Below are positions 1-64,000 of a stretch of DNA of 64,000 nucleotides, piece after piece. The notes below the pieces were generated by a model. The model did no database searches. It was not told the origin of the DNA and worked only from the letters and a program-made list of their open reading frames with translations. The stretch's first letter is position 1; the number at the start of each line of letters is the position of its first letter. Where the stretch lies: positions 44,877-108,876 of the IMG/VR virus record IMGVR_UViG_3300020048_000055. One strand, 5' to 3'. The position numbers and the translations under genes were made by a program. Source of the stretch: a virus.

Positions 1-1196
1 ATCGTTTGTAATGAAGAACAATAAACAAACATACCAGTAAAATTTGTACCTTTACTTGCATCAATAGGAGGAATAGTTTGTAAAGAAGTACAACCATTAA
101 ACATATAAGAAAAGTTTGTACTATTGCTCGTATCAAAAAGTGGAATTGTTTGTAAGGAAGAACAATTATAAAACATACCCGAAAAGTTTGTACCTAAACT
201 TGTATCGAGAAGTGGAATCTTTTGTAAGGAAAAACAACCATTAAACATAGAATTAAAGTCCGTACCTAAACTTGTATCAAGAAGGGGAACCGTTTGTAAT
301 GAAGAACAACCATTAAGCATCTCTAAAAAACTTATTCCTTTGCTTGTATTTAGAAGTGGAATCGTTTTTAATGAAGAACAAGATTGAAAAATAGCAGTAA
401 AATTGGTACCTAAACTTGTATCAAGAAGTGGAATAGTTTGTAAGGAATTACAACTCTGAAACATAGCAGAAAAGTTTGTACCTAAACTTGTATCAAGAAG
501 GGGAATCGTTTGTAAGGCAGGACAACCATTAAACATAGCAGAAAAGTCGGTACCTTTACTTGTATCAATAAGTGGAATCGTTTGTAAGGAAGCACAACCA
601 TAAAACATATAAGAAAAGTTTGTACATTTACTTGTATTGATTAGAGGTATCTTTTGTAAGGCAGTGCAAATATAAAACATACCAGTAAAATTTGTACCTA
701 AACTGGTATCAGTAAGTGGAATCGTTTGTAAGGAACGACAACTACTAAACATCTGAGAAAAGCTTGTACCTTTACTTGTATCGAGAAGTGGAAACGTTTG
801 TAATGTAGTACAACTACTAAACATACCAGAAAAGTCTGTACCTAAACTTGTATTAAGAATTGGAACCGTTGGTAAGGCAGTACAACCATTAAACATATAA
901 GAAAAGTCTGTACCTAAACTGGTATCAATATGTGGAATCGTTTTTAATGAAGAACAATATTGAAAAATAGCAGTAAAATTGGTACCTAAACTTGTATCAA
1001 TAAGTGGAATAGTTTGTAATGAAGAACAACCATTAAACATACCCAAAAAGTTATTACCTGAACTTGTATTAATAAGTGGAATCGTTTGTAAGGAAGTACA
1101 ACTATTAAACATAGAAGTAAAGTTTGTACCTAAGGTTGTATCAAGAAGTGGAATCGTTTGTAAGGAATTACAAGCCTGAAACATCTGAGAAAAATT
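1..1196 (-). repeat. Coding tandem repeat, 72-bp unit, at least 17 units
   Basis: The atcgtttgtaa/atagtttgtaa motif recurs every 72 nt (1, 73, 145...). Confidence 0.9.
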
Positions 1197-1820
1197 TATA
1201 ATATTATTTAGTCCTAGACTAAAAGATTCTAACAACTTTAAGTTTTTAACAATAAGTAGAGTAATTAAACTGCCATTTCCTGAAATATCCAAAAAGGAAT
1301 TAGATTTACTTGGTGCTGAAGTATGAAAAACCCCTAAGTTTACTGAGGTCAAATTAAAAGTATCTTGAGGAGTAATCGTAATTAAAACCTGCTTGTAACC
1401 TAATGTTGACAGATTCGAGCAAGTTGTATAGTCATAACTATGTTCAGCTTTAATTCCTGCTACGAAGTTTTCAGTAACACCATCTCCCCAGTCTACGGAA
1501 TAATCTCCTGATATTGTAACTGCAACAAAATTTGAGTCATGGTCATAAATTGGATAGAGACCGATTACTTTTTCCTCAGACTCTAGAATTGCAGGAATTG
1601 TCAACCAGTCTGAGGGTCTTGAGTAAGGGGTAATATTATTAACAGTAGTTGTATATACGTCCAACCACTCAGCTTCTGTCCATTCTTTTGGAGCGGAACC
1701 GTCATCATATTTCATGAGAGGAACGTAGTCTCTCAAGATGTCAGAGGTTGTACCTAATTTTGCTTTCATCAGATTTTTCGTTTCAGTTAAATAATTCAAT
1801 TTGTTCAGTAGTTCGCTCAT
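1..1820 (-). CDS. Variable LRR (BspA/DUF285-like 24-aa repeat) protein, copy 1; runs off the window start
   Basis: ATG at 1820 (MSELLNKLNYLTETK...) after AAGGAAG. The frame stays open to position 1 (…CSSLQTI). It has an RPxDW motif and a DWGDG PKD-like domain, then at least 17 NFxxMFxxCxxLQTIPLLDTSLGT units with 72-bp period. Absent from the ORF track because there is no stop in the window. Confidence 0.9.
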   Translation of the reverse strand, partial: MSELLNKLNYLTETKNLMKAKLGTTSDILRDYVPLMKYDDGSAPKEWTEAEWLDVYTTTVNNITPYSRPSDWLTIPAILESEEKVIGLYPIYDHDSNFVAVTISGDYSVDWGDGVTENFVAGIKAEHSYDYTTCSNLSTLGYKQVLITITPQDTFNLTSVNLGVFHTSAPSKSNSFLDISGNGSLITLLIVKNLKLLESFSLGLNNIINFSQMFQACNSLQTIPLLDTTLGTNFTSMFNSCTSLQTIPLINTSSGNNFLGMFNGCSSLQTIPLIDTSLGTNFTAIFQYCSSLKTIPHIDTSLGTDFSYMFNGCTALPTVPILNTSLGTDFSGMFSSCTTLQTFPLLDTSKGTSFSQMFSSCRSLQTIPLTDTSLGTNFTGMFYICTALQKIPLINTSKCTNFSYMFYGCASLQTIPLIDTSKGTDFSAMFNGCPALQTIPLLDTSLGTNFSAMFQSCNSLQTIPLLDTSLGTNFTAIFQSCSSLKTIPLLNTSKGISFLEMLNGCSSLQTVPLLDTSLGTDFNSMFNGCFSLQKIPLLDTSLGTNFSGMFYNCSSLQTIPLFDTSNSTNFSYMFNGCTSLQTIPPIDASKGTNFTGMFVYCSSLQT

Positions 1821-1837
1821 TTGTAGCTTCCTTTATA

Positions 1838-2350
1838 TTATTGAGTTGTTAAAGAGCCTTCTATAGAAAGAAGACCTGTTGCAGTATCTATTTTACATTC
1901 TTTAAACTTGGTATTTGTTATTATGTTAATCTTAGTATAGACGTAGGTTGCATCTTCAAGAACGGCTTCTTTTTGAATATCTGAGCCTATCCAAAGGGAC
2001 ACTTTATATTGGAAGGAAAAGTCAAAAATAGGGGTAGTTCCTACGATCTTTGAGTTTATAGTTCCGTCAATTCGGGTATAAGCACTTGAATTTCCTAACA
2101 ATTCTATTAATCCTGCTTCGATTAAAGGAACCAAAGTATTAGTAATTGTTAGTATACCCTGAGAAAAGCGTTGTCCGAGGTCTATAAATCCGTCATAGTT
2201 TCCAGTCTCAAACTTTATTACTATGGGGTCTGTAGTTTTTATGGCATTTACTTCTGAGCTATCTGCAATGGAGGATTCAGTTCCGTCACTTAATTCCAGT
2301 TGTACTTGATCATCCATTTTTGTATCAATCTGTTCCACTTCGTTTTCCAT
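1838..2350 (-). CDS. Hypothetical protein (late-promoter driven, upstream of LRR copy 1)
   Basis: ORF track 1838..2401. The likely start is MENEVEQ at 2350, after GAGGAAA. An ACTAACT motif lies upstream. Confidence 0.7.
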   Translation of the reverse strand: MENEVEQIDTKMDDQVQLELSDGTESSIADSSEVNAIKTTDPIVIKFETGNYDGFIDLGQRFSQGILTITNTLVPLIEAGLIELLGNSSAYTRIDGTINSKIVGTTPIFDFSFQYKVSLWIGSDIQKEAVLEDATYVYTKINIITNTKFKECKIDTATGLLSIEGSLTTQ

Positions 2351-2368
2351 TATGTTTCCTCTTAAAAA

Positions 2369-2378
2369 TGTTAATATA
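2369..2378 (+). promoter_or_regulatory. Putative middle-class promoter element TGTTAATATA
   Basis: The same decamer is intergenic at 5090, 59428 (+) and 55843, 61717 (-). Confidence 0.5.
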
Positions 2379-2418
2379 TATAATAAGTTAGTTGTAAACA
2401 TTAAGGATTATAAAGATT

Positions 2419-2787
2419 ATGAGTTTAAGGAAAAAGCTTTCAAGAACACAGTTTAGGGCAGATAAGATGTCCAAACGGGGTACGGGAATATTTGTAGAAA
2501 CTACAAATAATATGATGTTAATTGGGGAATGTAGTTGTGGAGCGTATTTATATCATTATATAAAATCCGAACCTAACAATATATTCAATGTGTATTGTGC
2601 AAATCCTGATTGCGATATACAGGATGCACGACAACCAAATCCAAAATCTTTCTTTTACACGGATGAAGAATTGACAAATGCTAAGGAAATAGTACTTTTC
2701 ATTCAGAAAGCCCACAACAAGAAAGAATACACGGAAGAAGAACTTGCAAGTATCCCACTCCTATATGGGGTACCAAGTGGCAAGTAA
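2419..2787 (+). CDS. Hypothetical protein, possible Zn-binding (CxC...CxxxxC)
   Basis: ORF with AAGGA RBS and a Cys cluster ECSCG...YCANPDC. Confidence 0.7.
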   Translation: MSLRKKLSRTQFRADKMSKRGTGIFVETTNNMMLIGECSCGAYLYHYIKSEPNNIFNVYCANPDCDIQDARQPNPKSFFYTDEELTNAKEIVLFIQKAHNKKEYTEEELASIPLLYGVPSGK

Positions 2788-3601
2788 AAAGTTTTCATAT
2801 TCTAGGATTGGTTGTTTTGAGGAATGTAAACAAAAGTATCATCTTAGATATGTAAAGGGTATTGTAGTTGACCCTGCTACACAAGTGTTGTCAGACGTTA
2901 CTGCAAAAGGACTTGCTTTCCATGAGTTTGCAGAACACTATGAAACTTCTTGGGATGAAGAACGCATAAATAAAGAGATGCGCTCCTACGAAGAACAATA
3001 TAAAGAAGGTGCCGCTTATTTTCCGTTGGATGACAAGGTAAGAAAGCTCATTGATTTCTACAAAGTAATTGTTGAACCTTTTACTAAGACTGGAAAAGTG
3101 GAAAAAGAAACTTGGCTTAATGGAATAATTAAGGGTGAAGCTTTCTGCGGTGCAATCGATTTGCTTATAACTCATGGTGATGGAACATATCATATCATTG
3201 ATTATAAATCTGCAAAGACTGCAACTGCATCCAATTACAAAGGTCAGCTTTTACTGTACGCATATATGCTTGCCATGGAAAAAGAAATTCCTATGGAAAA
3301 CATAGATAAAAAAATTACACTTTCTGTATTTTTCCCTTTTTGCAAAGAAGAAACCTACAAGAAATGTCTTAAGTCTATAAAGTATACCTCTCAGGACGTA
3401 TTGGATAATTTGGAAAAAATTACTTCAAGCGTAGATAAGATTAATACAAAAGACTGGTCAACCCACAATTCACTCGATGTAAGTCCTACCTCAACTTGTA
3501 GTTGGTGTGATTATATCGGACACCCTGAATATTGTCCTATAATGTACAAAGCAGGATGGAGAGTAAAACGTGGAACTAAGTTTATACTAAAGGATAAATA
3601 A
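2777..3601 (+). CDS. PD-(D/E)XK nuclease (RecB/AddB C-terminal, Cas4-like exonuclease)
   Basis: FSYSRI..F..C..KY N-terminal motif, G.AFHE, GAIDLL, IIDYKS, QLLLY, C-terminal CSWCDY...CP. The start is probably GTG 2777 (track start 2744). Confidence 0.85.
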   Translation: MASKKFSYSRIGCFEECKQKYHLRYVKGIVVDPATQVLSDVTAKGLAFHEFAEHYETSWDEERINKEMRSYEEQYKEGAAYFPLDDKVRKLIDFYKVIVEPFTKTGKVEKETWLNGIIKGEAFCGAIDLLITHGDGTYHIIDYKSAKTATASNYKGQLLLYAYMLAMEKEIPMENIDKKITLSVFFPFCKEETYKKCLKSIKYTSQDVLDNLEKITSSVDKINTKDWSTHNSLDVSPTSTCSWCDYIGHPEYCPIMYKAGWRVKRGTKFILKDK

Positions 3602-3603
3602 TT

Positions 3604-3957
3604 ATGGAAGATAAGTTTACGATAAAGCCAATAACTGCTATTCAATTAAAAAACAGTTACGAAAAGAATGGGGAATCTCCTTTTGTAGGAGGAATTATAA
3701 TGATTACAACTCCTACCTGTACAAAATGCAAAGCAATTTTGAAAGATGAAGAAAAACTTAGGGAGCTTCTCCCCATTGGAATGTTCCTCTATGAATACAA
3801 TGATGAAGAAGATGGGATGAAAGTTCTGATGGATATGAAACTTTCCAGTGTACCTATTATGCTGTATGTAAACACGTTTGATGATCTTAGACACTTCAGA
3901 ACAATTTCTAACATCAAGGATTTGGAAAACTTTTTAGTTTCTCTCGATTCCTTGTGA
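3604..3957 (+). CDS. Thioredoxin-fold protein
   Basis: TPTCTKCK CxxC motif and downstream SSVP cis-Pro motif. Confidence 0.7.
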   Translation: MEDKFTIKPITAIQLKNSYEKNGESPFVGGIIMITTPTCTKCKAILKDEEKLRELLPIGMFLYEYNDEEDGMKVLMDMKLSSVPIMLYVNTFDDLRHFRTISNIKDLENFLVSLDSL

Positions 3958-3985
3958 GTGTACTAATTAATTATAGGAGACACAT

Positions 3986-4117
3986 ATGAATGAAATTACT
4001 TTAGACGGAGTACCTGTAAGTGTACAGCAATTGAATGAAGCGAAGTCTAACCCTACTGTTAGAATAGTAGAAGACTCACCCGGTGTTTTTAAGACATTGA
4101 AAAGGCTTCAGGGTTAA
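3986..4117 (+). CDS. Small 43-aa protein (MNEITLDGVPVSVQQLNEAKS...KRLQG), not in the ORF track
   Basis: ACTAATT late motif at 3962, AGGAGA RBS, fills the intergenic gap. Confidence 0.75.
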   Translation: MNEITLDGVPVSVQQLNEAKSNPTVRIVEDSPGVFKTLKRLQG

Positions 4118-4123
4118 AAAATA

Positions 4124-5080
4124 ATGCTATATTCAACAATACTAATCGATGTATTCAACCTTATTCACAAAAAAAAAGAAAAAGAAACTGATGCGAAGAA
4201 TATAGCTAACTCGGTTATTGACTTTATTGAGACAGTAATAAAGCCTAAACTAGAGAACACTGAATCCAAACTCTATTTACTTTTCGACCCGATGCCAGTA
4301 AGTGACTTAAATATTTCAAATCAATTTAGAACTTTCACTACTACGAGAAACACAATTAAGTCTACTTACAAAGCTAAAAGGGAAAAAGACCCAATAATTA
4401 TTGAAGTTGCAGATTTTCTCTTGAAATACTTTTCTTATAGAGACCCTGCCTATTATTTGGTAATATCTGAAAAACATGAAGCGGATGATTTTGTAGAGTC
4501 ACTTGTAAAAGATTCAGGTAAAACATTACTTATAAGCTCAGACTTTGATTGGGCGAGATATCTTTCCTCAGAAGTGAGCATGTCAACTGGTGATATAAAT
4601 CAACCATTTACTACCTCAGATTTTATTGAGAAGTTTGGGTACTTACCTTCCATTAAAAATGTTACGGTAAACAAAGCACTCTTCGGAGACCCCTCGGATA
4701 ATATTGATGGACTTTTTTCCAGTAAGTTTAAGTATAAAGAACTCGGTGAACAAGCTATGGCTTTTATCTCAAAAACAGATGAAAACTTAAATGATTTTGT
4801 TGGAAGGATTAAGGCATACACATTTAAGCAATTATTTGAGCTTAAAGTTAGAAATCCTGAGGAAGAGCTTTTCTATCAAATAAATTGTTTTGAAAAAAAG
4901 AACTTAACAACTCAATTTTTCTTAAACATTGCGTTAGTAAGAAGCTTATGTTCCGATGCTAATAAGTTTGTAAAACACTTTTCAAAAAGAGACAATGGTT
5001 TCTGTACTCTAATTGATAAGACCCTTTCTAGGGGAGAATCAAAAAAGAATACATTTAGGTTCGGAAAAGTAAAGATTTAA
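4124..5080 (+). CDS. 5'-3' exonuclease / flap endonuclease (T4 RNase H-like)
   Basis: LID..N, LFD, YKAKR, HEADD, SSDFDW, KALFGDPSDNI motifs. Confidence 0.85.
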   Translation: MLYSTILIDVFNLIHKKKEKETDAKNIANSVIDFIETVIKPKLENTESKLYLLFDPMPVSDLNISNQFRTFTTTRNTIKSTYKAKREKDPIIIEVADFLLKYFSYRDPAYYLVISEKHEADDFVESLVKDSGKTLLISSDFDWARYLSSEVSMSTGDINQPFTTSDFIEKFGYLPSIKNVTVNKALFGDPSDNIDGLFSSKFKYKELGEQAMAFISKTDENLNDFVGRIKAYTFKQLFELKVRNPEEELFYQINCFEKKNLTTQFFLNIALVRSLCSDANKFVKHFSKRDNGFCTLIDKTLSRGESKKNTFRFGKVKI

Positions 5081-5111
5081 TGGGATTTATGTTAATATAT
5101 TATTAACTACT

Positions 5112-5438
5112 ATGGAGGTTATTAAAATGAGTACAAAAATAAGTTCAGGTAAAGTCACTCTTATCAAACATTCGGAAGAAGATATAGTAAAGCTATGCCA
5201 AAGTTTATCTGGGGATATCCTTTCTTCAGTATTGAAAAAATATAAAGAGTCCAATAAAACCATAGATATGTATGGGATGTTATCCGACACCTATGCAGAT
5301 ATAATTGGATTGTGCTCAAAAATGATGAATGAAGATAATATCCTTTTTAATGAATCTTCCTTTTTTAGTGCATTATCCAGCAGGTTAGCCAGTAAGAAAA
5401 CCCCTGTAACAAGGAGTTTCCCTAAAGATGGCATCTAA
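5112..5438 (+). CDS. Hypothetical protein
   Basis: ORF in operon context. The start may be ATG at 5127 after GGAGG. Confidence 0.65.
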   Translation: MEVIKMSTKISSGKVTLIKHSEEDIVKLCQSLSGDILSSVLKKYKESNKTIDMYGMLSDTYADIIGLCSKMMNEDNILFNESSFFSALSSRLASKKTPVTRSFPKDGI

Positions 5439-6447
5439 TTTATATGTAATGAGTGATGTACAGTTTCAAGCCTTGAATGGTTGGAACTATGAAATAGGAA
5501 ATAAGTTTTTAGATTGGTTTGAGACTTTAGAAGTAAAGCCTAATTCTTACTTTATACAGCTTGGAGACATGACAGAAAAAGATACAAATCCTGGTGATGT
5601 TGTACGGCAACTGGAAAGATTCTTTTCAATCTGTGCAAAGAAGTTTGTGAAGTCATATATCCTTGTAGGAAATCATGATATGAAACTTTATCATGGTAAG
5701 GTACAAATCTCCTTTGCTTTTGCCGAAGAAAAAGATAAAATTGAAGTAGTACGAGACCTTTCAAACATTGAGATTGATGGAATGAATATTCTGGCAATGC
5801 CTCATGTAAGGGTTAGGGGAAAAACTCTCCATGAGTTTTATAATAAGAAAACCCCTGAGGAATACTTAAGCCTAATTAAAAATGGAAAAACCAAGTTTGA
5901 CCTCGCTGTAGGGCATTGGCAGAAGCAGGGAGCAGAAGGTTCCCCAGAATGGATTAGGGACGGAGTAAGCACTGATAATCTTCCAGTAAACAAGTTTATG
6001 TTGGGTCATATTCATAATAGACCGGATACTGATTATCTGGGTTCAGTATGGCCCCTTAAGGTTTCAGAAGAGTTTAGTGAGTTTGGTAGGGTAATTGGAT
6101 TAGTAACGAAGACTGACAAAATAGAATATTCTGAAATAGAAATTCCAAGGTTTTGTAAGTATGATACTATCACATATCCCGAGCCATTTGTAAAACCCTT
6201 AGATACTTTAGTTCATGTATATACTGTTGAAGGTTGTAAAAATATTGGTATAGCCCAAGAGTTTTATAAAGATGTGTATATTCGGTCTACAGGTAACAAT
6301 AAAAAAGAAGAGGAAGAAACAATATCCTCTGAGGAAGACTTCCTCTTTACGGATTACTTAGATGCCTTTAACAAGTACTGTGCAGAAAAGAAACCTAAGC
6401 TAAATAGAAATGTTTTAAAAATAATTACAAATCACTTGAAAATATAA
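5428..6447 (+). CDS. Mre11/SbcD/T4 gp47-like metallophosphoesterase recombination nuclease
   Basis: SD, LGD, GNHD, GHW, LGHIH, YLGS motifs. Confidence 0.85.
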   Translation: MASNLYVMSDVQFQALNGWNYEIGNKFLDWFETLEVKPNSYFIQLGDMTEKDTNPGDVVRQLERFFSICAKKFVKSYILVGNHDMKLYHGKVQISFAFAEEKDKIEVVRDLSNIEIDGMNILAMPHVRVRGKTLHEFYNKKTPEEYLSLIKNGKTKFDLAVGHWQKQGAEGSPEWIRDGVSTDNLPVNKFMLGHIHNRPDTDYLGSVWPLKVSEEFSEFGRVIGLVTKTDKIEYSEIEIPRFCKYDTITYPEPFVKPLDTLVHVYTVEGCKNIGIAQEFYKDVYIRSTGNNKKEEEETISSEEDFLFTDYLDAFNKYCAEKKPKLNRNVLKIITNHLKI

Positions 6448-6451
6448 TTGA

Positions 6452-7042
6452 ATGACTAATCTTATAACTGAGGTTAGTCATTTGAGTTATAATGAACAGA
6501 TAATAAATACGATGGTAAAAAAATCATTTGCACTTGATGGGGGATTTGGGTTTAAGATATCCGATCCTCCAAAGTCTGCGGCAATGAATGTTCAAAAGAA
6601 TCCATTTGATGGATTTGGTGTTATTAATACCACTCTTATAAAAGATGAAACTTATAAAAAGTTTACAAGCAACTTTATCCCCTTTTACTGGGAAGCAAAG
6701 TTTATGAAAGAGGTTTCTGCTTTCGCTCTTAAACGAATTGAAATACATCAAGCCTACTACTTAAATAACACCTTAAAACTTCCAGAAACTTTCTCTATAG
6801 TACCTCTTGGGATATACGCCAAGCGTGGAGAAGTTAGAATCTATCTGTTTGAATGGGAAGCTCTTTCTCAACTCTATGAGAATGGTTTTTCTATTCATAA
6901 GAAGTTTTTAGAAAAGTTACCTTTTAATAAAGTTGTATTAAAAGAAGGTTTATTCTCAATAGACCACATTATAACTAAAAAAACATTACTCGATTTATAC
7001 GGGTATGATATTTACATGGAGAAGAAAAATGCCACGGATTAA
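6452..7042 (+). CDS. RecU-like Holliday junction resolvase
   Basis: FKI.D, NPFDGFG, WEAK, IEIHQ..YL pattern of the RecU family. Confidence 0.65.
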   Translation: MTNLITEVSHLSYNEQIINTMVKKSFALDGGFGFKISDPPKSAAMNVQKNPFDGFGVINTTLIKDETYKKFTSNFIPFYWEAKFMKEVSAFALKRIEIHQAYYLNNTLKLPETFSIVPLGIYAKRGEVRIYLFEWEALSQLYENGFSIHKKFLEKLPFNKVVLKEGLFSIDHIITKKTLLDLYGYDIYMEKKNATD

Positions 7043-7256
7043 ATATTCCTGTTCTAAATGCAATGCTATAAAAAATGTTTCTTTTGTTTTAGGCACTCCT
7101 GCTGAGGTTCCAATTTGTGAAGAATGTAATATCCCTATGTCAAGGGGATTTGCAAAGACTGACCTTGGAGAGATAGAGACAGATGAAATGACGAATATAC
7201 GTCTTATGATGAAAAACTCTCAATCATATACAGGAAAAGATAGAATTGCTTATTGA
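7029..7256 (+). CDS. FmdB-like zinc-ribbon protein
   Basis: MPRIKYSCSKC...CEEC..M.R. Confidence 0.7.
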   Translation: MPRIKYSCSKCNAIKNVSFVLGTPAEVPICEECNIPMSRGFAKTDLGEIETDEMTNIRLMMKNSQSYTGKDRIAY

Positions 7257-7284
7257 CCAACTAATTAATCAAGGAATAAACTAA

Positions 7285-9471
7285 ATGGCAACAAACAATT
7301 ATATATCGGGAACAGCACCTAAAAGTGCTATCATTAAATCTACTTTTCATGATAGACTATCCTCTTTTTATGGATTCAGACAAACCACATCTGGTGGGCA
7401 AAACACTTCTCTTGAGAAAAGAACAGGTGTAAAATTTGTAAAAGTAGACTTAAATAATCAAGCATATCGAGTACAAAATGCAAGCTTAGGAAATGTTTTT
7501 GATTCAAGACTTCTATCATCAAAACTTGAAAAATACTTTGATGCGTGGATGTCCGAGACAAGTCTTTCCTATGATGATATTGCTGACAGACAAGCTCGTC
7601 TTAATGAACTTTCCTTCATGCAATACAATGAACCTTTCGTATCTCGTGTAGTTCAATTAGTGGCTGATGAAGCCACAAACTTGGATGAACAGGATAGACT
7701 TATTTCTATATCTTCTCCTAATGGAAACTTTATTGAAAAATGTTATGAACTATTCTCACAGTGGGGAATAACTCAACAACGTATCCATGGGGTAATGTGG
7801 GATCTTGAATTGTATGGAGAAGCTTTCTGGACACACAAGGTAACTCAGCGAGGGGTTGAAAGAATATTCCCTGCCAAAGTAAATCAAGTTATGGAACGTT
7901 TAGAGTTCAACCCCCTTCACATGGCAGAATACCTTTCTCAGAGAGACGGTTTTATGTCTGCCAATAAAAACCGTGGAGCTAAAGTTGAAGCCCTTCTTGC
8001 AGGTCTTAAAAACAAAGAAGATACTTTCGATATAGATGAAAACTTTTCGGACATGTTTGATACAAAACTTCTGGGGTTTGAATTTCATGATGCAAACTAT
8101 ATTCCTCCTTGGGACGTTTCCCATTTTAGATTTAATGCAGACCACTCTGAGTTTTTCCCTTATGGAAGACCCCCTCTAATAAGTTGTTTAGCACCTTTCA
8201 AACAATTATTTGCCGCCATGACGCTTCAAGGTATTGCAAGAACGATGTCTTTTCCAGTTACCTTATATAAAGTAAAAACAGTTGAAGGTATGAATCCTAC
8301 AATGTCTTTTGATTATGTAAATGAAGTTAGAGAAGAATACGAAAATATTGGTGTATCACCTAATTCTACAGGGTCTGAACTTTATTCTATAAATACAAAG
8401 ATGTGGGTACCGGATTCCTTACTTGATGTACAAATACTAAAATCAGAAGTAGAAATTGATGCTATTGATGATATTGCTTTGTTTCAAGACCGGGTAGCTG
8501 TAGCTACGGGTATTCCAAAAGGTTACTTAATTCAAGATGAATCCACCTTTGGTACTTCTGCTGTTGCCCTTGTTGAACAATGTAAACCTTTTGCCAGACA
8601 TGTTTTTGCTATTCAATCTGCTTTCCTTGATGGACTTGGAGAATTAATTAGATTGCATTTTGCTATTACAGGCGAGTTTGATTATAACACGCCCTTTACT
8701 TTAGCTATGAGATTTCCTTCAATAGAAATGTCAGAAGATAAACGTACCAGTAGAACCGCTTCACTGGAACTTACTTCTGCGGTTATGGATTTTATTAAAG
8801 GTGCAATTGGTATGGGAGAAGAGGATTTGCTTCCCTCAACAGTAGCTACCGATATCATGACAAAGTATTCTTTCTTAGACCCAACCGATGTTATGAAATG
8901 GGTAAAACTAAGTGGACTTGCTAAGTTAACTTCAAGAGCTTCCGATGAAGATGGTGGAGATGGTGATGGTGGAGACGATATTGATTTTGACTTTGGAAGT
9001 GATGTAGGGGATTCAGGGGATGACACCAGTGCTGAAGATACTACGGATTTCGATGTGGATGAAGCAACTACTGAGGAACTGAAAGATTCTATCCGAAAAA
9101 TGAAAAAAGCTACTAGACTTCGTGAAAAGAAACAACGGGTTAAAGCTTTAAGACAGCTCAAACAGAAACGGTTGAAAGAAATTTCTGAAAGATATCAAGA
9201 ATCTAAAACCGACCTTTACTTTACTCTTTTGGAAAAAGAACACATCCAAGAATGGAAAGGTGACGCAAAGCATACAAAGCTTGTTTCAAAAATAACTGAA
9301 AACTCCAATTTCTATGAATCCATTAAGATTTTTACAAATGAAAAAATGAAGAATGGTGGAAGACTTAAAGAAGAAGTTTATAGTCCAGCAGATATGATAA
9401 ATGATACATTATCAGATGATTCTCCCATAGATAACTCTATCTCGGAAGCAATAAATGATATTATAGGATAA
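7285..9471 (+). CDS. Portal protein (T4 gp20-like) with acidic/basic C-terminal extension
   Basis: VADEA, LYGEAF, VSHFR, PYGRP, IART, D.W.P, D..LFQ..V.VATGIPK.YL motifs. Late promoter and AAGGA RBS upstream. Confidence 0.85.
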   Translation: MATNNYISGTAPKSAIIKSTFHDRLSSFYGFRQTTSGGQNTSLEKRTGVKFVKVDLNNQAYRVQNASLGNVFDSRLLSSKLEKYFDAWMSETSLSYDDIADRQARLNELSFMQYNEPFVSRVVQLVADEATNLDEQDRLISISSPNGNFIEKCYELFSQWGITQQRIHGVMWDLELYGEAFWTHKVTQRGVERIFPAKVNQVMERLEFNPLHMAEYLSQRDGFMSANKNRGAKVEALLAGLKNKEDTFDIDENFSDMFDTKLLGFEFHDANYIPPWDVSHFRFNADHSEFFPYGRPPLISCLAPFKQLFAAMTLQGIARTMSFPVTLYKVKTVEGMNPTMSFDYVNEVREEYENIGVSPNSTGSELYSINTKMWVPDSLLDVQILKSEVEIDAIDDIALFQDRVAVATGIPKGYLIQDESTFGTSAVALVEQCKPFARHVFAIQSAFLDGLGELIRLHFAITGEFDYNTPFTLAMRFPSIEMSEDKRTSRTASLELTSAVMDFIKGAIGMGEEDLLPSTVATDIMTKYSFLDPTDVMKWVKLSGLAKLTSRASDEDGGDGDGGDDIDFDFGSDVGDSGDDTSAEDTTDFDVDEATTEELKDSIRKMKKATRLREKKQRVKALRQLKQKRLKEISERYQESKTDLYFTLLEKEHIQEWKGDAKHTKLVSKITENSNFYESIKIFTNEKMKNGGRLKEEVYSPADMINDTLSDDSPIDNSISEAINDIIG

Positions 9472-9477
9472 TGAAAA

Positions 9478-9645
9478 GTGAAGAAGTTTACAATCTATTT
9501 ATGTCGTTGGCAAGTATCAGGGATATTAATGATGCCAGTACTTGCCCTTTGTACTAATCTTGGTACTGTCTGGTCAGTGATAATTGCCCAATTTATCGGT
9601 TCTCTTATTTTTTGGTTCATTGATAAGAAGATTTTCACTTCTTGA
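9478..9645 (+). CDS. Small two-helix membrane protein (MKKFTIYLCRWQVSG...IFWFIDKKIFTS), not in the ORF track
   Basis: GTG start after AGGA, 55 aa, hydrophobic, fills the gap after the portal. Confidence 0.7.
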   Translation: MKKFTIYLCRWQVSGILMMPVLALCTNLGTVWSVIIAQFIGSLIFWFIDKKIFTS

Positions 9646-9670
9646 CTTTCTTAAGTGTTTTATTTATATT
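9642..9670 (+). promoter_or_regulatory. Sigma70-type promoter TTGACT-N17-TATATT
   Basis: Exact 17-nt spacer. ATG 9677 sits at the expected +1, suggesting a leaderless mRNA. Confidence 0.6.
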
Positions 9671-9676
9671 TTATAC

Positions 9677-9979
9677 ATGAAGAAAGAAACCATTGAAAAG
9701 ATTCGTGCTTACAGAACTGGAGTTCATCTCTCTCAGGAAACAAAAGAGAAAATAAGTAACACCAGCAAAAAAAGGGTGTTTACTGAAGAAACTCGCAATA
9801 AAATGACCCGTGGTAACATTGAAATCAATGGTAAACGGGTCATTTGTGTTGAAACGGGTAAAGAATATGAAAGCATTTCAGAAGCTTCCAGAGACATACA
9901 TACCGCCCCTATCTGTATTTCTCGGGTATGTAATGGAAAGAAAAACTCCATCCATGGACTGTCTTTCAGATTTTTATAA
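9677..9979 (+). CDS. NUMOD3 + NUMOD1/IENR1 DNA-binding protein (homing-endonuclease DNA-binding part, no nuclease domain)
   Basis: HLSQETKEKIS, FTEETRNKM, KRVICVETGKEYESISEASR, ISRVCNGK..S.HG..F.F. Confidence 0.75.
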   Translation: MKKETIEKIRAYRTGVHLSQETKEKISNTSKKRVFTEETRNKMTRGNIEINGKRVICVETGKEYESISEASRDIHTAPICISRVCNGKKNSIHGLSFRFL

Positions 9980-10396
9980 AACCTTTTTTTCATCACACAA
10001 AGAGATAAATTCTTTCACATCCTCGCTACTGTAATAGTCACTCCCATGAAAATACTCAAACATGGAGAGAAGATGCCTGCTGGTATAAGTTCTCATACAG
10101 GTACGATCAACATTGTGAATAGCATTCAAAAGATTTGCCAACGTACCTACAGGAATCGACATCCCATGCCCAGTCGGAAGACTTTCCTCGGCAAACAATA
10201 CATCTTCCATGAATGCTTGAGCTTCTTTACGGTACCCCTTAGAATTGATGGGTTCAGTGGAATTGATATGTTCCTCGATAAGCTTACACAACTCCTTCAC
10301 GCAAAAATCTTCATCCCGATTATTAAACCGATAATGAACCTCAAACAAAAAGTGATTGTAGGTAGCTTTTGCCATCTTAGTAATAATTGGATTCAT
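9974..10396 (-). CDS. Hypothetical early protein
   Basis: AAGGAG RBS, part of a co-directional cluster. Confidence 0.7.
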   Translation of the reverse strand: MNPIITKMAKATYNHFLFEVHYRFNNRDEDFCVKELCKLIEEHINSTEPINSKGYRKEAQAFMEDVLFAEESLPTGHGMSIPVGTLANLLNAIHNVDRTCMRTYTSRHLLSMFEYFHGSDYYSSEDVKEFISLCDEKKVL

Positions 10397-10406
10397 GTGT
10401 GGCTCC

Positions 10407-10688
10407 TTAAATTATGTCTACCAGAGGATACCCAATCTCTGTTCCTATCTTTTCGCAAAGTTCCAAAGCCGTATCATCATTTAAGTCCATTCCCAGAAAT
10501 TCGATAATAAGATATCCGAAATCCCCTGTTCTTTGGTTTTGAGAATCCCCCTGAAGGAATACTCGGTAGTTATCCTTGTTTAGGTGAAACCATCTTTTTA
10601 ATCTTAAATACAGTATAGGATTGTGTATCGACTGTATTTCATATGTATGACCACAAGCAGGGGTAGACATATATAAACCTTTAAGCAT
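10407..10688 (-). CDS. Hypothetical early protein
   Basis: GGAGG RBS, cluster context. Confidence 0.65.
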   Translation of the reverse strand: MLKGLYMSTPACGHTYEIQSIHNPILYLRLKRWFHLNKDNYRVFLQGDSQNQRTGDFGYLIIEFLGMDLNDDTALELCEKIGTEIGYPLVDII

Positions 10689-10699
10689 AATTATCCTCC

Positions 10700-11260
10700 T
10701 TAAAAATATGAAATATTGAGGTCTTCAACATCCACAATTCTTTCTTCATTTTCCGGTGTTTTCACACAGACCCTTTTAGAACACAGACTTTTTTTGTCAG
10801 GGTCGCAAACATATCCAACGGGTTGTCCCTGATAGGAGAGCTTGTGCTGAGAGGGAAGAATCTGACTGGTATAATGTACACTGTATGAAGGTGACATCTC
10901 CTGTTCAAAGAAGTCTGGGTTTACCATTTTAAGGTAACTATCTTCAACTTCTGAAAAGGAAAGAATAAATTTCCGGAGTTCATTGTAATCAGATGCAGAC
11001 TGAAAAGTGAATTCCATGTCGCTTTTTCTTGCTGATTGATTACTGCAACAGATGAAATTATCATCAAGAAAATACGCTTTCATTCCTACAAACTGATCGG
11101 TACATAACCACTTGGTAATGTAACATTCAGTAAGTCTTTTGAATCCTTCTTCATCGAATTCAAGGGTCTCGTAGATACCAAGTCTTTCTGCAATGGTATA
11201 GATGCAGGTTTCAGTACGGGGTTCATATTTTGCCCTTACGATGAGGTCTCTTATTTTCAT
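10700..11260 (-). CDS. Hypothetical early protein
   Basis: ORF track 10700..11272. The likely start is MKIRD after GGGAG, overlapping the upstream stop. Confidence 0.7.
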   Translation of the reverse strand: MKIRDLIVRAKYEPRTETCIYTIAERLGIYETLEFDEEGFKRLTECYITKWLCTDQFVGMKAYFLDDNFICCSNQSARKSDMEFTFQSASDYNELRKFILSFSEVEDSYLKMVNPDFFEQEMSPSYSVHYTSQILPSQHKLSYQGQPVGYVCDPDKKSLCSKRVCVKTPENEERIVDVEDLNISYF

Positions 11261-11475
11261 ACATACTCCCAATTACCGACTTGCTGTCGTTTGTAAATTT
11301 GCGATTGATGGTTTATGAAAAAGGTTGCATCGGAGTTTGTGCTTACGACCGATTTAAGTTCCCCGTTTTTCATCTTTTTGCTCACGGTGTCGATAATGTG
11401 GTCTGAATCAAACTCGATGACAAAAGTAACACCAGCTTTTCTCATGGTGCGTTTCACGTTGGTTTTAGTTTCCAT
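11257..11475 (-). CDS. Hypothetical early protein
   Basis: AAGGAG RBS, coupled to its neighbours. Confidence 0.65.
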   Translation of the reverse strand: METKTNVKRTMRKAGVTFVIEFDSDHIIDTVSKKMKNGELKSVVSTNSDATFFINHQSQIYKRQQVGNWEYV

Positions 11476-11807
11476 TAGAGTCTCCTTGCTAATATTTCGT
11501 TGGCTTCATCAAGATTCTGGCGGGATTTTTCAAGGAGTTTTTCCTGCCGTAGAACTTGAGAGTTGAAATACGCTACCTGAGCAAAATTGGCATTCTCTTT
11601 GTCATTAAAAATTGTGTTTAGAACATCCTGATCACTCAATAGAATTGAGGAGTTACCAATGCTTTCAATCAAGACTATTTCATGGTAGAAAGGTTCAGGG
11701 CTGAACTTGAATCGTTCCACGAAACGGCAAGGGAGAGCTTCTACGGGGTGTCCCATACCCATAAAGTTTGAATAATACTGAATTGTAGTGAAGTCGGTTA
11801 TATTCAT
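11475..11807 (-). CDS. Hypothetical early protein
   Basis: GAGG RBS, ATGA overlap. Confidence 0.65.
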   Translation of the reverse strand: MNITDFTTIQYYSNFMGMGHPVEALPCRFVERFKFSPEPFYHEIVLIESIGNSSILLSDQDVLNTIFNDKENANFAQVAYFNSQVLRQEKLLEKSRQNLDEANEILARRL

Positions 11808-11995
11808 TTTTTCACCTCAAATAGGGTGCATCCAAAGTCAGGGGCTGTAATGAGGTAAACTTCCATACCACTGTCGTCATGGGCAGTTGCATAAATATCA
11901 AATCCTGAAAGATTCAGGTTAAAAGACCATGCTCTTCCAACTTTATCACAACTTTTATCCTTCAACCAAAACTTACAATCCTTACAATGACCCAT
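11804..11995 (-). CDS. Small Cys-rich early protein
   Basis: CKDCKFW...C...T.PDFGC..F pattern, AAGGAG RBS. Confidence 0.7.
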   Translation of the reverse strand: MGHCKDCKFWLKDKSCDKVGRAWSFNLNLSGFDIYATAHDDSGMEVYLITAPDFGCTLFEVKK

Positions 11996-12023
11996 TTGTA
12001 TCTCCTTATTACCTTACATATAT

Positions 12024-12052
12024 AATATATAGGAGTTTTAATAAAAGTTCAA
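12024..12052 (-). promoter_or_regulatory. Sigma70-type early promoter TTGAAC-N17-TATATT
   Basis: Near-identical copy at 43215-43243, similar one at 61776-61804. Confidence 0.75.
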
Positions 12053-12070
12053 AACTTTTTACATCTAAAT

Positions 12071-12097
12071 AAAAAAAAGAGCCTTTCGGCTCTTTTT
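12071..12097 (-). terminator. Intrinsic terminator (AAAAAGAGCC-GAAA-GGCTCTTTTT)
   Basis: Perfect hairpin with U-tract after the protease gene. Confidence 0.85.
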
Positions 12098-12111
12098 ATC
12101 GTAAGTTTTGA

Positions 12112-14262
12112 TTATTTGAAGTCTTTTGGCATATTTTTCTGGAATCTTTCGTTCACAGAAGCAAGGTCAGAAATGTCTTCCCGTTCCTCAGAATACCCTG
12201 CATTTTCTAACATACGTTTTCTGTCAGAAGCTTTAACGGCGGTAGAGATACGAGCTTCCTCGGATACTCTGGCATCACCATCAATATTTCTCATATTCTT
12301 ATAGAAAGAAGCTTGTGCTTCACGAAGGGTTTTTGCTCCACGAATATGTTTTTCATAAGGAACAATAGCTTCACCATAGCGGTTATACAAATCACCCCAA
12401 TAGGATTCAATGTTAGCACCCTTATTTTCACGGAAGTTTACATACCCTGAAACACGGTCTTCAAATCTAGGTTCAACATGAGCATCTGGGATGCTGTCAA
12501 TCTCAACTTTTTCTTGAAGTGAAGCAAGGTTTCTCTTTGCAAGTTCAGCTTCGGTTTTGTAACGAGCTTCTTTAAGTTGAATTCTTGAAACAAGATTACT
12601 TAATTGCTTGTTTTCCTCATTGAGTGCAATAATACTCTCATTCAATTGATTTGAATTATCAGTAATTTCTATCAAGTTTTCAGTAAGTTTTGAAACTTCA
12701 ACGTTTAGTTTAGAGTTTGATTCCTTAAGAGTTTTAAGCTCTAATGCAGTTTCCTTACGGGATTCTCTGAGAGATTTCACTTCTCCTACCATAACTTTAA
12801 TATCAGCAGAAAGAGTATCTCTTTCTGTGAGCGTAGTAGTTAAGCGACTTTTAAGATTCTCATTTTTCTTTTCAAGAGAATTATTTCCAGAACTCAATTC
12901 TTTGTTTGTTGCGGTAACTTCTGCAAGGGTAGAACTTGTTTCCTCAAGCTTGGAAGTAAGTTCTTCAACTTTAGATTCTGAATAAACAGAAAGTTCATTC
13001 TTAGCTACTGTGGTTCTTTCAATTCTGCTCTCACGAAGTTTAATCTTTAAGTTCAACTTATTGTTTTCTTGCTTGAGTTCTTTGTTATGGGAAATAAGTG
13101 ATTCACAAAGTTCTTTATAGTTTACATTTTCTTCATTGAGATAATGAGCTTCCATAGCAACAGCTTTGGCACTCTCAGAAAATTCCTTTAATGATTCAAT
13201 ACCGAACTCTTCCTTGAACTCAACAGTTTCCTGAATCATAGTTTCAAGTTTAGTTCTTTCGTCGATAAGTTTTGTTTCAACAATCTTTTTAAGTTCAGGT
13301 GCGGCACCAATCTCGAAAGTGTGAAGAATTTCTGCAAGTTCTTTTAGTCTTTCTGAGGGGTTCTTAATTTCATCGGCTTCTTTCAAAAAGTTGTTTACAT
13401 ATTTAACAAATACTTTTTCCTCTATTTTGCTAAGACCAGAATCCTGTTCTGGTGCTACAACTGCATTTACGTCCATTATTTTTTCCTTTCCTTGAATAAT
13501 CTTTGATTTAGGTGCGCTTTCATGAAGCTGACCTGTTTGTTCACCAGTTCCTGCAACGGGTGTTGTCTTATTATATTCCATGTTCATTGCTGAGTTATCT
13601 CCAAATACTGCCTGTGAAGGATTCAATACTATGTCAGCAACACGTTCTATCTGATAAGTTCTTGGGTCAACTACTCTATCGCTTCTTACTTCACCGAAGC
13701 CTGAGGAACTGAAACCTACACGTCCACCACAATCAATAATTTCCTGTGCTAAATGTCCATAGGGTCCTACGAAAGTACCTATACCATATACAACACCGTC
13801 TTTACCAATTTCCATATCCAACCAAACAATTGAGGAATCCTTAAAGTAACCGGGTGAGTCACCTTCTGGATGATCACATAATCCACAGAGACCTTTCCAT
13901 ACATCACTCTGTTTCGTTACTACATTTTCCCAAAGTTCTTCTGTGTAAAGCCGATTATTTGCGTTTACATTGCCATAACGCCCAACTGGAAACTTATAAT
14001 ACTTACGTTCATTTGATTGAACGTTTGCTTCTTTTAAGTTTTTAAGTACCCTATCAAGAATGTCCGAGTTTACACTCTCCTGAAGTCTTAAAGATTCTAG
14101 ATCTTTAATTAAATCATTGGCAGTTTCTTTGGTACTTTCATACAATCGAGGACCAGCTTTTATAAAGCCTTCCTTTAATGATTCTGTTATTTCATCATTA
14201 CTTAACCGAATGTAAGTGTCGTTTGGCGTACAGATTGTTTCCGTCAATCTCATTAATGCCAT
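12112..14262 (-). CDS. Prohead core protease (T4 gp21-like, S77) fused to a long coiled-coil scaffold
   Basis: NANNRLY, GLCDHPE, GPYG, VGFSSSGFG, DIVLNPS motifs, followed by about 450 aa of coiled coil rich in LxE sites. Confidence 0.85.
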   Translation of the reverse strand: MALMRLTETICTPNDTYIRLSNDEITESLKEGFIKAGPRLYESTKETANDLIKDLESLRLQESVNSDILDRVLKNLKEANVQSNERKYYKFPVGRYGNVNANNRLYTEELWENVVTKQSDVWKGLCGLCDHPEGDSPGYFKDSSIVWLDMEIGKDGVVYGIGTFVGPYGHLAQEIIDCGGRVGFSSSGFGEVRSDRVVDPRTYQIERVADIVLNPSQAVFGDNSAMNMEYNKTTPVAGTGEQTGQLHESAPKSKIIQGKEKIMDVNAVVAPEQDSGLSKIEEKVFVKYVNNFLKEADEIKNPSERLKELAEILHTFEIGAAPELKKIVETKLIDERTKLETMIQETVEFKEEFGIESLKEFSESAKAVAMEAHYLNEENVNYKELCESLISHNKELKQENNKLNLKIKLRESRIERTTVAKNELSVYSESKVEELTSKLEETSSTLAEVTATNKELSSGNNSLEKKNENLKSRLTTTLTERDTLSADIKVMVGEVKSLRESRKETALELKTLKESNSKLNVEVSKLTENLIEITDNSNQLNESIIALNEENKQLSNLVSRIQLKEARYKTEAELAKRNLASLQEKVEIDSIPDAHVEPRFEDRVSGYVNFRENKGANIESYWGDLYNRYGEAIVPYEKHIRGAKTLREAQASFYKNMRNIDGDARVSEEARISTAVKASDRKRMLENAGYSEEREDISDLASVNERFQKNMPKDFK

Positions 14263-14359
14263 TTCTGTTCTCCTATTTCATACGAAGTTCATTTAATTAC
14301 TTTTCACTTACGAAAGTAAACTTATACCTATTTAGTTCAACTTTAATAGAAAGACTAAA

Positions 14360-16213
14360 TTATCCAACTATTGTCCAACCCTTATTTGTTGCAATCAATC
14401 TATCCTCTACGGTTAATAAAGATGCCCCAAAATTTCCCGTAATAGTTATTGTTTGTCCAGTGACTGGAGAAAACAAATTAGTAAAAATATCAACCAATGC
14501 ACTCTTACTCAAATTACAACTTGCATAGGAAATTGTTGTTTGCGTATTTAGTAAAGTTGCTTTCCCCAATGCAGTACAACCACCAAACATCTGAGAAAAG
14601 TTTGTCACTAAACTTGTATTAAGAAGTGGAATCGTTTGTAAGGCAGTACAATTATAAAACATCTGATAAAAGTTTGTACCTAAACTTGTATTAATAAGTG
14701 GAATTGTTTGCAATATAGTACAACTATAAAACATCTGAGAAAAGGTTGTACCTTTATTTGTATTAAGAAGTGGAATCGTTTGTAAGACAGTACAACCATA
14801 AAACATCTGAGAAAAATTTGTACCTAAATTTGTATCCAGAAGTGGAATCGTTTGTAAGGCAGTACAATTATTAAACATATAAGAAAAAATTGTACCTTTA
14901 CTTGTATTAATAAGTGGAATCGTTTGTAAGGCAGTACAACCAGAAAACATACCAGTAAAGGTTGTACCTAAATTTGTATCAAGAAGGGGAATAGTTTGTA
15001 ATATAGTACAACCATTAAACATATTAGAAAAGTTTATACCTAAACTTGTATTAATAAGTGGAATCGTTTGTAAGGCAGTACAATTATAAAACATATGAGA
15101 AAAATTTGTACCTGAAATTGTATCAATTAGTGGAATAGTTTGTAAGGAACTACAATTATTAAACATCTGGAAAAAGTTTGTACCTAAACTTGTATCAATT
15201 AGTGGAATAGTTTGTAAGGAACTACAACCATAAAACATAGAAGAAAAGGTTGTACCTAAACTTGTATCAAGAACCGGAATAGTTTGTAAGGAACTACAAC
15301 CATAAAACATAGAATTAAAAATTGTCCCTAAATTTGTATTAAGAAGGGGAATCGTTTGTAAGGAAGGACAACTCGCAATCATAGAAGAAAAGGTTGTACC
15401 TAAACTTGTATCAAGAAGCGGAATCGTTTTTAATGAAAAACAACTCGCAAACATATTAGAAAAGTCGGTACCTAAACTGGTATTTAGAAGTGGAATCGTT
15501 TGTAATGATTTACAATTATTAAACATCTGGAAAAAGTTTGTACCTAAACTTGTATCAAAAAGTGGAATCGTTTGTAAGGAAGAACAACCATTAAACATAG
15601 CAGAAAAGTTTGTAATATTATTTAAGCCTAAACTAAAGGATTCTAACAACTTTAAGTTTTGAACATTAAGTAGAGTAATTAAACTACCATTTCCAGAAAT
15701 GTCTAAAAAGGGATTATATTTATTTGGTGCTGAGGTGTGAAAGACCCCTAAGTTAACCGAAGTAAAATTAAAAGTTGCTTGAGGGGTAATCGTAATTAAT
15801 ACTTGCTTATAACCTAATGTTGACAGATTCGAGCAAGTTGCATAGTCATAACTATGTTCAGCTTTAATTCCTGCTACGAAGTTTTCGGAAACTCCATCAC
15901 CCCAGTCTACGGAATAATTTCCTGAGATTGTAACTGCAACGAAATTTGAGTCATGGTCGTAAACTGGATAGAGACCAATTACTTTTTGTTCAGATTCCAA
16001 AATTGTAGGAATTGTTAACCAATCAGCAGGTCTTTGGTAACTATTATAAACATCTAACCAATCAGCTTCGCTCCATTCTTTTGGAGCTGTTCCGTCATCA
16101 TATTTCATGAGAGGAACATAGTCTCTCAAGATGTCAGAGGTTGTACCTAATTTTGCTTTCATCAGATTTTTCGTTTCAGTCAAGTAATTTAATTTATTCA
16201 GTAATTCACTCAT
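14360..16213 (-). CDS. Variable LRR (BspA/DUF285-like) protein, copy 2 (complete)
   Basis: Constant N-terminus, DWGDG domain, 15 MFxxC units, C-cap ...IATNKGWTI. Confidence 0.9.
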   Translation of the reverse strand: MSELLNKLNYLTETKNLMKAKLGTTSDILRDYVPLMKYDDGTAPKEWSEADWLDVYNSYQRPADWLTIPTILESEQKVIGLYPVYDHDSNFVAVTISGNYSVDWGDGVSENFVAGIKAEHSYDYATCSNLSTLGYKQVLITITPQATFNFTSVNLGVFHTSAPNKYNPFLDISGNGSLITLLNVQNLKLLESFSLGLNNITNFSAMFNGCSSLQTIPLFDTSLGTNFFQMFNNCKSLQTIPLLNTSLGTDFSNMFASCFSLKTIPLLDTSLGTTFSSMIASCPSLQTIPLLNTNLGTIFNSMFYGCSSLQTIPVLDTSLGTTFSSMFYGCSSLQTIPLIDTSLGTNFFQMFNNCSSLQTIPLIDTISGTNFSHMFYNCTALQTIPLINTSLGINFSNMFNGCTILQTIPLLDTNLGTTFTGMFSGCTALQTIPLINTSKGTIFSYMFNNCTALQTIPLLDTNLGTNFSQMFYGCTVLQTIPLLNTNKGTTFSQMFYSCTILQTIPLINTSLGTNFYQMFYNCTALQTIPLLNTSLVTNFSQMFGGCTALGKATLLNTQTTISYASCNLSKSALVDIFTNLFSPVTGQTITITGNFGASLLTVEDRLIATNKGWTIVG

Positions 16214-16235
16214 TTGTATAGTTTCCTTTATAGTA

Positions 16236-16245
16236 TTTAATTAGT
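16236..16245 (-). promoter_or_regulatory. Putative late promoter ACTAATTAAA
   Basis: Motif shared upstream of most structural genes. An identical context occurs at 62740. Confidence 0.6.
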
Positions 16246-16253
16246 AAGAAAAT

Positions 16254-16283
16254 AAAAAAGGATACCCTTATTTAAGAGTATCC
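16254..16283 (-). terminator. Intrinsic terminator
   Basis: GGATACTCTTA...AAGGGTATCC hairpin plus T-tract, near-copy at 62701-62731. Confidence 0.75.
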
Positions 16284-16307
16284 CTCCTTTAGAAAGAAAA
16301 TAAAAAC

Positions 16308-18428
16308 TTAGAGATATTCTCCACCATCAATATCTGAGTATTGATTAAGTATTTCACCACTTGTTGCTGGCATTGTATTGGTTGAGGATACTAATGCATT
16401 AGCTTTTACAATGCTTGTTACAGCACCTTCGGCTAAATTTACTGTACCTTCAACTTTAATACCTGTAGCAGGGTCAGTACCTACCTGAACTCTTGATATA
16501 GGAGAATCAACGAATCCAGTTCCTTCCTTTACCGGAATATAATCCTCAGTAACGTTTGCAGTAACACTATCAATAACTGATTGGAGATCAGTATCTACGA
16601 TAAGGGTACCAGTAACAGAAGGGAGAGTAATAGTAATGTTAGAATTTTCGGCAGGGTTCTGAACGATGGTAGCTTTAGCTCCCGGTATAATTACCGTTCC
16701 ACCAAGAGTACCTACTTGGTCTATTACAACTACAGTATCAGCACCTGCAACGATTGTATTTACACCCTCTGTTTCTGCGGTGTAAGTGAACGTTCCATCA
16801 CCATTAATGGTAAGAAGGAAACCTGCAACTGCATCACCAAGGGCATAAGAGGCACCACCGTTTACGGTGAATGAACCAGTACCAGTTTCAGATACTGTGA
16901 AGATTGTAGAAGCAGGGGGGGTTACAATAGATGACTCAAGGCGTTGAATACCAAGATTTTTTCCACCATCAATTGAAACTGAAGTTGCATCTTCAATGAG
17001 AGAAGATTTGTTTACGTTGTTAAGAGTATCTGAAGCTTTGTAGATACGACCAACTTCGGAATTGGTATCAACATTTACAAGAGCTTTAGGGGCAGATACC
17101 AGTATGGTATTTCCACCTACAGGAGAAGATACCTCAACTGCACGACCATCACCAACAAACTCAGGAGAACCTTCATGAAGAACACCATCTGCAAGGATAC
17201 CTTTTAAGGTTGCTTCATTGCTAAGAACATTCCATACGGCACCGGAACCTGAGGAATATGATTCAACAATAAGCCAGTCACCATTATTAACACGGATTGC
17301 ACCTTCATCACCTTCAGAAACTATCGTACCCGTATTTGTAATGTAGAGGGTATCACCTGAGATAATCCAGTAATCACCTTTAATAAGGGTTTCGTTATTA
17401 TCATTTTCAGTGGAAGTATCGGAAACAGTTTTATCTGCGTCAGTAGGAAGAACTACTTTGCTTGTCCACATTCCCTGATATTCCATTGCACCAATAATGG
17501 TACTTGGAAGTTGGTCAAGATAAATCTTACCCATTCCATCAAGGTCAGCTTTTGTAGAGAATACTCTCTGAAGAACGTCTTGAAGAGAAGTGATAACGGA
17601 GTCACCTGCATTATATTCAGTGAAAGCGTCAGAACCTGCTCTACGAGTAAGGGCTTGAGTAAGAGTAATATCATTTGCATTTGACCCAAGGTCAACAACT
17701 TGATATTTCTTAATTATTGTTACACCAGCACCATTATCAATGGTATCTGAGGTACAAATTACAAGATTACCCTTTGAGATATATACTTGACCAGTAGATA
17801 CCCCTGCGGTAGCACCAGAGTCTCCAGTTATTTCACCAGAATCGGTATCTATAGCAGTTACGTTATTATTTTCTACATAGTAAAACTTACCAGGATAACA
17901 ATTAGCTTCAGAGGTGAAAACTCCACCGTACTCAAGCTTGTGTCTATCAAGGTCAACTATTGCTTTCTGAACATCGAGAGCATCAGAAAGAATACTTGTA
18001 CCCGCAGGATTGAAAGTTGTTTCAACAGCAGATCCACCAGAATTGTTTACTCTAATCCATTTCTTTGCAGAAGTTCCTAGATCATAGTTTTCTTTGTTGG
18101 CATCATTATATACATAGATAAGGAAGTCAGAAACTCTAGCATTAACTACTTTTCCCGTACCATCATCGGCAATAATGAAATCCGCTGTTACTTCATACAT
18201 ATCTCCATAGTTTGGAGTAGAAGGGAGTGCTGAGATGTCACCTACGAAGTTTAGGGTGTTTAATCCACCAAACTTAAAATGTTTTCCATCTGGGCCAAGA
18301 TTGGGGCCATCACCAATGTAAAGTTGTTTACTACCTTTATCAAAAAAGATTTCACCATTACCAAGACGACCCTCTGCCGTTATTTTACTTGCTAATGATC
18401 CACGAGAGACTCTAATTTTCTGTGCCAT
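16308..18428 (-). CDS. Tail fibre / virion structural protein
   Basis: N-terminal I.V.RG...GEIFFD...LYIG (Mtd-N/hyaluronidase-type fibre motif), KADLD..GKI...QLP, YQG.W, C-terminal IDGGEY. Confidence 0.65.
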   Translation of the reverse strand: MAQKIRVSRGSLASKITAEGRLGNGEIFFDKGSKQLYIGDGPNLGPDGKHFKFGGLNTLNFVGDISALPSTPNYGDMYEVTADFIIADDGTGKVVNARVSDFLIYVYNDANKENYDLGTSAKKWIRVNNSGGSAVETTFNPAGTSILSDALDVQKAIVDLDRHKLEYGGVFTSEANCYPGKFYYVENNNVTAIDTDSGEITGDSGATAGVSTGQVYISKGNLVICTSDTIDNGAGVTIIKKYQVVDLGSNANDITLTQALTRRAGSDAFTEYNAGDSVITSLQDVLQRVFSTKADLDGMGKIYLDQLPSTIIGAMEYQGMWTSKVVLPTDADKTVSDTSTENDNNETLIKGDYWIISGDTLYITNTGTIVSEGDEGAIRVNNGDWLIVESYSSGSGAVWNVLSNEATLKGILADGVLHEGSPEFVGDGRAVEVSSPVGGNTILVSAPKALVNVDTNSEVGRIYKASDTLNNVNKSSLIEDATSVSIDGGKNLGIQRLESSIVTPPASTIFTVSETGTGSFTVNGGASYALGDAVAGFLLTINGDGTFTYTAETEGVNTIVAGADTVVVIDQVGTLGGTVIIPGAKATIVQNPAENSNITITLPSVTGTLIVDTDLQSVIDSVTANVTEDYIPVKEGTGFVDSPISRVQVGTDPATGIKVEGTVNLAEGAVTSIVKANALVSSTNTMPATSGEILNQYSDIDGGEYL

Positions 18429-18479
18429 ATTTATTTCCTTTTATTTCTAAAAATTTAACTAAAAAAGTTATTTAAGTAA

Positions 18480-19778
18480 TTAGTTGATGTGTTTTCCATA
18501 AAGTATTACATCACCAAATTCACCTGCATATATTGCTATTTTCCTGTTAGAGAAAGAACTATCTAAATACCATCCATCAAAATATCCCCCTGAGTCTGAA
18601 ACTGGAGTCTGAAGTACAAGACCGCTAAGTGTTGTGTAACTTGCAGAAGATGCCCCACTCATTCCATTTAATATGTATGTGACAGTATATGTATTTAAGG
18701 AATACATAATATAATAATTAGTAGGTGAATAAATAATAGAAGAATACAAAGAACTTATTGAGGTTGAGTCGGCATTTCCCTCCTTAATTGAGTTTAATGT
18801 ATACCCATTATAAGTTTTAATTGTAAAATCTGTAGGAAGGATTTCATTGAAAAACTTTATTGGAAACGAAGTTTCTACAATGTTTCCATTGTTTGGGCCA
18901 CTCGAAAAGTCTGATGAAATTAATTCATAAACAGTTACCGTAAATAACTTCTTTGAAAATCTACCTGCAATAAAAGAATAATTAGGATTACTTAAACTTA
19001 AGGTTTCTTGTGTGTAAGGTTCGGTTAACTCATACCCCTCTATACTTATTCCTTCAAGTATTTGTTCGTAAGAGGTTTCTACCGAAATAGGTAAACTATT
19101 TATCACTACTTTAGTGAATCCCTCTATTGTATCGGAAGTTTCATCTAATTCGCACTGTAATCTTTGTAAAAGTTCAATAGTAACTGAACCCTCTAAATAT
19201 ACATATAGTTTTGTAGAAAGGAATATTCTATTTTCTAAACTTGAGAGAGATTCTCCATCTTCTCCTAAAAATAGCCCATTGAAAGAATACATACAATTTT
19301 CAAAAAGAATTATATCTCCTTCCAAAAAACAAATGGATGAACCCATTTCCGTTATTAGAGAACCCTTATTAACTAAAGACCCCTTTATAACTAAGGAGCT
19401 TCCTGAAAGTAAGGTAATTGTACCTATATTAATAAATTCTGAGTTTATTGTTAATTTTCCATTCCTTCCTAAAGTAATATCTCCGGTATTGGTATAAGAA
19501 TCATTGGTTATAAAGTTTCCAAATTCCCGAATTACAATCTTTCCTGAACTTACAAAAGGTACATTTATCTCTAAAACAGCATCATCATAAACTGTTAGCT
19601 CCCTAATTAAAGCTTCTTGAATAGAGTTTATTTCATCACTATTATAAAGGTCTATATATTTATAGGTATCGTTTGACATTTTTATAGCTTTAGAAACTCC
19701 CCCCATATGTTTTGAAAAACATATTAAATTATTCTCTCTTTCTGATCTAATTGGATGTGAGGCTCTTGGTAATTTCAT
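18480..19778 (-). CDS. Structural protein with C-terminal InlB B-repeat (Flg_new-like)
   Basis: YTVTY.LNG...L.TP....YFDGWY...GDV.LYGK. The N-terminus is paralogous to that of 19822..24897. Confidence 0.65.
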   Translation of the reverse strand: MKLPRASHPIRSERENNLICFSKHMGGVSKAIKMSNDTYKYIDLYNSDEINSIQEALIRELTVYDDAVLEINVPFVSSGKIVIREFGNFITNDSYTNTGDITLGRNGKLTINSEFINIGTITLLSGSSLVIKGSLVNKGSLITEMGSSICFLEGDIILFENCMYSFNGLFLGEDGESLSSLENRIFLSTKLYVYLEGSVTIELLQRLQCELDETSDTIEGFTKVVINSLPISVETSYEQILEGISIEGYELTEPYTQETLSLSNPNYSFIAGRFSKKLFTVTVYELISSDFSSGPNNGNIVETSFPIKFFNEILPTDFTIKTYNGYTLNSIKEGNADSTSISSLYSSIIYSPTNYYIMYSLNTYTVTYILNGMSGASSASYTTLSGLVLQTPVSDSGGYFDGWYLDSSFSNRKIAIYAGEFGDVILYGKHIN

Positions 19779-19821
19779 GTATATATTCTCCTACAAGCAT
19801 AATGCGTAATTATCGTGAACA

Positions 19822-22800
19822 TTATACAGTCTTCCAAAAGGCAGTTAGAACCAAATTTACCAACAATCCTGAAGTGCTTGTTCTCACTACCGAATTCTGG
19901 TCTTTCCAAACATCAAAAGTAAATCCTGCTTTTGTAGGAGAAAGAAATGTAAAGTTTGTATCAACGTTAAAAGAAGCTATATTTGAAACATTGTTTGTTC
20001 CACCATTTAGTGAATAAGTTATTGTATAGGTGATATAAATCCAATTAGCTGTCAAACTTAAGGAATTGAAAATACCCGTAGTGGAAGTTAGTTGAACCCC
20101 AACTGGGTCTGTCCATTTTACGAAAGTAAAACCTGATTTTGTAGGAGAAAGAAAAGTAAAATTGGTATCAACATTAAAAGAAGCTATATTTGAAACATTA
20201 TTTGTTCCACCATTTAGGGAATACGCTATTGTGTAAGTGATATAATTCCAAAAAGCGTTCATAACCAAATTCACCAACAATCCTGAAGTGTTTGTTCTCA
20301 CTACGGAGTTTTGGTCTTTCCAAGAACTAAAAGTAAATCCTGATTTTGTAGGAGAAAGAAAAGTAAAATTGGTATCAACATTAAAAGAAGCTATATTTGA
20401 AACATTGTTTGTTCCACCATTTAACGAATACGCTATTGTGTAAGTGATATAATTCCAAAAAGCGTTCATAACCAAATTTACCAACAATCCTGAAGTGCTT
20501 GTTCTCACTACCGAATTCTGGTCTTTCCAAACATCAAAAGTAAATCCTGCTTTTGTAGGAGAAAGAAATGTAAAGTTTGTATCAACGTTAAAAGAGGTTA
20601 TACTTGAAACATTATTTGTTCCACCATTTAGGGAATACGCTATTGTATAGGTAATATAATTCCAAAAAGCGTTCATAACTAGATCAGAGAATACTGAGGA
20701 GGTGTTTGTTCTTACTACAGAGTTCTGGTCTTTCCAAACATCAAAAGTATAACCTGCTTTTGTAGGAGGTACAAATTTTGCCTGATTATCTACACTAAAA
20801 TAAGTAGGATTTGACCCAACTACTTCGGATACATAATTGTGCTGAGTATAAACTTCTGGTAAATGTTTTATTTTATATAAAGTTTGAATGTCAGACAATT
20901 CGATAGCTTTTTTATAAAAAATAAAATCACCAAAAAACCCTGTATAGCTATAGCTATTATAGGTAGAAGCCTGTTGCCATTTACCGAACAGGAGATTTCC
21001 AGAATAGGAACATATTCCTACATGGCTTCGGGTAGCTTTTAATACCGAGTTTATATAAATCTTTTGGGATATTCCATCCCAAGTTATAGTAAACATGTAT
21101 CGAGTTATTCCTGTAAAAGAAATTCCATGATACCATTCATCTATCGGATCTTTCCAAGAAACTTCCCCATATTTATAAAACTTTGCATTATCACTTCCTA
21201 GAGCCATTTTACCTGCATTTACATCTTGCCAGAAAGAGAAGGTGTAAGCAGTTAGATTTTCCACGAAAGGTACTTTAATAAAGCCGTTATTAAAACAATG
21301 GATTCCATCCGTTGTAGGTCTACACCCATAGTTTGTTCCTAAACTTCTTGTCCCTGATAGATATTTCCCTGTACCAATATAGATTGCTTCAATTGTTACT
21401 AATGAGGTAGCACTAAAGTTCATATCAAGAAAATAAGCAACATAACTAAAGTTTCCACAAGAAGCAGATATAATAGTTTTCTCATTAGCCTTAATGCTTT
21501 TTGAGACATAGAAATGCATATCTGTTTCAATAGATATTGTTTGATCAACTGAGGAGGTTAGGACGTAAATTACTTCTTGATTTCTAGGGTCTTTAGTTAA
21601 TCTCCACATTGCTCCATTTGTGTTTACTGTGAAAACGAGTTTTCCACTTGACAGCACATAAGAGCAGTTAGTTAAATATATAAAACTACTTGAATCGTCG
21701 GATGTAAAATTATTGTTTCTAAAGAAGGTATTACCTACTGGGTCATCAGGAAGTTTTGGGAGAGAAAAGTTCATTCCAGAATTATTTAAAACAAGATCTT
21801 CTTGGGCGAGATATTCTCCATTGCCTAGATAGAAAGATGATATGGTAGAGTTTCCACTTGAGGTAGAAGGGTAGTGATACCAGTTCCATTTCCACTCCCA
21901 TCCATCATTAGGCACATTAAAAACGAACTCTTGAAAAGTAGGTTCTTGAAAGTTCCATGCCCAAGACATTGTTCCACCTGACCAATCACTTCTCCAAATA
22001 TAGAATCTGGGATAACCAACCCCTTTAATAGAGCCTCTTCCCGCTCTTGCTCTAATGTGTACGGTTTTCCCTCCGATACCCAAAGTCCCACCATATGAAC
22101 CATAATCGGTAAAGTTTATTTTTGGAGAAGGTAATAGCACAAGTGTTCCTGCGGGGTCATCAGGTATTTCGGGTAAAGAAACATCCGCAAAGGTAAAGTT
22201 TAAGTCAGGGTTTTCTGGAAGTTTATAATCAATGAAGTTCCAGAGAGAACTTGTATATTCATACACTTGGTTTTGTAAATATCCGAATTGACCCGAAGTA
22301 GCTACGGGACTTGTAGAGTTAAGTATTTTTATGGGATTACCAATTTTTCTCCAAGTATAATCCGTAGGGATTAATGATGGGGAGGTAGTTGTTTTACTTA
22401 CACTTGAACCCTCATATAGTTTTCCAACTGGATTATTACTGAGATTACTTCCGAGTAAGTCTGTTGCATATTTTCTCCAAGAGAAAGTGGTTGTTCCTCC
22501 ATTTAGGATATATGAAATATTAAAAGTTTTTGTTTGTAGGTTTGGAATAATATCATAGTCATTATCTATTCCAACAATAGGTAAGAAAGGGGAAAGGGCT
22601 GTCGAACTTTGTACTGTATATATATTAGGGGAACTTAGTAGCCAAATAGTTCCAGAGGTGACTGCATTATATCCAGTTCTTAGTGCAGTAGAAGTCTTAT
22701 CTGGGGAAAGTTTTAAGCATTTTACGGGAATGGATTCATCCTCATAATCGGGAGGAGGGACTGTAGAAATATCTACGCTATTTCCTAAGATATAAGTTTT

Positions 22801-24897
22801 AAACTTTTTCTTAGTAGTTGCTAAGTAGTTAGAAATAAAATAACAGTTAATTCCTGAACCACTTGAATCCCACTTACGGGTTACGAAGTTGTAGGTGTAA
22901 ATTAAATAGGTTTCTCCATATGTAAGACCAAGAAATAATCCAGAAGCAGAGGAGTAATTTGGGCAGGTAAGTCCAAAGGAAAACTCAAGGAGTTCTGTAG
23001 GTTGAACACTGAAGGTGCTTGTGCTAAAATGACAAGAGGGGGCAACAACCCTTAATGACTTTTCATTTGTTATTGGGTCACTTACTATAGTTCCTGTGGT
23101 AGACCAATTAACTAGCGTATCATTTGAAAAATTATTTAGTTTGTTATTATAATTAGAAGTAATAGACTTTCTGTTTAACCACTCGCCATTGAAAGAGTAA
23201 CCTTTAGGCTTAGAGTCAAGAGTCAATGTTTGAGAATCACCATAATATTTCATTTGGTCAGAAACTTCCGAAAACTTTACTAAAGAAAAAACCTTTGAGA
23301 AAATTATTCTAAACTTCATAAGTTCGTATTTTACTAGAACTGAATAGGGGGTATTAAATCCATTTCCTGTTAAAGTATTAATAGGGTTATAGTTTCGATT
23401 AAAGCTTGTAGTGTTTTGGTAAGAAACTATATTTGAGACAAGGTTAAAAGTTTGTGAAATACTAATAAAACTTGAAGGAAGGGTACTGGTTACAGTTCCT
23501 AAGACATTCTTTTGAAAACTAAGTGCAAAAGTAGTTGGGGTTAAATATTCGGCTTTTGTTGAATCGTTTACTGAGGTTTCAAGTAAGCTGTTCTTATAAA
23601 GTTCCTTTACAATTGAAATAGTATAAAACCTTGGAACATCATGGGAGATGAGAATTAAGTTCTTACTCATTTTATTTGAGAAATTATAATAATTAAAGGG
23701 CGAAGTTTCGTACCAACCTAAGAAGATTCTTGTTTGATCGGAAATAGTTATAGGGGGTGTTGGTACTCCAAGAATACTGTCTCTCCAAAGATTTTCTATT
23801 TTATAATCAGAAGAATCGAAAAGGAACTTAACTAAATACAGATAGTCGTAGTTTATAACAACAGAATCACTACCTATACTATTATTACCAGAGGGTATAA
23901 AATACTGAGGATATTCGTTTATCTGATTATAAGAATAGTTTATAGTATTTACAGATAATGTTTTAGGTCTTGAAAAAGATCCTGAAGTGTTTGATACATA
24001 AGTTTTCGGTATAGGTAATTCATAGTGAACAAATATTGAAGATGGGGAGATAGTAACAACATCTAATTCTGAGTCTTTATTTAAGGTAGTTGTAAAGTTT
24101 AATTCTAATAGGCTTCTGTCAAAGTAGTAGCTTAATACCTTAGGGTATGCTTGAGCAAGAGAATATCTTACAACAGTATTTAAGTTTAATTTTTCCTCAA
24201 AATAATTATACAGTTTATTATTAATTACTAGAGAGCTTTTACTAATAGCTTCTTGACCTGAGTAAGATTCTGCTAACGAATAGGTAGATAGGTCTGTATT
24301 TTGTCTATAGAAGTGTTGAGTATAATTAAACTTAAAGTTATCACTGTCTGAAAGTTTTCCTGAAATGGAACCTATTTCATAATTCCCATTTACTTGAATA
24401 GTATCTGGTTCTCCCTCAATAATAATTGTACCACCATTCTTAAAAATTATATTTGAAAGAAGGCAACTATTAAATTTAGACGAGTATCTTAAATACAATG
24501 TGGAATTATCTATTACAATGGTTGATCCATCTTGGATATCTAAATAACAATCTCCTAACATTCCTGCTTGATTCAAAGAGTTAAAGGTTGTCTGGTCATA
24601 TCCTAAATAATAATTTGTGTTAGAAATATATAGAGTTGTTCCAGAGTATAAGTGTAATGTACCATAATGAAAAAAGTTTGCACTTAAGGTAAGTCTTCGT
24701 TGTTGTTTAGATACAATAACATCACTAATACTTTTAAGTGTAGTTGGTACTGAGATTGTATCAGTACCAAACACATCAATCCACTTCCAAGTAGTCTGGG
24801 AGTCCTTTATTGCCTGAGCTGAACCCCCACGGTCTCTACTATAGTAGTGTCTTTCTCGTTCAAGAATTGTTGATTCTATTTTTGGTTTTACTTGCAT
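19822..24897 (-). CDS. Large tail fibre/adhesin with LamG-like domain and tandem InlB B-repeats
   Basis: TITWDG...KIYINS, GFFGDFIFYKKA LamG pattern; WRKYA...GK.Y.G...DYTW repeat of phage antireceptor type; C-terminal YTIAYSLNGG repeats. Confidence 0.7.
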   Translation of the reverse strand: MQVKPKIESTILERERHYYSRDRGGSAQAIKDSQTTWKWIDVFGTDTISVPTTLKSISDVIVSKQQRRLTLSANFFHYGTLHLYSGTTLYISNTNYYLGYDQTTFNSLNQAGMLGDCYLDIQDGSTIVIDNSTLYLRYSSKFNSCLLSNIIFKNGGTIIIEGEPDTIQVNGNYEIGSISGKLSDSDNFKFNYTQHFYRQNTDLSTYSLAESYSGQEAISKSSLVINNKLYNYFEEKLNLNTVVRYSLAQAYPKVLSYYFDRSLLELNFTTTLNKDSELDVVTISPSSIFVHYELPIPKTYVSNTSGSFSRPKTLSVNTINYSYNQINEYPQYFIPSGNNSIGSDSVVINYDYLYLVKFLFDSSDYKIENLWRDSILGVPTPPITISDQTRIFLGWYETSPFNYYNFSNKMSKNLILISHDVPRFYTISIVKELYKNSLLETSVNDSTKAEYLTPTTFALSFQKNVLGTVTSTLPSSFISISQTFNLVSNIVSYQNTTSFNRNYNPINTLTGNGFNTPYSVLVKYELMKFRIIFSKVFSLVKFSEVSDQMKYYGDSQTLTLDSKPKGYSFNGEWLNRKSITSNYNNKLNNFSNDTLVNWSTTGTIVSDPITNEKSLRVVAPSCHFSTSTFSVQPTELLEFSFGLTCPNYSSASGLFLGLTYGETYLIYTYNFVTRKWDSSGSGINCYFISNYLATTKKKFKTYILGNSVDISTVPPPDYEDESIPVKCLKLSPDKTSTALRTGYNAVTSGTIWLLSSPNIYTVQSSTALSPFLPIVGIDNDYDIIPNLQTKTFNISYILNGGTTTFSWRKYATDLLGSNLSNNPVGKLYEGSSVSKTTTSPSLIPTDYTWRKIGNPIKILNSTSPVATSGQFGYLQNQVYEYTSSLWNFIDYKLPENPDLNFTFADVSLPEIPDDPAGTLVLLPSPKINFTDYGSYGGTLGIGGKTVHIRARAGRGSIKGVGYPRFYIWRSDWSGGTMSWAWNFQEPTFQEFVFNVPNDGWEWKWNWYHYPSTSSGNSTISSFYLGNGEYLAQEDLVLNNSGMNFSLPKLPDDPVGNTFFRNNNFTSDDSSSFIYLTNCSYVLSSGKLVFTVNTNGAMWRLTKDPRNQEVIYVLTSSVDQTISIETDMHFYVSKSIKANEKTIISASCGNFSYVAYFLDMNFSATSLVTIEAIYIGTGKYLSGTRSLGTNYGCRPTTDGIHCFNNGFIKVPFVENLTAYTFSFWQDVNAGKMALGSDNAKFYKYGEVSWKDPIDEWYHGISFTGITRYMFTITWDGISQKIYINSVLKATRSHVGICSYSGNLLFGKWQQASTYNSYSYTGFFGDFIFYKKAIELSDIQTLYKIKHLPEVYTQHNYVSEVVGSNPTYFSVDNQAKFVPPTKAGYTFDVWKDQNSVVRTNTSSVFSDLVMNAFWNYITYTIAYSLNGGTNNVSSITSFNVDTNFTFLSPTKAGFTFDVWKDQNSVVRTSTSGLLVNLVMNAFWNYITYTIAYSLNGGTNNVSNIASFNVDTNFTFLSPTKSGFTFSSWKDQNSVVRTNTSGLLVNLVMNAFWNYITYTIAYSLNGGTNNVSNIASFNVDTNFTFLSPTKSGFTFVKWTDPVGVQLTSTTGIFNSLSLTANWIYITYTITYSLNGGTNNVSNIASFNVDTNFTFLSPTKAGFTFDVWKDQNSVVRTSTSGLLVNLVLTAFWKTV
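19830..20830 (-). repeat. Coding tandem repeat of InlB B-repeat-like units (4 near-identical units plus 1 divergent)
   Basis: YITYTIAYSLNGGTNNVS..SFNVDTNFTFLSPTK.GFTF..WKDQNSVVRT recurs with near-identical DNA. Confidence 0.85.
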
Positions 24898-24900
24898 AGC

Positions 24901-27696
24901 TTAACCACCTATCGGGGTTTCACTTACACCTGCAACAGGGAATTCAATATCGTCTCCGAATACTCCACCATCAATACAAGAGTTGTCTGTAAGCAATACA
25001 CCTGAAACTGCGGGAAGTTCTACATAGATAGTTTCTACGGGTAAATCAATATAGGTGAAGGGATCTTTGTATTGTAGGGAATCTGGAAAAAGTTTACGAC
25101 CCGGTACAATAAAAGTATTATTTGTTTCGTCATTTCCTAAACCAATAAACTTTGTAACCTGAAGTCCACGCTTGGTTATTTCGTTAGTTGTCTGGTTTAT
25201 TTTACCAATTAATACATCTTGACCAATCTCTATATTTTTTAGTCTTGAGTCAATATTCTCATCAACAGATTCAGGTAAAAACTCATCTATAAAGGATTTA
25301 TCAGTTGAACCAAGTTCATCTATCTCACTTCCCATGGCAAGTCTCATTGCCGCAAAGAGTGCATTATTTACCTGTTTTATTTGAGAGTTTATTAGCTTCC
25401 GTTTATTATCTGTACTTATTGGCCCAAAGATTGGGATATAGTTTTCATCCCCTGAAACAAACTCAGCCCAATCTATATTGGTTAATAATATACCACTTCT
25501 TGAAGGAAGGATGAGAGTAATGTTTGAGGTTACTTCGGTATGAGCAAAAAGGTTGGTTAAATAGTTATCTACTAAAGACCCATCACTTGCAAAGCCTGTT
25601 CCAAGATTATTTCTATTTCCAAAAACAAGGTGTCTCAAACCTACGTTGTCTACATTTAATGTAGGTGCATGAATCTCAACTATTGTTGCAGTCTCATCAG
25701 TATCAACTCCAGTAGCATCGGTTGTAGTATGTTCTTCAATTGAAGTTGACATAATAAAACCATCACGAATTGATTTGGTAAGTCTACGAGGTAACAGTGC
25801 AACAGAGGGTATTTTTCCAATAATAACGGAGTCAAGCTCTGGCATAATAACACTAATATTTGAGGAAACATTTTCAGAACTTAATATTCTGGTTAACCAG
25901 TTAAGTGTATTATCAATAAGAGGATTTTGAGGATTAGCTAACTCAATACCATTTCTTGTTCTAGTAGGTACTCCATCAACCAACACGGTATCTGGAAGAA
26001 CTCTAATATCCCCATAAACAGTTTCAGAGAAGGATGCGTTTGCATCTCCAACTTGAAGATTATGATGGATAACAACACCATTAGCTATTGAGTCCTCAAT
26101 GTTAGAGTTTTCAATTGTATTATTTGCAGAAACGGAATCTGTGTATTGTGTATATCTTGGAATAAAATTTGATTTACCAATACCAGAATTATCTGTTCTT
26201 GACTGATCAATTAATCTTATCCCTGCTACAACGATTGAACCATCGGCATGTTCATACAAACCAATTTTATGGTCTGCTCGAAGTTTAGGTGAACCCGTTC
26301 TTCCTGCGGTATATTCAGAAATTACATTAGGGTCTCTGTCACCAGTAAGAATTGTATTTATACCAAAGTTAATAACAGAGATTCTATCACTATTATCAAT
26401 CTTTTCCCAATGAGCGACTGAAGCATCATTGTCAACTGGAGAGTTTGTCCAAACAATCCAGTCACCTTTATTTAATTCAATCTTCCTTGCATATTGACCA
26501 TTGGCAAAACTGCTGGATTGGTCTGAATAGCTGATGTTTGGGTAAATGTTAGTTGTCTGTACGATGTAGTAGTCACCATCAGAAGGTCCGTCATTAAAAG
26601 AGGGCCATTGTGTTTGGTAAGCAACTTCATTATAATGTTGTGCTAAAGTAGCTGAATCATAAGTAGATTCATCTAATGGATTCCATGTACCTTTATACTG
26701 AAGACTTCCAAGAATTGTATCTGGGAGTTGTGCTAAAGGTATCTTACCTGTTGCATCTATCTGAGCTTTGTATTGTAAGAGGAAAGCTAAAGATTGTTCT
26801 ACGTTTGTAAGATTTCTAACACTTGCAACATGGTCTTCATTAAATGTAGCCATCATATCATCAGCAATTGTGTTTGATGTATGAAGGTCTATATCAATTG
26901 CATCTGTATAACCTGAGGGAATAAGAAACCAAATTGCTATATCATTGAGAGAATCTTTAAGGTGATAAATAAAATCACCTTTTTTAAGAGAACGTCCTGC
27001 GGGTCCTGTAAGAGTTGTTGTTGAAAGTCTATCAGGAGTAAATGTAGATACCACAAGATTGTCAACGCCAACAAGATACATTGTTCCAATTTCTGGAACA
27101 ATCAGAGCGGCGGCAGTTTGAGAGTATATTGCACCACGGTATGAAAGTTTTTCTGTTTCTAATTCTTTAAGGGCATCGGAAGCATTTGTGGCTACTATGT
27201 TTGAGTTTGAGTTATCAAAGTAAGTATCACTGGCACTACCACCAGAATTATTCATTCTTAAGAAAGTTATTTCTGAAGTTATTCCAGTTACTGAGTCTAA
27301 TACAGAACTTGTTACTAAAAGAATATCGCCCTTTCTAAAGTCGAATTCCAGAAAGGCAGGATCAGGAGTTGCGGAGTCCTTTACATTTGAGGAAAAAATC
27401 CAAAAATCACCTGTGGTTGCATGTAAGAAAATGTCGTTGTCAATATGGGTTGAACCCGTTACTATACCACGATAGATAAGACTTTGAGTAGCTCTTGGTC
27501 CGGCTATTGCGATAGGAGCAGAATTTTTTAAGTCAGGGCGACCAACATAAAGGGTTCCCTCATCCCATGGAGTAACTGAGTCTGTATCATTATTAGTAGC
27601 TTGCCAGAAGAGTTGACCATCGGCTAATCCAGTTCCTTGGAAAAAACCTGTTACGAAATTACGATCACCTCTAGTTATTTTTAATAAGTTTGCCAT
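24901..27696 (-). CDS. Tail fibre / virion structural protein, paralogue of 16308..18428
   Basis: Shared NNSGGSA, KA.ID..GKIPL.QLP, YKGTW, LP..SG.LLT and IDGG motifs. Confidence 0.65.
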   Translation of the reverse strand: MANLLKITRGDRNFVTGFFQGTGLADGQLFWQATNNDTDSVTPWDEGTLYVGRPDLKNSAPIAIAGPRATQSLIYRGIVTGSTHIDNDIFLHATTGDFWIFSSNVKDSATPDPAFLEFDFRKGDILLVTSSVLDSVTGITSEITFLRMNNSGGSASDTYFDNSNSNIVATNASDALKELETEKLSYRGAIYSQTAAALIVPEIGTMYLVGVDNLVVSTFTPDRLSTTTLTGPAGRSLKKGDFIYHLKDSLNDIAIWFLIPSGYTDAIDIDLHTSNTIADDMMATFNEDHVASVRNLTNVEQSLAFLLQYKAQIDATGKIPLAQLPDTILGSLQYKGTWNPLDESTYDSATLAQHYNEVAYQTQWPSFNDGPSDGDYYIVQTTNIYPNISYSDQSSSFANGQYARKIELNKGDWIVWTNSPVDNDASVAHWEKIDNSDRISVINFGINTILTGDRDPNVISEYTAGRTGSPKLRADHKIGLYEHADGSIVVAGIRLIDQSRTDNSGIGKSNFIPRYTQYTDSVSANNTIENSNIEDSIANGVVIHHNLQVGDANASFSETVYGDIRVLPDTVLVDGVPTRTRNGIELANPQNPLIDNTLNWLTRILSSENVSSNISVIMPELDSVIIGKIPSVALLPRRLTKSIRDGFIMSTSIEEHTTTDATGVDTDETATIVEIHAPTLNVDNVGLRHLVFGNRNNLGTGFASDGSLVDNYLTNLFAHTEVTSNITLILPSRSGILLTNIDWAEFVSGDENYIPIFGPISTDNKRKLINSQIKQVNNALFAAMRLAMGSEIDELGSTDKSFIDEFLPESVDENIDSRLKNIEIGQDVLIGKINQTTNEITKRGLQVTKFIGLGNDETNNTFIVPGRKLFPDSLQYKDPFTYIDLPVETIYVELPAVSGVLLTDNSCIDGGVFGDDIEFPVAGVSETPIGG

Positions 27697-27766
27697 CTAT
27701 ATAATCCTTTTAAAAGTGACTTTCACTATTAAAAATTAGTTGAAGTTTTTTCGAATTAGTATTTTC

Positions 27767-28612
27767 TTAATTTCTAAAAGTTCTTGTTATCCCTGCCGCT
27801 GAGTATATTCCACAGTCTATGTCACCTATATTCCATAGGACTTCATTTATGTTCTCTTGCACAACAATAACCCCATCTTCCGATTCACCTTCTGTTTTTT
27901 GATAGTAAAATCCTGTAGGATTGTTATCCTTTCCTATTTGAGGAAGAATATATTTAGAGTTCTTAGGACCACCTCTAACGATAAATTGTGCCGTGGTAGT
28001 ATCATCATCAGCTTTCCTTAAATGAACCAAGTCATCCTTAAAAGGTCCATAAATACCGGAATCTGAACCAAAAAATCCTGTGTGTCCTATGTATCTATAG
28101 AAAGATATAGCAAAGGGATATTCAATATTAGAATCAATATTAAGGGAATCTATATAAGTAGAATCCTTAAACTTAATAATCCCTGTGGTCTGGTCTATCT
28201 CTGGATTTCCTAACATATAACTCATTTTTTGATAAACACCTGCTTTCATTAAAAACAGTTTATGGTTATATGTCCCATCAGTACTAAACAAGTCTGGAAT
28301 TATATTTGATACAAATGCCGAGCAGTACAGATAATTAGTACCCTTAATTCTTTTCAAGGGTACTTTTTCATATTTTGCGAGTATTGCTTTCTTCTCAATA
28401 ATAAGCCCTGCCCATTCTCCATACTTAAAGGAAATAGAACCATCAGCCACAGTTTCAGTAGCCATGATACTGGGAGCGGAAAGAGGAATTAATTTACCGT
28501 CTCTCCAAATTTGTTGAGGCAATACTATTTGACCCTTAGTTACTAAGTCTTCCTCATAGGGGAGTCTATAATCCTCTACGCTTGAGGTTAACTGTTTTTC
28601 ATCTATTATCAT
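27767..28612 (-). CDS. Virion structural protein
   Basis: Shares the IIP...Y...TG...F...FYRYIG domain with 28609 and 33279; ends IDCG.Y. Confidence 0.55.
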   Translation of the reverse strand: MIIDEKQLTSSVEDYRLPYEEDLVTKGQIVLPQQIWRDGKLIPLSAPSIMATETVADGSISFKYGEWAGLIIEKKAILAKYEKVPLKRIKGTNYLYCSAFVSNIIPDLFSTDGTYNHKLFLMKAGVYQKMSYMLGNPEIDQTTGIIKFKDSTYIDSLNIDSNIEYPFAISFYRYIGHTGFFGSDSGIYGPFKDDLVHLRKADDDTTTAQFIVRGGPKNSKYILPQIGKDNNPTGFYYQKTEGESEDGVIVVQENINEVLWNIGDIDCGIYSAAGITRTFRN

Positions 28613-31600
28613 ATAACCCCACTTATTGAAATCCCTTTAAACTCAATCCCTGAGTTCTTGGTAATTCCAACCCTAACTATTAGTTTACCGGATCTTACTG
28701 CTCTTCCGAAAGTTACTCTTTTTGATTCTGCTGTAGAAGAACCTGCATACATAGATGCATCTCCATTATTGAAAGGCTTAGAGAATCCATCATACGGAAG
28801 ATTGCAGTCAATCCATCCCGAGTTCAAACCTTCTGAATCGCTTATGTAGGTTTGTGATATGGTGTCTAAACCTAATAATTTAGCATAAATTAAAACATTG
28901 TTTGTAGAACCTGACAGGTCATCTTGAACAAAAAATTCCTTTCTATCCTCTGATACTTCAAAGTTTAATATAAAGCCATTAGAATCTTTTAAGATAACTT
29001 CAGATAAGGATTTATCTGAATTAATAAATTTCTCTAATGTTACCCATCTCACCTCTTCTGTTCTCATCCACTCTCTTGGTTCATCAGATGAGAAAAAAGA
29101 TTGAGTGAGTAAACTTCCGGTTGTTCCCAAGTAATCAATAAAACTACTTGTTAAATAATAATGTTTCCCTTCGGGCCATTTATATTCATTAACGGCTTCC
29201 ACAAAGTTTCCGTCAACCATTCTATTTCTTCCAATCTTCATCAACTCACTTATATAAAAACCATTGCGTATAGAAGTAGAGGATGAATAAACTTTACCAC
29301 ATTGATTTAGTCCGTTTGTTGGATTAGCGTTATAGGTTGGATAAATGTAAGTAGAAATACCTGAGGTAAGTCTTTCTGTTTCTACCGAATTGTCAATTCT
29401 AGTATTAAATAATACTATCTCTGTTTCAACAAATGAAGAACCTGTTACATCATATACTTTTGTAGTGAATGAGAAGTTTTCAAAAATCCTATTAGACTCA
29501 ATTGTTGTAGAATAATTGCTTATTATTATATCAAAGAATCTATCTGCATCATCTGCCTCGTTATTCTTATCTACTGAGAATCCTGTTACCGGTAGATATT
29601 CATTGGTAACTGAGTTTTTAATGAATACACTATTATCAGTACCCTTTATATTTTCATAAAGAGCTTTCAATAGCGTGGTAGAAATATTTACAATAAATGA
29701 GAAAGGTAGTTTATAAATACCAGAACATGCGTGAGTGTTTGTTTTTGCATTAGGTAAACTTGGGTCAAAGTCCGAAGTATTTACATCCCCTACCCCAATT
29801 GAAGAAGGCTTAAAAGGTAAAAACAATTCATAGGTCTTTGTCTTTGTTCCGTTGGTATTTTGAGTTATGGTTACTGGCAGGGAGTTGTCAATAACTAAAG
29901 AGTAGGTATGAATTCCAAGGGTATCTACATCGGTAGTAGGAACAATATCTGCAAGAATACCTTTCCAGAATTTTTCACCAAAATCTTTTTTACTGTAAGG
30001 GTCAAAATCTTTTACAATGTGAAGAGCATTTACTACCTGTCTATTGTCTTTTGTGTAATCCAAGTTTGCTTGACCTACAATAGTGCTGTCAATTATAGCA
30101 GAAATAGTTGAGGTATCACCATAATATACAATTCCCGTTCTTTCCTCAGAATCTGGTATCCCAACAGTAATTCGTTTAGCACCCAATTCATTTATGTTAA
30201 AAGCATTTCTGAGGGTGTTTAATGTACCATTATTTTTTATACTTTGAATAACATAGTTTGTGAGAATAGTTTTAATTTCCAATTTAATGGATTCGTCATT
30301 TATTGAGGAAGGTCTCTTTGGTATAAGCTTTGTAAATAAATCATTTATTCTACTAAATGCTTCATAAATTGTAACGTTACTAAAGTCTAACCAACCTGTA
30401 GCACCGTTTTGTTTCCAGTACCAAGGATTATTATCTGGGTCATAAGCGGCAAGGATTGCATAACAAGCATCTTGATAAGCTCTATCCAACTTTTCCCAGT
30501 CATGACCATTCCAAACACACCAGTCACCGGCAGTATATTGAACTGAGTCAATTGTTGTTTGTACTCTGGCAGGGTCATTTTCAGCAAGGGCTTGAACACT
30601 TGGAGAAATTATTACGAACCAACCTGCCTGTAAGGTATCTATATAATCTTCTTTTGATAAGTCTTCTTCGCTTACGGCTGAAGCCAAATCTGCATTTGTA
30701 GGATAAACCCCGAGCATAGTTTCAAAGCACCAAGTACCCTTGTAAAGTAATCCACCATAAGCAACCGCATCAGGCAATTGTCTTAAAGGAACTTTACCTG
30801 AAATCAAATCTGCTTTATATCTTGTAATTAAGCTTAGGGCTTCAGTAAGTGTTCCACCATCAAATACTCTACGAGTGGCTTCATCTAAGTCATCATTAAT
30901 TGCATTTTGGTCAAAAGGTAATGCACCAACATTAATTCTATCTGCTTTTAGACAAGTAGTTAATGCACCATTTGCATTTATTTCCAGTACTTCACTATCA
31001 AGTTTAATTTTGATTAAGTCTGAGGAATTTCCCTCTGTATCAAACTCTTCATAATAAAAAGGTTCCGAAAGGTTTACATATTTTTTATGGTTGTAACCAA
31101 AAGCACCATATATAGGAATTGCCCCATTAGCAAACTTTGCAGGATATTCATTCTTAGCAATAGTTGCACCGTAAGTTTGTATAGAACAACTTTGAACTAC
31201 AGCACCAGATGCTTTCGTAGCAAGAGTCACCACAGTATTTTCCTTAAAGAAAATACTTCCATTATTTAATGATGCAGTTGTTATGAAATTACCTCTTACA
31301 GAGGAACTCTTAATATTTATTACAAAAGTATTAAAGGTATTATCATAGATAAACGTTGAAAGCTTATCAAAATTTACCGAGGATAAATCTGTCTCAGTAA
31401 TTTCCTCAGGTGATGTGAAAGAAACTTCATCAAAGTTTGAGTTCCTAACCATTATAGTAGGAGACACTCTTTTCAATACTACCAAATCACAATTTATACC
31501 AAGAACATTATCTAACACAAAAGTTTTTCCTGTTTCGGAAGATAAAGTAATAGTTGCATTTTTTAAGGAAACATTTCTAATTCCAAAATCACAGGGAGTA

Positions 31601-33228
31601 TTTAAAGAGTCATCAATGAATCTAATAGCTAAATTATCAAGAGCATTTACTCCTTCAATTATTACTTTGTTTTTATCTTCACCAACAAACTCAATATCTC
31701 GGAAAGAACTCAAATCCAGTGTATTTGAATTTACAACATAGTTTCCATTTCTGATAAAAATAGTACCTGTTAAATTTGGATACTCGGATTTTATTGAAGA
31801 CAAGATATCATTGAAAAAATAACCTTCTGTATTTTTTACAACATAGTCTGAGGATTTTGTTTTATGCCCACCCTCCTGTGAAATTACAACATTGTGGATT
31901 CGAGGACCATAATAATCTGGAGTAATTAAATCACTATAACCAGAAAGAGGTATTGACCCAATTGCAAGAGAAGGGGGAATCTTTCCATTAGCTACTGCAA
32001 TTGGAAAACCTGTATTATAGGTATTAAGTTCTTTAGTTACAAAGGGCCAGTACTGTTTCTTTGTAGAACTCCAGTACATTAAAGCTAAAACTGCCTCATC
32101 CCTTCTTTCAATAGTGAACTCATATTCTCCTGTGAAATCTGCAATCATTTGAGTTTTTGTTATCATCACATAAGACTTTTCAGTTGAATCTCTAAGAATA
32201 ATAGAAGGTTCATTAAATAGTACAGAAGAACCCTCTATATTATTCTTAGAAAGTTTTACATCAAGACCTGCGAAAGTAAGTTTATAGTTGGTTTTTACTG
32301 AGGAAGTAAACTCTGTTGCATTTTCGTTTATAAATGAAATCTCAAATGGCATAACACCAAAGGTAGAGGATACTTGAACTGGATGTACTCTACTCACTAT
32401 TGCACTTATTTCTGCGGTAGCTGAATCATCATAACCTTTTACAGGGTCTTTTGTTGAAGTATAAATAAGAGGAATTAAAGACTCGAAAGAAAGAGCAATA
32501 CCCTCATTATTATCCGCTCCATCCCAACCATAGGTTGTAACAAAGTCATCGGACACCTTATTTGCCATTGAAATTATTTTTGAGGTTATTAGTTCATTGG
32601 AAATGCTTGAAACATTGATTGGAATTTCAATTTCTGTTAAAGGTAATACTACACCATCAAGACCTAGACGGTCTTGTCTGAAACCCATATCACCTACATA
32701 TTGAAAGAAACTAAACAGTGGAGGATTTAAATGGTCTACTCCTACAGGAACTTTACCATAGAATGTAAGTACGCCTGAAAAAGTATCGAACACCCAGTCA
32801 CCCACGCCAAAGGGAATCTTTTTTCCTCCAGACGTTTTGAGGGAATAGTTGTAGATATCCTCAGAGAAGTTGAAAGGAATTATTTGTTGTAAGTTATTCC
32901 CCTGACTATCTAAAAGAACGAAAGCATTATCTGTACCAGCATCTATGGCACTGAATACATAATCCTTGAATCTTTTTACTATAGGTATGGTTTCCGAGTC
33001 TGATTTCTGCCAAGAAAATATCCCATTATTATCTAAGGAAGTAATTCCCTCATTTCGAGCTTCATCTCCAAGAGGTATTTTATCTCCATACGTCCATAAT
33101 TGACTTGGGGTAATAGTGAAGCTTGAGTTAATGGGTTCCTCGAAAAACTCTCTTTTTTCCTTAGAGTCGGAAGTTCCTAAATAGTGCTTAAATATCTTGT
33201 TTGATTCTTGTTCTGTGGTTAGTGACAT
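28609..33228 (-). CDS. Large virion structural protein (baseplate/fibre-like, central beta-helix-like region)
   Basis: 1539 aa, mosaic of motifs shared with its neighbours, late promoter ACTAACT at about 33270. Confidence 0.6.
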   Translation of the reverse strand: MSLTTEQESNKIFKHYLGTSDSKEKREFFEEPINSSFTITPSQLWTYGDKIPLGDEARNEGITSLDNNGIFSWQKSDSETIPIVKRFKDYVFSAIDAGTDNAFVLLDSQGNNLQQIIPFNFSEDIYNYSLKTSGGKKIPFGVGDWVFDTFSGVLTFYGKVPVGVDHLNPPLFSFFQYVGDMGFRQDRLGLDGVVLPLTEIEIPINVSSISNELITSKIISMANKVSDDFVTTYGWDGADNNEGIALSFESLIPLIYTSTKDPVKGYDDSATAEISAIVSRVHPVQVSSTFGVMPFEISFINENATEFTSSVKTNYKLTFAGLDVKLSKNNIEGSSVLFNEPSIILRDSTEKSYVMITKTQMIADFTGEYEFTIERRDEAVLALMYWSSTKKQYWPFVTKELNTYNTGFPIAVANGKIPPSLAIGSIPLSGYSDLITPDYYGPRIHNVVISQEGGHKTKSSDYVVKNTEGYFFNDILSSIKSEYPNLTGTIFIRNGNYVVNSNTLDLSSFRDIEFVGEDKNKVIIEGVNALDNLAIRFIDDSLNTPCDFGIRNVSLKNATITLSSETGKTFVLDNVLGINCDLVVLKRVSPTIMVRNSNFDEVSFTSPEEITETDLSSVNFDKLSTFIYDNTFNTFVINIKSSSVRGNFITTASLNNGSIFFKENTVVTLATKASGAVVQSCSIQTYGATIAKNEYPAKFANGAIPIYGAFGYNHKKYVNLSEPFYYEEFDTEGNSSDLIKIKLDSEVLEINANGALTTCLKADRINVGALPFDQNAINDDLDEATRRVFDGGTLTEALSLITRYKADLISGKVPLRQLPDAVAYGGLLYKGTWCFETMLGVYPTNADLASAVSEEDLSKEDYIDTLQAGWFVIISPSVQALAENDPARVQTTIDSVQYTAGDWCVWNGHDWEKLDRAYQDACYAILAAYDPDNNPWYWKQNGATGWLDFSNVTIYEAFSRINDLFTKLIPKRPSSINDESIKLEIKTILTNYVIQSIKNNGTLNTLRNAFNINELGAKRITVGIPDSEERTGIVYYGDTSTISAIIDSTIVGQANLDYTKDNRQVVNALHIVKDFDPYSKKDFGEKFWKGILADIVPTTDVDTLGIHTYSLVIDNSLPVTITQNTNGTKTKTYELFLPFKPSSIGVGDVNTSDFDPSLPNAKTNTHACSGIYKLPFSFIVNISTTLLKALYENIKGTDNSVFIKNSVTNEYLPVTGFSVDKNNEADDADRFFDIIISNYSTTIESNRIFENFSFTTKVYDVTGSSFVETEIVLFNTRIDNSVETERLTSGISTYIYPTYNANPTNGLNQCGKVYSSSTSIRNGFYISELMKIGRNRMVDGNFVEAVNEYKWPEGKHYYLTSSFIDYLGTTGSLLTQSFFSSDEPREWMRTEEVRWVTLEKFINSDKSLSEVILKDSNGFILNFEVSEDRKEFFVQDDLSGSTNNVLIYAKLLGLDTISQTYISDSEGLNSGWIDCNLPYDGFSKPFNNGDASMYAGSSTAESKRVTFGRAVRSGKLIVRVGITKNSGIEFKGISISGVI

Positions 33229-33278
33229 AAATTATAAATTTCCTTTTTAAAACATTCCTATAGAGTTAGTTGAAAACT

Positions 33279-35339
33279 TTAGGTTGTTGGAATTACTTCA
33301 ATATTTCTAAAACGTATATTACTTGTTTTTAGAAAACCAATACGAATGAAGATTTCTCCACCAATAGCTTTTTTACCAAAAGTTATTTTTTTCTTGTTTA
33401 GAGAAGATCCATGAACAATTAAACATGCGTCCCCATCATTAATAGGGTCTGTTACCCCATTGTAACAACTGTTAGCATCAAACCATCCACTCTTATTAAG
33501 CACCTTTGTGAATAAAAGTGCATTGGTAAACTCATGAGAATCAATATCTTCCTGTGCGTTTACTAAGTCATTAATTGTAATATAAACCCCATTGCAAACA
33601 GGGATTGTAAACTTGAAGGTTGCCCACCGAATTCCTGAAGGAGATATATCCGTTGTATAGTTTGGTCCTGATACTTGAATTACATTAGAAAGAGATTGAT
33701 TGAGAAACACACCATTTGTCGAGTAATCACCTGAGGGCCATTTAAATATTCCATTTATAAGTTGAAGTTCTAAGTTGTCTAATAAAGATTCTGTTGAATC
33801 ATACTCAGAACCAAATGAAAGAGGATAGTTACCTGTTCCAGATTTAACCCGTATGGTTTCATCACTTACTGAATCAACTCGTATAGGATACTCAGAAGTA
33901 TATATGGTATGAAAATCAGTCTGGTCTAACTTCATGCTCTTTAACTCAAAGCTAAAGTTTTCAGAATAGATATTCGATGGAATAGTTATGAGTCGAGTAT
34001 GATTATGTACAGGCTGAAAACTAGGATAAGTTATTAATGGGGAAATCTCAAAGGTTTCCTTTAGTGTAGAATAGTTTTCATACAGCATAGGGAACTCATT
34101 ACGCTTGAATGAATCATACAAATAAACTTTTGCATCCATGTGAAGTGAATCATTAGACCTTAAAGCAGGTACTCCTGAAATATAAGACCCACTACTTACT
34201 AAATCCCTTATTTTTGTTTCGTTAATTATTCCAAAAAGGGATGAGGATAGAACTCTAACATCCTCGAATCCAAATATAACCTCTTTTGTGTAATAATAGG
34301 TTTGTTCAAATGCGTATCTAAGTTGAATAGCAAGCCTTTTCTTATCAAGAACATTTGATGGGAGGGAAGCTTGAGCTATTGTGCAAAACATTTTTATCTT
34401 TTTGTATACTTTAATATTATCCAAGTATCCAGATTTTTCTATATGAAAAGTACCTAAACTTCCTAATACAGAGTTTGAAGTTGGTTGAACAGTAAGATTA
34501 AAGGTATCTATATTAATTCCATTTACTAAAAGATTAATACTTCCTTTCTCTTGGTTATAAAACTCTGGTAGTTCAATTGTTATAATATTGTCTGAGTAAG
34601 TTATATTTCTTTCTTCATTATCTAAAACATACTGAGCCGTAAATTGAATAGGAGCAGAAGCAACTAAATCAAAACCCTCAAAAGTTGAAGGTGCATCAGG
34701 AGTAATTATCTCAATTCTACTAACGAGATCAGAAACCTTTACATCTACATATTCTTTATCAACAATACTTTTATTGTATTGAGGGATATACCCATTAACC
34801 ATGGTCGTAGTGCCATCATTAAATAAGATTCTATCAGGCCCAGTACGTCCACAGTATCTCCAGAAGGTAAAAATAAACTCTGAAGAAAATCCCTCAGGTA
34901 TTCCACCCAAGAAACTTAGAGTTCCAGAGTTTCCATCCACTACCCAATTATTTAATCCAAAAGGTACTGTGTTTCCAGCCGTGTCCTTTAACTCAAAATC
35001 ATAGTTATCCCCAAAATCGAATGGAATTATATTAAAGAGAAGATTATTAAAAAAGGTTGCCTTAGTTCCATTAACTAAAATAAGATGTAACTCTGTTACT
35101 TTTCTTACTATAGGTATATTCTCACTGAAAGCTTGTATCTGATAAAATCCATCAGTATCAATTTGTCCGACCGGTGCGACATTTGGAATGTATTGAGCAT
35201 CCATCCAAATGTTTTGGATCTTAACATGATTTTCTGACTTTCTAGATTCCTCGTAGGTAGCTAAATTTGGATTTGTATTAGCTACTTCCTGAGATGCTTT
35301 ATACGATGCTATGCTATTGTATTTTTCAAAGTTGTCCAT
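33279..35339 (-). CDS. Virion structural protein, paralogue of 28609..33228
   Basis: Shared N-terminal (IIPF.F..PFG...W..D..SG.L.F) and C-terminal (RW.T...GW.D.N...TFG...R.G) domains. Confidence 0.6.
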   Translation of the reverse strand: MDNFEKYNSIASYKASQEVANTNPNLATYEESRKSENHVKIQNIWMDAQYIPNVAPVGQIDTDGFYQIQAFSENIPIVRKVTELHLILVNGTKATFFNNLLFNIIPFDFGDNYDFELKDTAGNTVPFGLNNWVVDGNSGTLSFLGGIPEGFSSEFIFTFWRYCGRTGPDRILFNDGTTTMVNGYIPQYNKSIVDKEYVDVKVSDLVSRIEIITPDAPSTFEGFDLVASAPIQFTAQYVLDNEERNITYSDNIITIELPEFYNQEKGSINLLVNGINIDTFNLTVQPTSNSVLGSLGTFHIEKSGYLDNIKVYKKIKMFCTIAQASLPSNVLDKKRLAIQLRYAFEQTYYYTKEVIFGFEDVRVLSSSLFGIINETKIRDLVSSGSYISGVPALRSNDSLHMDAKVYLYDSFKRNEFPMLYENYSTLKETFEISPLITYPSFQPVHNHTRLITIPSNIYSENFSFELKSMKLDQTDFHTIYTSEYPIRVDSVSDETIRVKSGTGNYPLSFGSEYDSTESLLDNLELQLINGIFKWPSGDYSTNGVFLNQSLSNVIQVSGPNYTTDISPSGIRWATFKFTIPVCNGVYITINDLVNAQEDIDSHEFTNALLFTKVLNKSGWFDANSCYNGVTDPINDGDACLIVHGSSLNKKKITFGKKAIGGEIFIRIGFLKTSNIRFRNIEVIPTT

Positions 35340-38046
35340 TGATACTTTCCTCTAAAGATGAAATAAGTTTTTTAACATTTAGTGATTGACCTTTTACCAA
35401 GCCAACTCTTACAGCTAATGAATTGTAATTCAGATTCAAAGGAGACCTTCCAAAAGTAAACCATCTTCTAATTTTTCCAGATCTTGATAAATCTAATCCC
35501 GCATAATTTTTGTCTTGATTTGTAAAAGAAGACTTTCCTGTGAATGGAGTGTTTAAGTTTATCCACTTATTTGAAATCATAGTATCTAAGTTTACGGGAC
35601 TAATCCACATAAAAATATCTTTCAAGGTTCCATTTAAGTTTTTGTCAAAACCTTTCTCATCAATTCTTGAGATATCTATATACCCATTAAATATCTTGTT
35701 ACAAGGAATTAGTAACGTAATCCATCTTACAAGTGAGCCTTCACAAGAGGTAGTCTCAAAGATAGAGTAATCAGGACTCTCAAAAGGTGTATAATCATAA
35801 GGAGTAAATACCGCTATGTCATTAATAATCTGTAATTCCTTTCTATATCTAGGGTCTGTTCCAGTTAAAGAAATCGTAGAATCAAATTTTTCTAACACAG
35901 GTGATTCAGTATCATTAGGGGGATAATTGTCTGCATCATCTTCGATATAAATATATCTGTATGCCTCCACTGTAGACATATCAAATCTTATTTGATTTGA
36001 TGTAGTGGTTCTAGAATTTATAACTGTTCCAAATAAGTTTTTTGCAAAAGTATCTATTGAAAATACCCCTAAGAAATCTAATGGCAACTGTATTGATTTA
36101 GATTTTATTGAAAGTGTACCATCAGTCTCTACAAAATCAAGTACTAGTTTAGAAATTACAGTTAGTTTTGTAATTGGGTCAACATAAGAATAGTGTCCTA
36201 AATCAATCGGAATATATCTATTGGTTCTTACGTTAGTAATTTTTGTTTGAAGAATTATTCCAGTATTATTATTTGATGCTTTGACACCTGAAACTGTAGT
36301 ATCTAAGAGTGGAGCAAAAATATCACTCAAACTTATCACAGGAGAAGCAGGTACTGCATAGTTAAAGGTTACACCCTTTGTAGTATATACATCGGTACCA
36401 ATTGTGTGTCTGTATTTAATAGAATGAACACCTTCTTCAATTGTGCTTGAAGAAAATGATATTGCAATACCATTATAGGAGCCGGTAAAACCGGGTGTTT
36501 CTTTGTAATAATCCTCAAATTTTTCTACAACTATTCCTTCATATCCTGAACCAATATGAATAGATTCATCTAATTCCAAAGTTGCAACTACTACATCATC
36601 AATTAGGACTTGAACAGTACCAGTATTTGTAGGGTAAAACTTATTAGAGATAGAGGTTGTTAAACTTCCAAAATAAGCAGAAATTTCTTTGTTTGTGAAA
36701 GTATCAAAAACATTTACAACCTCTGAGTTTAATTTTATCTCAACAACATTAATATTTGGAGGAAGTCCCGGCTCCACCTTACCCGCAAGATTGGCTACAG
36801 CAGTTACACTAGCTTCAAGGGTTTGAAAGGCTTTATTGTAAACTTCTAAAGTCTGTCCAATAGTGTATCCAGTTATATTAAACTTTCCATCAGAGAAATC
36901 TATAAGATTATCTACGTCCTGATGAAGTATCTGTAATGATGCCCATTCTAATGATTCTAAAGGGAAATCCGTAATATCTTTTAATAGGTGGGTATGAGGT
37001 TGTGTCTTTGAATATACGGAAGAAAGTTTTCCATCTGCATTTACAATTATTGTATCTTCGTCTATTGGAAGATCACGAACATTTACTTGAAAAACCTTAG
37101 AGAACTCTACAACTTTATCTTCAATGTAATCGTCAATTCCCTCAATTCTATCGGGAGTAATAGTATAATTTCCACAAGGACCACCATCAGTTCCTGTGCC
37201 TGTTCCGGTAGAAGATAATCCTTCAATAGTATATACAGAAAGTAACGAAGGGTTTATGCTTAATTCACCTTCATCATTTTTTATAATTGAAAGAGCATCA
37301 AACTTAACATCAGCATACGTTCCACCAGAATCTTGGGTAAGTTTTATTGCAGAGCTACTTGATGCTAAAAGTTTATTTAGCTTTATTGAGGATTCAATCG
37401 AAGCAAGCCTTGCTGAAAGGGAGGTGACATTTTCAATGCTTACAGTTACTGTTCCTGTTCCTGTTCCTGTTCCTGTTCCTGTTCCCTCAATAGGGTCTCC
37501 ATTGACATCAGAAAAGGAACCATCCGAATACAGTTGTCCCTCAGCATTTTTCTTTACTGAGTATTCGTCAATCTTAATATCAGCAGAGATAGTTTTTAAC
37601 TTATCATCAAACTTAAATTGAACACCATTACCGGTTGAATTAGAGAATATTTTTGTTTTAAGTAAAGAATAAATAACGGGTTCTAATGATGCAGAGTTTA
37701 TATCTTCAAGCTTATGGCTATGCTCAGGTATGTCCTCAGCTAAAAGTGTTGATGCTTCTACAATGTTTCCATTTTGTCCGAGGATGAATTTTGTATAAGT
37801 ACCCGGTACAGGACTGGAAGAGCTATTGGAAATATTAAACGAGACAATACCACCAGTAGACTTAAACCATTTGTCATCAGAATTATTATCATCTATGTAT
37901 ATAAGCCAATCCCCGAGGGCATAATGAATACTATTAAAAACACCGGCTTCGGTAATATAAAACGAGGCAAACTGTACCTCAGGGTCTGTTATTATTGGAA
38001 GCATTCCATTGGAGGGAGACCACGTTCCTGTATATTGAGTTGCCAT
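35326..38046 (-). CDS. Virion structural protein with H-x-H fibre motifs and shared C-terminal domain
   Basis: EHSHKLEDI and PHTHLLKDI tail-fibre motifs, GT repeats, RW.T...TFG...VRVG C-terminus. Confidence 0.6.
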   Translation of the reverse strand: MATQYTGTWSPSNGMLPIITDPEVQFASFYITEAGVFNSIHYALGDWLIYIDDNNSDDKWFKSTGGIVSFNISNSSSSPVPGTYTKFILGQNGNIVEASTLLAEDIPEHSHKLEDINSASLEPVIYSLLKTKIFSNSTGNGVQFKFDDKLKTISADIKIDEYSVKKNAEGQLYSDGSFSDVNGDPIEGTGTGTGTGTGTVTVSIENVTSLSARLASIESSIKLNKLLASSSSAIKLTQDSGGTYADVKFDALSIIKNDEGELSINPSLLSVYTIEGLSSTGTGTGTDGGPCGNYTITPDRIEGIDDYIEDKVVEFSKVFQVNVRDLPIDEDTIIVNADGKLSSVYSKTQPHTHLLKDITDFPLESLEWASLQILHQDVDNLIDFSDGKFNITGYTIGQTLEVYNKAFQTLEASVTAVANLAGKVEPGLPPNINVVEIKLNSEVVNVFDTFTNKEISAYFGSLTTSISNKFYPTNTGTVQVLIDDVVVATLELDESIHIGSGYEGIVVEKFEDYYKETPGFTGSYNGIAISFSSSTIEEGVHSIKYRHTIGTDVYTTKGVTFNYAVPASPVISLSDIFAPLLDTTVSGVKASNNNTGIILQTKITNVRTNRYIPIDLGHYSYVDPITKLTVISKLVLDFVETDGTLSIKSKSIQLPLDFLGVFSIDTFAKNLFGTVINSRTTTSNQIRFDMSTVEAYRYIYIEDDADNYPPNDTESPVLEKFDSTISLTGTDPRYRKELQIINDIAVFTPYDYTPFESPDYSIFETTSCEGSLVRWITLLIPCNKIFNGYIDISRIDEKGFDKNLNGTLKDIFMWISPVNLDTMISNKWINLNTPFTGKSSFTNQDKNYAGLDLSRSGKIRRWFTFGRSPLNLNYNSLAVRVGLVKGQSLNVKKLISSLEESINGQL
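37445..37486 (-). repeat. (GGAACA)n hexamer repeat encoding a Gly-Thr linker
   Basis: gttcct repeated on the + strand, GTGTGTGTGTGT in the protein. Confidence 0.85.
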
Positions 38047-38110
38047 TATTTCTCCTACATTCTATTAGTATTTAGTCGTGCAACTAAATAAATATGAAAA
38101 AGGATGTTTT

Positions 38111-38293
38111 ATGAAATACTTGAAGAAGATTATTGAACTTTCTCTGAAATCTGTGTGTTGGGTTTTTGTTATTATAGGTCTATTTTTCAAATCAATTGGT
38201 ACTTTGTTCACAGGTTTTGGTAATTATCTATTTGTAGGAGTTGATTGCATAATTAATTTTGATTGCGACCAAAAATATTTCGACAAGTTTTAA
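38111..38293 (+). CDS. Small membrane protein
   Basis: MKYLKK followed by a hydrophobic stretch, AAGGA RBS, late motif at 38083. Confidence 0.55.
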   Translation: MKYLKKIIELSLKSVCWVFVIIGLFFKSIGTLFTGFGNYLFVGVDCIINFDCDQKYFDKF

Positions 38294-38300
38294 AATAAGA

Positions 38301-38322
38301 AAGCTCCAATTTCTTGGAGCTT
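38301..38322. terminator. Bidirectional terminator
   Basis: AAGCTCCAA-TTTC-TTGGAGCTT between convergent genes. Confidence 0.8.
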
Positions 38323-38340
38323 ATTTATTTTATTCAGAAA

Positions 38341-38535
38341 TTAAAAATGCATAAGGTTTCTGTAGGTCTTACCATGTGGGTATTTATCAGAAACATTAGA
38401 AAGAGCAGCGGCAATAAGCTCACTTACATTATCCTGTTCAGGGTCAAATCCACCAGAAGCTAATAGATGACTAATTTCATCAAGTACAACCTCTTTAATG
38501 TTGGATAGAGTTTCGGAAGCTTTTGCTAAAACATC
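38341..38535 (-). CDS. -1 frame extension (64 codons) of 38526..39374, reachable only by frameshift
   Basis: Open frame DVLAKASETL...RNLMHF-TAA with no start codon of its own. It begins at the A_AAA_AAG heptamer (38535-38541) and ends just before the terminator. Confidence 0.6.
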   Translation of the reverse strand, partial: DVLAKASETLSNIKEVVLDEISHLLASGGFDPEQDNVSELIAAALSNVSDKYPHGKTYRNLMHF

Positions 38536-39374
38536 TTTTTTAGTATCCCTGTAGATTCATCAATTTTAACTTTAATTTTTCTTACTCTATGAGAAACACC
38601 TCGTTCATTTTCATCGTAGCATTTTCTTTGAGCAATTGCATCTAATCGATTTTCTTCTGAAGTAAGTTCTTCCCATCTCCCTTCGTAAAAACCCTCGACA
38701 ATCCATTCATCCTGTGTCTTTCGTACATAAGCCTCATGTAGGTTCATTTCATCTTTTGATACTTTATTACCATAAGAAGTAAGTTCTTCAACTACATTAT
38801 CTACCCAATCAGAAACCTCATAGGAAACTTCATCAAAGCTTTTATCAAAAGGGTATGTAGAAGTCATTAAGTAATTTATAACATCAAGATTTTCATCGAC
38901 TACTAGATTATAAAATGAATTCTTAAGGGATATAAGACCCCTTACAAAACTCGACGTATCCTTAAACTCTACGTTTTCAAGGGGCTGTCCAAAAATCTTA
39001 GTTTCTTTAACTTTCTTCTTCTTTTCGTCTTTCTTTTCTACTTTCTTTTCTACTTTCTTTTCTACTTTCTTTTCCTTAGATGCTTTAACTCCCGCAGTCC
39101 AATCGGCTTTTTCTTGTGCATTTTTAAAATCTGGAATGTAGTCAGAGGATGCATCATAGTCAAAGCCTTTATCATACATTTTTGAGCCTTTTTTAGCTTC
39201 GGCTTCTTGTAGTCGTTTAGCACCGGCACCCCTTGCAATTGATTCAAAACATTGTGAATATCTTGAAGCATTTACTTCATCATCAGCAGTTGTTTCCATA
39301 CCATTTCCATAAATTTCTTCAAACGTTTTATCGCCATTTTTAGTAGAAATTATTCCCTCTTGTACTCGTCTCAT
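38526..39374 (-). CDS. Putative head-internal (cargo) polyprotein
   Basis: Leader MRRVQE-G, internal RLQE-A, KVKE-T, NLHE-A, KIDE-S sites, KKVE repeats. Confidence 0.6.
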   Translation of the reverse strand: MRRVQEGIISTKNGDKTFEEIYGNGMETTADDEVNASRYSQCFESIARGAGAKRLQEAEAKKGSKMYDKGFDYDASSDYIPDFKNAQEKADWTAGVKASKEKKVEKKVEKKVEKKDEKKKKVKETKIFGQPLENVEFKDTSSFVRGLISLKNSFYNLVVDENLDVINYLMTSTYPFDKSFDEVSYEVSDWVDNVVEELTSYGNKVSKDEMNLHEAYVRKTQDEWIVEGFYEGRWEELTSEENRLDAIAQRKCYDENERGVSHRVRKIKVKIDESTGILKKMF

Positions 39375-39375
39375 T

Positions 39376-40539
39376 TTATTCCCCTTTTCCTTTATTGTTC
39401 ATTCGTTCTCTGCCAGTATTAAAACCTTCTTGAGAATCCAAGTAGTCCCCATCATTGAATGAAAGTGTAGTTCCTTTTCTATCTGAAAGTTCATAGAACT
39501 CAATAAGATCAGAAACAAGTAATCTCTCTCTTTCACCAATATAATCCCCGTTATTATCAATAGGACGTAAGGTAGCAAGTGAATCAGATTTATTTATTGG
39601 TAATACTGCATAGCGGTTTGAACCATCAGTAGCAAACGCAATATCATAAACATTCAGAGTAGATTCAGATAATTTTTCATCCCCCTCTTCAGAACTAGAT
39701 TCATAATCTTCGTCTTCATAGTCATGGGCATCAAGGATTATTTCTGAAAGCTCAGGTGATCTAAAATAAAGTACAAAGTCTTCCATGGAGAAATTAAACC
39801 CATCATTAGGATAGGTTCCTCCAATTTGGGTATAGTCACTAAAAGAGATGTCTTTGTATTCAACTTGAACTAAGGTTACAGGATGAAAACTATATCCACC
39901 GCTACAAACAGTATCAATATCTACCGAGTTCTGTAAGTCCTTTACCTGTTCCATAAACTCAGGATTAATAAACTCAAGGAAACCTTTAATATCAAATGAT
40001 TCTTTTTGTGCTTCTGTTGCAGACATTTCCATAAATGATTCTTCACCATTTTCATCTTTTATCAAACAGAACTGGCAAAGAAGGTCTTCGAGATAAGCTA
40101 ATTCCTGAACCGCAAAATGATTTTTTACAAAATCAAAAGATTCTTGACCAACAGGCTTTACACCAGTCATCTCAAAGAAATCAATTAGCGTAGTAGCATT
40201 TTCAATTATTTCATCCTCTGACATTCCAGAGTCTTCATCATTATTAGGAACAATGGCATCAAAATATTCTGAAAGGTCAATAACTATACTTCCAAACTCA
40301 ATATCAAACTCATGCATTGGTACGTCTTCTAAAGCTTCCGTTCCCCAATCATACCCATGAACTTCTACCGAAAAAGTTCCATCCCCATAGTTGAAGCAAA
40401 CATTATCTAACTGAAGTTTCTTTGTCTCTTTTCTATAGGTTCCTATCTTTCCTGTAACAAACTTTATTCCGTTACCTCTAAAATCTTTTGCCTTTACGGT
40501 ATATCCAGCGCCCGGTCCTTCTTGTAATCGTTTAATCAT
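39376..40539 (-). CDS. Acidic putative head-internal protein
   Basis: Leader MIKRLQE-G, internal KLSE-S preceded by an acidic linker. Confidence 0.6.
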   Translation of the reverse strand: MIKRLQEGPGAGYTVKAKDFRGNGIKFVTGKIGTYRKETKKLQLDNVCFNYGDGTFSVEVHGYDWGTEALEDVPMHEFDIEFGSIVIDLSEYFDAIVPNNDEDSGMSEDEIIENATTLIDFFEMTGVKPVGQESFDFVKNHFAVQELAYLEDLLCQFCLIKDENGEESFMEMSATEAQKESFDIKGFLEFINPEFMEQVKDLQNSVDIDTVCSGGYSFHPVTLVQVEYKDISFSDYTQIGGTYPNDGFNFSMEDFVLYFRSPELSEIILDAHDYEDEDYESSSEEGDEKLSESTLNVYDIAFATDGSNRYAVLPINKSDSLATLRPIDNNGDYIGERERLLVSDLIEFYELSDRKGTTLSFNDGDYLDSQEGFNTGRERMNNKGKGE

Positions 40540-40556
40540 AATAATATTCCTTTATA

Positions 40557-41645
40557 TTAGAACGGGGATTTATTTCCTGAAACCAAGTCAAAATCTAAAC
40601 CATCTGAACTATCAATCAGAGATTTCCAATCAGAAGTACCTACGGATTCTTCAGTTCCTTCATCTTCAAAAGACTGACCATTATCATATCCTTCTCCATC
40701 ATCATCATCATCAAAATCAGGCTGTGGGTCTGGACCAAAATCATCGCCTACTCCATAAGTATCGTCACCTTCAAAGCTTTCAATTGTAGTATTGTCGATA
40801 GGTGCAGAAGAAGGTCTCTTTACCATTCTCTTCATTGGGTCAACTGGTGGCAAGTTCTGTTTATTTAAAGCACCAATAAGATCCGTATCATCATCGTCTT
40901 CACTGATAAGGTCGTCATTTTCAAGAATATCATTGAAGTCTAATGTTTTTGGTTCTGAGGGATTATTAGCCTTAGAAACTGATTTCCAATCTTCTACAGA
41001 ATCCTCACCATAGAATTCATCACTGTATTCATCATCATCAGAAACCTCATCGAATGAATACTCACCTGCATTATTATCCATAGAATACTCAGCATCCATA
41101 TCCTGACCAATTGCATCATCATCAAAGGTAAGTTCAAGGCTAAGTTTGTGTTGTTTTTCTTTTAGGGAGTTTGATTCACTAATTCGTTTTGACCTTGAAT
41201 CTTGTTTAAGATATTTATCAAGAATAGAATCTGCAAGAACTGCTGATTTTGGCCCAGTTGAAAGGTCTGGTGTAGTATTAATACCTGCATCAGAGGTCAT
41301 AACATCCCCAGAATCGCCACCTTGGTCGGTATTAATTGTGGGCTTTCCTCTTGAAACAATACTCTGAGAGCGAGTATCCTTGAGAGGTACAGAGTTTAGA
41401 TATTCCATAAGCTGATTAAGTGAGCTTTGGTCACTTCCATTTACAAGAGCATCTAAAATTTCAATGTCTTTTTTAATATTTAGTGGAATAACTCTTGCAA
41501 GCTCTCCATTAAATTGTAAGGCGTCTTTCGATAGAGCATCAAGAATGTCTATAGTTTTAAAAATAAAATCCTGCGCCTTTTCGAGAGAGTTAAATAATGA
41601 GTCTGTGTTTGCCATATTCTTTGTATTCCTTTTTTCAAAGACCAT
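40557..41645 (-). CDS. Highly acidic, likely disordered protein (possible prohead core component)
   Basis: D/E-rich C-terminal half, RISE-S and SLKE sites. The start may be MANTDS at 41615. Confidence 0.6.
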   Translation of the reverse strand: MVFEKRNTKNMANTDSLFNSLEKAQDFIFKTIDILDALSKDALQFNGELARVIPLNIKKDIEILDALVNGSDQSSLNQLMEYLNSVPLKDTRSQSIVSRGKPTINTDQGGDSGDVMTSDAGINTTPDLSTGPKSAVLADSILDKYLKQDSRSKRISESNSLKEKQHKLSLELTFDDDAIGQDMDAEYSMDNNAGEYSFDEVSDDDEYSDEFYGEDSVEDWKSVSKANNPSEPKTLDFNDILENDDLISEDDDDTDLIGALNKQNLPPVDPMKRMVKRPSSAPIDNTTIESFEGDDTYGVGDDFGPDPQPDFDDDDDGEGYDNGQSFEDEGTEESVGTSDWKSLIDSSDGLDFDLVSGNKSPF

Positions 41646-41705
41646 ACCCTAAAGTGAATATAGTCATAGCGTTTATTCTATTATTTATACCAAGTATAAA
41701 TCAAC

Positions 41706-42128
41706 TTAATTAGTTTCATTCTTTTCAAAACATTCAATTAGATTTAATTCTTCCTTGAGAACCCCAGTTCTTTTTAATATAAACTCTTTATTATTTAGTT
41801 GTATTAGTTTTTTAGAAGAAATTATCGCAATTTCAGATAAATCTTTAAGTTCTAATTCAAGCCTTTCCACCATAGAACTATACTTCTTCCGTATTTTCAA
41901 TTCTGTCTTATACATATCACACGTACAATCTTGATTAAACTCACCCTTCTCTCCAAAAGAACCCTCTAAAGGTTTACCACAATATACACATACAATCGTA
42001 TCGGGAAAAACTTCATCATCAAATCCATTCAAAAACAACGAAGAACTCGATGTAAGTGTCCCAACCTTTAAGTCAGATTCTAAAAAAGTTTCTATAGAAT
42101 TATTTAATACGTTTTCGGTTAATATCAT
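41706..42128 (-). CDS. Hypothetical protein with CxxC...CxC
   Basis: CVYCG...CTC. Confidence 0.6.
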   Translation of the reverse strand: MILTENVLNNSIETFLESDLKVGTLTSSSSLFLNGFDDEVFPDTIVCVYCGKPLEGSFGEKGEFNQDCTCDMYKTELKIRKKYSSMVERLELELKDLSEIAIISSKKLIQLNNKEFILKRTGVLKEELNLIECFEKNETN

Positions 42129-42633
42129 ATTTACTCCTTAAATCATTAGCTACAGACTGTTCACAGGGAGAACCCTTTTCTAAGTTTGTTAAAACACTAG
42201 GTTTATACTTTAACTTCAACATGGCTTCTATTCTCTTATAATCCTTTTTCATTCTAGGATACGTTAAAAAATTATCTAAGGCAAAATGTAAACCATAAAG
42301 ACTTGCTATACTTACACAGACTGAATTGATAGTTATAAACTCAACTGAATCTGGAGATATGTAAATAATCTTTAAGATGCTCAAAAATAAAATATATATT
42401 AGTGGAGGAATGATTAAAAAATCAAAACCCGAGTTATATTTTATATAGGGGCTTTTATAGATAAAAAAGAAATAGAGGTTTAACAGGAGAAAACTTATAA
42501 AAAAATAACAAAAAAGAATGTCAAGATTGTTTGTTTTTTGCAGGTTTACCGAGATAAATAATGACAGTATTGGAGCATAAAAAAGGTTAATCCAACCAAA
42601 CTTAGTCAACTTGAAAAATAATTTTAGGTTCAT
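42100..42633 (-). CDS. Multi-pass membrane protein
   Basis: About four hydrophobic segments, very AT-rich. Confidence 0.6.
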   Translation of the reverse strand: MNLKLFFKLTKFGWINLFYAPILSLFISVNLQKTNNLDILFCYFFISFLLLNLYFFFIYKSPYIKYNSGFDFLIIPPLIYILFLSILKIIYISPDSVEFITINSVCVSIASLYGLHFALDNFLTYPRMKKDYKRIEAMLKLKYKPSVLTNLEKGSPCEQSVANDLRSKYDINRKRIK

Positions 42634-42654
42634 AATATATTAGTTTTAAAATGA

Positions 42655-42681
42655 AAAAAGGAACAGATTTCTCTGTTCCTT
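42655..42681 (-). terminator. Intrinsic terminator after gam
   Basis: AAGGAACAGA-GAAA-TCTGTTCCTT plus T-tract. Confidence 0.8.
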
Positions 42682-42693
42682 GTAGGTTTAGTC

Positions 42694-43182
42694 TTAGTAC
42701 TTTATGTAGAAAACATCAACCCCTTCTACGATTTCGGCTTTCACCAGTTTCAAGGTGGCAGGAGGAAGATTCTTCACCACATCTTTGACGATTTCCTTCT
42801 TGATACGGACAGCACTGGTAAACCCATGTTTTTCCAGAAGAGCAATGGTCTTTTCCATATCCACTACCTTGAGCATATCAGGGTTTTTTCTGAATCCAAG
42901 CATGTATTTACCATATTCGATAAACCTTGCCTTTTTCGTGAAAAGGGTTTCCCGATTCTCAGTAACATAGGTTTCAACAGCATTCTGACGTGCCACGATA
43001 CTGGCTGTAAGGTCTTCAATTTGCTGTGCATACTGAGCACTGATTTCGTTCATCTTGAGAGCCATCTCAGAACGAATCTTGGTAAGCTCATCATTGGCTA
43101 CTTCCGCTTCCAGAAGAACATTCTCTATCGTTTTTTCAGTTACTTTGATCGCTTTTACTGCTTTTACTGCTTTGGTTCCCAT
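42694..43182 (-). CDS. gam: Mu Gam-like host-nuclease inhibitor (DNA-end-binding)
   Basis: Long N-terminal helix, YV.ENR..LF.KK......G...GFRK.P, VRIKKEI.KD, E....FYI. Confidence 0.8.
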   Translation of the reverse strand: MGTKAVKAVKAIKVTEKTIENVLLEAEVANDELTKIRSEMALKMNEISAQYAQQIEDLTASIVARQNAVETYVTENRETLFTKKARFIEYGKYMLGFRKNPDMLKVVDMEKTIALLEKHGFTSAVRIKKEIVKDVVKNLPPATLKLVKAEIVEGVDVFYIKY

Positions 43183-43214
43183 GTTTATCCCCTTTTTTAG
43201 TACCTTACATATAT

Positions 43215-43243
43215 AATATATAGGATATTTTCAAAAAGTTCAA
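43215..43243 (-). promoter_or_regulatory. Sigma70-type early promoter TTGAAC-N17-TATATT
   Basis: 25-bp block identical to 12010-12034. Confidence 0.75.
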
Positions 43244-43257
43244 AACTTTTTAACGAA

Positions 43258-43710
43258 TTAATAATCTTTTTTTTGCTGTAGTAAAATAAGGAATTCCGAG
43301 ATATTTCCCTCATATTTCTTTACTTTTTGTAAAGAATTTACAATATCGTTGAAAGAACTTACTAAGGCATCATAATAGTAGTTTTTTTGCTGTTCAGTCT
43401 CTTCTATTAATTGAGCCAATTCAATAACCCTCTGATTATCCGCTTTTGCAGAGTTTACATCATACGAAGCCATAGAATTTGAAAATACACCCGGTAAATT
43501 ATACGCATTTCCATATCCCGATTGTCCCGCCGAAACATACTTATCAAGTATAGCCTGATGCTCCAACTTCATATCAAGATGGTCATTAAGCGCATCATTG
43601 AATTGTTTCAAGTCTTGCTGTAATGCCTGTGTATTTAGGGATGCATTTTGTATACTATTTGTCAAAGCATTTTTTAATGCTTCTAAGGTCATCTTCTTTT
43701 TCTCTTCCAT
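43258..43710 (-). CDS. Helical/coiled-coil hypothetical protein
   Basis: Late motif at about 43737, AAGGA RBS. Confidence 0.65.
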   Translation of the reverse strand: MEEKKKMTLEALKNALTNSIQNASLNTQALQQDLKQFNDALNDHLDMKLEHQAILDKYVSAGQSGYGNAYNLPGVFSNSMASYDVNSAKADNQRVIELAQLIEETEQQKNYYYDALVSSFNDIVNSLQKVKKYEGNISEFLILLQQKKDY

Positions 43711-43764
43711 TTGGTATATTCCTTCTTATGAATTAGTTGTGTTTGATTGTATGGATGAAAAGCT

Positions 43765-45279
43765 CTAACAAGTAATTGTTCCCTCTACTATTGAAAGACT
43801 CTTAACATAGTCTCTTGTGAAAGTTTTTTCATTATCATAACAATAAAAGCTTCCTCCAACCTTTATAGGGCAACCTTCCAAGGAAGTTAATTTATTATTA
43901 TTGCAGGAAAAATCATATCCAACCCCTTGTGGGCACCCTTCCAAACTTATAAGTTTGTTAGAAAAGCACTTATAACTTCCACCTACTTGTATAGGACTTC
44001 CTATTAAACTTGTTAAGGAAGTATTAGAACAATTAAAATTCTCTGGAACTGTTTCAGGGCTTCCTTCTAAACTAGTGAGAAATTTAGAATACGAACAATC
44101 AAATCCCATCACCTTTTTAGGACTTCCAATTAAATTGATTATCTGAGTCTTTGTACAGTCAAAATCCCCTTCAACCTCCTGTGGACAACCCTCTAAGCTT
44201 GTTATCGGATTTGAATTACACCTGAAGTCTCTCCCTATTCTTTTTGGACTTCCTACTAAACTTGTAATATTATTTCTAGAACAATCAAAGTTTTCGGCAG
44301 GGGATGGACAATGCTCTAAAGAGGTTAAAAGATTGTCTGAACAGTAAAACCCTCCCTGTACACTTCTAGGACAATAAGCTAAACTTGTCAATTTATTATT
44401 AGAACAATCAAACTGTCTCTCCGTTAGTCTTGGTCCTCCAGATAAACTTGTAAGAACATTGCCAGAACAAGAAAAATATCCCCCTATAGTACCAAAGTTT
44501 ATTTTTCCAAATGACCTTAATCTCATATAAGAAATATCACAATCTCCATCAACATGTACAAATCCATCAGAATCTATGTGGAAGTCAATATCACGCTCTT
44601 TTAACATTTCTAAAGTCAAATCTACGGAAAAATCTCTGTTTATTTTCTTACCTAAAAGTTTAGCTTCTTCAATTGAAGTTTCAATAATCGATTCTTCTAT
44701 TATTCCATATAACCATTCTTCCTTGTAATCATCGTCCTTTTCATCAAAAATCTCAAGTTGACCCGTAGGGTAAATTGCTAAAGCTATTTTATTCCAAGAC
44801 TCTGTTTCAACCTTATTTATAAAATATATAAATGTTATACCTTGTTGAGTATAGTCTTTCCAGTACTTGTCAGTCTTCTGAAAGGCTGTACACCACTTCG
44901 CTTCAACTTTTCCTACATATTTTGACGCAATTAATTTACTCGCTTCATAATGAAATGGTACAATACCAATAATATTCTCATCCTCATAAGCTAAACCAAA
45001 ATCCGTACCTTCTAAAAGTCCTTGTAATCCATTTAATTTAACTTTATTTTTTCTTCCTGTCTTTGATTCGGTTTTCATTAAAACTTCAAAATCTGAATAT
45101 TTCAAATCCTTTATGTTGTTCCAATTAATTTCATTTTCTCTATTTGGGTGTTTAGCAAACCAGTCAATTACTTGGGATTTTTCATCCTCAGATAATTCTG
45201 GTATTTTTTTTATGAGGTGGTCTTTCTTCTCAAGCAAATGGGTAGCTTCATATATTTTCTCAAAATTATACATTTTCAA
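43765..45279 (-). CDS. KWCT-domain + 21-aa LRR protein (about 10 units), paralogue A
   Basis: Leader MYNFEKIYE-ATHLLE, EAKWCTA domain, FxCxxNxLTSLEGCPxxVxG repeats. Confidence 0.8.
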   Translation of the reverse strand: MKMYNFEKIYEATHLLEKKDHLIKKIPELSEDEKSQVIDWFAKHPNRENEINWNNIKDLKYSDFEVLMKTESKTGRKNKVKLNGLQGLLEGTDFGLAYEDENIIGIVPFHYEASKLIASKYVGKVEAKWCTAFQKTDKYWKDYTQQGITFIYFINKVETESWNKIALAIYPTGQLEIFDEKDDDYKEEWLYGIIEESIIETSIEEAKLLGKKINRDFSVDLTLEMLKERDIDFHIDSDGFVHVDGDCDISYMRLRSFGKINFGTIGGYFSCSGNVLTSLSGGPRLTERQFDCSNNKLTSLAYCPRSVQGGFYCSDNLLTSLEHCPSPAENFDCSRNNITSLVGSPKRIGRDFRCNSNPITSLEGCPQEVEGDFDCTKTQIINLIGSPKKVMGFDCSYSKFLTSLEGSPETVPENFNCSNTSLTSLIGSPIQVGGSYKCFSNKLISLEGCPQGVGYDFSCNNNKLTSLEGCPIKVGGSFYCYDNEKTFTRDYVKSLSIVEGTITC

Positions 45280-45291
45280 AGTCCTTTTTAC

Positions 45292-45876
45292 TTATTTAAG
45301 TCTTACATCAGAAGCAATAGTTTCAGCATACCCCATTATTTCTTTAGAAAGTTGTGCCAAATGCTTCGTAATATGAACCCCATTTGCTTGAGTATCGCTG
45401 TGGATAGCACTCCATTTTCCAGTGCCTTTAGGACCAGGAAACGTAAAGATTGAAAGGTTATTTTTAGCTAAATCTTCCCAATGACCTTGGTAATAGAACG
45501 AGGGGTCGTCGCTATATACTTTGCAATCTGAACTTTCTATTAGTAATTCTATTGTAGCTGTCTTATCCTCGAACGTCATTGCTTTCCAATCTACTATAGA
45601 AATTATCTCAGAAACTTTATAACATCTTACCGCAACAGTGTAGTATCCCGCCATTACAGGGAAAGGTGATTTGAATTGTGCTAAAGGTTGACCTTTCTTA
45701 AACGTAGAATATACAAGAAATACCATTTCTAATAAATCATTCTTAGTGTAAAAAGTAGCTGATTTGAAAGCCCAGCGATACTCCTCAGAGTATCGTATTT
45801 GGAGGTGTTTGTCAGTAAGTGAGGAAACACCATATTTACCCAAATCAACAAAACTAGTCTCTTCTATATGTTCCAT
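45292..45876 (-). CDS. Hypothetical protein with degenerate SWIM-like pattern
   Basis: KVYSDDPSFYYQG...ITKHL resembles CxCPxFxYxG...CKH with the Cys residues lost; leader MEHIEE. Confidence 0.55.
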   Translation of the reverse strand: MEHIEETSFVDLGKYGVSSLTDKHLQIRYSEEYRWAFKSATFYTKNDLLEMVFLVYSTFKKGQPLAQFKSPFPVMAGYYTVAVRCYKVSEIISIVDWKAMTFEDKTATIELLIESSDCKVYSDDPSFYYQGHWEDLAKNNLSIFTFPGPKGTGKWSAIHSDTQANGVHITKHLAQLSKEIMGYAETIASDVRLK

Positions 45877-47147
45877 ATACTTTTAATCTCCTCATTATAT
45901 TTTATTCGTACCAACTTAATGTTGTTATCTATACAATATTTAGTTTTTATTGAATCATTTTTTTGTGTTCCATAAAGCCTTTCTACTCCACCAAAGTAAT
46001 TAACGGGTAAAAAATGTTGTATCCCATCAAACTCTATTAAATAAGACAATTTTTCATTTTCAAATACAGCAAAGTCAAAAGGGAGAGGGAGTTTATTTCT
46101 ACATTCCTTAATTCTATATTGTTCAACAAATGTTGCATTAATATTCTGTAAGTGATTCCTAATTTCTTGTTCCCCTCTAGAGGACTTGCATTTAGGACAA
46201 CCTTTTCCATGTAAATGGCTGTTTGGAACTTGAAAAAAACTTCCATGTTCTAAACAACAAATCTCTACTTTTGATTTTGCATTTAAATAAGATACTTTAG
46301 AGTAATCATAGTTATCCTCATGTACTTTTTTAGCTTTCTCAATAAAGTCAAGGGTTGTTGAAGTTTGTTTCCCTGAACATATTAGACAACCTCTACCTTT
46401 TAAATGATTATCAACTGTTTGCCAAAAACTTCCATGTTCTTTACAAATAATTTCTACTTTTGATTTAGCTGTAATATATTCAACTTTAGAGTAATCAAAC
46501 TTTTCACCATGAACTTTTATTGCCTTAATTAAAAATTCCGACTTTGTAGATACTTGTCTCTTTGAACTTTGTTCTCCTGAACATATTAAACAACCATGAC
46601 CAGATAAATGACTGTTAGCAACTTGAGAAAACTCACCATGCTCAGGACAAATAATTTTCACTTTTGAGGATGCATTTGTATACTTTACAAGAGAATAATC
46701 ATATTTATCTCCATGAACTTCTATTGCTTTTGCTTTTGATATAAACTCCAGAGTTGTTGGACTGTACATCCCAGAACATTTTGAACACCCATTTCCACTT
46801 AAATGATTATAAGGGGATTGAAAGAAACTCCCATGTTTTTTACAAATAATATAAACTTTCGAATCCGTATTTTTATATTCAACTTTAGAGTAATCATATT
46901 TATCCCCATGAACCTTTATAGCTTTATCTATAAACTCAGAGGTCGTTGAGGTGTTACTTCCAGAACATATTCGACAACCACTTCCAGAAATATGGTGATC
47001 TGCACGTTGAAAAAAGCTTCCATGTTCTTTGCATATAATCTCAAGTTTTGATTTAGTATTAGTATAGTTAATATTAGAGTAATCATATTTTTCACCATGA
47101 ACTTTTATTGCTTTTTTTATAAAATCGTTTGTTTTTAACTGTTTCAT
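45864..47147 (-). CDS. DUF723-repeat Zn-finger + Vsr/DUF559-like endonuclease (putative homing endonuclease), copy B
   Basis: Five KVHGxKYDYS...IICxEHG.F.Q....HL.G.GC..C repeats, then SRGE, LPFDF, IEFDG.QH, D..K..YC. Confidence 0.8.
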   Translation of the reverse strand: MKQLKTNDFIKKAIKVHGEKYDYSNINYTNTKSKLEIICKEHGSFFQRADHHISGSGCRICSGSNTSTTSEFIDKAIKVHGDKYDYSKVEYKNTDSKVYIICKKHGSFFQSPYNHLSGNGCSKCSGMYSPTTLEFISKAKAIEVHGDKYDYSLVKYTNASSKVKIICPEHGEFSQVANSHLSGHGCLICSGEQSSKRQVSTKSEFLIKAIKVHGEKFDYSKVEYITAKSKVEIICKEHGSFWQTVDNHLKGRGCLICSGKQTSTTLDFIEKAKKVHEDNYDYSKVSYLNAKSKVEICCLEHGSFFQVPNSHLHGKGCPKCKSSRGEQEIRNHLQNINATFVEQYRIKECRNKLPLPFDFAVFENEKLSYLIEFDGIQHFLPVNYFGGVERLYGTQKNDSIKTKYCIDNNIKLVRIKYNEEIKSIWNI

Positions 47148-47176
47148 CTTTAATTAGTCAGGGATAGTTTAAAATA

Positions 47177-47203
47177 GAAAAAACCAGTATTTCTACTGGC
47201 TTT
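47177..47203 (-). terminator. Intrinsic terminator (duplicate of 48482-48508)
   Basis: CCAGTA-GAAA-TACTGG plus T-tract. Confidence 0.7.
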
Positions 47204-48452
47204 ATAATTTAATCTCCTCATCATATTTTATTCGTACCAACCTAATGTTGTTATCTATACAATATTTAGTTTTTATTGAGTCCCTCTCTTTAATTCTGTT
47301 AAATCCCTCTATTCCACCAAAATACGTTACTGGAACATAATGCTGTCTTCCATCAAACTCTATTAAATATGATAATTTCTCATTTTCAAATACAGCGAAG
47401 TCAAAAGGTAGGGTGTATTTATCTTTACACTCTTTAATCCTGTATTGTTCTACAAAACTTTCACCCTTATTCAGTAATAGACTTCTAATTTCTTGTTCCC
47501 CATGAGAGGAGTTACATTTAGGACAACCAACCCCCTCTAAATGATTACAAGATCTTTGAGTGAAAACTCCGTGTTCTTTACATACAATATCAACTTTAGA
47601 TATAGAATTTTTATATTCTACTAAGGAATAATCATATTTATTTTCATGAACTTTTTTCGCCTTTTCTATAAACTCCAAAGTAGTTAACTTCTGTTTCCCA
47701 GAACATGCCATACACCCTTTCCCAGATAAATGACTATTAGCAGTTTGAAAAAAGCTACCATGTTCTGGACAAACAATCTCAAGTTTTATTTTTGCATTTG
47801 TATAGTTAGCTCTGGAATAATCATATTTGTCCCCATGAACAAATTTTGCCCTTTCTTTGAACTCAAGGGTTGTTGGTTGTTTTGTTCCTGAACATTCGGG
47901 GCATTCATGCTTTGATACATGACTACTGGGTGTTTGTGAAAAAACTCCATGTTCAGGACAAATGATTTTCACTTTAGATGTTGAATTAATATAATCCACA
48001 AGAGAATAATCGTATTTATCTCCATGAACTTTTTTAGCTTTTTCTATAAACTCTGAAGTTGTTGATTTTTGATTTCCTGAACATTTAGGGCAACCTTGCC
48101 CACCTAAATGATTGTTGGGAGTTTGGGAAAAAACACCATGTTCAGGACAAATAATTTCAACTTTTAATCCCCTGTTAGTGTATTCAACTTTAGAGTAATC
48201 ATATTTTTCCTCATGAACTTTGACAGAATTATTTATAAAATCAAAGGTAGTAAGTTTCTTATTCCCTGAGCAGAGTAAACAGCCTTTTCCCATTAAGTGA
48301 TTCTTTGCTAATTGAAAAAAGCTACCATGTTCTTTACATATAATCTCAACCTTTAACCTTGACCCTATATATTCAACTTTAGAGTAATCATATTTTTCAC
48401 CGTGTACTTTAATTGCTTTTTTTATATAATCGTTTGTTTTTAACTGTTTCAT
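47202..48452 (-). CDS. DUF723-repeat Zn-finger + Vsr/DUF559-like endonuclease, copy A
   Basis: Same architecture as copy B and the same MKQLKTND start. Confidence 0.8.
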   Translation of the reverse strand: MKQLKTNDYIKKAIKVHGEKYDYSKVEYIGSRLKVEIICKEHGSFFQLAKNHLMGKGCLLCSGNKKLTTFDFINNSVKVHEEKYDYSKVEYTNRGLKVEIICPEHGVFSQTPNNHLGGQGCPKCSGNQKSTTSEFIEKAKKVHGDKYDYSLVDYINSTSKVKIICPEHGVFSQTPSSHVSKHECPECSGTKQPTTLEFKERAKFVHGDKYDYSRANYTNAKIKLEIVCPEHGSFFQTANSHLSGKGCMACSGKQKLTTLEFIEKAKKVHENKYDYSLVEYKNSISKVDIVCKEHGVFTQRSCNHLEGVGCPKCNSSHGEQEIRSLLLNKGESFVEQYRIKECKDKYTLPFDFAVFENEKLSYLIEFDGRQHYVPVTYFGGIEGFNRIKERDSIKTKYCIDNNIRLVRIKYDEEIKL

Positions 48453-48481
48453 TTTTAATTAGTAAGAGTTTGTTTAAAATA

Positions 48482-48508
48482 GAAAAAACCAGTATTTCTA
48501 CTGGCTTT
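48482..48508 (-). terminator. Intrinsic terminator after the tail tube gene
   Basis: CCAGTA-GAAA-TACTGG plus T-tract. Confidence 0.75.
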
Positions 48509-48525
48509 CATTAATCTAATTACTA

Positions 48526-49146
48526 TTAAGCTTTTACAAGACCCTGACCGTTCAAGAAGGGTTCGTGTTCATCATAATCGAATATGAAGTCTACTGTGTA
48601 AGTAAGTCTTTCAGAACCTTCACGTTTGAATTTTGGCTCTCCTACTTTTATTACATAGATATTACCATATTCCCAGGAAGCATTTGCATCTGAGGAAGAA
48701 GGTGAACCTGCGCCGAACAATGAACCATCCTCAGCTTTCCAATCAAGAGTTGAAGGGATATAAGCACCAGCTAAGGCTTTAACTTTTATATCACCCATCA
48801 CGGCGGCCCAGTTTGCTGAACCCCCAGTTACTGCATCAACTACTTGAGATTTCCAAATAGTGAACTGACCATAAAGGTTGTAAGAAGCGTCGAGGGAGAA
48901 GTTGATACTAAACTTCTTTTCCTGAACTACTTTCGGTTTAGGGCGATTAATTTCATTTCCATGATATTCTTTTTTATCTGTTTCGATACTTGATTCAGGA
49001 GGTTCAAAACCTTCTGCACGAACTGAAACTAACGAATGGGAATCTTCCCAAGGGAATCGTATCCAAATGTCATACATATTACTGTATGCGTCTGCTTTTG
49101 CGTTTACAAGAGCGTCAACTGCTCTATTTACTCCGGTTTTTGCCAT
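48526..49146 (-). CDS. Tail tube protein (T4 gp19-like)
   Basis: N.Y.I.I.P, P...IE....Y.G, F.INF..D....Y..F..W...V.D..TG, V.F.FD pattern; late promoter and AGGAG RBS. Confidence 0.7.
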   Translation of the reverse strand: MAKTGVNRAVDALVNAKADAYSNMYDIWIRFPWEDSHSLVSVRAEGFEPPESSIETDKKEYHGNEINRPKPKVVQEKKFSINFSLDASYNLYGQFTIWKSQVVDAVTGGSANWAAVMGDIKVKALAGAYIPSTLDWKAEDGSLFGAGSPSSSDANASWEYGNIYVIKVGEPKFKREGSERLTYTVDFIFDYDEHEPFLNGQGLVKA

Positions 49147-49190
49147 ATTACTCTTTCTCCTAATAATGTATAAATGATATCTTACTTTAA

Positions 49191-49283
49191 TTAGTTGCGT
49201 TCATTTTCATGATTAATAATAACAACCAATACTAAGTTAGTTGGAGGTTTTATGTTAAAAGAAATCTTTTCAAAATTATACAT
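49191..49283 (-). pseudogene. Truncated MYNFEKI-leader gene remnant (30 aa)
   Basis: GGAGG RBS, then ATGTATAATTTTGAAAAGATTT identical to the start of 49276..50538, then unrelated sequence. Confidence 0.45.
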
Positions 49284-50538
49284 ATATTCCTCCTTCTACA
49301 GAACATAAACTTTCCACTTGATTCTTAGTAAACTTTATTTCATTCCAAGAACAATCAAAATGCCCTCTAACTGATTGTGGACTTCCTTCCAAACTTGTCA
49401 ACTGATTATTATGACACTTAAAATACCCACCAACTGATCGTGGACTTCCAACCAAACTTTTCAACTGATTTTTAGAACAATCAAAATACCTACCAACTGT
49501 TTGTGGACATCCTTCCAAACTTGTCAACTTATTATAAGAACACTCAAAACTCCCACCAACTGATTGTGGACTTCCAAATAAACTTGTCAACTGATTTCTA
49601 TTACACTCAAAATACCCGCCAACTTCTTGTGGACTTCCTATTAAACTTGTCAACTGATTATTATGACAATCAAAATACCCACCAACTGATTGTGGACTTC
49701 CTTCCAAACTTGTCAACTGATTTTTAAAACAATCAAAATCCCCACCAACTGTTCCAAACTTTATTGTTCCAAACGATTTCAGGAATTTTTCATATAAATA
49801 ACAATCACCCTCAACGTTTACAAACCCTTGTGAGTCAACAGTGAAATCAATTCCCCACTCTTTCAATAATTCCAAAGTTAAATCTACAGAGAAATCTCGG
49901 TTTATTTTCTTACCTAAAAGTTTGGATTCTTCTACAGAAGTATCAATAATTGATTTTTCTATTTTTTCATATAACCATTCTTCATTGTAATTATCATCAT
50001 CTTCACTAAAAATCTCAAGTTGACCATCAGGGTAAATGGCTACTGCAATTTTATTCCATGAAGATTCTTCTTCATCCTTATTTATAAAATATATAAATGT
50101 TATACCTTGTTGAGTATATTCTTTCCAGTGCTGGTCTGTTTTCTGATATGCTGTACACCACTTTGCTTCAACTTTTCCAACATACTTGGAAGCAAGTAAT
50201 TTACTGGCTTCATAATGAAATGGAACAAGACCAATAATATTCTCATCCTCATAAGCCAATCCAAAATCAGTACCTTCTAGTAATCCCTGAAGTCCATTTA
50301 CCTTAACTTTATTTTTTCTTCCAGTCTTTGATTCGGTTTTCATTAAAACTTCAAAATCTGAGTATTTCAAATCATTTACATTATTCCAATTAATCTCATT
50401 TTCACGATTTGGATGTTTAGCAAACCAGTCAATTACCTTAGACTTTTCATCGTCTGAAAGCTCAGGAATCTTTTTAATGAGGTGGTCTTTCTTCTCAGTT
50501 AAATGTGTTGCTTCATAAATCTTTTCAAAATTATACAT
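49276..50538 (-). CDS. KWCT-domain + 21-aa LRR protein (6 units), paralogue B
   Basis: N-terminal half highly similar to 43765..45279, homogeneous 63-bp repeats. Confidence 0.8.
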   Translation of the reverse strand: MYNFEKIYEATHLTEKKDHLIKKIPELSDDEKSKVIDWFAKHPNRENEINWNNVNDLKYSDFEVLMKTESKTGRKNKVKVNGLQGLLEGTDFGLAYEDENIIGLVPFHYEASKLLASKYVGKVEAKWCTAYQKTDQHWKEYTQQGITFIYFINKDEEESSWNKIAVAIYPDGQLEIFSEDDDNYNEEWLYEKIEKSIIDTSVEESKLLGKKINRDFSVDLTLELLKEWGIDFTVDSQGFVNVEGDCYLYEKFLKSFGTIKFGTVGGDFDCFKNQLTSLEGSPQSVGGYFDCHNNQLTSLIGSPQEVGGYFECNRNQLTSLFGSPQSVGGSFECSYNKLTSLEGCPQTVGRYFDCSKNQLKSLVGSPRSVGGYFKCHNNQLTSLEGSPQSVRGHFDCSWNEIKFTKNQVESLCSVEGGIYV

Positions 50539-50601
50539 TTATATTTCCTTTAATATTTAAGTGAAATCAACCTCACCTAACTAAATTAGTTGGAGGTTTT
50601 T

Positions 50602-51015
50602 ATGTTAACTGAAAAAGAGCTTATTGGAGTATTTGAGGAAAAGAGTATTCCCGTATTACAAAAAATGTTAAATGTAGAAGAATTAAGGGTATATGCCTAT
50701 GAGTTTCCTGTAAAGTACTTAGAAGAAAATGGGAGGGTTGACATGATCTTAGAGATAGTTCAGAATAAGAATCTGTTTGATAAGACAAACCCGATAATAG
50801 CCTTGGAGTTTAAAAGGGATCATATCAAGCATGGGCCTATTGACCAGATAAACTTCTATCTTAAAGTTTTAAGCAAGAAGATGTACAGACCTAATGTAAG
50901 TGGTTGGCTTGTTGCTCCCTCTTTTTCAGACCATGAGATACAGGAAGCAAAAAAGAGTAATATAAAATGCCTATTGTTAGACGAGAGTGGAAATGTTAAG
51001 TTTGTTAGAATGTGA
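50602..51015 (+). CDS. NucS/EndoMS C-terminal-like PD-(D/E)XK endonuclease domain protein
   Basis: EF, GRVDMI, IALEFKR, IDQI.FY, GWLVAP; GGAGG RBS before ATG 50602. Confidence 0.7.
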   Translation: MLTEKELIGVFEEKSIPVLQKMLNVEELRVYAYEFPVKYLEENGRVDMILEIVQNKNLFDKTNPIIALEFKRDHIKHGPIDQINFYLKVLSKKMYRPNVSGWLVAPSFSDHEIQEAKKSNIKCLLLDESGNVKFVRM

Positions 51016-51045
51016 GACTAATTATGAATACTTAAGGAAGTTAAG

Positions 51046-51357
51046 ATGAAAAAATTATTACTAAATACAACCTTTTCACATGATGGATATTTGGGAACCG
51101 AACAAGGAAGAATAGTTATATTTGATGGACAAATTGTAAGTGCTCAGGGAAATAATACTGACCACTTAACTCTATTAACAGGTCTTGCCTCTCGATACCG
51201 TTATAATAAACATGATGTAATCTCTAATGGTATACGAATATATTACTCCCGAGTTGATGGAGATATTATTATAACACCCTCCAGAAAAATTGATTATGAT
51301 ATGCTAATAGAGAAAAAAGAGAACTCACTTTTATTAAAAGACCATTTTAGACTATGA
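51046..51357 (+). CDS. Hypothetical protein
   Basis: Late motif at 51017, AAGGA RBS. Confidence 0.65.
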   Translation: MKKLLLNTTFSHDGYLGTEQGRIVIFDGQIVSAQGNNTDHLTLLTGLASRYRYNKHDVISNGIRIYYSRVDGDIIITPSRKIDYDMLIEKKENSLLLKDHFRL

Positions 51358-51361
51358 AAAG

Positions 51362-51390
51362 AAGCTCCTCAAATGAGGAGCTTTTATTTT
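51362..51390. terminator. Terminator between convergent genes
   Basis: AAGCTCCTCA-AA-TGAGGAGCTT hairpin. Confidence 0.8.
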
Positions 51391-53953
51391 ATAGCTTTGG
51401 TATTCTAGGAAAAACTGCATCAATAATATTAAGTAAATTACTTTCTAAAACACTTGAGTTAGTACCTGCTCTTCCACGAATCCAAAGTATTTTCTTTGAT
51501 TGTTCTGCCGCCCAATAAAAACCTTCTTTTGTTAAGTTTTTATGACCCTGAGCAGAACCCGAAGGACCCCCATCTACCCAAAGCTGACCATTGATAAATC
51601 CTCCCCTTCCATATGCATCATCATTAGGAGGAATTCCATGTACATCAGGTGGCGCACCTTCATCAACCATTACAACTGTAATACCTTTTATTAAAAGTTT
51701 TTTACTTTGTCTTACCGTTGTTGTAGGATTAATATTAAATTGTCTCTCATAAAAGCGTTCAAAAGCTTTTATATTCTCTGTAATCTTTGTTGATTCTGAC
51801 ATTCTGTCGTCCTTTGGATTAAAGTTACCTTTATTTATGGTAGCAGATTTTATTTGAGAAGGAGATAAGGCAATGAAAGATAGAGGGTGTCTATCATAGT
51901 GACTTGTATCTATCATGTTATAAGGCTCATATTGTACACCATCAAAACCTGCTTCTTGAATTGCAATCTTTACTTTATTAGGAGATTTTTTGTCAAGACT
52001 TCTATGATTGATACCTGCTATCTGAACTTCATCCTGAAGCTCTCCATTCTGGTCTCTATAGAAATCTTTACTATTAAACTTTTCTCCAAGAGATTTTGCA
52101 AGAGTATAATACTTACTAAACTCAAGGTTTTCCTTCCATACAAAAGCTTTTGTTAAATCCAGTACACTTCGGATATTTAAGAATACGGCTAAGGTATTTT
52201 TGACTTTAGAATATCCTTCTGCGTAATCTTTCTTTACCGTGAAGTGGGAACCAAAGTTTAATTGCTGTACTGTTTTTCCCTTACTACCATCTTTGGTATT
52301 AAATGCCTCAAAGGATTTATCTGTTCCATGATATACAATAAGAGGTTCACCATTTTCATCTACAATCTTAGATGCAGTATCTGGTGAGTTTTCCCAATCC
52401 CCAAACCAATTTTTGAAAGATGATGTTCTAACCAATTCCCAAAGCTCAGGGCTTAGGTTTGATAGTTTTCCATTTGGAGCAAAATTAACTTTGCTTTCAT
52501 TTAGTGGGCTAAGTTTGCTTTGTATAAGGGTTGATTCAGCAATTGCTAACGGAGCTTCTTGGAATTTATCCGCTTCTTTACTATTCATTATATTTAAGTA
52601 TTTTTGAAGTATGCTTATAAGCCTATCATAAGAATATCCATCATCAGTGCTTATAAATATAAGAGTTAAAATAATACTTGATATATCTTTTGGTTCTCCC
52701 TCAGAAAAAATTGCATCAACAATACAATCAAACATGTTTTCAACATTTTTCCTTCCATATTCTTTACATGCGGAAGTGACACTACCACTTAATTTACGTT
52801 CAAGTTCACTTAATTCTTCATCTAAAGCTTCTGATTCTGCCGCTTGACCTGCTTCTGTTTTTTGGTCTTCTGAATAGGACTTGTTACCCTCTTCATCTTC
52901 TTCTTCACCATCGGGTTCATCATTTATGAAGTTACCTGGATTATCATATCCATAGGAATAGGACTCCCCATAATTGAAGTCCTTTCCTGTAGCATAATCC
53001 TGTAATCCAAATTTTATAAACTTAGAATCAATATTATTTTCAACACTAATATCATCCAAATTCATTATGTCCAGTCCTTCAATCTGGTTACGCACCTCTT
53101 TCTTAAACTCTGGATTCTCAGCAAGGGTACTTATTAGTGTTGATAAATTAGGATGAAACAAAATATTATCTGAATGCATAAATATTGAGGACTTAACTGA
53201 GGAAGGTAATGATTCTATGAAACTTTTCTTTTCTACTTGGTCATCCTCTGCGTCCATCCACTGGTCGGTATCAAAATGTAACTGCCATTTTTCATCAGTA
53301 CCTTTATTAATAATGATGATAAGAGGGGTATCTGGGGCTGAATAATAATCAAATCGATTATTATTTTCAGAAGCAGTACACCACTTAGTATTTGCACCAT
53401 ATTTTTTAGAAGCTCTTTCAGTAAGAGGTATAACAACTAACCAAGAGGAATCCTCATACCACTTGTTGTACTCAGTTTTATCAAGCATTTCCTCTGACAG
53501 TACATCAAGCTGTGAAGAATAAGAATCTACCAATTTCCCGAGTTCAACAAACCCTTTGATGTTCATTATATTATTTTCTGATTCATTATTAAGACGATGC
53601 TTAGTTTTAAGAAGATTATATTTTTCTAAATAGTCTGTAACTTTTGAGAAGTCTTCTTTTAAGAACCTGTCAATTGATTTATATCTAACAATTTTAGAGG
53701 GGGTATAAGGCAAGTATTCAATACTACGAAGTGAGATAGCATCTAGGGGATATAGAATTGAAGTTTCAACTCCCTCGGGCTGTTTACAAGTAGCTCTTGC
53801 ATCAATCTCGTATTCCTTAAAAAACCAAAATATAATCCAAGAAGCATATTTTTTATCGGTTGTTGGGTCTATAGCACAGAACCAGTCGAAAAGTTGTTTT
53901 TGAAGTTTTGTTTCATATTTTGAGTAATTTATAGCTTCATGGAGTAGTATCAT
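51389..53953 (-). CDS. Multidomain cargo protein: KWCT domain + polyvalent-protein-type ADP-ribosyltransferase fold + C-terminal module
   Basis: Leader MILLHE-A; GANTKWCTA; VRT..FKNWFGDWE...SKIVDENGEPLIVYHGT...QIKSA..N.GNF signature of ART-PolyVal-like domains. Confidence 0.75.
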   Translation of the reverse strand: MILLHEAINYSKYETKLQKQLFDWFCAIDPTTDKKYASWIIFWFFKEYEIDARATCKQPEGVETSILYPLDAISLRSIEYLPYTPSKIVRYKSIDRFLKEDFSKVTDYLEKYNLLKTKHRLNNESENNIMNIKGFVELGKLVDSYSSQLDVLSEEMLDKTEYNKWYEDSSWLVVIPLTERASKKYGANTKWCTASENNNRFDYYSAPDTPLIIIINKGTDEKWQLHFDTDQWMDAEDDQVEKKSFIESLPSSVKSSIFMHSDNILFHPNLSTLISTLAENPEFKKEVRNQIEGLDIMNLDDISVENNIDSKFIKFGLQDYATGKDFNYGESYSYGYDNPGNFINDEPDGEEEDEEGNKSYSEDQKTEAGQAAESEALDEELSELERKLSGSVTSACKEYGRKNVENMFDCIVDAIFSEGEPKDISSIILTLIFISTDDGYSYDRLISILQKYLNIMNSKEADKFQEAPLAIAESTLIQSKLSPLNESKVNFAPNGKLSNLSPELWELVRTSSFKNWFGDWENSPDTASKIVDENGEPLIVYHGTDKSFEAFNTKDGSKGKTVQQLNFGSHFTVKKDYAEGYSKVKNTLAVFLNIRSVLDLTKAFVWKENLEFSKYYTLAKSLGEKFNSKDFYRDQNGELQDEVQIAGINHRSLDKKSPNKVKIAIQEAGFDGVQYEPYNMIDTSHYDRHPLSFIALSPSQIKSATINKGNFNPKDDRMSESTKITENIKAFERFYERQFNINPTTTVRQSKKLLIKGITVVMVDEGAPPDVHGIPPNDDAYGRGGFINGQLWVDGGPSGSAQGHKNLTKEGFYWAAEQSKKILWIRGRAGTNSSVLESNLLNIIDAVFPRIPKL

Positions 53954-53963
53954 GTTTTATTCC

Positions 53964-54821
<858 letters not shown>

Positions 54822-54831
54822 GGATAATTAG

Positions 54832-55815
54832 TTATTCCTTTATTTTTCGTGTCCTAGAACCTCTTCCAAGGGAATAACCTTTTTCTAAAAGTTTAATTGA
54901 GTCTTCCTTTGTAGCAAACCTTTGCTCCAACTCGTTATGCACCCAAACACGCCCTAACCTTGATTCAGTCATCTTCTTTTTTGCAGATTCAGAAGCCAAC
55001 AGTCTTCCCTCTTTCCACCCTTTTAATTTTAAAAAAGATTCCATTTCATCTGGGAAAACCCAGTGTTCCTCAATAGTATTTGTAACCCATAGTCTTCCAG
55101 TCCTATCAATTGACTGTTGGAGTTTTTGTTCCTCAGTTCTTACCTTTCCTAAGTTTTTCCCTATGCTGTTTTTTGACATAAGTTTCTTGGTTTCTTCTGT
55201 ATGATTTTTACCTTTAATCCAACTATTTTCCGACATAAGTTTTTTTGTCTTATCACTCATTCCTAATTGATAACCCTCAGAGAGGTAGTAATCAAGTTCC
55301 TCGGGCTTAATTAACCTCAGGTCATCACCTTTACTTACAAACACTCTACCAATATTCATTTTTGAAACTATATCCCATCCACCATCACCCCCAGTTTTTA
55401 AGTTGTACCCTATTTCTTTATTGTTACCATTTCTTACAGATATCCAGTATTTCTCTTTTTCATTTAATTCATTTTTCATATCCTCTTCTGTTTTAATATT
55501 ATCATACATAACTACATCCAAATAAAACTTATGAAAATGGATTTCACCATATTTATTAATAGCATTTTTATAATAGGGTCCACCTGAACCTAAATAAGAG
55601 TTAACTTGGGAGGGTCTTTTTGTTTTCCAACAGGTTTGTTTTCCAACATAATTCTTTAGATTAATATCACAAATAACTTCATATATGCATCCATAATATT
55701 TCAAGTTATCCCTATTTATAGCGGATTTCCCTGCCAAGTTTATACCGTCAAAATCTAAGAATTCTACGTTAGAACCAATCTTCTTATTGAACCTATTAAA
55801 AATATCTATATCCAT
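54832..55815 (-). CDS. GIY-YIG homing endonuclease (Seg-like) with NUMOD3 repeats
   Basis: GCIY.......KNYVGK, YLGSG, AI.KYG, E..WI, GYNL..GG.GG, KNHTEETKKLMS. Confidence 0.85.
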   Translation of the reverse strand: MDIDIFNRFNKKIGSNVEFLDFDGINLAGKSAINRDNLKYYGCIYEVICDINLKNYVGKQTCWKTKRPSQVNSYLGSGGPYYKNAINKYGEIHFHKFYLDVVMYDNIKTEEDMKNELNEKEKYWISVRNGNNKEIGYNLKTGGDGGWDIVSKMNIGRVFVSKGDDLRLIKPEELDYYLSEGYQLGMSDKTKKLMSENSWIKGKNHTEETKKLMSKNSIGKNLGKVRTEEQKLQQSIDRTGRLWVTNTIEEHWVFPDEMESFLKLKGWKEGRLLASESAKKKMTESRLGRVWVHNELEQRFATKEDSIKLLEKGYSLGRGSRTRKIKE

Positions 55816-55940
55816 AATAACTAACCTCTCATCAATTAGTTATATATTAACAAATAAATTAAAAGTCTTTTTCAGGTTCACCTACTAATTTAATATCTTA
55901 AGAATAATATAAGTACGTTAAAAGTACTAAGGAGTTTATA

Positions 55941-58529
55941 ATGGGTAAGGGTTCGTCATTTCGTCTCATTTTTTTAGATATCGATAGTAGTTTTTCTATC
56001 AATGATGAAAGTGCAACGATAAAAGGTTATATGGTAGTACGTTCACCAAAAGGTACGGCTGAACCGATGTATTTTGGTCCCGGTAATGAGGGTGCGATTC
56101 ATTCAATGATTGGTATTCCTGATGCAAATCATCCTGATATTGCAGAGGCAATTGCATATAACAGCGAATATGGTATTTACATTTCAGCACCTGCGGGTTC
56201 AAGTGAAGATTATGCGTCTTACTATGGTGGAGCATATCTTACAACAAAAGGTTCCTTTGATTTCTACAAAGTTTCAGACAAGGAAGAATTAAACTTCTTG
56301 ACTGCAATAAAACTTGGAAGTGAAAAGAATAAGTTTATTACTCTTGCAACTGCACCTGTTACCACGTTAACAGATACCGCAGACCTTATGTTCCCAACTG
56401 TGGGTGAAGGTGTATTTGCTATCAATGGGGTAAGTAATGCCATCATGAGTAACTTAGATCATTTAGATTTTGATTATTGGGGAAACAATGAAACAACCTC
56501 AGCAGTTAGCAAAGGTGTAAAAGAACTTACCTTCTCCATAAGCGGAGCTAATTGTACTATCAATGATGGATTAGTTCAGATTGGTGCAGGTGTTACACAG
56601 CCCGATGGTACATGGAATCTTACTTTTGGAAAAATCCAAACTGAATTCAACACTGGAATTATCTGGCTTGATTTCCAAGACTATGGAAATTGGTACAAGT
56701 ATCTAGGAATTGATAAGATTGTAGGTGAAGCCGCTCAACAGGCAGTTATTCTTACAAACAAAACAAAGATTTTTGCTTACGTTTTTAGCGGAACTCAGTT
56801 CTCTAAAGATAATGGAGTTACATACACAGAGCCGGTAACAGGACTTAAAAACAGATTCAACTGGGTTGTAAATATCGAAGATATTTCTTTCTCTGCAATC
56901 AATCAAAAGTCACCTACTGAAAAAGAAACGAAAGTAACTATTTCTCACATTGGGTATGATAAGTTTTACTATGATAGTGCTCTTGCTTATCTTGGAACGG
57001 CAGATCAGACAAAAACTGTTTTCAATACTGGTGATGCAAATAACTATGTTATATTCCTCGATTCTACAAACCTTATTCCTAAAACCATTATGCAATATAA
57101 AGGTGCAAAAGCAGGTTTACCAGTATTCGTAGATGTAACTAACACAAAGTTTAAGTCAAAGTATATAAGAATAAGAAACTCTGCAACCGCAACGAGTGTA
57201 TCAACTCTTGATAATACCCTATGGTATGTTACAAGTGCAGGAGTATTTGTTCAAGCTACACCAGAAAGCAATAACCCTCCTAAGGTTAATCCTTTGTTTA
57301 ACTCGATTTCGTTTAGCTGTTCGGAAGAAGTATACCCGGGAACCGTAACAGGTGGTGGAACATTTACCGGTTCACTATCAGAAACAGGAAAAGATTCCTA
57401 TGGTTCACAGATTTATTTCCCAATGATTCTTCCAGACTCAGCTCTATCTTTTGTTGAAGTAAAAGTATTCCCCAATGTTCAACTTGATACAATGGCAGGA
57501 ATGATTAATGATTTTGGTTTCTGGACTGGTACCCGTATTGTCGATGACTTCGGACCAGAAGTAGATTCTTATATCGTACAGTTCTCTGGTAAGCGTTATG
57601 TTCAACATCTTATTGAACAAAATGTAGCTAATGGAATGGTTGGTTGCCCTAATGGTGATGAAACATTCTTTGATGTTTGTAACATGGGTTGGATGGAAGC
57701 TTTCAATCCTAAATATGATGAATGTTCTGTTTTCATGGAACCGACTGGTATTGAGACCTTGAAAGAAAAGCTTGCCGCTCTTAGAGCAACTCAGAAACTT
57801 TCAACCATGATTTCTTTCAAAGTAATCACTCAAGCAGATTTCTTAGATACTGACTCTATCGCAATTACTGCCCGTCTTACTGGTACTGCTCAATACGTTG
57901 GTGAGTTCTTGGTAAAAGACCCTTATACTGGTAAAAAATACTGGTGTATGCCGATAGGTGATGTTGGTGTAAACCTTTCACGTATCATGGAAAAGAAACT
58001 CGGTGGTTGGGCACCTATGTGGCAGAATATTTCTGGTGGACTTGGTGGACAACTTGGTCGTTCAGTTCTTAAACAAAAATGGAACTTCACTGACGAGGAT
58101 ACTCAAGTTCTTGATAAAAAAGGTCTTAACCCAATCTCGTTCAGTGCAGATGATGGCTTGATGATTCTTTCACAAAAGACTACTCAAGACCCAACAAATC
58201 TTACTGATTGGTCTTACCTTGGTCATACAATGTCTTTCGACCTTTTCAAGAGAGATATGCGTGATAATGTAATGAGACCTCAGATAGGTAAACCCATCAA
58301 TGATTATTGGATGAATATTAGACAACAAAATGCCGATGCTATCATGGCAAAACGTTTGTCTGGTTCACAACCAATCTGGAGTGCAGGTAAAATTGATATC
58401 GCTGGTGTCAATACCGATACGACAAAAGCTAAGAGAACGTTTATGATAAAAGCTACAGTTAAGGTTTCAACCTTTTCTGAAAAAATTTCTCTTACCTTCG
58501 AGAATGTCGCACAAACCACGAACCTTTAA
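55941..58529 (+). CDS. Tail sheath protein
   Basis: N-terminal DIDSS, C-terminal W.P.G...W.AP.W...G, L...GLNPI, SQKT, IGKPIND, F.I...VK. Late promoter, AAGGAG RBS, own terminator. Confidence 0.8.
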   Translation: MGKGSSFRLIFLDIDSSFSINDESATIKGYMVVRSPKGTAEPMYFGPGNEGAIHSMIGIPDANHPDIAEAIAYNSEYGIYISAPAGSSEDYASYYGGAYLTTKGSFDFYKVSDKEELNFLTAIKLGSEKNKFITLATAPVTTLTDTADLMFPTVGEGVFAINGVSNAIMSNLDHLDFDYWGNNETTSAVSKGVKELTFSISGANCTINDGLVQIGAGVTQPDGTWNLTFGKIQTEFNTGIIWLDFQDYGNWYKYLGIDKIVGEAAQQAVILTNKTKIFAYVFSGTQFSKDNGVTYTEPVTGLKNRFNWVVNIEDISFSAINQKSPTEKETKVTISHIGYDKFYYDSALAYLGTADQTKTVFNTGDANNYVIFLDSTNLIPKTIMQYKGAKAGLPVFVDVTNTKFKSKYIRIRNSATATSVSTLDNTLWYVTSAGVFVQATPESNNPPKVNPLFNSISFSCSEEVYPGTVTGGGTFTGSLSETGKDSYGSQIYFPMILPDSALSFVEVKVFPNVQLDTMAGMINDFGFWTGTRIVDDFGPEVDSYIVQFSGKRYVQHLIEQNVANGMVGCPNGDETFFDVCNMGWMEAFNPKYDECSVFMEPTGIETLKEKLAALRATQKLSTMISFKVITQADFLDTDSIAITARLTGTAQYVGEFLVKDPYTGKKYWCMPIGDVGVNLSRIMEKKLGGWAPMWQNISGGLGGQLGRSVLKQKWNFTDEDTQVLDKKGLNPISFSADDGLMILSQKTTQDPTNLTDWSYLGHTMSFDLFKRDMRDNVMRPQIGKPINDYWMNIRQQNADAIMAKRLSGSQPIWSAGKIDIAGVNTDTTKAKRTFMIKATVKVSTFSEKISLTFENVAQTTNL

Positions 58530-58549
58530 TTCATGTAAATTAAATTATG

Positions 58550-58578
58550 AGAGATACCCGAAAGGGTATCTCTTTTTT
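58550..58578 (+). terminator. Intrinsic terminator
   Basis: AGAGATACCC-GAAA-GGGTATCTCT plus TTTTT. Confidence 0.9.
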
Positions 58579-58633
58579 GTTTAGAAAGTGGAATAATTAA
58601 TTAATATTAATTAAATGAGTGTATAAAATACTT

Positions 58634-59377
58634 TTAAGTAGTATCTTGGTTAAACTTTATCTCATATTCTTCAACCCATCTATCCGTAATAGAAAAAGAG
58701 TTTTTTGAGTAAGGGTTTAATGAATCATACAATGGGATGAAGTTTTTCATAACTTTCTTATATTTTTCAAAATTACTAGTAATCATTTCAAGTGAATATC
58801 TATTTTCCTTACTAAATGCATCCATTTCTTTTTTGAAAAATCTATATTTTTTCCCTTCATCTTGTGACTTAAAATTATTTATTGCATCGTATTTTTTAAT
58901 AAGTTCTTTAGCTTTTAAGAAAAAAAATCTATTTATTAATTCGTTTTTTAATAAATATCTACTATCAATAAACTCAAAACTATTACTTGCTTGGGTAATA
59001 TTTAAGTTAAAATCCTCAATAAACTTAGTCATATTAAAACTTTTTAATTCTTCTTTAATAATACTAATTGAATCTAAAGGTATTTCCCGAAGGTATTTAT
59101 TTAATAGAACAGCATAATATTTTGTTAAAAACTTATTAAAGTTTTTTTTATCCTTACCTACCTCATAGTACTTGGGAAGTATTATTGTTCCAATAAAAAA
59201 TAGAAATATGGATATTATTGCCTTATGGCAATCATCTAAAAACCTAATATAATCTATCTCAAAAGATTCTTTGCTAATAATTGATACTAGTGGAGCACTT
59301 AAGCAACAACTCAAAAATAAACATAAAATTAAATAGACATGCCAATCCCTTATTAATATGCTAATTATTTTTTTCAT
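58634..59377 (-). CDS. Membrane-anchored hypothetical protein (very AT-rich)
   Basis: Two N-terminal hydrophobic segments, GAGG RBS. Confidence 0.6.
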   Translation of the reverse strand: MKKIISILIRDWHVYLILCLFLSCCLSAPLVSIISKESFEIDYIRFLDDCHKAIISIFLFFIGTIILPKYYEVGKDKKNFNKFLTKYYAVLLNKYLREIPLDSISIIKEELKSFNMTKFIEDFNLNITQASNSFEFIDSRYLLKNELINRFFFLKAKELIKKYDAINNFKSQDEGKKYRFFKKEMDAFSKENRYSLEMITSNFEKYKKVMKNFIPLYDSLNPYSKNSFSITDRWVEEYEIKFNQDTT

Positions 59378-59458
59378 TTTAACCTCTGTAAAATATATTA
59401 ACTTTTATTAATAAAGTCACGCAATTATGTTAATATATCTATATTAAATGGAGGTTAT

Positions 59459-60217
59459 ATGAAATTATTAATTACGAGTGGTGGAACAAAGGTAAATATT
59501 GATACGGTTCGACACATAGGGAATATGTCTTCGGGAACGTTTGGAGCAAAGATTGCTTTAGAAGCATTGAAAGATGGGCATGAAGTAACTTTCTTAAAAG
59601 CATCTGGTTCTAAGAGTCCAATCTATCCTGATTTTAGTACGGAAAACTATATGACCTTAGATTACTTTGATGAGGTTAACAATGAATACCGCAAATATAT
59701 TAATCTGTTTAAGGACAAATGTAGGATTATTGAATACTCAGATTTTTATGAATATCAGGAAAGTGTTGATGACCTTCTTGAAGACCATACGTTTGATGTA
59801 ATTGTATTAGCAGCGGCAGTAAGTGATTATGGTGTTGAAAATCCTGTTGATGGAAAAATAAGATCTACCGAAGAAGAGATGACAATTAAGTTGAACAAAC
59901 TTCCTAAAATTATATCTACTGTTCGGGAGAAAGCTCCAAACTCAATAATTATTGGATTTAAGCTTTTAGTAAATAGTACTGACACCGAACTTATAAATAG
60001 TGCAAAAAAATCATTAATAGATAACAACCTTGATATGGTAGTTGCGAATGACCTGAGAGATATAAAGGATAATAATCATGTAATTCATCTTATTACAAAA
60101 TCTGGGTATGATAGTGCAGAAGCAGATGATGATTGTAAAGATCGTAACTACTTGGCAAACCATTTAGTGGCTTATTTCAAATATCTTTCAGATAGAAAAC
60201 TTGTGGAGAACAAATGA
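59459..60217 (+). CDS. coaB: Phosphopantothenate--cysteine ligase (CoaB / Dfp C-terminal domain)
   Basis: LITSGGT...ID.VR.IGN.SSG.FG, AAAVSDY, PKII, IGFKL, VVAND. Confidence 0.9.
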   Translation: MKLLITSGGTKVNIDTVRHIGNMSSGTFGAKIALEALKDGHEVTFLKASGSKSPIYPDFSTENYMTLDYFDEVNNEYRKYINLFKDKCRIIEYSDFYEYQESVDDLLEDHTFDVIVLAAAVSDYGVENPVDGKIRSTEEEMTIKLNKLPKIISTVREKAPNSIIIGFKLLVNSTDTELINSAKKSLIDNNLDMVVANDLRDIKDNNHVIHLITKSGYDSAEADDDCKDRNYLANHLVAYFKYLSDRKLVENK

Positions 60218-61323
60218 ACTTAAAACAGAAAATACTTTTAGGGGTTACAGGAACTGTAGCAACTAGTCTTACCAGAAAAATTGTAGAGGGTTTTATTGAA
60301 AAAGGTTTTGATGTAGGATTAGTGTTCACAGAGAAAGCAAAAAGCTTCATTGATTATTCTGATCTTATAGGTACTGGACACTCAGGGATTTTTGATGATT
60401 CAAATGAATGGCCCACTAATAATAATGGGGAACCTATGATATGGGAAAAAGGGAATCCGATAGCCCATATTGATTTGAGAGAAATGTATTCTGCTTATGT
60501 AGTAATTTGTTCTGCAAATACTTTAGCAAAAATAGCAAATGGTATCTGTGATAATTTGGTTACATCGATTGCTAGAGCATGGCCCACTTATAAACCTTTT
60601 ATTATTGCTCCTGCAATGAATACAACTATGTGGGAACATAGTACTACAGAAAAACATCTTAAAGAGTTTGAGTATTTTTCAAAAAATAATAAAATTGTTT
60701 TCCCTGCTGTTAAGAAACTTGCTTGTGGAACTATGGGTATAGGTGCTCTTGCCAATATTGAAAAAATTGTAAGTGTAACTGAATCCTCGCTTGTATGGAA
60801 GTTCCCAATTAGAAATTGCTATGGACTTCCCATTAATCCGCATCCGGGTGCTTTTGGTTTTTCAAGAAAAGATAGTAGACATACGGGTGTTGATATTTAT
60901 ACAGACCTTGATGAACCTGTCTATGCAGTAGAAGAAGGTACTATTGTAGGCATTGAACATTTCACAGGTGATTGGGATAACTCTCCTTGGTGGAATAATA
61001 CTGATTGCGTACTTATAAAGGGTGCCACTGGTGTAGTATTATATGGTGAGATATCAGTAGATGAATACTGGGTTAGGGGATCTAGAATTCAAGCAGGAGA
61101 ATATCTTGGTAAAGTTATGCGAGTAATTAAAGAGGGGAGAGACCATTATGAAATAACTGGTTGGAGACCAACTATGCTACATATGGAATTGTATCCACAT
61201 GACACTCTCTTTGCATCTCATGGGTTTGAGGAACATTTACTTAATGACCCTACACCTTTCTTACTTAAAAATAATGGATGGAATAATCCTAAAACAGTAA
61301 CTTATGATTCCTATAAGGCGTGA
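60214..61323 (+). CDS. coaC: Phosphopantothenoylcysteine decarboxylase (CoaC, HFCD flavoprotein) fused to an M23 peptidase-like domain
   Basis: ILLGVTG.VA, HI.L, SANTLAKIANGICDNL, PAMNT.MW, LACG..G.GAL; C-terminal RHTGVDIY, PVYAVEEG.I, LHMEL. Confidence 0.85.
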   Translation: MNLKQKILLGVTGTVATSLTRKIVEGFIEKGFDVGLVFTEKAKSFIDYSDLIGTGHSGIFDDSNEWPTNNNGEPMIWEKGNPIAHIDLREMYSAYVVICSANTLAKIANGICDNLVTSIARAWPTYKPFIIAPAMNTTMWEHSTTEKHLKEFEYFSKNNKIVFPAVKKLACGTMGIGALANIEKIVSVTESSLVWKFPIRNCYGLPINPHPGAFGFSRKDSRHTGVDIYTDLDEPVYAVEEGTIVGIEHFTGDWDNSPWWNNTDCVLIKGATGVVLYGEISVDEYWVRGSRIQAGEYLGKVMRVIKEGRDHYEITGWRPTMLHMELYPHDTLFASHGFEEHLLNDPTPFLLKNNGWNNPKTVTYDSYKA

Positions 61324-61330
61324 ATAAAAG

Positions 61331-61358
61331 AGGACATCCAATTGGATGTCCTTATTTT
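61331..61358. terminator. Terminator between convergent genes
   Basis: AGGACATCCA-AT-TGGATGTCCT. Confidence 0.8.
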
Positions 61359-61696
61359 TAGATGTAAAGCAACTCTATAATATTTTCTAAGTCTTCCGTA
61401 TAAATTAGAATACCCAGTGTATTTACGGCTTCTACCCACTGAGGAACCATTGAAAAGATATCTTCACAATACTTTTCATCAATTATTAGGGCATATTTCA
61501 ATTCCTCGGACACTGCATCTCCATATTCTATGTATGAGAACTTAGCTTCCTTAAACTCCTCAATCTCCAGTAAATCTTCTAAAGCGTCATAAAGTTTAAA
61601 ATCTGGACGATTATCGAAGTACCTCTTAATACAATCTTCAACACTTTTAGTTACCCGAATACCCATACCACCTACTGCTTGATATTCACAACCCAT
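61358..61696 (-). CDS. Hypothetical protein
   Basis: AAGGGGA RBS, TGTTAATATA element upstream. Confidence 0.65.
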   Translation of the reverse strand: MGCEYQAVGGMGIRVTKSVEDCIKRYFDNRPDFKLYDALEDLLEIEEFKEAKFSYIEYGDAVSEELKYALIIDEKYCEDIFSMVPQWVEAVNTLGILIYTEDLENIIELLYI

Positions 61697-61775
61697 AATA
61701 TTCCCCTTATCTAGGGTATATTAACAAAAAGTGTGAAAAAAACTTAGGAATTCGTACAAAATAAGTAAAAAAGAT

Positions 61776-61804
61776 TTGAACTTTTCCTAATAATTGTGTA
61801 TATT
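61776..61804 (+). promoter_or_regulatory. Sigma70-type early promoter TTGAAC-N17-TATATT
   Basis: Same hexamers as the 12.0 and 43.2 kb promoters. Confidence 0.75.
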
Positions 61805-61840
61805 ATATATAGAAAGACAATGATAAAAGGGGGGTTGTTT

Positions 61841-62368
61841 ATGACAACTACAATTTCGAGTTTAATGGGTGAAACAAAGATGTCTCGTTACTTTGTGAGT
61901 AACGCTGTTCGAGAAGCCGGTGTCGAGATTGGTTTGGGACGCTCCCATACTCACCTTTCTGCCCACCAGATGACACGGATAAAAAACTATCTTAAAAAGG
62001 TAGAAAAAAACATGATCCTTTCCACAAAAGCCCCTGCAAAGGTTCAAGTTCAGGTACGGGCATCCAAACCTACTACCAAAAAACCTGTAGGGAAGGTTGG
62101 TAAAGCAATCAAGGTAACAAAAGCCACTTCGCCCAAAGCATCAAGCGTGAAAACCAATACCACCAAAGCATCGAAAACAATCAAGGCATCAGAAGCCAAA
62201 CCCGCAAAAAGTGCAGTCAAGAAACCTGCCCCTGCCGTGGTAAAAGCTTCCGCAAAGAAGATTACCAAGAAGGCTATGCCAAAGTTTGCCCCTGCTTCCC
62301 AGAAAGCCCCTTCGGTATCCTTTCCGGTAAACCTTCTCCACGACACGGATGGGATTCATAACTCCTAG
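61841..62368 (+). CDS. Histone H1-like Lys/Ala/Pro-rich protein with a small N-terminal helical domain
   Basis: KASKTIKASEAKPAKSAVKKPAPA low-complexity tail, AGGGGGG RBS before ATG 61841. Confidence 0.75.
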   Translation: MTTTISSLMGETKMSRYFVSNAVREAGVEIGLGRSHTHLSAHQMTRIKNYLKKVEKNMILSTKAPAKVQVQVRASKPTTKKPVGKVGKAIKVTKATSPKASSVKTNTTKASKTIKASEAKPAKSAVKKPAPAVVKASAKKITKKAMPKFAPASQKAPSVSFPVNLLHDTDGIHNS

Positions 62369-62389
62369 TAGTCCCAAGCCTGTCCCATT

Positions 62390-62419
62390 AAAAGACTCCT
62401 TATTACGGGAGTCTTTTTT
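62390..62419 (+). terminator. Intrinsic terminator
   Basis: AAAAGACTCC...GGAGTCTTTTTT. Confidence 0.85.
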
Positions 62420-62469
62420 ATTTTAAATCCTCCTTATTGTTTCAACTAACTTTGCATAGGAGATTAGTT

Positions 62470-62694
62470 ATGGCAGTAGCAAAGATTTTGAATAGGGTGT
62501 ACGTTTATTGTAAGGATGGAAAAATATTTAACTTCACTGCAACAAGTGAAGAGGACTCAAGAAATCAAGCTTCAGTTATTTGGGAAAATGGATATATAGT
62601 GAACACTGAAAATTCGGATCTGATAGAATGGTTAAGCCCTGACAATATCAATAAAATTTGTTGGACTAAGGGAAACACGGAAACAGCAGTCTAA
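62470..62694 (+). CDS. Hypothetical protein
   Basis: AGGAG RBS, ACTAACT motif at 62445. Confidence 0.65.
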   Translation: MAVAKILNRVYVYCKDGKIFNFTATSEEDSRNQASVIWENGYIVNTENSDLIEWLSPDNINKICWTKGNTETAV

Positions 62695-62700
62695 AAAAGG

Positions 62701-62731
62701 AAGGATACTCTTAAATTGAGTATCCTTTTTT
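62701..62731 (+). terminator. Intrinsic terminator (near-copy of 16254-16283)
   Basis: AAGGATACTC...GAGTATCCTTTTTT. Confidence 0.8.
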
Positions 62732-62771
62732 ATTTTCTTACTAATTAAATACTATAAAGGAAACTATACAA

Positions 62772-64000
62772 ATGAGTGAATTACTGAATAAATTAAATTA
62801 CTTGACTGAAACGAAAAATCTGATGAAAGCAAAATTAGGTACAACCTCTGACATCTTGAGAGACTACGTTCCTCTCATGAAATATGATGACGGTTCCGCT
62901 CCAAAAGAATGGACAGAAGCTGAGTGGTTGGATGTATACAATAGTTATCAAAGACCTGCGGATTGGTTGACAATTCCTACAATTCTGGAATCTGAGGAAA
63001 AGGTTGTTGGTCTCTATCCAGTTTATGATCATGACTCAAACTTTGTTGCAGTTACAATCTCAGGAAATTATTCAGTAGACTGGGGTGATGGAGTTACCGA
63101 AAATTTCGTAGCTGGTGTGAAAGCTGAACATAAATATGATTATTCATCTTGTGGAAATTTTTCAACCTTAGGTTATAAACAAGTTTTAATTACAATTACC
63201 CCTCAAGCAACTTTTAATTTGACTTCTGTAGTATTAAATGTTTTCCATACCTCAGTACCAAATAAATCCAATTCCTTTTTAGATATTTCAGGAAACGTTG
63301 AATTCATTTCAAACTTTAATGTACAAAGCTTAAATATATTAGAGACTTTTAGTTTAGGACTAAATAATATTGTAAGTTTTTCTCAGATGTTTAATGGTTG
63401 TACTTCCTTAAAAACGGTTCCGCTTATTGATACAAGTTCAGGTACAACCTTTTCTAATATGTTTCAGAATTGTAAGTCATTACAAACGATTCCACTTATT
63501 AATACAAGTAAATGTACAAACTTTTCTCAGATGTTTCTGGGTTGTTCTACCTTAAAAACGATTCCATTTATTGATACAAGTTTAGGTACAAACTTTTATT
63601 CTATGTTTGCTAATTGTAATTTATTAAAAACGATTCCACTTCTCAATACAAGTTCAGGTACAAACTTTTCTAATATGTTTATTGGTTGTACTGCATTACA
63701 AACGGTTCCACTTCTTGATACAAACTTAGGTACAGATTTTTCTCAGATGTTTTATGGTTGTACTGCATTACAAACAATTCCGCTTCTTGATACAAGTAAA
63801 GGTACAAGCTTTTCTCAGATGTTTAATATGTGTAAGTCATTACAAACGATTCCACTTATTGATACAAGTTTAGGTACAAACTTTTATGCTATGTTTAATA
63901 CTTGTACTGCCTTACAAAAGATTCCACTTATTGATACAAGTAAATGTACAAACTTTGCTTATATGTTTAATACTTGTACTACATTACAAACGATTCCACT
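62772..64000 (+). CDS. Variable LRR (BspA/DUF285-like) protein, copy 3; runs off the window end
   Basis: ATG 62772 MSELLNKLNYLTETK..., frame open to 64000, at least 9 MFxxC units of 72 bp. Confidence 0.9.
   Translation, partial: MSELLNKLNYLTETKNLMKAKLGTTSDILRDYVPLMKYDDGSAPKEWTEAEWLDVYNSYQRPADWLTIPTILESEEKVVGLYPVYDHDSNFVAVTISGNYSVDWGDGVTENFVAGVKAEHKYDYSSCGNFSTLGYKQVLITITPQATFNLTSVVLNVFHTSVPNKSNSFLDISGNVEFISNFNVQSLNILETFSLGLNNIVSFSQMFNGCTSLKTVPLIDTSSGTTFSNMFQNCKSLQTIPLINTSKCTNFSQMFLGCSTLKTIPFIDTSLGTNFYSMFANCNLLKTIPLLNTSSGTNFSNMFIGCTALQTVPLLDTNLGTDFSQMFYGCTALQTIPLLDTSKGTSFSQMFNMCKSLQTIPLIDTSLGTNFYAMFNTCTALQKIPLIDTSKCTNFAYMFNTCTTLQTIP

What the first reader, a model, noticed from the sequence alone, without database searches (positions are those of the whole stretch)
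1..1820. Dispersed three-copy variable-LRR gene family with focused diversification (VLR-like repertoire in a phage)
Seen: three genes (1..1820 -, 14360..16213 -, 62772..64000 +) share a roughly 200-aa near-constant N-terminus followed by 24-aa/72-bp units (at least 17, 15 and at least 9). The scaffold LQTIPLxxTSxGT/NF/MF/C is conserved, while the dipeptides in NF-xx-MF-xx-C-xx differ in nearly every unit. In copies 1 and 3, units 6-9 keep the same rare scaffold variants in register (DFS..., DTSKGTSFSQMF, CTALQKIPLI.TSKCTNF.YMF), yet the MF-xx-C residues are replaced (SS/SS/YI/YG versus YG/NM/NT/NT). Established: in LRR solenoids such positions line one ligand-binding surface. Inference: these are late-expressed, probably virion-displayed binding proteins, diversified at the binding face by strong selection or patch conversion between units, without any reverse transcriptase in the window.
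Basis: partly seen in the sequence, partly recalled or inferred. Interest (0 to 1): 0.85.

Follow-up and report, generated by a model that had tools for sequence, protein, structure and literature searches.

The report
Jumbo-phage DUF285 leucine-rich-repeat gene family
A roughly 287-kb uncultured phage carries six copies of a known leucine-rich-repeat gene (DUF285/PARCEL); the copies share their ends and differ mainly at five surface positions per 24-residue repeat, so they look like an inherited set of binding proteins, not an antibody-like diversity machine.

Summary
The window has three 72-bp arrays (TRF) in genes that share an N-terminal region of about 212-219 residues. The family is larger than reported. 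A fourth copy lies just left of the window. The contig also joins a 178-kb IMG/VR contig by an exact 54-nt overlap inside copy D. That gives one phage of about 287 kb with six paralogs of 10-19 units.

The proteins belong to the known DUF285/PARCEL (BspA-like LRR) family (Pfam E 1e-38 to 1e-62; TIGR02167; fold match 4fs7). This family is already reported in jumbo phages and giant viruses, and this scan has met it in at least 24 other genomes.

Variation is focused. Five codon columns (16, 17, 20, 21, 23) carry most of the entropy. They are 87% S/N/Y/T/G/Q/A and nearly always NNT codons. They change 1.4-3.7 times faster than synonymous sites, against 0.25 for the scaffold.

These columns lie outside the canonical LxxLxL beta-strand, which is nearly invariant here, so the VLR analogy fails. 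No reverse transcriptase occurs in any of the contigs, and adenine-specific mutagenesis is excluded. Evidence for patch exchange is modest. Virion display is untested. Verdict: a new member of a known kind.

The parts
1..1820 (-). Paralog B (695 aa in full; its 3' end lies 264 nt left of the window). The N-terminal region, aa 1-219, is at 1164-1820. The 72-bp units occupy 1-1163 (17 units in the whole gene).
   Evidence: Pfam DUF285 E 2.6e-62.
15578..16213 (-). Paralog C, conserved N-terminal region (aa 1-212). It has a helix at 2-21, a disordered linker, and a beta-sandwich at about 57-200 with the invariant motif VDWGDG. Residues 201-212 belong to the degenerate first repeat unit.
   Evidence: Models m0e438cdbea8d and m5444993f3fd6. 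Omega is 0.13-0.20 between paralogs. No clear PDB fold match (best Z 5.7). The same domain plus DUF285 occurs in uncultured Caudovirales proteins.
14570..15577 (-). Paralog C, array of 14 units of exactly 72 bp / 24 aa (an LRR solenoid).
   Evidence: Structure pLDDT above 90 across the array. Foldseek best hits are 4fs7 (E 2.2e-9, TMt 0.48) and 4gt6 (E 6.8e-7, TMt 0.42), BspA-type LRRs.
14360..14569 (-). Paralog C, conserved C-terminal cap of 69 aa (LGKATLLNT...KGWTIVG) plus the stop codon.
   Evidence: pN 0.056-0.061, pS 0.42-0.51 between paralogs. The cap is conserved in distant homologs.
62772..64000 (+). Paralog D. The N-terminal region is at 62772-63407, followed by 8 units. The gene is cut by the contig end and continues on IMGVR_UViG_3300020048_000018. 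The joined gene is 520 aa with 10 units and a cap.
   Evidence: exact 54-nt suffix-prefix overlap.
16234..16283 (-). Upstream cassette of C: a hairpin (GGATACTC...GGTATCC) with a T-run, then CTTACTAATTAAATA (promoter-like), followed by the RBS AAAGGAA.
   Evidence: The same cassette lies upstream of D and G, and a related motif lies upstream of the tail-sheath-like gene 55941-58529.
62703..62751 (+). Upstream cassette of D (hairpin, T-run, CTTACTAATTAAATA).

Best explanation
These genes are members of a six-copy paralogous family of DUF285/PARCEL (BspA-like leucine-rich-repeat) proteins in one uncultured jumbo phage of about 287 kb.

Each protein has five parts: a short N-terminal helix, a flexible linker, a conserved beta-sandwich domain, a solenoid of 10-19 units of exactly 24 residues, and a conserved 69-residue cap.

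The ends are held by purifying selection. The arrays evolve in two ways. Whole 72-bp units are gained, lost and occasionally exchanged. Amino acids are replaced at five positions per unit (16, 17, 20, 21, 23), and less so at positions 14 and 24. These positions lie between the buried F15, M18/F19 and C22, in the half of the repeat that is not the canonical beta-strand. They are filled almost only with Ser, Asn, Tyr, Thr, Gly and Gln.

I infer that these stripes form a binding surface. I also infer that the six copies are an inherited, co-expressed (probably late) set of binders with different specificities, most likely for host-cell surface structures, and attached to the virion through the shared N-terminal part.

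The diversity comes from ordinary mutation, selection and homologous recombination between very similar units. It does not come from a dedicated diversity-generating machine.

Shown here: family membership, architecture, copy number, the focus of variation, and the excess of nonsynonymous change. Inferred: the binding function, virion attachment and late expression.
For: Family membership: PF03382 E 9.5e-38 to 2.6e-62, and TIGR02167 at 113 bits against a cut-off of 30. PDB sequence and fold matches are to BspA-type LRRs 4fs7 and 4gt6 and to LGR4/TLR/VLR LRRs.

Copy number: four copies on this contig. An exact 54-nt overlap of contig ends lies inside gene D, and the CheckV estimates of 37% and 69% add up to about one genome. 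The N-terminal 40 aa is found exactly six times in the two contigs.

Conserved ends: between paralogs the N-terminal region has dS 0.31-0.60 and omega 0.13-0.20, and the cap has pN about 0.06.

Focused variation: see the entropy table. Nucleotide diversity is 0.57/0.53 at codon positions 1/2 of the five core codons, against 0.22 at their position 3 and 0.13 at scaffold position 3. Pairwise pN/pS is 3.5 for core codons and 0.29 for the scaffold. Tree-based counting gives core omega 1.4-3.7 against pooled synonymous changes (3.3-6.4 against the core's own) and scaffold omega 0.23-0.28. A Mann-Whitney test of core positions 1-2 against third positions gives p = 0.008 to 1e-5.

Codons and residues: 4-fold-family codons at the core end in T in 204 of 214 cases, although the genome uses GGT 0.47 and ACT 0.40. 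Core residues are S 29%, N 14%, Y 13%, T 13%, G 8.5%, Q 7%, with 3.8% charged.

Array turnover: unit numbers are 10, 14, 14, 15, 17 and 19. Paralog arrays are not collinear. One 72-nt tract, including rare variable codons, is identical between D6/7 and E5/6, and matches of 40 nt or more are in excess (18 against 6.6 expected).

Context: the promoter-like motif is shared with a tail-sheath-like gene. The gene next to copy E hits tail-fibre, head-decoration and virion-structural PHROGs (E 1e-28). In a distant relative the overlapping upstream gene hits a tail-fibre PHROG (E 3e-14). The same architecture occurs in many uncultured Caudovirales proteins.
Against: No direct evidence places the proteins in the virion or shows any binding. 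The neighbours of C in the window have no recognisable family.

The size of omega depends on the synonymous reference. With the most conservative tree it is 1.4. Against the N- and C-terminal pS of 0.25-0.51, the core pN of 0.54 gives only 1.1-2.2, so neutral saturation of unconstrained positions is not fully excluded.

Unit-to-unit distance is the same within a gene, between paralogs and to another phage (0.15 non-core, 0.42-0.46 core). This could mean an old equilibrium under constraint rather than active turnover.

Scaffold synonymous sites are unusually uniform (TTT 86:2, TGT 88:1). That could reflect selection at the nucleotide level, which would inflate omega.

Coordinates of the model were not available, so I could not compute that the variable residues form one exposed face. 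That rests on solenoid geometry and on the alignment to canonical LRRs.
Confidence: 0.6

Rival explanations
1. The proteins are packaged inside the head and injected with the DNA, like phage T4 internal proteins and Alt. The first 13 residues would act as a capsid-targeting leader removed by the prohead protease after L-x-E. The LRR surfaces would then bind host intracellular proteins, for example defence factors, and the paralogs would be an arms-race set.
For: All six paralogs start MSELLNKLNYL(T/Q)E|TK, which is a hydrophobic-x-Glu site at residues 11-13. An unrelated LRR_5 protein of the same phage starts with the same helix and site, MSIILNKLEYLRE|TK. First-stage notes on this genome list similar leaders on head-module genes. 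Follow-ups of this scan on other jumbo phages read DUF285 families this way. Those notes are leads, not evidence.
Against: An L-x-E within the first 20 residues is expected by chance in roughly a quarter of proteins. A conserved domain of about 200 residues after the leader is not needed for capsid targeting, and it fits an anchor or adaptor better. No T4-type prohead protease (PF03420) was found, though that search had no positive control. Neighbouring genes in two contexts look like tail fibre or decoration proteins, not head-internal proteins.
Confidence: 0.2
2. There is no diversifying selection. The variable positions are simply unconstrained surface residues that have saturated over a long time. 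Scaffold codons, including their synonymous sites, are kept uniform by concerted evolution or by nucleotide-level constraint, such as the dyad symmetry described for PARCEL coding DNA. The paralogs would then be functionally redundant or differ for other reasons.
For: Unit distances are equal at all levels of relatedness, including to another phage. Core pN of 0.54 is only 1.1-2.2 times the pS of the N- and C-terminal domains. Third-position diversity among 4-fold scaffold sites is heterogeneous, 0.10-0.53. Imperfect GTACAA...TTGTAC dyads occur in the units. The same x positions are variable throughout the whole family (PMC2996958).
Against: If the positions were unconstrained and saturated, the third positions of the same codons should be near genomic codon usage. 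Instead they are T in 204 of 214 4-fold-family codons, and C in only 2 of 221 two-fold-box codons, against a genomic C share of 23-30%. Core composition is far from that of a free surface, at 87% S/N/Y/T/G/Q/A and 3.8% charged. Gene conversion cannot homogenise scaffold codons while skipping variable codons 3-9 nt away unless selection keeps the latter diverse. Omega is above 1 on all three trees.
Confidence: 0.15
3. The arrays are diversified by a programmed mechanism. This would be either a diversity-generating retroelement or VLR-like assembly from donor cassettes.
For: Variable codons are almost all NNT, with changes at positions 1-2 only. That resembles what adenine mutagenesis of AAT template codons would give. 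Variable codon states are close to linkage equilibrium among units.
Against: PF00078 finds nothing in this contig, in its 178-kb partner, or in two related contigs. Synonymous adenines of the scaffold do not vary (TTA 57/58, CAA 50/50 Gln, ACA 53/57), which adenine-directed mutagenesis would not spare. Asp (GAT) and His (CAT) are nearly absent. The arrays of 0.7-1.4 kb are far longer than known variable regions. Every copy is a complete ORF with start, RBS and cap, and no unit-like DNA lies outside the genes on this contig.
Confidence: 0.03

Closest known systems
PARCEL / DUF285 repeat proteins (Pfam PF03382, NCBIfam TIGR02167 'PARCEL repeat-containing surface protein'; Roske et al. 2010, PMC2996958)
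   Same: Strong HMM matches. Tandem units of about 25 residues, with conserved hydrophobic residues and variable hydrophilic ones. Variable unit number, multi-copy dispersal within a genome, signs of horizontal movement, and imperfect dyad symmetry of the coding DNA.
   Different: The unit is exactly 24 residues. There is no signal peptide or lipobox. The array is fused to a conserved N-terminal helix plus beta-sandwich of about 200 residues and to a 69-residue cap. It is carried by a phage.
DUF285/BspA-like genes of large viruses: Vibrio jumbo phage vB_VhaM_pir03 (PARCEL ORF 200 and BspA-family ORF 287, PMC7765460), Aureococcus anophagefferens virus / Kratosvirus quantuckense (38 DUF285 genes, PMC10720644), and BFVD entries of Klebsiella phage N1M2 and uncultured Caudovirales
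   Same: The same repeat family, expanded into paralogs in a large viral genome. Function is unknown in all cases. A0A6J5NAQ5 (uncultured Caudovirales) has the same N-domain plus DUF285 architecture (TM 0.71 over the N-domain, 32% identity).
   Different: Here there are only six dispersed copies, each long (520-744 aa), with very regular and homogeneous arrays that allow a synonymous versus nonsynonymous comparison.
BspA-type LRR_5 surface proteins with solved structures (4fs7 Bacteroides ovatus, 4gt6 Faecalibacterium prausnitzii)
   Same: Best sequence matches (E 2.6e-24 and 1.2e-15) and best fold matches (TMt 0.48 and 0.42). They share the ...F-x-x-C-x-x-L-x-x-I... repeat core.
   Different: About 17-19% identity, a different unit length, and bacterial cell-surface proteins whose ligands are unknown.
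Lamprey variable lymphocyte receptors (VLR)
   Same: An LRR solenoid with a variable number of 24-residue modules between constant caps. Tyr/Ser/Asn/Gly-rich variable residues. Weak sequence matches to VLR chimeras.
   Different: VLR diversity sits on the concave beta-strand positions and arises by somatic cassette copying into an incomplete gene. Here the beta-strand positions Q2, T3 and P5 are invariant, the variable positions are in the other half of the repeat, and all copies are complete germline genes.
TAL effector repeat arrays (comparison from my own knowledge, not tested here)
   Same: Near-identical repeat DNA with variation confined to a few codons per repeat. Arrays change by gain, loss and exchange of whole repeats.
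   Different: An unrelated fold and function (DNA reading). Two variable residues per 34-aa repeat, against five to seven per 24-aa repeat here.
Phage receptor-binding proteins with a shared N-terminal anchor and divergent C-terminal binding parts (multi-RBP phages; from general knowledge)
   Same: Paralogs have a conserved N-terminus and a divergent distal part. They sit next to fibre-like genes and have late-type upstream motifs.
   Different: No beta-helix, tailspike or fibre fold. Trimerisation and virion attachment have not been shown.

Membership tests
DUF285 / PARCEL repeat proteins | Match to PF03382 above the gathering score | tested here: met
   129-208 bits against a cut-off of 25, E 9.5e-38 to 2.6e-62, for all three window proteins.
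DUF285 / PARCEL repeat proteins | Match to the TIGR02167 repeat model | tested here: met
   113 bits against a cut-off of 30 for paralog C.
DUF285 / PARCEL repeat proteins | Tandem units of about 25 residues with conserved hydrophobic and variable hydrophilic positions | tested here: met
   58 units on this contig (91 in the joined ~287-kb phage), each exactly 24 aa. L1, P5, F15 and C22 are invariant, and columns 16, 17, 20, 21 and 23 are variable.
DUF285 / PARCEL repeat proteins | Dyad symmetry of the repeat-coding DNA | tested here: inconclusive
   Eight imperfect inverted repeats lie in the 1-kb array of C, several of the form GTACAA...TTGTAC. They were not compared with shuffled controls.
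Leucine-rich repeat superfamily | LxxLxLxx(N/C/T)xL core and solenoid fold | tested here: met
   L1-x-x-I4-x-L6-x-x-T9-x-L11 aligns to LGR4 repeats. The model has pLDDT 90, and Foldseek probability is 1.0 to more than 400 LRR structures.
VLR-like somatic repertoire | Variable residues on the concave beta-strand (the x positions of LxxLxLxxN) | tested here: not met
   Columns 2, 3 and 5 are Q (50/58), T (52/58) and P (58/58). Variation lies in columns 14-24.
VLR-like somatic repertoire | An incomplete receptor gene completed from flanking donor cassettes | tested here: not met
   All six copies are complete ORFs with RBS, N-domain and cap. No unit-like DNA lies outside the genes on this contig.
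Diversity-generating retroelement | A reverse transcriptase gene | tested here: not met
   PF00078 finds nothing in G000, G001, G002 or G003, while the control genomes gave hits. The records are fragments, but G000 plus G001 are about 100% by CheckV sums.
Diversity-generating retroelement | Differences restricted to template adenines | tested here: not met
   Synonymous scaffold adenines are invariant (TTA 57/58, CAA 50/50, ACA 53/57).
T4-type capsid-targeted internal proteins | A short N-terminal leader ending in (L/I)-x-E | tested here: inconclusive
   The motif NYL(T/Q)E|T is present in all copies, but such a motif is common by chance.
T4-type capsid-targeted internal proteins | A cognate prohead protease and cleavage | tested here: inconclusive
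   PF03420 gave no match, and no control genome gave one either. Cleavage cannot be tested with these tools.
Phage receptor-binding / fibre proteins | Presence in the virion and host binding | not testable with these tools
   Only context is available: fibre-like neighbours and a promoter-like motif shared with a sheath-like gene.

The most novel reading that the evidence does not exclude
The six paralogs form an actively recombining binder repertoire. The 72-bp units are kept near-identical at silent sites, and the variable codons are locked to NNT. This would let units be exchanged between copies, and with co-infecting relatives, while point changes at codon positions 1-2 explore a stop-free Ser/Asn/Tyr/Thr/Gly alphabet. 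New binding surfaces on the non-canonical face of an LRR would then arise on ecological time scales. That would be a phage counterpart of modular repertoires such as VLRs or TAL effectors, but without a dedicated enzyme.
Probability: 0.15. Interest if true: 0.7.

Novelty: new member of a known kind. Interest (0 to 1): 0.32.

Why it matters
DUF285/PARCEL arrays are among the commonest unexplained gene expansions in jumbo phages and giant viruses.

This example is unusually clean. The units are exactly 72 bp with no indels. The silent sites are homogeneous enough that replacement can be compared with silent change. The result is that five positions per repeat change faster than silent sites and use a paratope-like residue set, and they sit on the face of the LRR that is not the usual ligand-binding one.

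That gives a concrete surface to test for host-range determinants or other targets. It also suggests a compact natural scaffold for binder engineering.

It does not reveal a new kind of system. The finding is also a practical warning: these repeats break metagenome assemblies. Two 'separate' IMG/VR viral genomes are here shown to be one phage.

Tried and rejected
- **DGR.** Rejected: no RT and no adenine-specific pattern.
- **VLR-type cassette assembly.** Rejected: the genes are complete and the variable face is the wrong one.
- **G001 as an independent related phage.** Rejected after the exact 54-nt end overlap was found. Only F on G002 is from another phage.
- **Collinearity of arrays between paralogs.** Unit-level distance matrices show no diagonals. 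The B5-8/D5-8 register is real but weak.
- **Synteny between E (G001) and F (G002).** DNA similarity stops about 20 nt outside the gene. Flanking ORFs of L001, L002 and L012 have no homologs on this contig apart from LRR genes and one weak match to the 1691-aa protein (window 19822-24897).
- **Closer relatives for a population-level test.** None found. The phage collection gave no match by DNA or protein. IMG/VR gave only the same sample. The metagenome scan gave hits of 50% identity or less.
- **Fold of the N-domain.** No convincing PDB match (best Z 5.7, generic beta-sandwiches and CBM-like domains). Pfam found nothing even at E 10. My impression of a PKD-like WGDG motif is supported only by weak BFVD hits to 'PKD domain' phage proteins.
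- **Neighbours of C.** No Pfam, PHROG or PDB sequence matches.
- **T4-type prohead protease.** The search was uninformative.
- **Exposure of variable residues.** Model coordinates are not exposed to scripts, so this was not computed.
Full report
**What is there**

The window has three arrays of 72-bp tandem units: 1-1167, 14573-15614 and 63378-64000. Matches are 77-81% with essentially no indels. They lie in ORFs 3-1820 (-), 14360-16213 (-) and 62772-63998 (+).

All three proteins start with the same N-terminal region of about 212-219 residues, 85-92% identical. They continue with 24-residue units of the form L-Q-T-I-P-L-x-(D/N)-T-S-x-G-T-x-F-x-x-M-F-x-x-C-x-x.

**The family is bigger than reported, and the 'relative' is the same phage**

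The window is the right-hand 64 kb of a 108,876-bp IMG/VR contig.

- A fourth paralog (A, 19 units) lies 1.5 kb left of the window.
- Copy 1 (B, 17 units) ends 264 nt left of it.
- The nearest IMG/VR hit, IMGVR_UViG_3300020048_000018 (178,053 bp), is not an independent phage. The last 54 nt of this contig equal the first 54 nt of the reverse complement of that contig's end. The overlap falls inside a unique stretch of copy D that includes its variable codons.
- The joined D is 520 aa, with 10 units and the usual cap.
- CheckV estimates of 37% and 69% add up to about one genome.

The phage is therefore about 287 kb and has six paralogs: A, B, C, D, E and G, with 19, 17, 14, 10, 14 and 15 units. 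The N-terminal 40 residues occur exactly six times in the two contigs. A seventh gene, F, sits on a second contig of the same sample (G002). It is the only copy from a different phage.

**What family it is**

- All three window proteins match Pfam DUF285 (PF03382) at E 1e-38 to 1e-62. Paralog C matches NCBIfam TIGR02167, 'PARCEL repeat-containing surface protein', at 113 bits.
- The best solved relatives are the BspA-type LRR proteins 4fs7 and 4gt6, followed by LGR4, TLR and VLR ectodomains.
- An AlphaFold model of C (pLDDT 90, pTM 0.83) shows a helix at 2-22, a disordered linker, a beta-sandwich at about 57-200, a long solenoid and a small C-terminal cap. Foldseek confirms the LRR fold.
- The N-domain has no convincing solved counterpart (best Z 5.7). 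The same N-domain plus DUF285 architecture is present in uncultured Caudovirales proteins (TM 0.71) and in at least 71 metagenomic proteins. Protein-atlas clusters with this look are mostly viral.

PARCELs were described in 2010 as amphipathic repeats whose hydrophilic residues vary. They are multi-copy and horizontally mobile (PMC2996958). They are annotated in the jumbo phage pir03 (PMC7765460), and 38 copies occur in the giant virus AaV (PMC10720644). This scan has already followed up similar families in jumbo phages: 28 findings in at least 24 genomes.

**Is the variation focused?**

Yes. Over the 58 units on this contig:

- L1, P5, F15 and C22 are invariant. T9, M18 and F19 are nearly so.
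- Entropy is 1.7-2.9 bits at columns 14, 16, 17, 20, 21, 23 and 24.
- At the nucleotide level the five core codons (16, 17, 20, 21, 23) have diversity 0.57 and 0.53 at positions 1 and 2, but 0.22 at position 3. Scaffold third positions have 0.13.
- Core codons are almost all NNT. Of 214 codons from 4-fold families, 204 end in T, although the genome uses GGT 47% and ACT 40%.
- Scaffold codons are position-specific and nearly fixed. Examples are TTA at column 1 but CTT at column 6, ACG at column 3, TTT 57/58 and TGT 57/58, against genomic TTT 70% and TGT 81%.

**Is it selection?**

| Measure | Core | Scaffold |
|---|---|---|
| Pairwise Nei-Gojobori pN | 0.544 | 0.057 |
| Pairwise Nei-Gojobori pS | 0.154 | 0.195 |
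| Pairwise pN/pS | 3.5 | 0.29 |
| Tree-based omega, pooled synonymous changes (three trees) | 1.4-3.7 | 0.23-0.28 |
| Tree-based omega, the core's own synonymous changes | 3.3-6.4 | – |

Two further points bear on this. One of the three trees was built only from the core sites, which is the conservative case. Core positions 1-2 accumulate 17-33 parsimony changes per site, against 6-9 for third positions (p = 0.008 to 1e-5).

The paralogs are not young. Their N-terminal regions differ by dS 0.31-0.60 with omega 0.13-0.20. Against that slower clock the excess is smaller, at 1.1-2.2 fold.

I conclude that the core positions change at least as fast as silent sites, and probably two to four times faster. 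Their composition also argues against a merely unconstrained surface, which would be rich in charged residues. It is S 29%, N 14%, Y 13%, T 13%, G 8.5%, Q 7%, with only 3.8% charged.

Caveats are saturation, recombination among units, and the unexplained uniformity of scaffold silent sites.

**How the arrays change**

- Unit numbers differ (10-19) with the 72-bp phase perfectly kept.
- Unit-level distance matrices show no collinearity between any two paralogs, or between E and F.
- The mean distance between units is the same for neighbours, for units in one gene, for units in different paralogs, and for units of the other phage: 0.15 outside the core and 0.42-0.46 in the core.
- Variable-codon states are close to linkage equilibrium, with a modest excess of long shared tracts. 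In-phase exact matches of 40 nt or more number 18, against 6.6 expected and a 95th percentile of 12.
- One tract of 72 identical nucleotides links D6/7 and E5/6 and includes the rare NM-C-KS codons. That is evidence for at least one recent exchange between paralogs, not for pervasive patch conversion.
Those units also differ at 4-7 other sites each, mostly silent, so they are old homologs rather than freshly edited copies.
- Between G001 and G002, DNA similarity ends about 20 nt outside the start and stop codons. The gene therefore sits in different surroundings in the two phages.

**Mechanisms excluded**

No reverse transcriptase domain is found in this contig, its partner or two related contigs, while the control genomes do give hits. 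Adenine-directed mutagenesis would also have scrambled the silent adenines of TTA, CAA, ACA and CCA, and these are nearly invariant.

The VLR comparison fails on two defining points. Every copy is a complete gene with RBS and cap. In the alignment to LGR4/VLR repeats, the ligand-binding beta-strand LxxLxLxxN corresponds to L1-Q2-T3-I4-P5-L6-x-x-T9, which is the invariant part here. The variable columns lie in the second half of the repeat, between the buried F15, M18/F19 and C22. By solenoid geometry they should form adjacent stripes on the convex or flank side.

**What it probably does**

The architecture is a conserved N-terminal helix and domain, a variable distal solenoid, and several paralogs. 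This is the pattern of phage receptor-binding or adhesin sets.

- C, D and G are preceded by a hairpin, a T-run, and then CTTACTAATTAAATA. A related motif precedes a tail-sheath-like gene.
- The gene after E hits tail-fibre, head-decoration and virion-structural PHROGs. In a distant relative, the overlapping upstream gene hits a tail-fibre PHROG.
- C itself lies among very large genes of unknown family, two of which have Listeria-Bacteroides repeat domains.

I therefore favour virion-borne binders of host surface structures. This rests on context only.

The main rival is that the proteins are head-packaged and injected. All copies, and an unrelated LRR_5 protein of the same phage, begin with a helix ending in L-x-E followed by T-K. 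This resembles T4 capsid-targeting leaders. The protease search was uninformative.

**Verdict**

The focused variation with omega above 1 is real and is the most useful result. The interpretation as a VLR-like system is not supported. This is a new member of a known and recurrent kind, the DUF285/PARCEL families of large phages, with function still unproven.

Noticed in passing
window 63947-64000 (contig end) and L014 (G001:C1:175500-178053): This contig and IMGVR_UViG_3300020048_000018 overlap by an exact 54 nt inside paralog D. They are two pieces of one phage of about 287 kb, and the assembly broke in the repeats. A second end of the partner contig did not overlap this contig's start.
   Followed up: yes
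window 11993-12063; also 16234-16283 (-) and 62703-62751 (+): A 60-70-nt unit (GC-rich hairpin, T-run, then ACTAATTAAATA) is dispersed through the phage. A piece of it matches 31 places in the partner contig and 13 in the related contig G002. It looks like a combined terminator and (late?) promoter cassette.
   Followed up: partly
L001:1369-3396 (-) (= G001 around 100395): A 675-aa BspA/LRR_5-type protein of the same phage has different repeats, but starts with the same N-terminal helix as the DUF285 paralogs (MSIILNKLEYLRETK against MSELLNKLNYLTETK). This suggests a shared N-terminal address or adaptor module.
   Followed up: partly
window 16175-16213 (-) and the equivalent starts of the other paralogs: All paralogs carry L-x-E at residues 11-13 (NYLTE|T). 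This resembles T4-type prohead-protease or capsid-targeting sites that other first-stage notes report for the head module of this genome.
   Followed up: partly
L001:5982-7871 versus L002:5982-7877: Between the two phages of the sample, nucleotide similarity (81%) covers the DUF285 gene plus only about 20 nt on each side. The flanks are unrelated, as if the gene were exchanged as a cassette.
   Followed up: partly
window 49350-49751, 47586-48221 and 19832-20768: Other in-frame tandem arrays occur. There are 63 bp x 6.4 copies in gene 49276-50538, and 189 bp x 3.4 copies in gene 47202-48452. Gene 47202-48452 and its neighbour 45864-47147 hit homing or HNH endonuclease PHROGs strongly. There are also 207 bp x 4.5 copies, which are the Listeria-Bacteroides repeat domains of the 1691-aa protein.
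   Followed up: no
window 45864-47147, 47202-48452 and 54832-55815: Three homing or HNH endonuclease-like genes lie in the structural region (PHROG E down to 3e-98). Two of them have the ACTAATTA-type motif upstream.
   Followed up: no

Follow-up and report, generated by a model that had tools for sequence, protein, structure and literature searches.

The closest described counterparts of the locus reported here are enzymes of CoA biosynthesis and proteins of the M23 fold. The bacterial bifunctional protein CoaBC (Dfp) combines the same two activities as are predicted here for two separate phage genes, S. pneumoniae has a stand-alone (type III) CoaB of solved structure (PDB 2gk4), and the Hal3-type PPC decarboxylases are represented by AtHAL3a (1e20, 1mvl, 1mvn) and human PPCDC (1qzu). 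Canonical M23 domains include those of Zoocin A (5kvp), StM23 (9gy1), lysostaphin (4lxc) and LytM (2b0p). LECT2 (5b0h), the LytM domain of EnvC (4bh5), DipM and SpoIIQ are extracytoplasmic or secreted interaction modules not known to be catalytic; metal ligands are lost in EnvC, DipM and SpoIIQ, as is usual in degenerate LytM domains, while LECT2 retains zinc and is not known to have peptidase activity. CoA-pathway genes are an unusual cargo for phages, and a literature search returned no description of phage CoaB/CoaC, a phage PPC decarboxylase, CoA biosynthesis in huge phages, or a Flavoprotein+M23 architecture.

The window analysed here is a stretch of 64,000 nucleotides (positions 44,877 to 108,876) of IMG/VR record IMGVR_UViG_3300020048_000055. 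Within it, a CoaB-type gene and a gene for a CoaC-M23-like fusion form a two-gene cassette on the + strand, with the following features:

59450..59454, + strand: Shine-Dalgarno sequence GGAGG, read from the sequence, 4 nt 5' of the ORF1 start codon
59459..60217, + strand: ORF1, 252 aa, stand-alone CoaB-type phosphopantothenate-cysteine ligase (DFP domain), from Pfam, NCBIfam, PDB 2gk4 and motifs
60214..61323, + strand: ORF2, 369 aa, CoaC plus M23-like fusion, from an ORF check
60214..60789, + strand: ORF2 residues 1-192, Hal3/PPCDC-type CoaC flavoprotein domain, from Pfam, Foldseek, PDB relatives and motifs
60790..61323, + strand: ORF2 residues 193-369 plus stop, M23-fold domain, from a Pfam match below the gathering cut-off (GA), VIA-align and residue mapping
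61330..61353, no strand assigned: terminator-like hairpin with a 10-pair stem and T-runs on both strands, 7 nt past the ORF2 stop, from a promoter/terminator scan

The TGA of ORF1 and the ATG of ORF2 share an ATGA overlap, exactly as an earlier sequence-only reading of this DNA had described the two genes, and GGAG is located 5-8 nt upstream of the ORF2 start. The terminator-like hairpin closes the ORF1-ORF2 operon, a translationally coupled cassette from a jumbo phage that has been sampled poorly. The source record is 108.9 kb long and approximately 37% complete (CheckV), the window's sheath-like protein had no matches in 50,697 phage records, few of the neighbouring genes in the window received names in a PHROGs search, and no tRNAs were found within the window. 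ORF2 runs through the domain junction with no stop. The same reading had seen no internal in-frame ATG with an RBS there. Residues 174 to 302 contain no in-frame ATG, GTG or TTG at all, which means that the M23-like part is not translatable on its own.

ORF1 consists of a full-length DFP domain (Pfam PF04127, E 4.6e-37) with the nucleotide-binding and Lys motifs of a CoaB, namely SGGT (7), SSG (24), AAAVSDY (118), GKIRS (132) and VAND (195). Residues 1-224 align with the full length of S. pneumoniae CoaB 2gk4 (E 2.9e-24), and SGGT...SSG, AAVSDY, GKIxS and VAND are common to both proteins. Against the family model of that enzyme, NCBIfam TIGR02114 (coaB_strep), residues 1-225 score only 128.3 bits where the equivalog cut-off is 217.2, and the score against NF005231 is 138.8 bits, again short of the cut-off of 265.

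Residues 6-187 of ORF2 match the Pfam Flavoprotein family (PF02441, E 2.2e-26). The CoaC half is nearer to the Hal3-type enzymes (human PPCDC 1qzu, E 1.2e-31; AtHAL3a, E 6e-28) than to bacterial CoaBC 6tgv (E 1.4e-7), and with AtHAL3a and human PPCDC it has in common the Rossmann-type FMN-binding fold (TMt 0.84-0.89) at 33-37% identity, the predicted structure giving a TMt of 0.89 and an rmsd of 2.2 A to AtHAL3a 1mvn in Foldseek. All three catalytic motifs, which had been read as intact from the sequence, are present. H85 (AHIDL), N136 (PAMNTTMW) and C171 (LACG) align with AtHAL3a and human PPCDC, in which the catalytic His is found in xxLHIxLR, the Asn in PAMNTxMW and the Cys in the ACG clamp; C171, the substrate-clamp Cys that belongs to the reduction step peculiar to CoaC, corresponds to the position mutated in the C175S structure 1mvl, and the three residues are invariant over 27 homologues. 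Unlike the monofunctional Hal3-type PPC decarboxylases, ORF2 adds a C-terminal M23-fold domain of approximately 175 aa, is phage-encoded beside a separate CoaB, and falls below the NCBIfam equivalog cut-offs, scoring 101.1 bits against TIGR02113 (coaC_strep; cut-off 261.4) and 99.7 bits against TIGR00521 (coaBC; cut-off 219.7). Judged by these scores, the CoaC half is a divergent lineage, for which the NCBIfam models do not guarantee functional equivalence. The window also differs from CoaBC (Dfp) in that the genes are separate, CoaB preceding CoaC, and in having the M23-like domain as an extra fused partner, although true CoaC-CoaB fusions as in bacterial CoaBC do occur among relatives of the module (L051, L056, P0236). 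The motifs, the AtHAL3a fold (TM 0.89) and the full-length similarity to 2gk4 support the earlier suggestion of an auxiliary CoA-pathway pair, and from these likenesses the two proteins are very probably genuine enzymes of the PPCS and PPCDC type.

Pfam Peptidase_M23 (PF01551) gives only a weak match to the C-terminal half of ORF2 (residues 222-305, 24.9 bits), below the gathering cut-off of 28.7; some relatives exceed the cut-off, for example L035 with 38.5 bits and P0204 with 43.9 bits. The predicted model of ORF2 (pLDDT 91.5, pTM 0.88) has an M23 fold in this half, with VIA-align Z scores of 12-14 to many M23 chains over approximately 120-155 residues, and Foldseek agrees. The Z scores range from 10.5 to 14.1 for canonical M23 proteins (StM23 14.1, lysostaphin 13.5) and from 11.6 to 14.2 for the interaction modules (EnvC LytM 14.2, LECT2 13.6). 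With canonical M23 domains the phage domain has in common HxxxD, the final His of HxH and an FGxR segment, and with LECT2 it shares a GxFxxxRxxxxHxGVD segment at the sequence level. The three zinc-ligand positions are kept as H223 and D227 (HTGVD) and H323, so metal binding is predicted, while the YxHL His position is occupied by E279 (YGE) and the first HxH His position by M321 (MLH). These features, including YGEI and MLH in place of the usual motifs, are as the sequence-only reading had described them; HMMER aligns the Y-G-E of ORF2 to Y-A-H of Zoocin A, and hhalign pairs M-L-H-M-E with the H-L-H-W-E found in a canonical M23 domain from a phage tail. The M23-like active-site residues do not vary across 29 fused and stand-alone members, and in hundreds of clusters that share less than 50% identity there is no change at H223, D227, H323, E279, M321, R218 or Y277. 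Canonical M23 proteins have neither this Glu nor this Met, and unlike them the phage domain has no wall-binding domain, no signal peptide and cytoplasmic metabolic partners. Retained zinc ligands are not proof of catalysis, as LECT2 illustrates. In contrast to EnvC, DipM and SpoIIQ, this subfamily has its metal ligands, together with an invariant Glu.

At least 120 full-length relatives of the fusion were found, with 45-66% identity and the same substitutions, well beyond anything that chance would give, and H85, N136, C171, H223, D227, E279, M321, L322 and H323 are invariant among them; contigs of the database homologues are 178-406 kb long. A single-protein search of viral contigs found no loci, and a profile search gave 15 viral fusion loci with intact ORFs. 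In 14 of these 15 loci a same-strand CoaB gene precedes the fusion at a distance of 0-2.8 kb, co-occurrence rates being biased in that the locus scans used motif patterns drawn from the family itself. Gene order is reversed in LR756501, and elsewhere the parts are shuffled: M23-like, CoaB and CoaC are three separate coupled genes in L021 (M23|CoaB|CoaC) and three separate genes within 5.5 kb in G014, P0177 encodes an M23-CoaC fusion, P0236 an M23-CoaC-CoaB fusion and L056 a CoaC-CoaB-M23 fusion, and in L051 a CoaBC gene is divergently paired with an M23-like gene. In total, approximately eight arrangements hold CoaB, CoaC and the M23-like domain together, and no other neighbours are conserved in fusion loci or stand-alone loci. 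The domain tree (FastTree) contains many unsupported forks, and counting only the minimum forced by well-supported branches gives at least 5 changes of the CoaC-fusion label. The M23-like domain is thus tied genetically to CoaB and CoaC, in arrangements that are many and independent. An accidental fusion, an option that the sequence-only reading had left standing, is refuted by the size and conservation of the family and by the invariance of the junction and M23-like residues; homologues, rather than being always split, are mostly fused. The other option raised there, a ligase/decarboxylase/amidase trio, gains strong genetic support as far as the association of the three parts is concerned, and is complicated by the other partners and stand-alone copies of the third.

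The M23-like subfamily comprises 520 clusters at E<=1e-30, and phage records and MAG contigs were the only sources in which it was found. Its domain occurs at either terminus with many unrelated partners, including PAPS synthase, NUDIX domains and several uncharacterised ones; for the second commonest partner, A3 (approximately 170 aa), neither Pfam nor the PDB offered a relative, matches such as myoglobin being noise. Some M23-like genes form divergent pairs with genes for DFP+Aldolase_II+NUDIX proteins, to which L062 adds GNAT. Of the top 150 M23-like representatives, 44 are stand-alone, although some such database proteins may be fragments. Stand-alone M23-like genes with the same active-site residues, and with no DFP or Flavoprotein, are present in the near-complete or complete genomes of the jumbo phages PA5oct, XacN1, G007, G009, G010 and G013, the homologues in the first two being gp441 and ORF423, from which it follows that the core function of the domain cannot depend on phage CoaB/C; it may be pathway-unspecific. 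These results define a large M23-fold family whose active site is altered in the same way throughout and which is attached to several cytoplasmic metabolic enzymes.

Other CoA-pathway genes were sought in 18 carriers. CoaE was found in two, LR756501 and G021, the former having an adjacent CoaD-like/CoaE pair, and ACP in one. No type III PanK, the type that the search covered, and no PPTase was found in the carriers; five carriers at 95-100% completeness have neither CoaE nor type III PanK, and the source record, at approximately 37% completeness, has no CoaE, CTP_transf_like or type III PanK. The phage-encoded pathway is only partial. ACP and PPTase as users of 4'-phosphopantetheine were considered and rejected, given the absence of PPTase and the single ACP in these carriers.

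From established CoA biochemistry, the CoaB and CoaC pair would turn 4'-phosphopantothenate and cysteine into 4'-phosphopantetheine at the expense of CTP or ATP, with the steps before and after supplied by the host. The M23-like domain would be no peptidoglycan hydrolase but a zinc module that works in the cytoplasm in connection with this pathway, most likely a small-molecule amidohydrolase or a thiol/amide-binding site whose target may be a pantetheine-type or related low-molecular-weight thiol amide, and whose action would feed or recycle substrate for CoaB/CoaC. The recurrence of the trio in many giant phages and many arrangements suggests that the domain probably serves small-molecule metabolism rather than cell-wall cutting. 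That it is not a cell-wall enzyme is likely, in view of the absence of a signal peptide, the absence of the PA5oct homologue gp441 from virions (PMC7318152), and the fusion being the sole M23-type domain in four complete carrier genomes. That it acts directly on a CoA-pathway metabolite is possible but doubtful. The chances are roughly even that the whole proposal holds, that is, active CoaB and CoaC with a functionally coupled M23-like zinc module not acting on the cell wall. A catalytic role would mean that a fold regarded as devoted to peptidoglycan and Gly-Gly bonds also operates in small-molecule metabolism, and would show by what means the thiol and CoA pools of the host are manipulated by giant phages.

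Several other explanations were weighed. The M23-like domain might be a non-catalytic, zinc-stabilised docking or oligomerisation module that localises, assembles or regulates cytoplasmic enzymes (CoaC, CoaBC, PAPS synthase, NUDIX), with CoaB and CoaC simply raising the host supply of 4'-phosphopantetheine and CoA. Such a role is rather unlikely, but it accounts for the promiscuous architectures, with unrelated partners at either terminus and frequent stand-alone copies, and for the loss of both canonical catalytic histidines; the nearest solved chains include EnvC, LECT2, DipM and SpoIIQ, which are not known to be catalytic, and the high pTM of the predicted model suggests rigid packing against CoaC. 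The invariance of the H, D and H ligands with Glu279, Met321, R218 and Y277, however, is like that of an active site, where degenerate LytM domains usually lose their ligands, and a domain that was purely an adaptor should not persist as a small gene of its own in translational coupling with coaB, as it does in L021. As an adaptor, the domain would represent a general jumbo-phage device for organising auxiliary enzymes.

The three activities might instead form a closed cycle, or a salvage route for the CoA thiol, in which CoaB ligates cysteine to 4'-phosphopantothenate, CoaC decarboxylates the product, and the M23 domain hydrolyses the beta-alanyl-cysteamine amide of 4'-phosphopantetheine, using zinc and Glu279 as general base, to free cysteamine or a damaged thiol moiety and regenerate 4'-phosphopantothenate. 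The net reaction would convert cysteine to cysteamine and CO2 at the cost of one NTP, with 4'-phosphopantothenate as a mere carrier, so that the phage would possess a cysteine decarboxylase by proxy or, equally, a means of replacing a damaged CoA thiol. This scheme would explain why carriers have only CoaB and CoaC and no PanK, CoaE or PPTase; consecutive steps fit the decarboxylase being the commonest fusion partner of the M23-like domain, NUDIX partners fit as CoA pyrophosphatases supplying 4'-phosphopantetheine, and host pools could provide the substrate of stand-alone copies. By our own reasoning, the amide chain of the pantetheine arm, being unbranched, is comparable to the oligoglycine cut by M23 enzymes. 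The zinc ligands together with the Glu and invariant R218 resemble those of small-substrate LAS-type dipeptidases such as VanX. The cycle is nonetheless purely inferential and unlikely: cysteamine is of no obvious use to a phage, we know of no M23-fold pantetheinase, the PAPS synthase fusion and the uncharacterised partners do not fit, and CoaD and CoaE in LR756501 point to CoA as the end product there. If true, it would represent a new zinc/Glu amidase type and the first M23-fold enzymes acting on cytoplasmic small molecules.

It is quite improbable that the CoaB/CoaC-like pair has some different carboxylate/cysteine conjugate as its substrate, for instance the C-terminal cysteine of a peptide (as for EpiD/MrsD) or a precursor in DNA or nucleotide modification, with the M23-like peptidase processing the product. 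The scores far under the NCBIfam equivalog cut-offs would allow for this, the HFCD relatives EpiD, MrsD and TvaF match the fold, and DFP fusions to Aldolase_II, GNAT and NUDIX beside methyltransferases in other huge phages clearly indicate that CoaB-type ligases are re-used for other chemistry. PPC decarboxylases, however, match the CoaC half far better (E 1e-31 to 1e-26) than EpiD/MrsD do (1e-10 to 1e-5), and ORF2 keeps PAMNxxMW and the clamp Cys, which to our knowledge peptide decarboxylases lack; the alignment of ORF1 with S. pneumoniae CoaB runs from one end to the other, and precursor peptide or modification genes are not conserved nearby.

A true peptidoglycan endopeptidase, serving as endolysin or lysis helper with the metabolic enzymes as carriers or moonlighting partners, is more improbable still. 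Its fold does match M23 peptidoglycan hydrolases (Z 13-14), including the phage lysin LysTt72, there are weak matches to PHROG endolysin and peptidase families, endolysins often have no signal peptide, and PA5oct gp441 is annotated by bioinformatics as a murein hydrolase (PMC7318152). Against this, both second-shell catalytic His residues are invariantly replaced, the fusions place it either before or after oligomeric enzymes of the cytoplasm, and no locus shows linkage to a holin or lysis gene. Where wall cutting is needed, canonical motifs are kept, as in carrier G022, which encodes a separate canonical M23 domain in its tail lysin (HxxxD, FFHL, HLH). The pipeline labels "peptidase M23" and "murein hydrolase" on genes of this subfamily, gp441 among them, are probably wrong.

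The idea that the fusion is an artefact of assembly or sequencing, or a read-through that arose recently by accident, has nothing but the metagenomic origin of the contig in its favour and is practically out of the question against at least 120 independent full-length homologues from many samples and the intact ORFs of the 15 viral loci.

LR756500 carries a CoaB-like gene with neither CoaC nor an M23-like domain, so CoaB-like ligases also exist outside the module.

Two genes of the window form a compact, translationally coupled operon.

59459..60217, plus strand: ORF1, a stand-alone CoaB-type ligase of 252 aa
60214..61323, plus strand: ORF2, a CoaC-type decarboxylase fused in frame to an M23-like domain, 369 aa

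GGAGG lies 4 nt 5' of the ORF1 start codon, the ORF2 ATG sits on the ORF1 TGA (ATGA) with GGAG just 5' of it, and a 10-pair hairpin with T-runs (61330-61353) follows the ORF2 stop codon; the coordinates and overlap of this pair in the sequence-only reading were thereby verified. The parent IMG/VR virus record is 108,876 bases long, the window being bases 44877-108876, and its CheckV completeness of approximately 37% at that length indicates a jumbo phage as the source. Other genes in the window include the following.

54832-55815, minus strand: homing-endonuclease-like gene, adjoining the sheath-like gene
55941-58529: tail-sheath-like protein of 862 aa, with a weak tail-sheath PHROG match
62772-63998: ORF of at least 409 aa running past the window end, with numerous BspA/LRR_5-type repeats, each about 21 aa long (..FxxCxxLxxIPLIDTSxxTNFxxMF..)

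No tblastn match to the 862-aa protein was found among 50,697 deposited phage records, and the phage lineage of the window is poorly sampled.

ORF1 matched Pfam DFP (PF04127, E 4.6e-37) and could be aligned over its full length with 2gk4 of S. pneumoniae, a CoaB that likewise stands alone (E 2.9e-24); it contains the segments usual for CoaB (SGGT...SSG, AAVSDY, GKIxS and VAND). Residues 1-192 of ORF2 matched Flavoprotein (PF02441, E 2.2e-26), and their nearest solved relatives are PPC decarboxylases of the monofunctional eukaryotic type (human PPCDC 1qzu, E 1.2e-31; AtHAL3a, E 6e-28), whereas bacterial CoaBC 6tgv gave only E 1.4e-7. A confident AlphaFold model of ORF2 (pLDDT 91.5, pTM 0.88) superposed on AtHAL3a with a TM of 0.89 and an rmsd of 2.2 A. 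The CoaC catalytic motifs are intact, as had been claimed: H85, N136 (PAMNTTMW) and C171 (LACG) align with the catalytic residues of AtHAL3a/PPCDC, C171 coinciding with the residue mutated in the AtHAL3a C175S structure. Both proteins scored far under the NCBIfam equivalog cut-offs and, judged by sequence, represent a divergent lineage of CoA enzymes with predicted activity. CoaB and CoaC are here ordinary in type; the interest lies in how the M23 domain has been re-tooled and in its link to them.

Pfam M23 scored 24.9 bits on ORF2 residues 193-369, under the threshold of 28.7, and a domain-only model of this half (pLDDT 91.3) matched M23 folds at Z 12-14 (EnvC LytM, StM23, LysTt72, Csd3, LECT2 and lysostaphin). 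HTGVD occupies the first two zinc-ligand positions, HMMER placed Y-G-E opposite Y-A-H of Zoocin A, and hhalign placed M-L-H-M-E opposite H-L-H-W-E in a canonical M23 domain, that of the tail lysin of a related carrier phage; the motifs are those first noted (HTGVD, YGEI, MLH). By this mapping the metal-ligand positions H223, D227 and H323 are retained, and E279 and M321 stand in place of both second-shell catalytic histidines. The lack of an in-frame ATG with an RBS at the junction, noted in the sequence-only reading, was borne out too, and with it every detail of what that reading observed: there is no in-frame start codon between residues 174 and 302, so the M23-like half is produced solely within the fusion. 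The domain in this cassette has no signal peptide.

A search for the Flavoprotein plus M23 architecture, suggested by the sequence-only reading, revealed a conserved family with at least 120 full-length relatives in a large protein database (336-404 aa, 45-66% identity, 91-100% coverage), most with both Pfam domains detected. In IMG/VR a profile scan located 15 complete fusion loci, all with intact ORFs, the largest of their contigs measuring 527 kb, and the 735-kb phage LR756501 carries the same fusion at 31.6% identity. These relatives, loci and the LR756501 copy exclude the accidental fusion that had been offered as one explanation; the fusion is real and conserved. Across 27 aligned fusions the CoaC catalytic residues, H223, D227, Y277, G278, E279, M321, L322, H323 and E325 were invariant. 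No description of a CoaB plus CoaC-M23-like module was found in the searchable literature.

In 14 of the 15 fusion loci CoaB precedes the fusion in the same orientation, at a distance of 0-2.8 kb, and no further neighbours proved conserved. LR756501 has the order CoaC-M23 then CoaB (217.5-219.2 kb), with an ATGA overlap, and phage contig locus L021 carries three separate genes.

4646..5197: M23-like gene, overlapping CoaB by ATGA
5194..5862: CoaB
6040..6606: CoaC

The same three-gene arrangement, cut by the contig end, was seen at L040, and phage genome G014 has all three as separate genes within 5.5 kb. Other proteins join the parts as M23-CoaC (P0177), M23-CoaC-CoaB (P0236, 565 aa) and CoaC-CoaB-M23 (L056, 667 aa), and at L051 a stand-alone M23-like gene is divergent from a bifunctional CoaBC. 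In a FastTree tree of the domain, which has limited resolution, supported branches alone forced at least five fusion-label changes, and CoA-linked members fell in both main halves. Such recurring arrangements are classic Rosetta-stone and neighbourhood evidence of a functional link.

Among 18 carrier records surveyed, CoaE was present in two and ACP in one, and neither type III pantothenate kinase nor PPTase was found in any. Some carriers have small CTP_transf_like genes, possibly CoaD. LR756501 may cover four of the five steps of CoA synthesis.

LR756501.1 603765-604714 (W04): adjacent CoaE and 163-aa CTP_transf_like (CoaD-like) genes

In four complete carriers the fusion was the sole M23-type domain, and a fifth retains a canonical M23 in a tail lysin, so that genome G022 holds canonical and re-tooled versions side by side.

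L069:274-2844, minus strand: 856-aa tail or baseplate lysin with canonical motifs HMGID, FFHL and HLHWE

Beyond CoA, the M23-like profile matched 520 representative clusters at E<=1e-30, a number that rises to 2377 at E<=1e-3. A set of 185,579 species genomes yielded only 21 loci with the domain, all on MAG contigs and none in an isolate genome, so the domain looks phage-restricted. The best 150 representatives comprised 44 stand-alone copies, 42 joined to CoaC, nine joined to a domain of about 170 aa without assigned family, four joined to another such domain, at least two joined to NUDIX (P0207, P0243), and many singleton partners. The domain of about 170 aa (alignment A3; consensus LVGGVF..SGY..NGG..WMADxPN..QSKNN..ASGAELL) is N-terminal in P0160, P0164, P0165, P0169, P0179, P0208, P0212, P0252 and P0266, and had no Pfam or PDB relatives.

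L039:9518-10486: domain of about 170 aa plus M23-like
L035:8342-10504: APS kinase, PUA_2, ATP-sulfurylase and M23-like in one 720-aa ORF, on a 409-kb IMG/VR phage contig that is 96% complete

The L035 PAPS synthase is a second sulfur-metabolism enzyme bearing the domain. Complete or near-complete jumbo phages with a stand-alone copy mostly have no DFP or Flavoprotein; both were absent from PA5oct, XacN1, G007, G009, G010 and G013. The pattern H, D, E, M-L-H was invariant across fused and stand-alone contexts.

The analysis shows a cassette, conserved among jumbo phages, in which a re-tooled M23-fold domain is genetically locked to a CoaB-type ligase and a PPCDC-type decarboxylase. CoaB and CoaC would convert host 4'-phosphopantothenate and cysteine to 4'-phosphopantetheine, and the M23-like domain would be a zinc module, catalytic or binding, coupled to that chemistry. 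That it is instead a non-catalytic adaptor seems unlikely to us; promiscuous architectures agree with such a role, but the invariant metal site and Glu agree poorly with it. Ranked next, and rather doubtful, is hydrolysis of a pantetheine-type amide in a cysteamine-producing or CoA-thiol-recycling cycle, which accounts for the carriage of CoaB and CoaC alone and for the NUDIX partners but leaves the PAPS synthase fusion unexplained. The zinc module is probably not a wall hydrolase: PA5oct virions contained no detectable gp441, the copy of that phage, and the name 'murein hydrolase' given to it is bioinformatic only (PMC7318152). Less likely than these readings are action on the cell wall, work of CoaB and CoaC on a substrate outside the CoA pathway, and an artefactual fusion.

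Genes joining a CoaB-like DFP domain to a class II aldolase-like domain were also found in huge phages.

L042:1552-2718 (LR745208): DFP plus aldolase-like, adjoining a SAM methyltransferase
L043:1138-2400, minus strand: the same, adjoining a SAM methyltransferase
L044:1489-2772: the same, adjoining a glutathionylspermidine-synthase-like gene
L062:367-2622, minus strand: the same plus NUDIX and an additional GNAT match, divergent from an M23-like gene
L064:3844-5922, minus strand: the same plus NUDIX, divergent from an M23-like gene

At L062 and L064 the stand-alone M23-like gene is head to head with the DFP, Aldolase_II and NUDIX protein. These links, together with PAPS synthase, NUDIX, the triple fusions, carriers lacking CoaB and CoaC, and absence from isolates, broaden the matter: beyond a CoA accessory, what has to be explained is a family of cytoplasmic M23-like domains associated with phages. 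The DFP-aldolase genes themselves appear to represent a small-molecule pathway, as yet uncharacterised, that draws on the chemistry of CoaB-type ligases.
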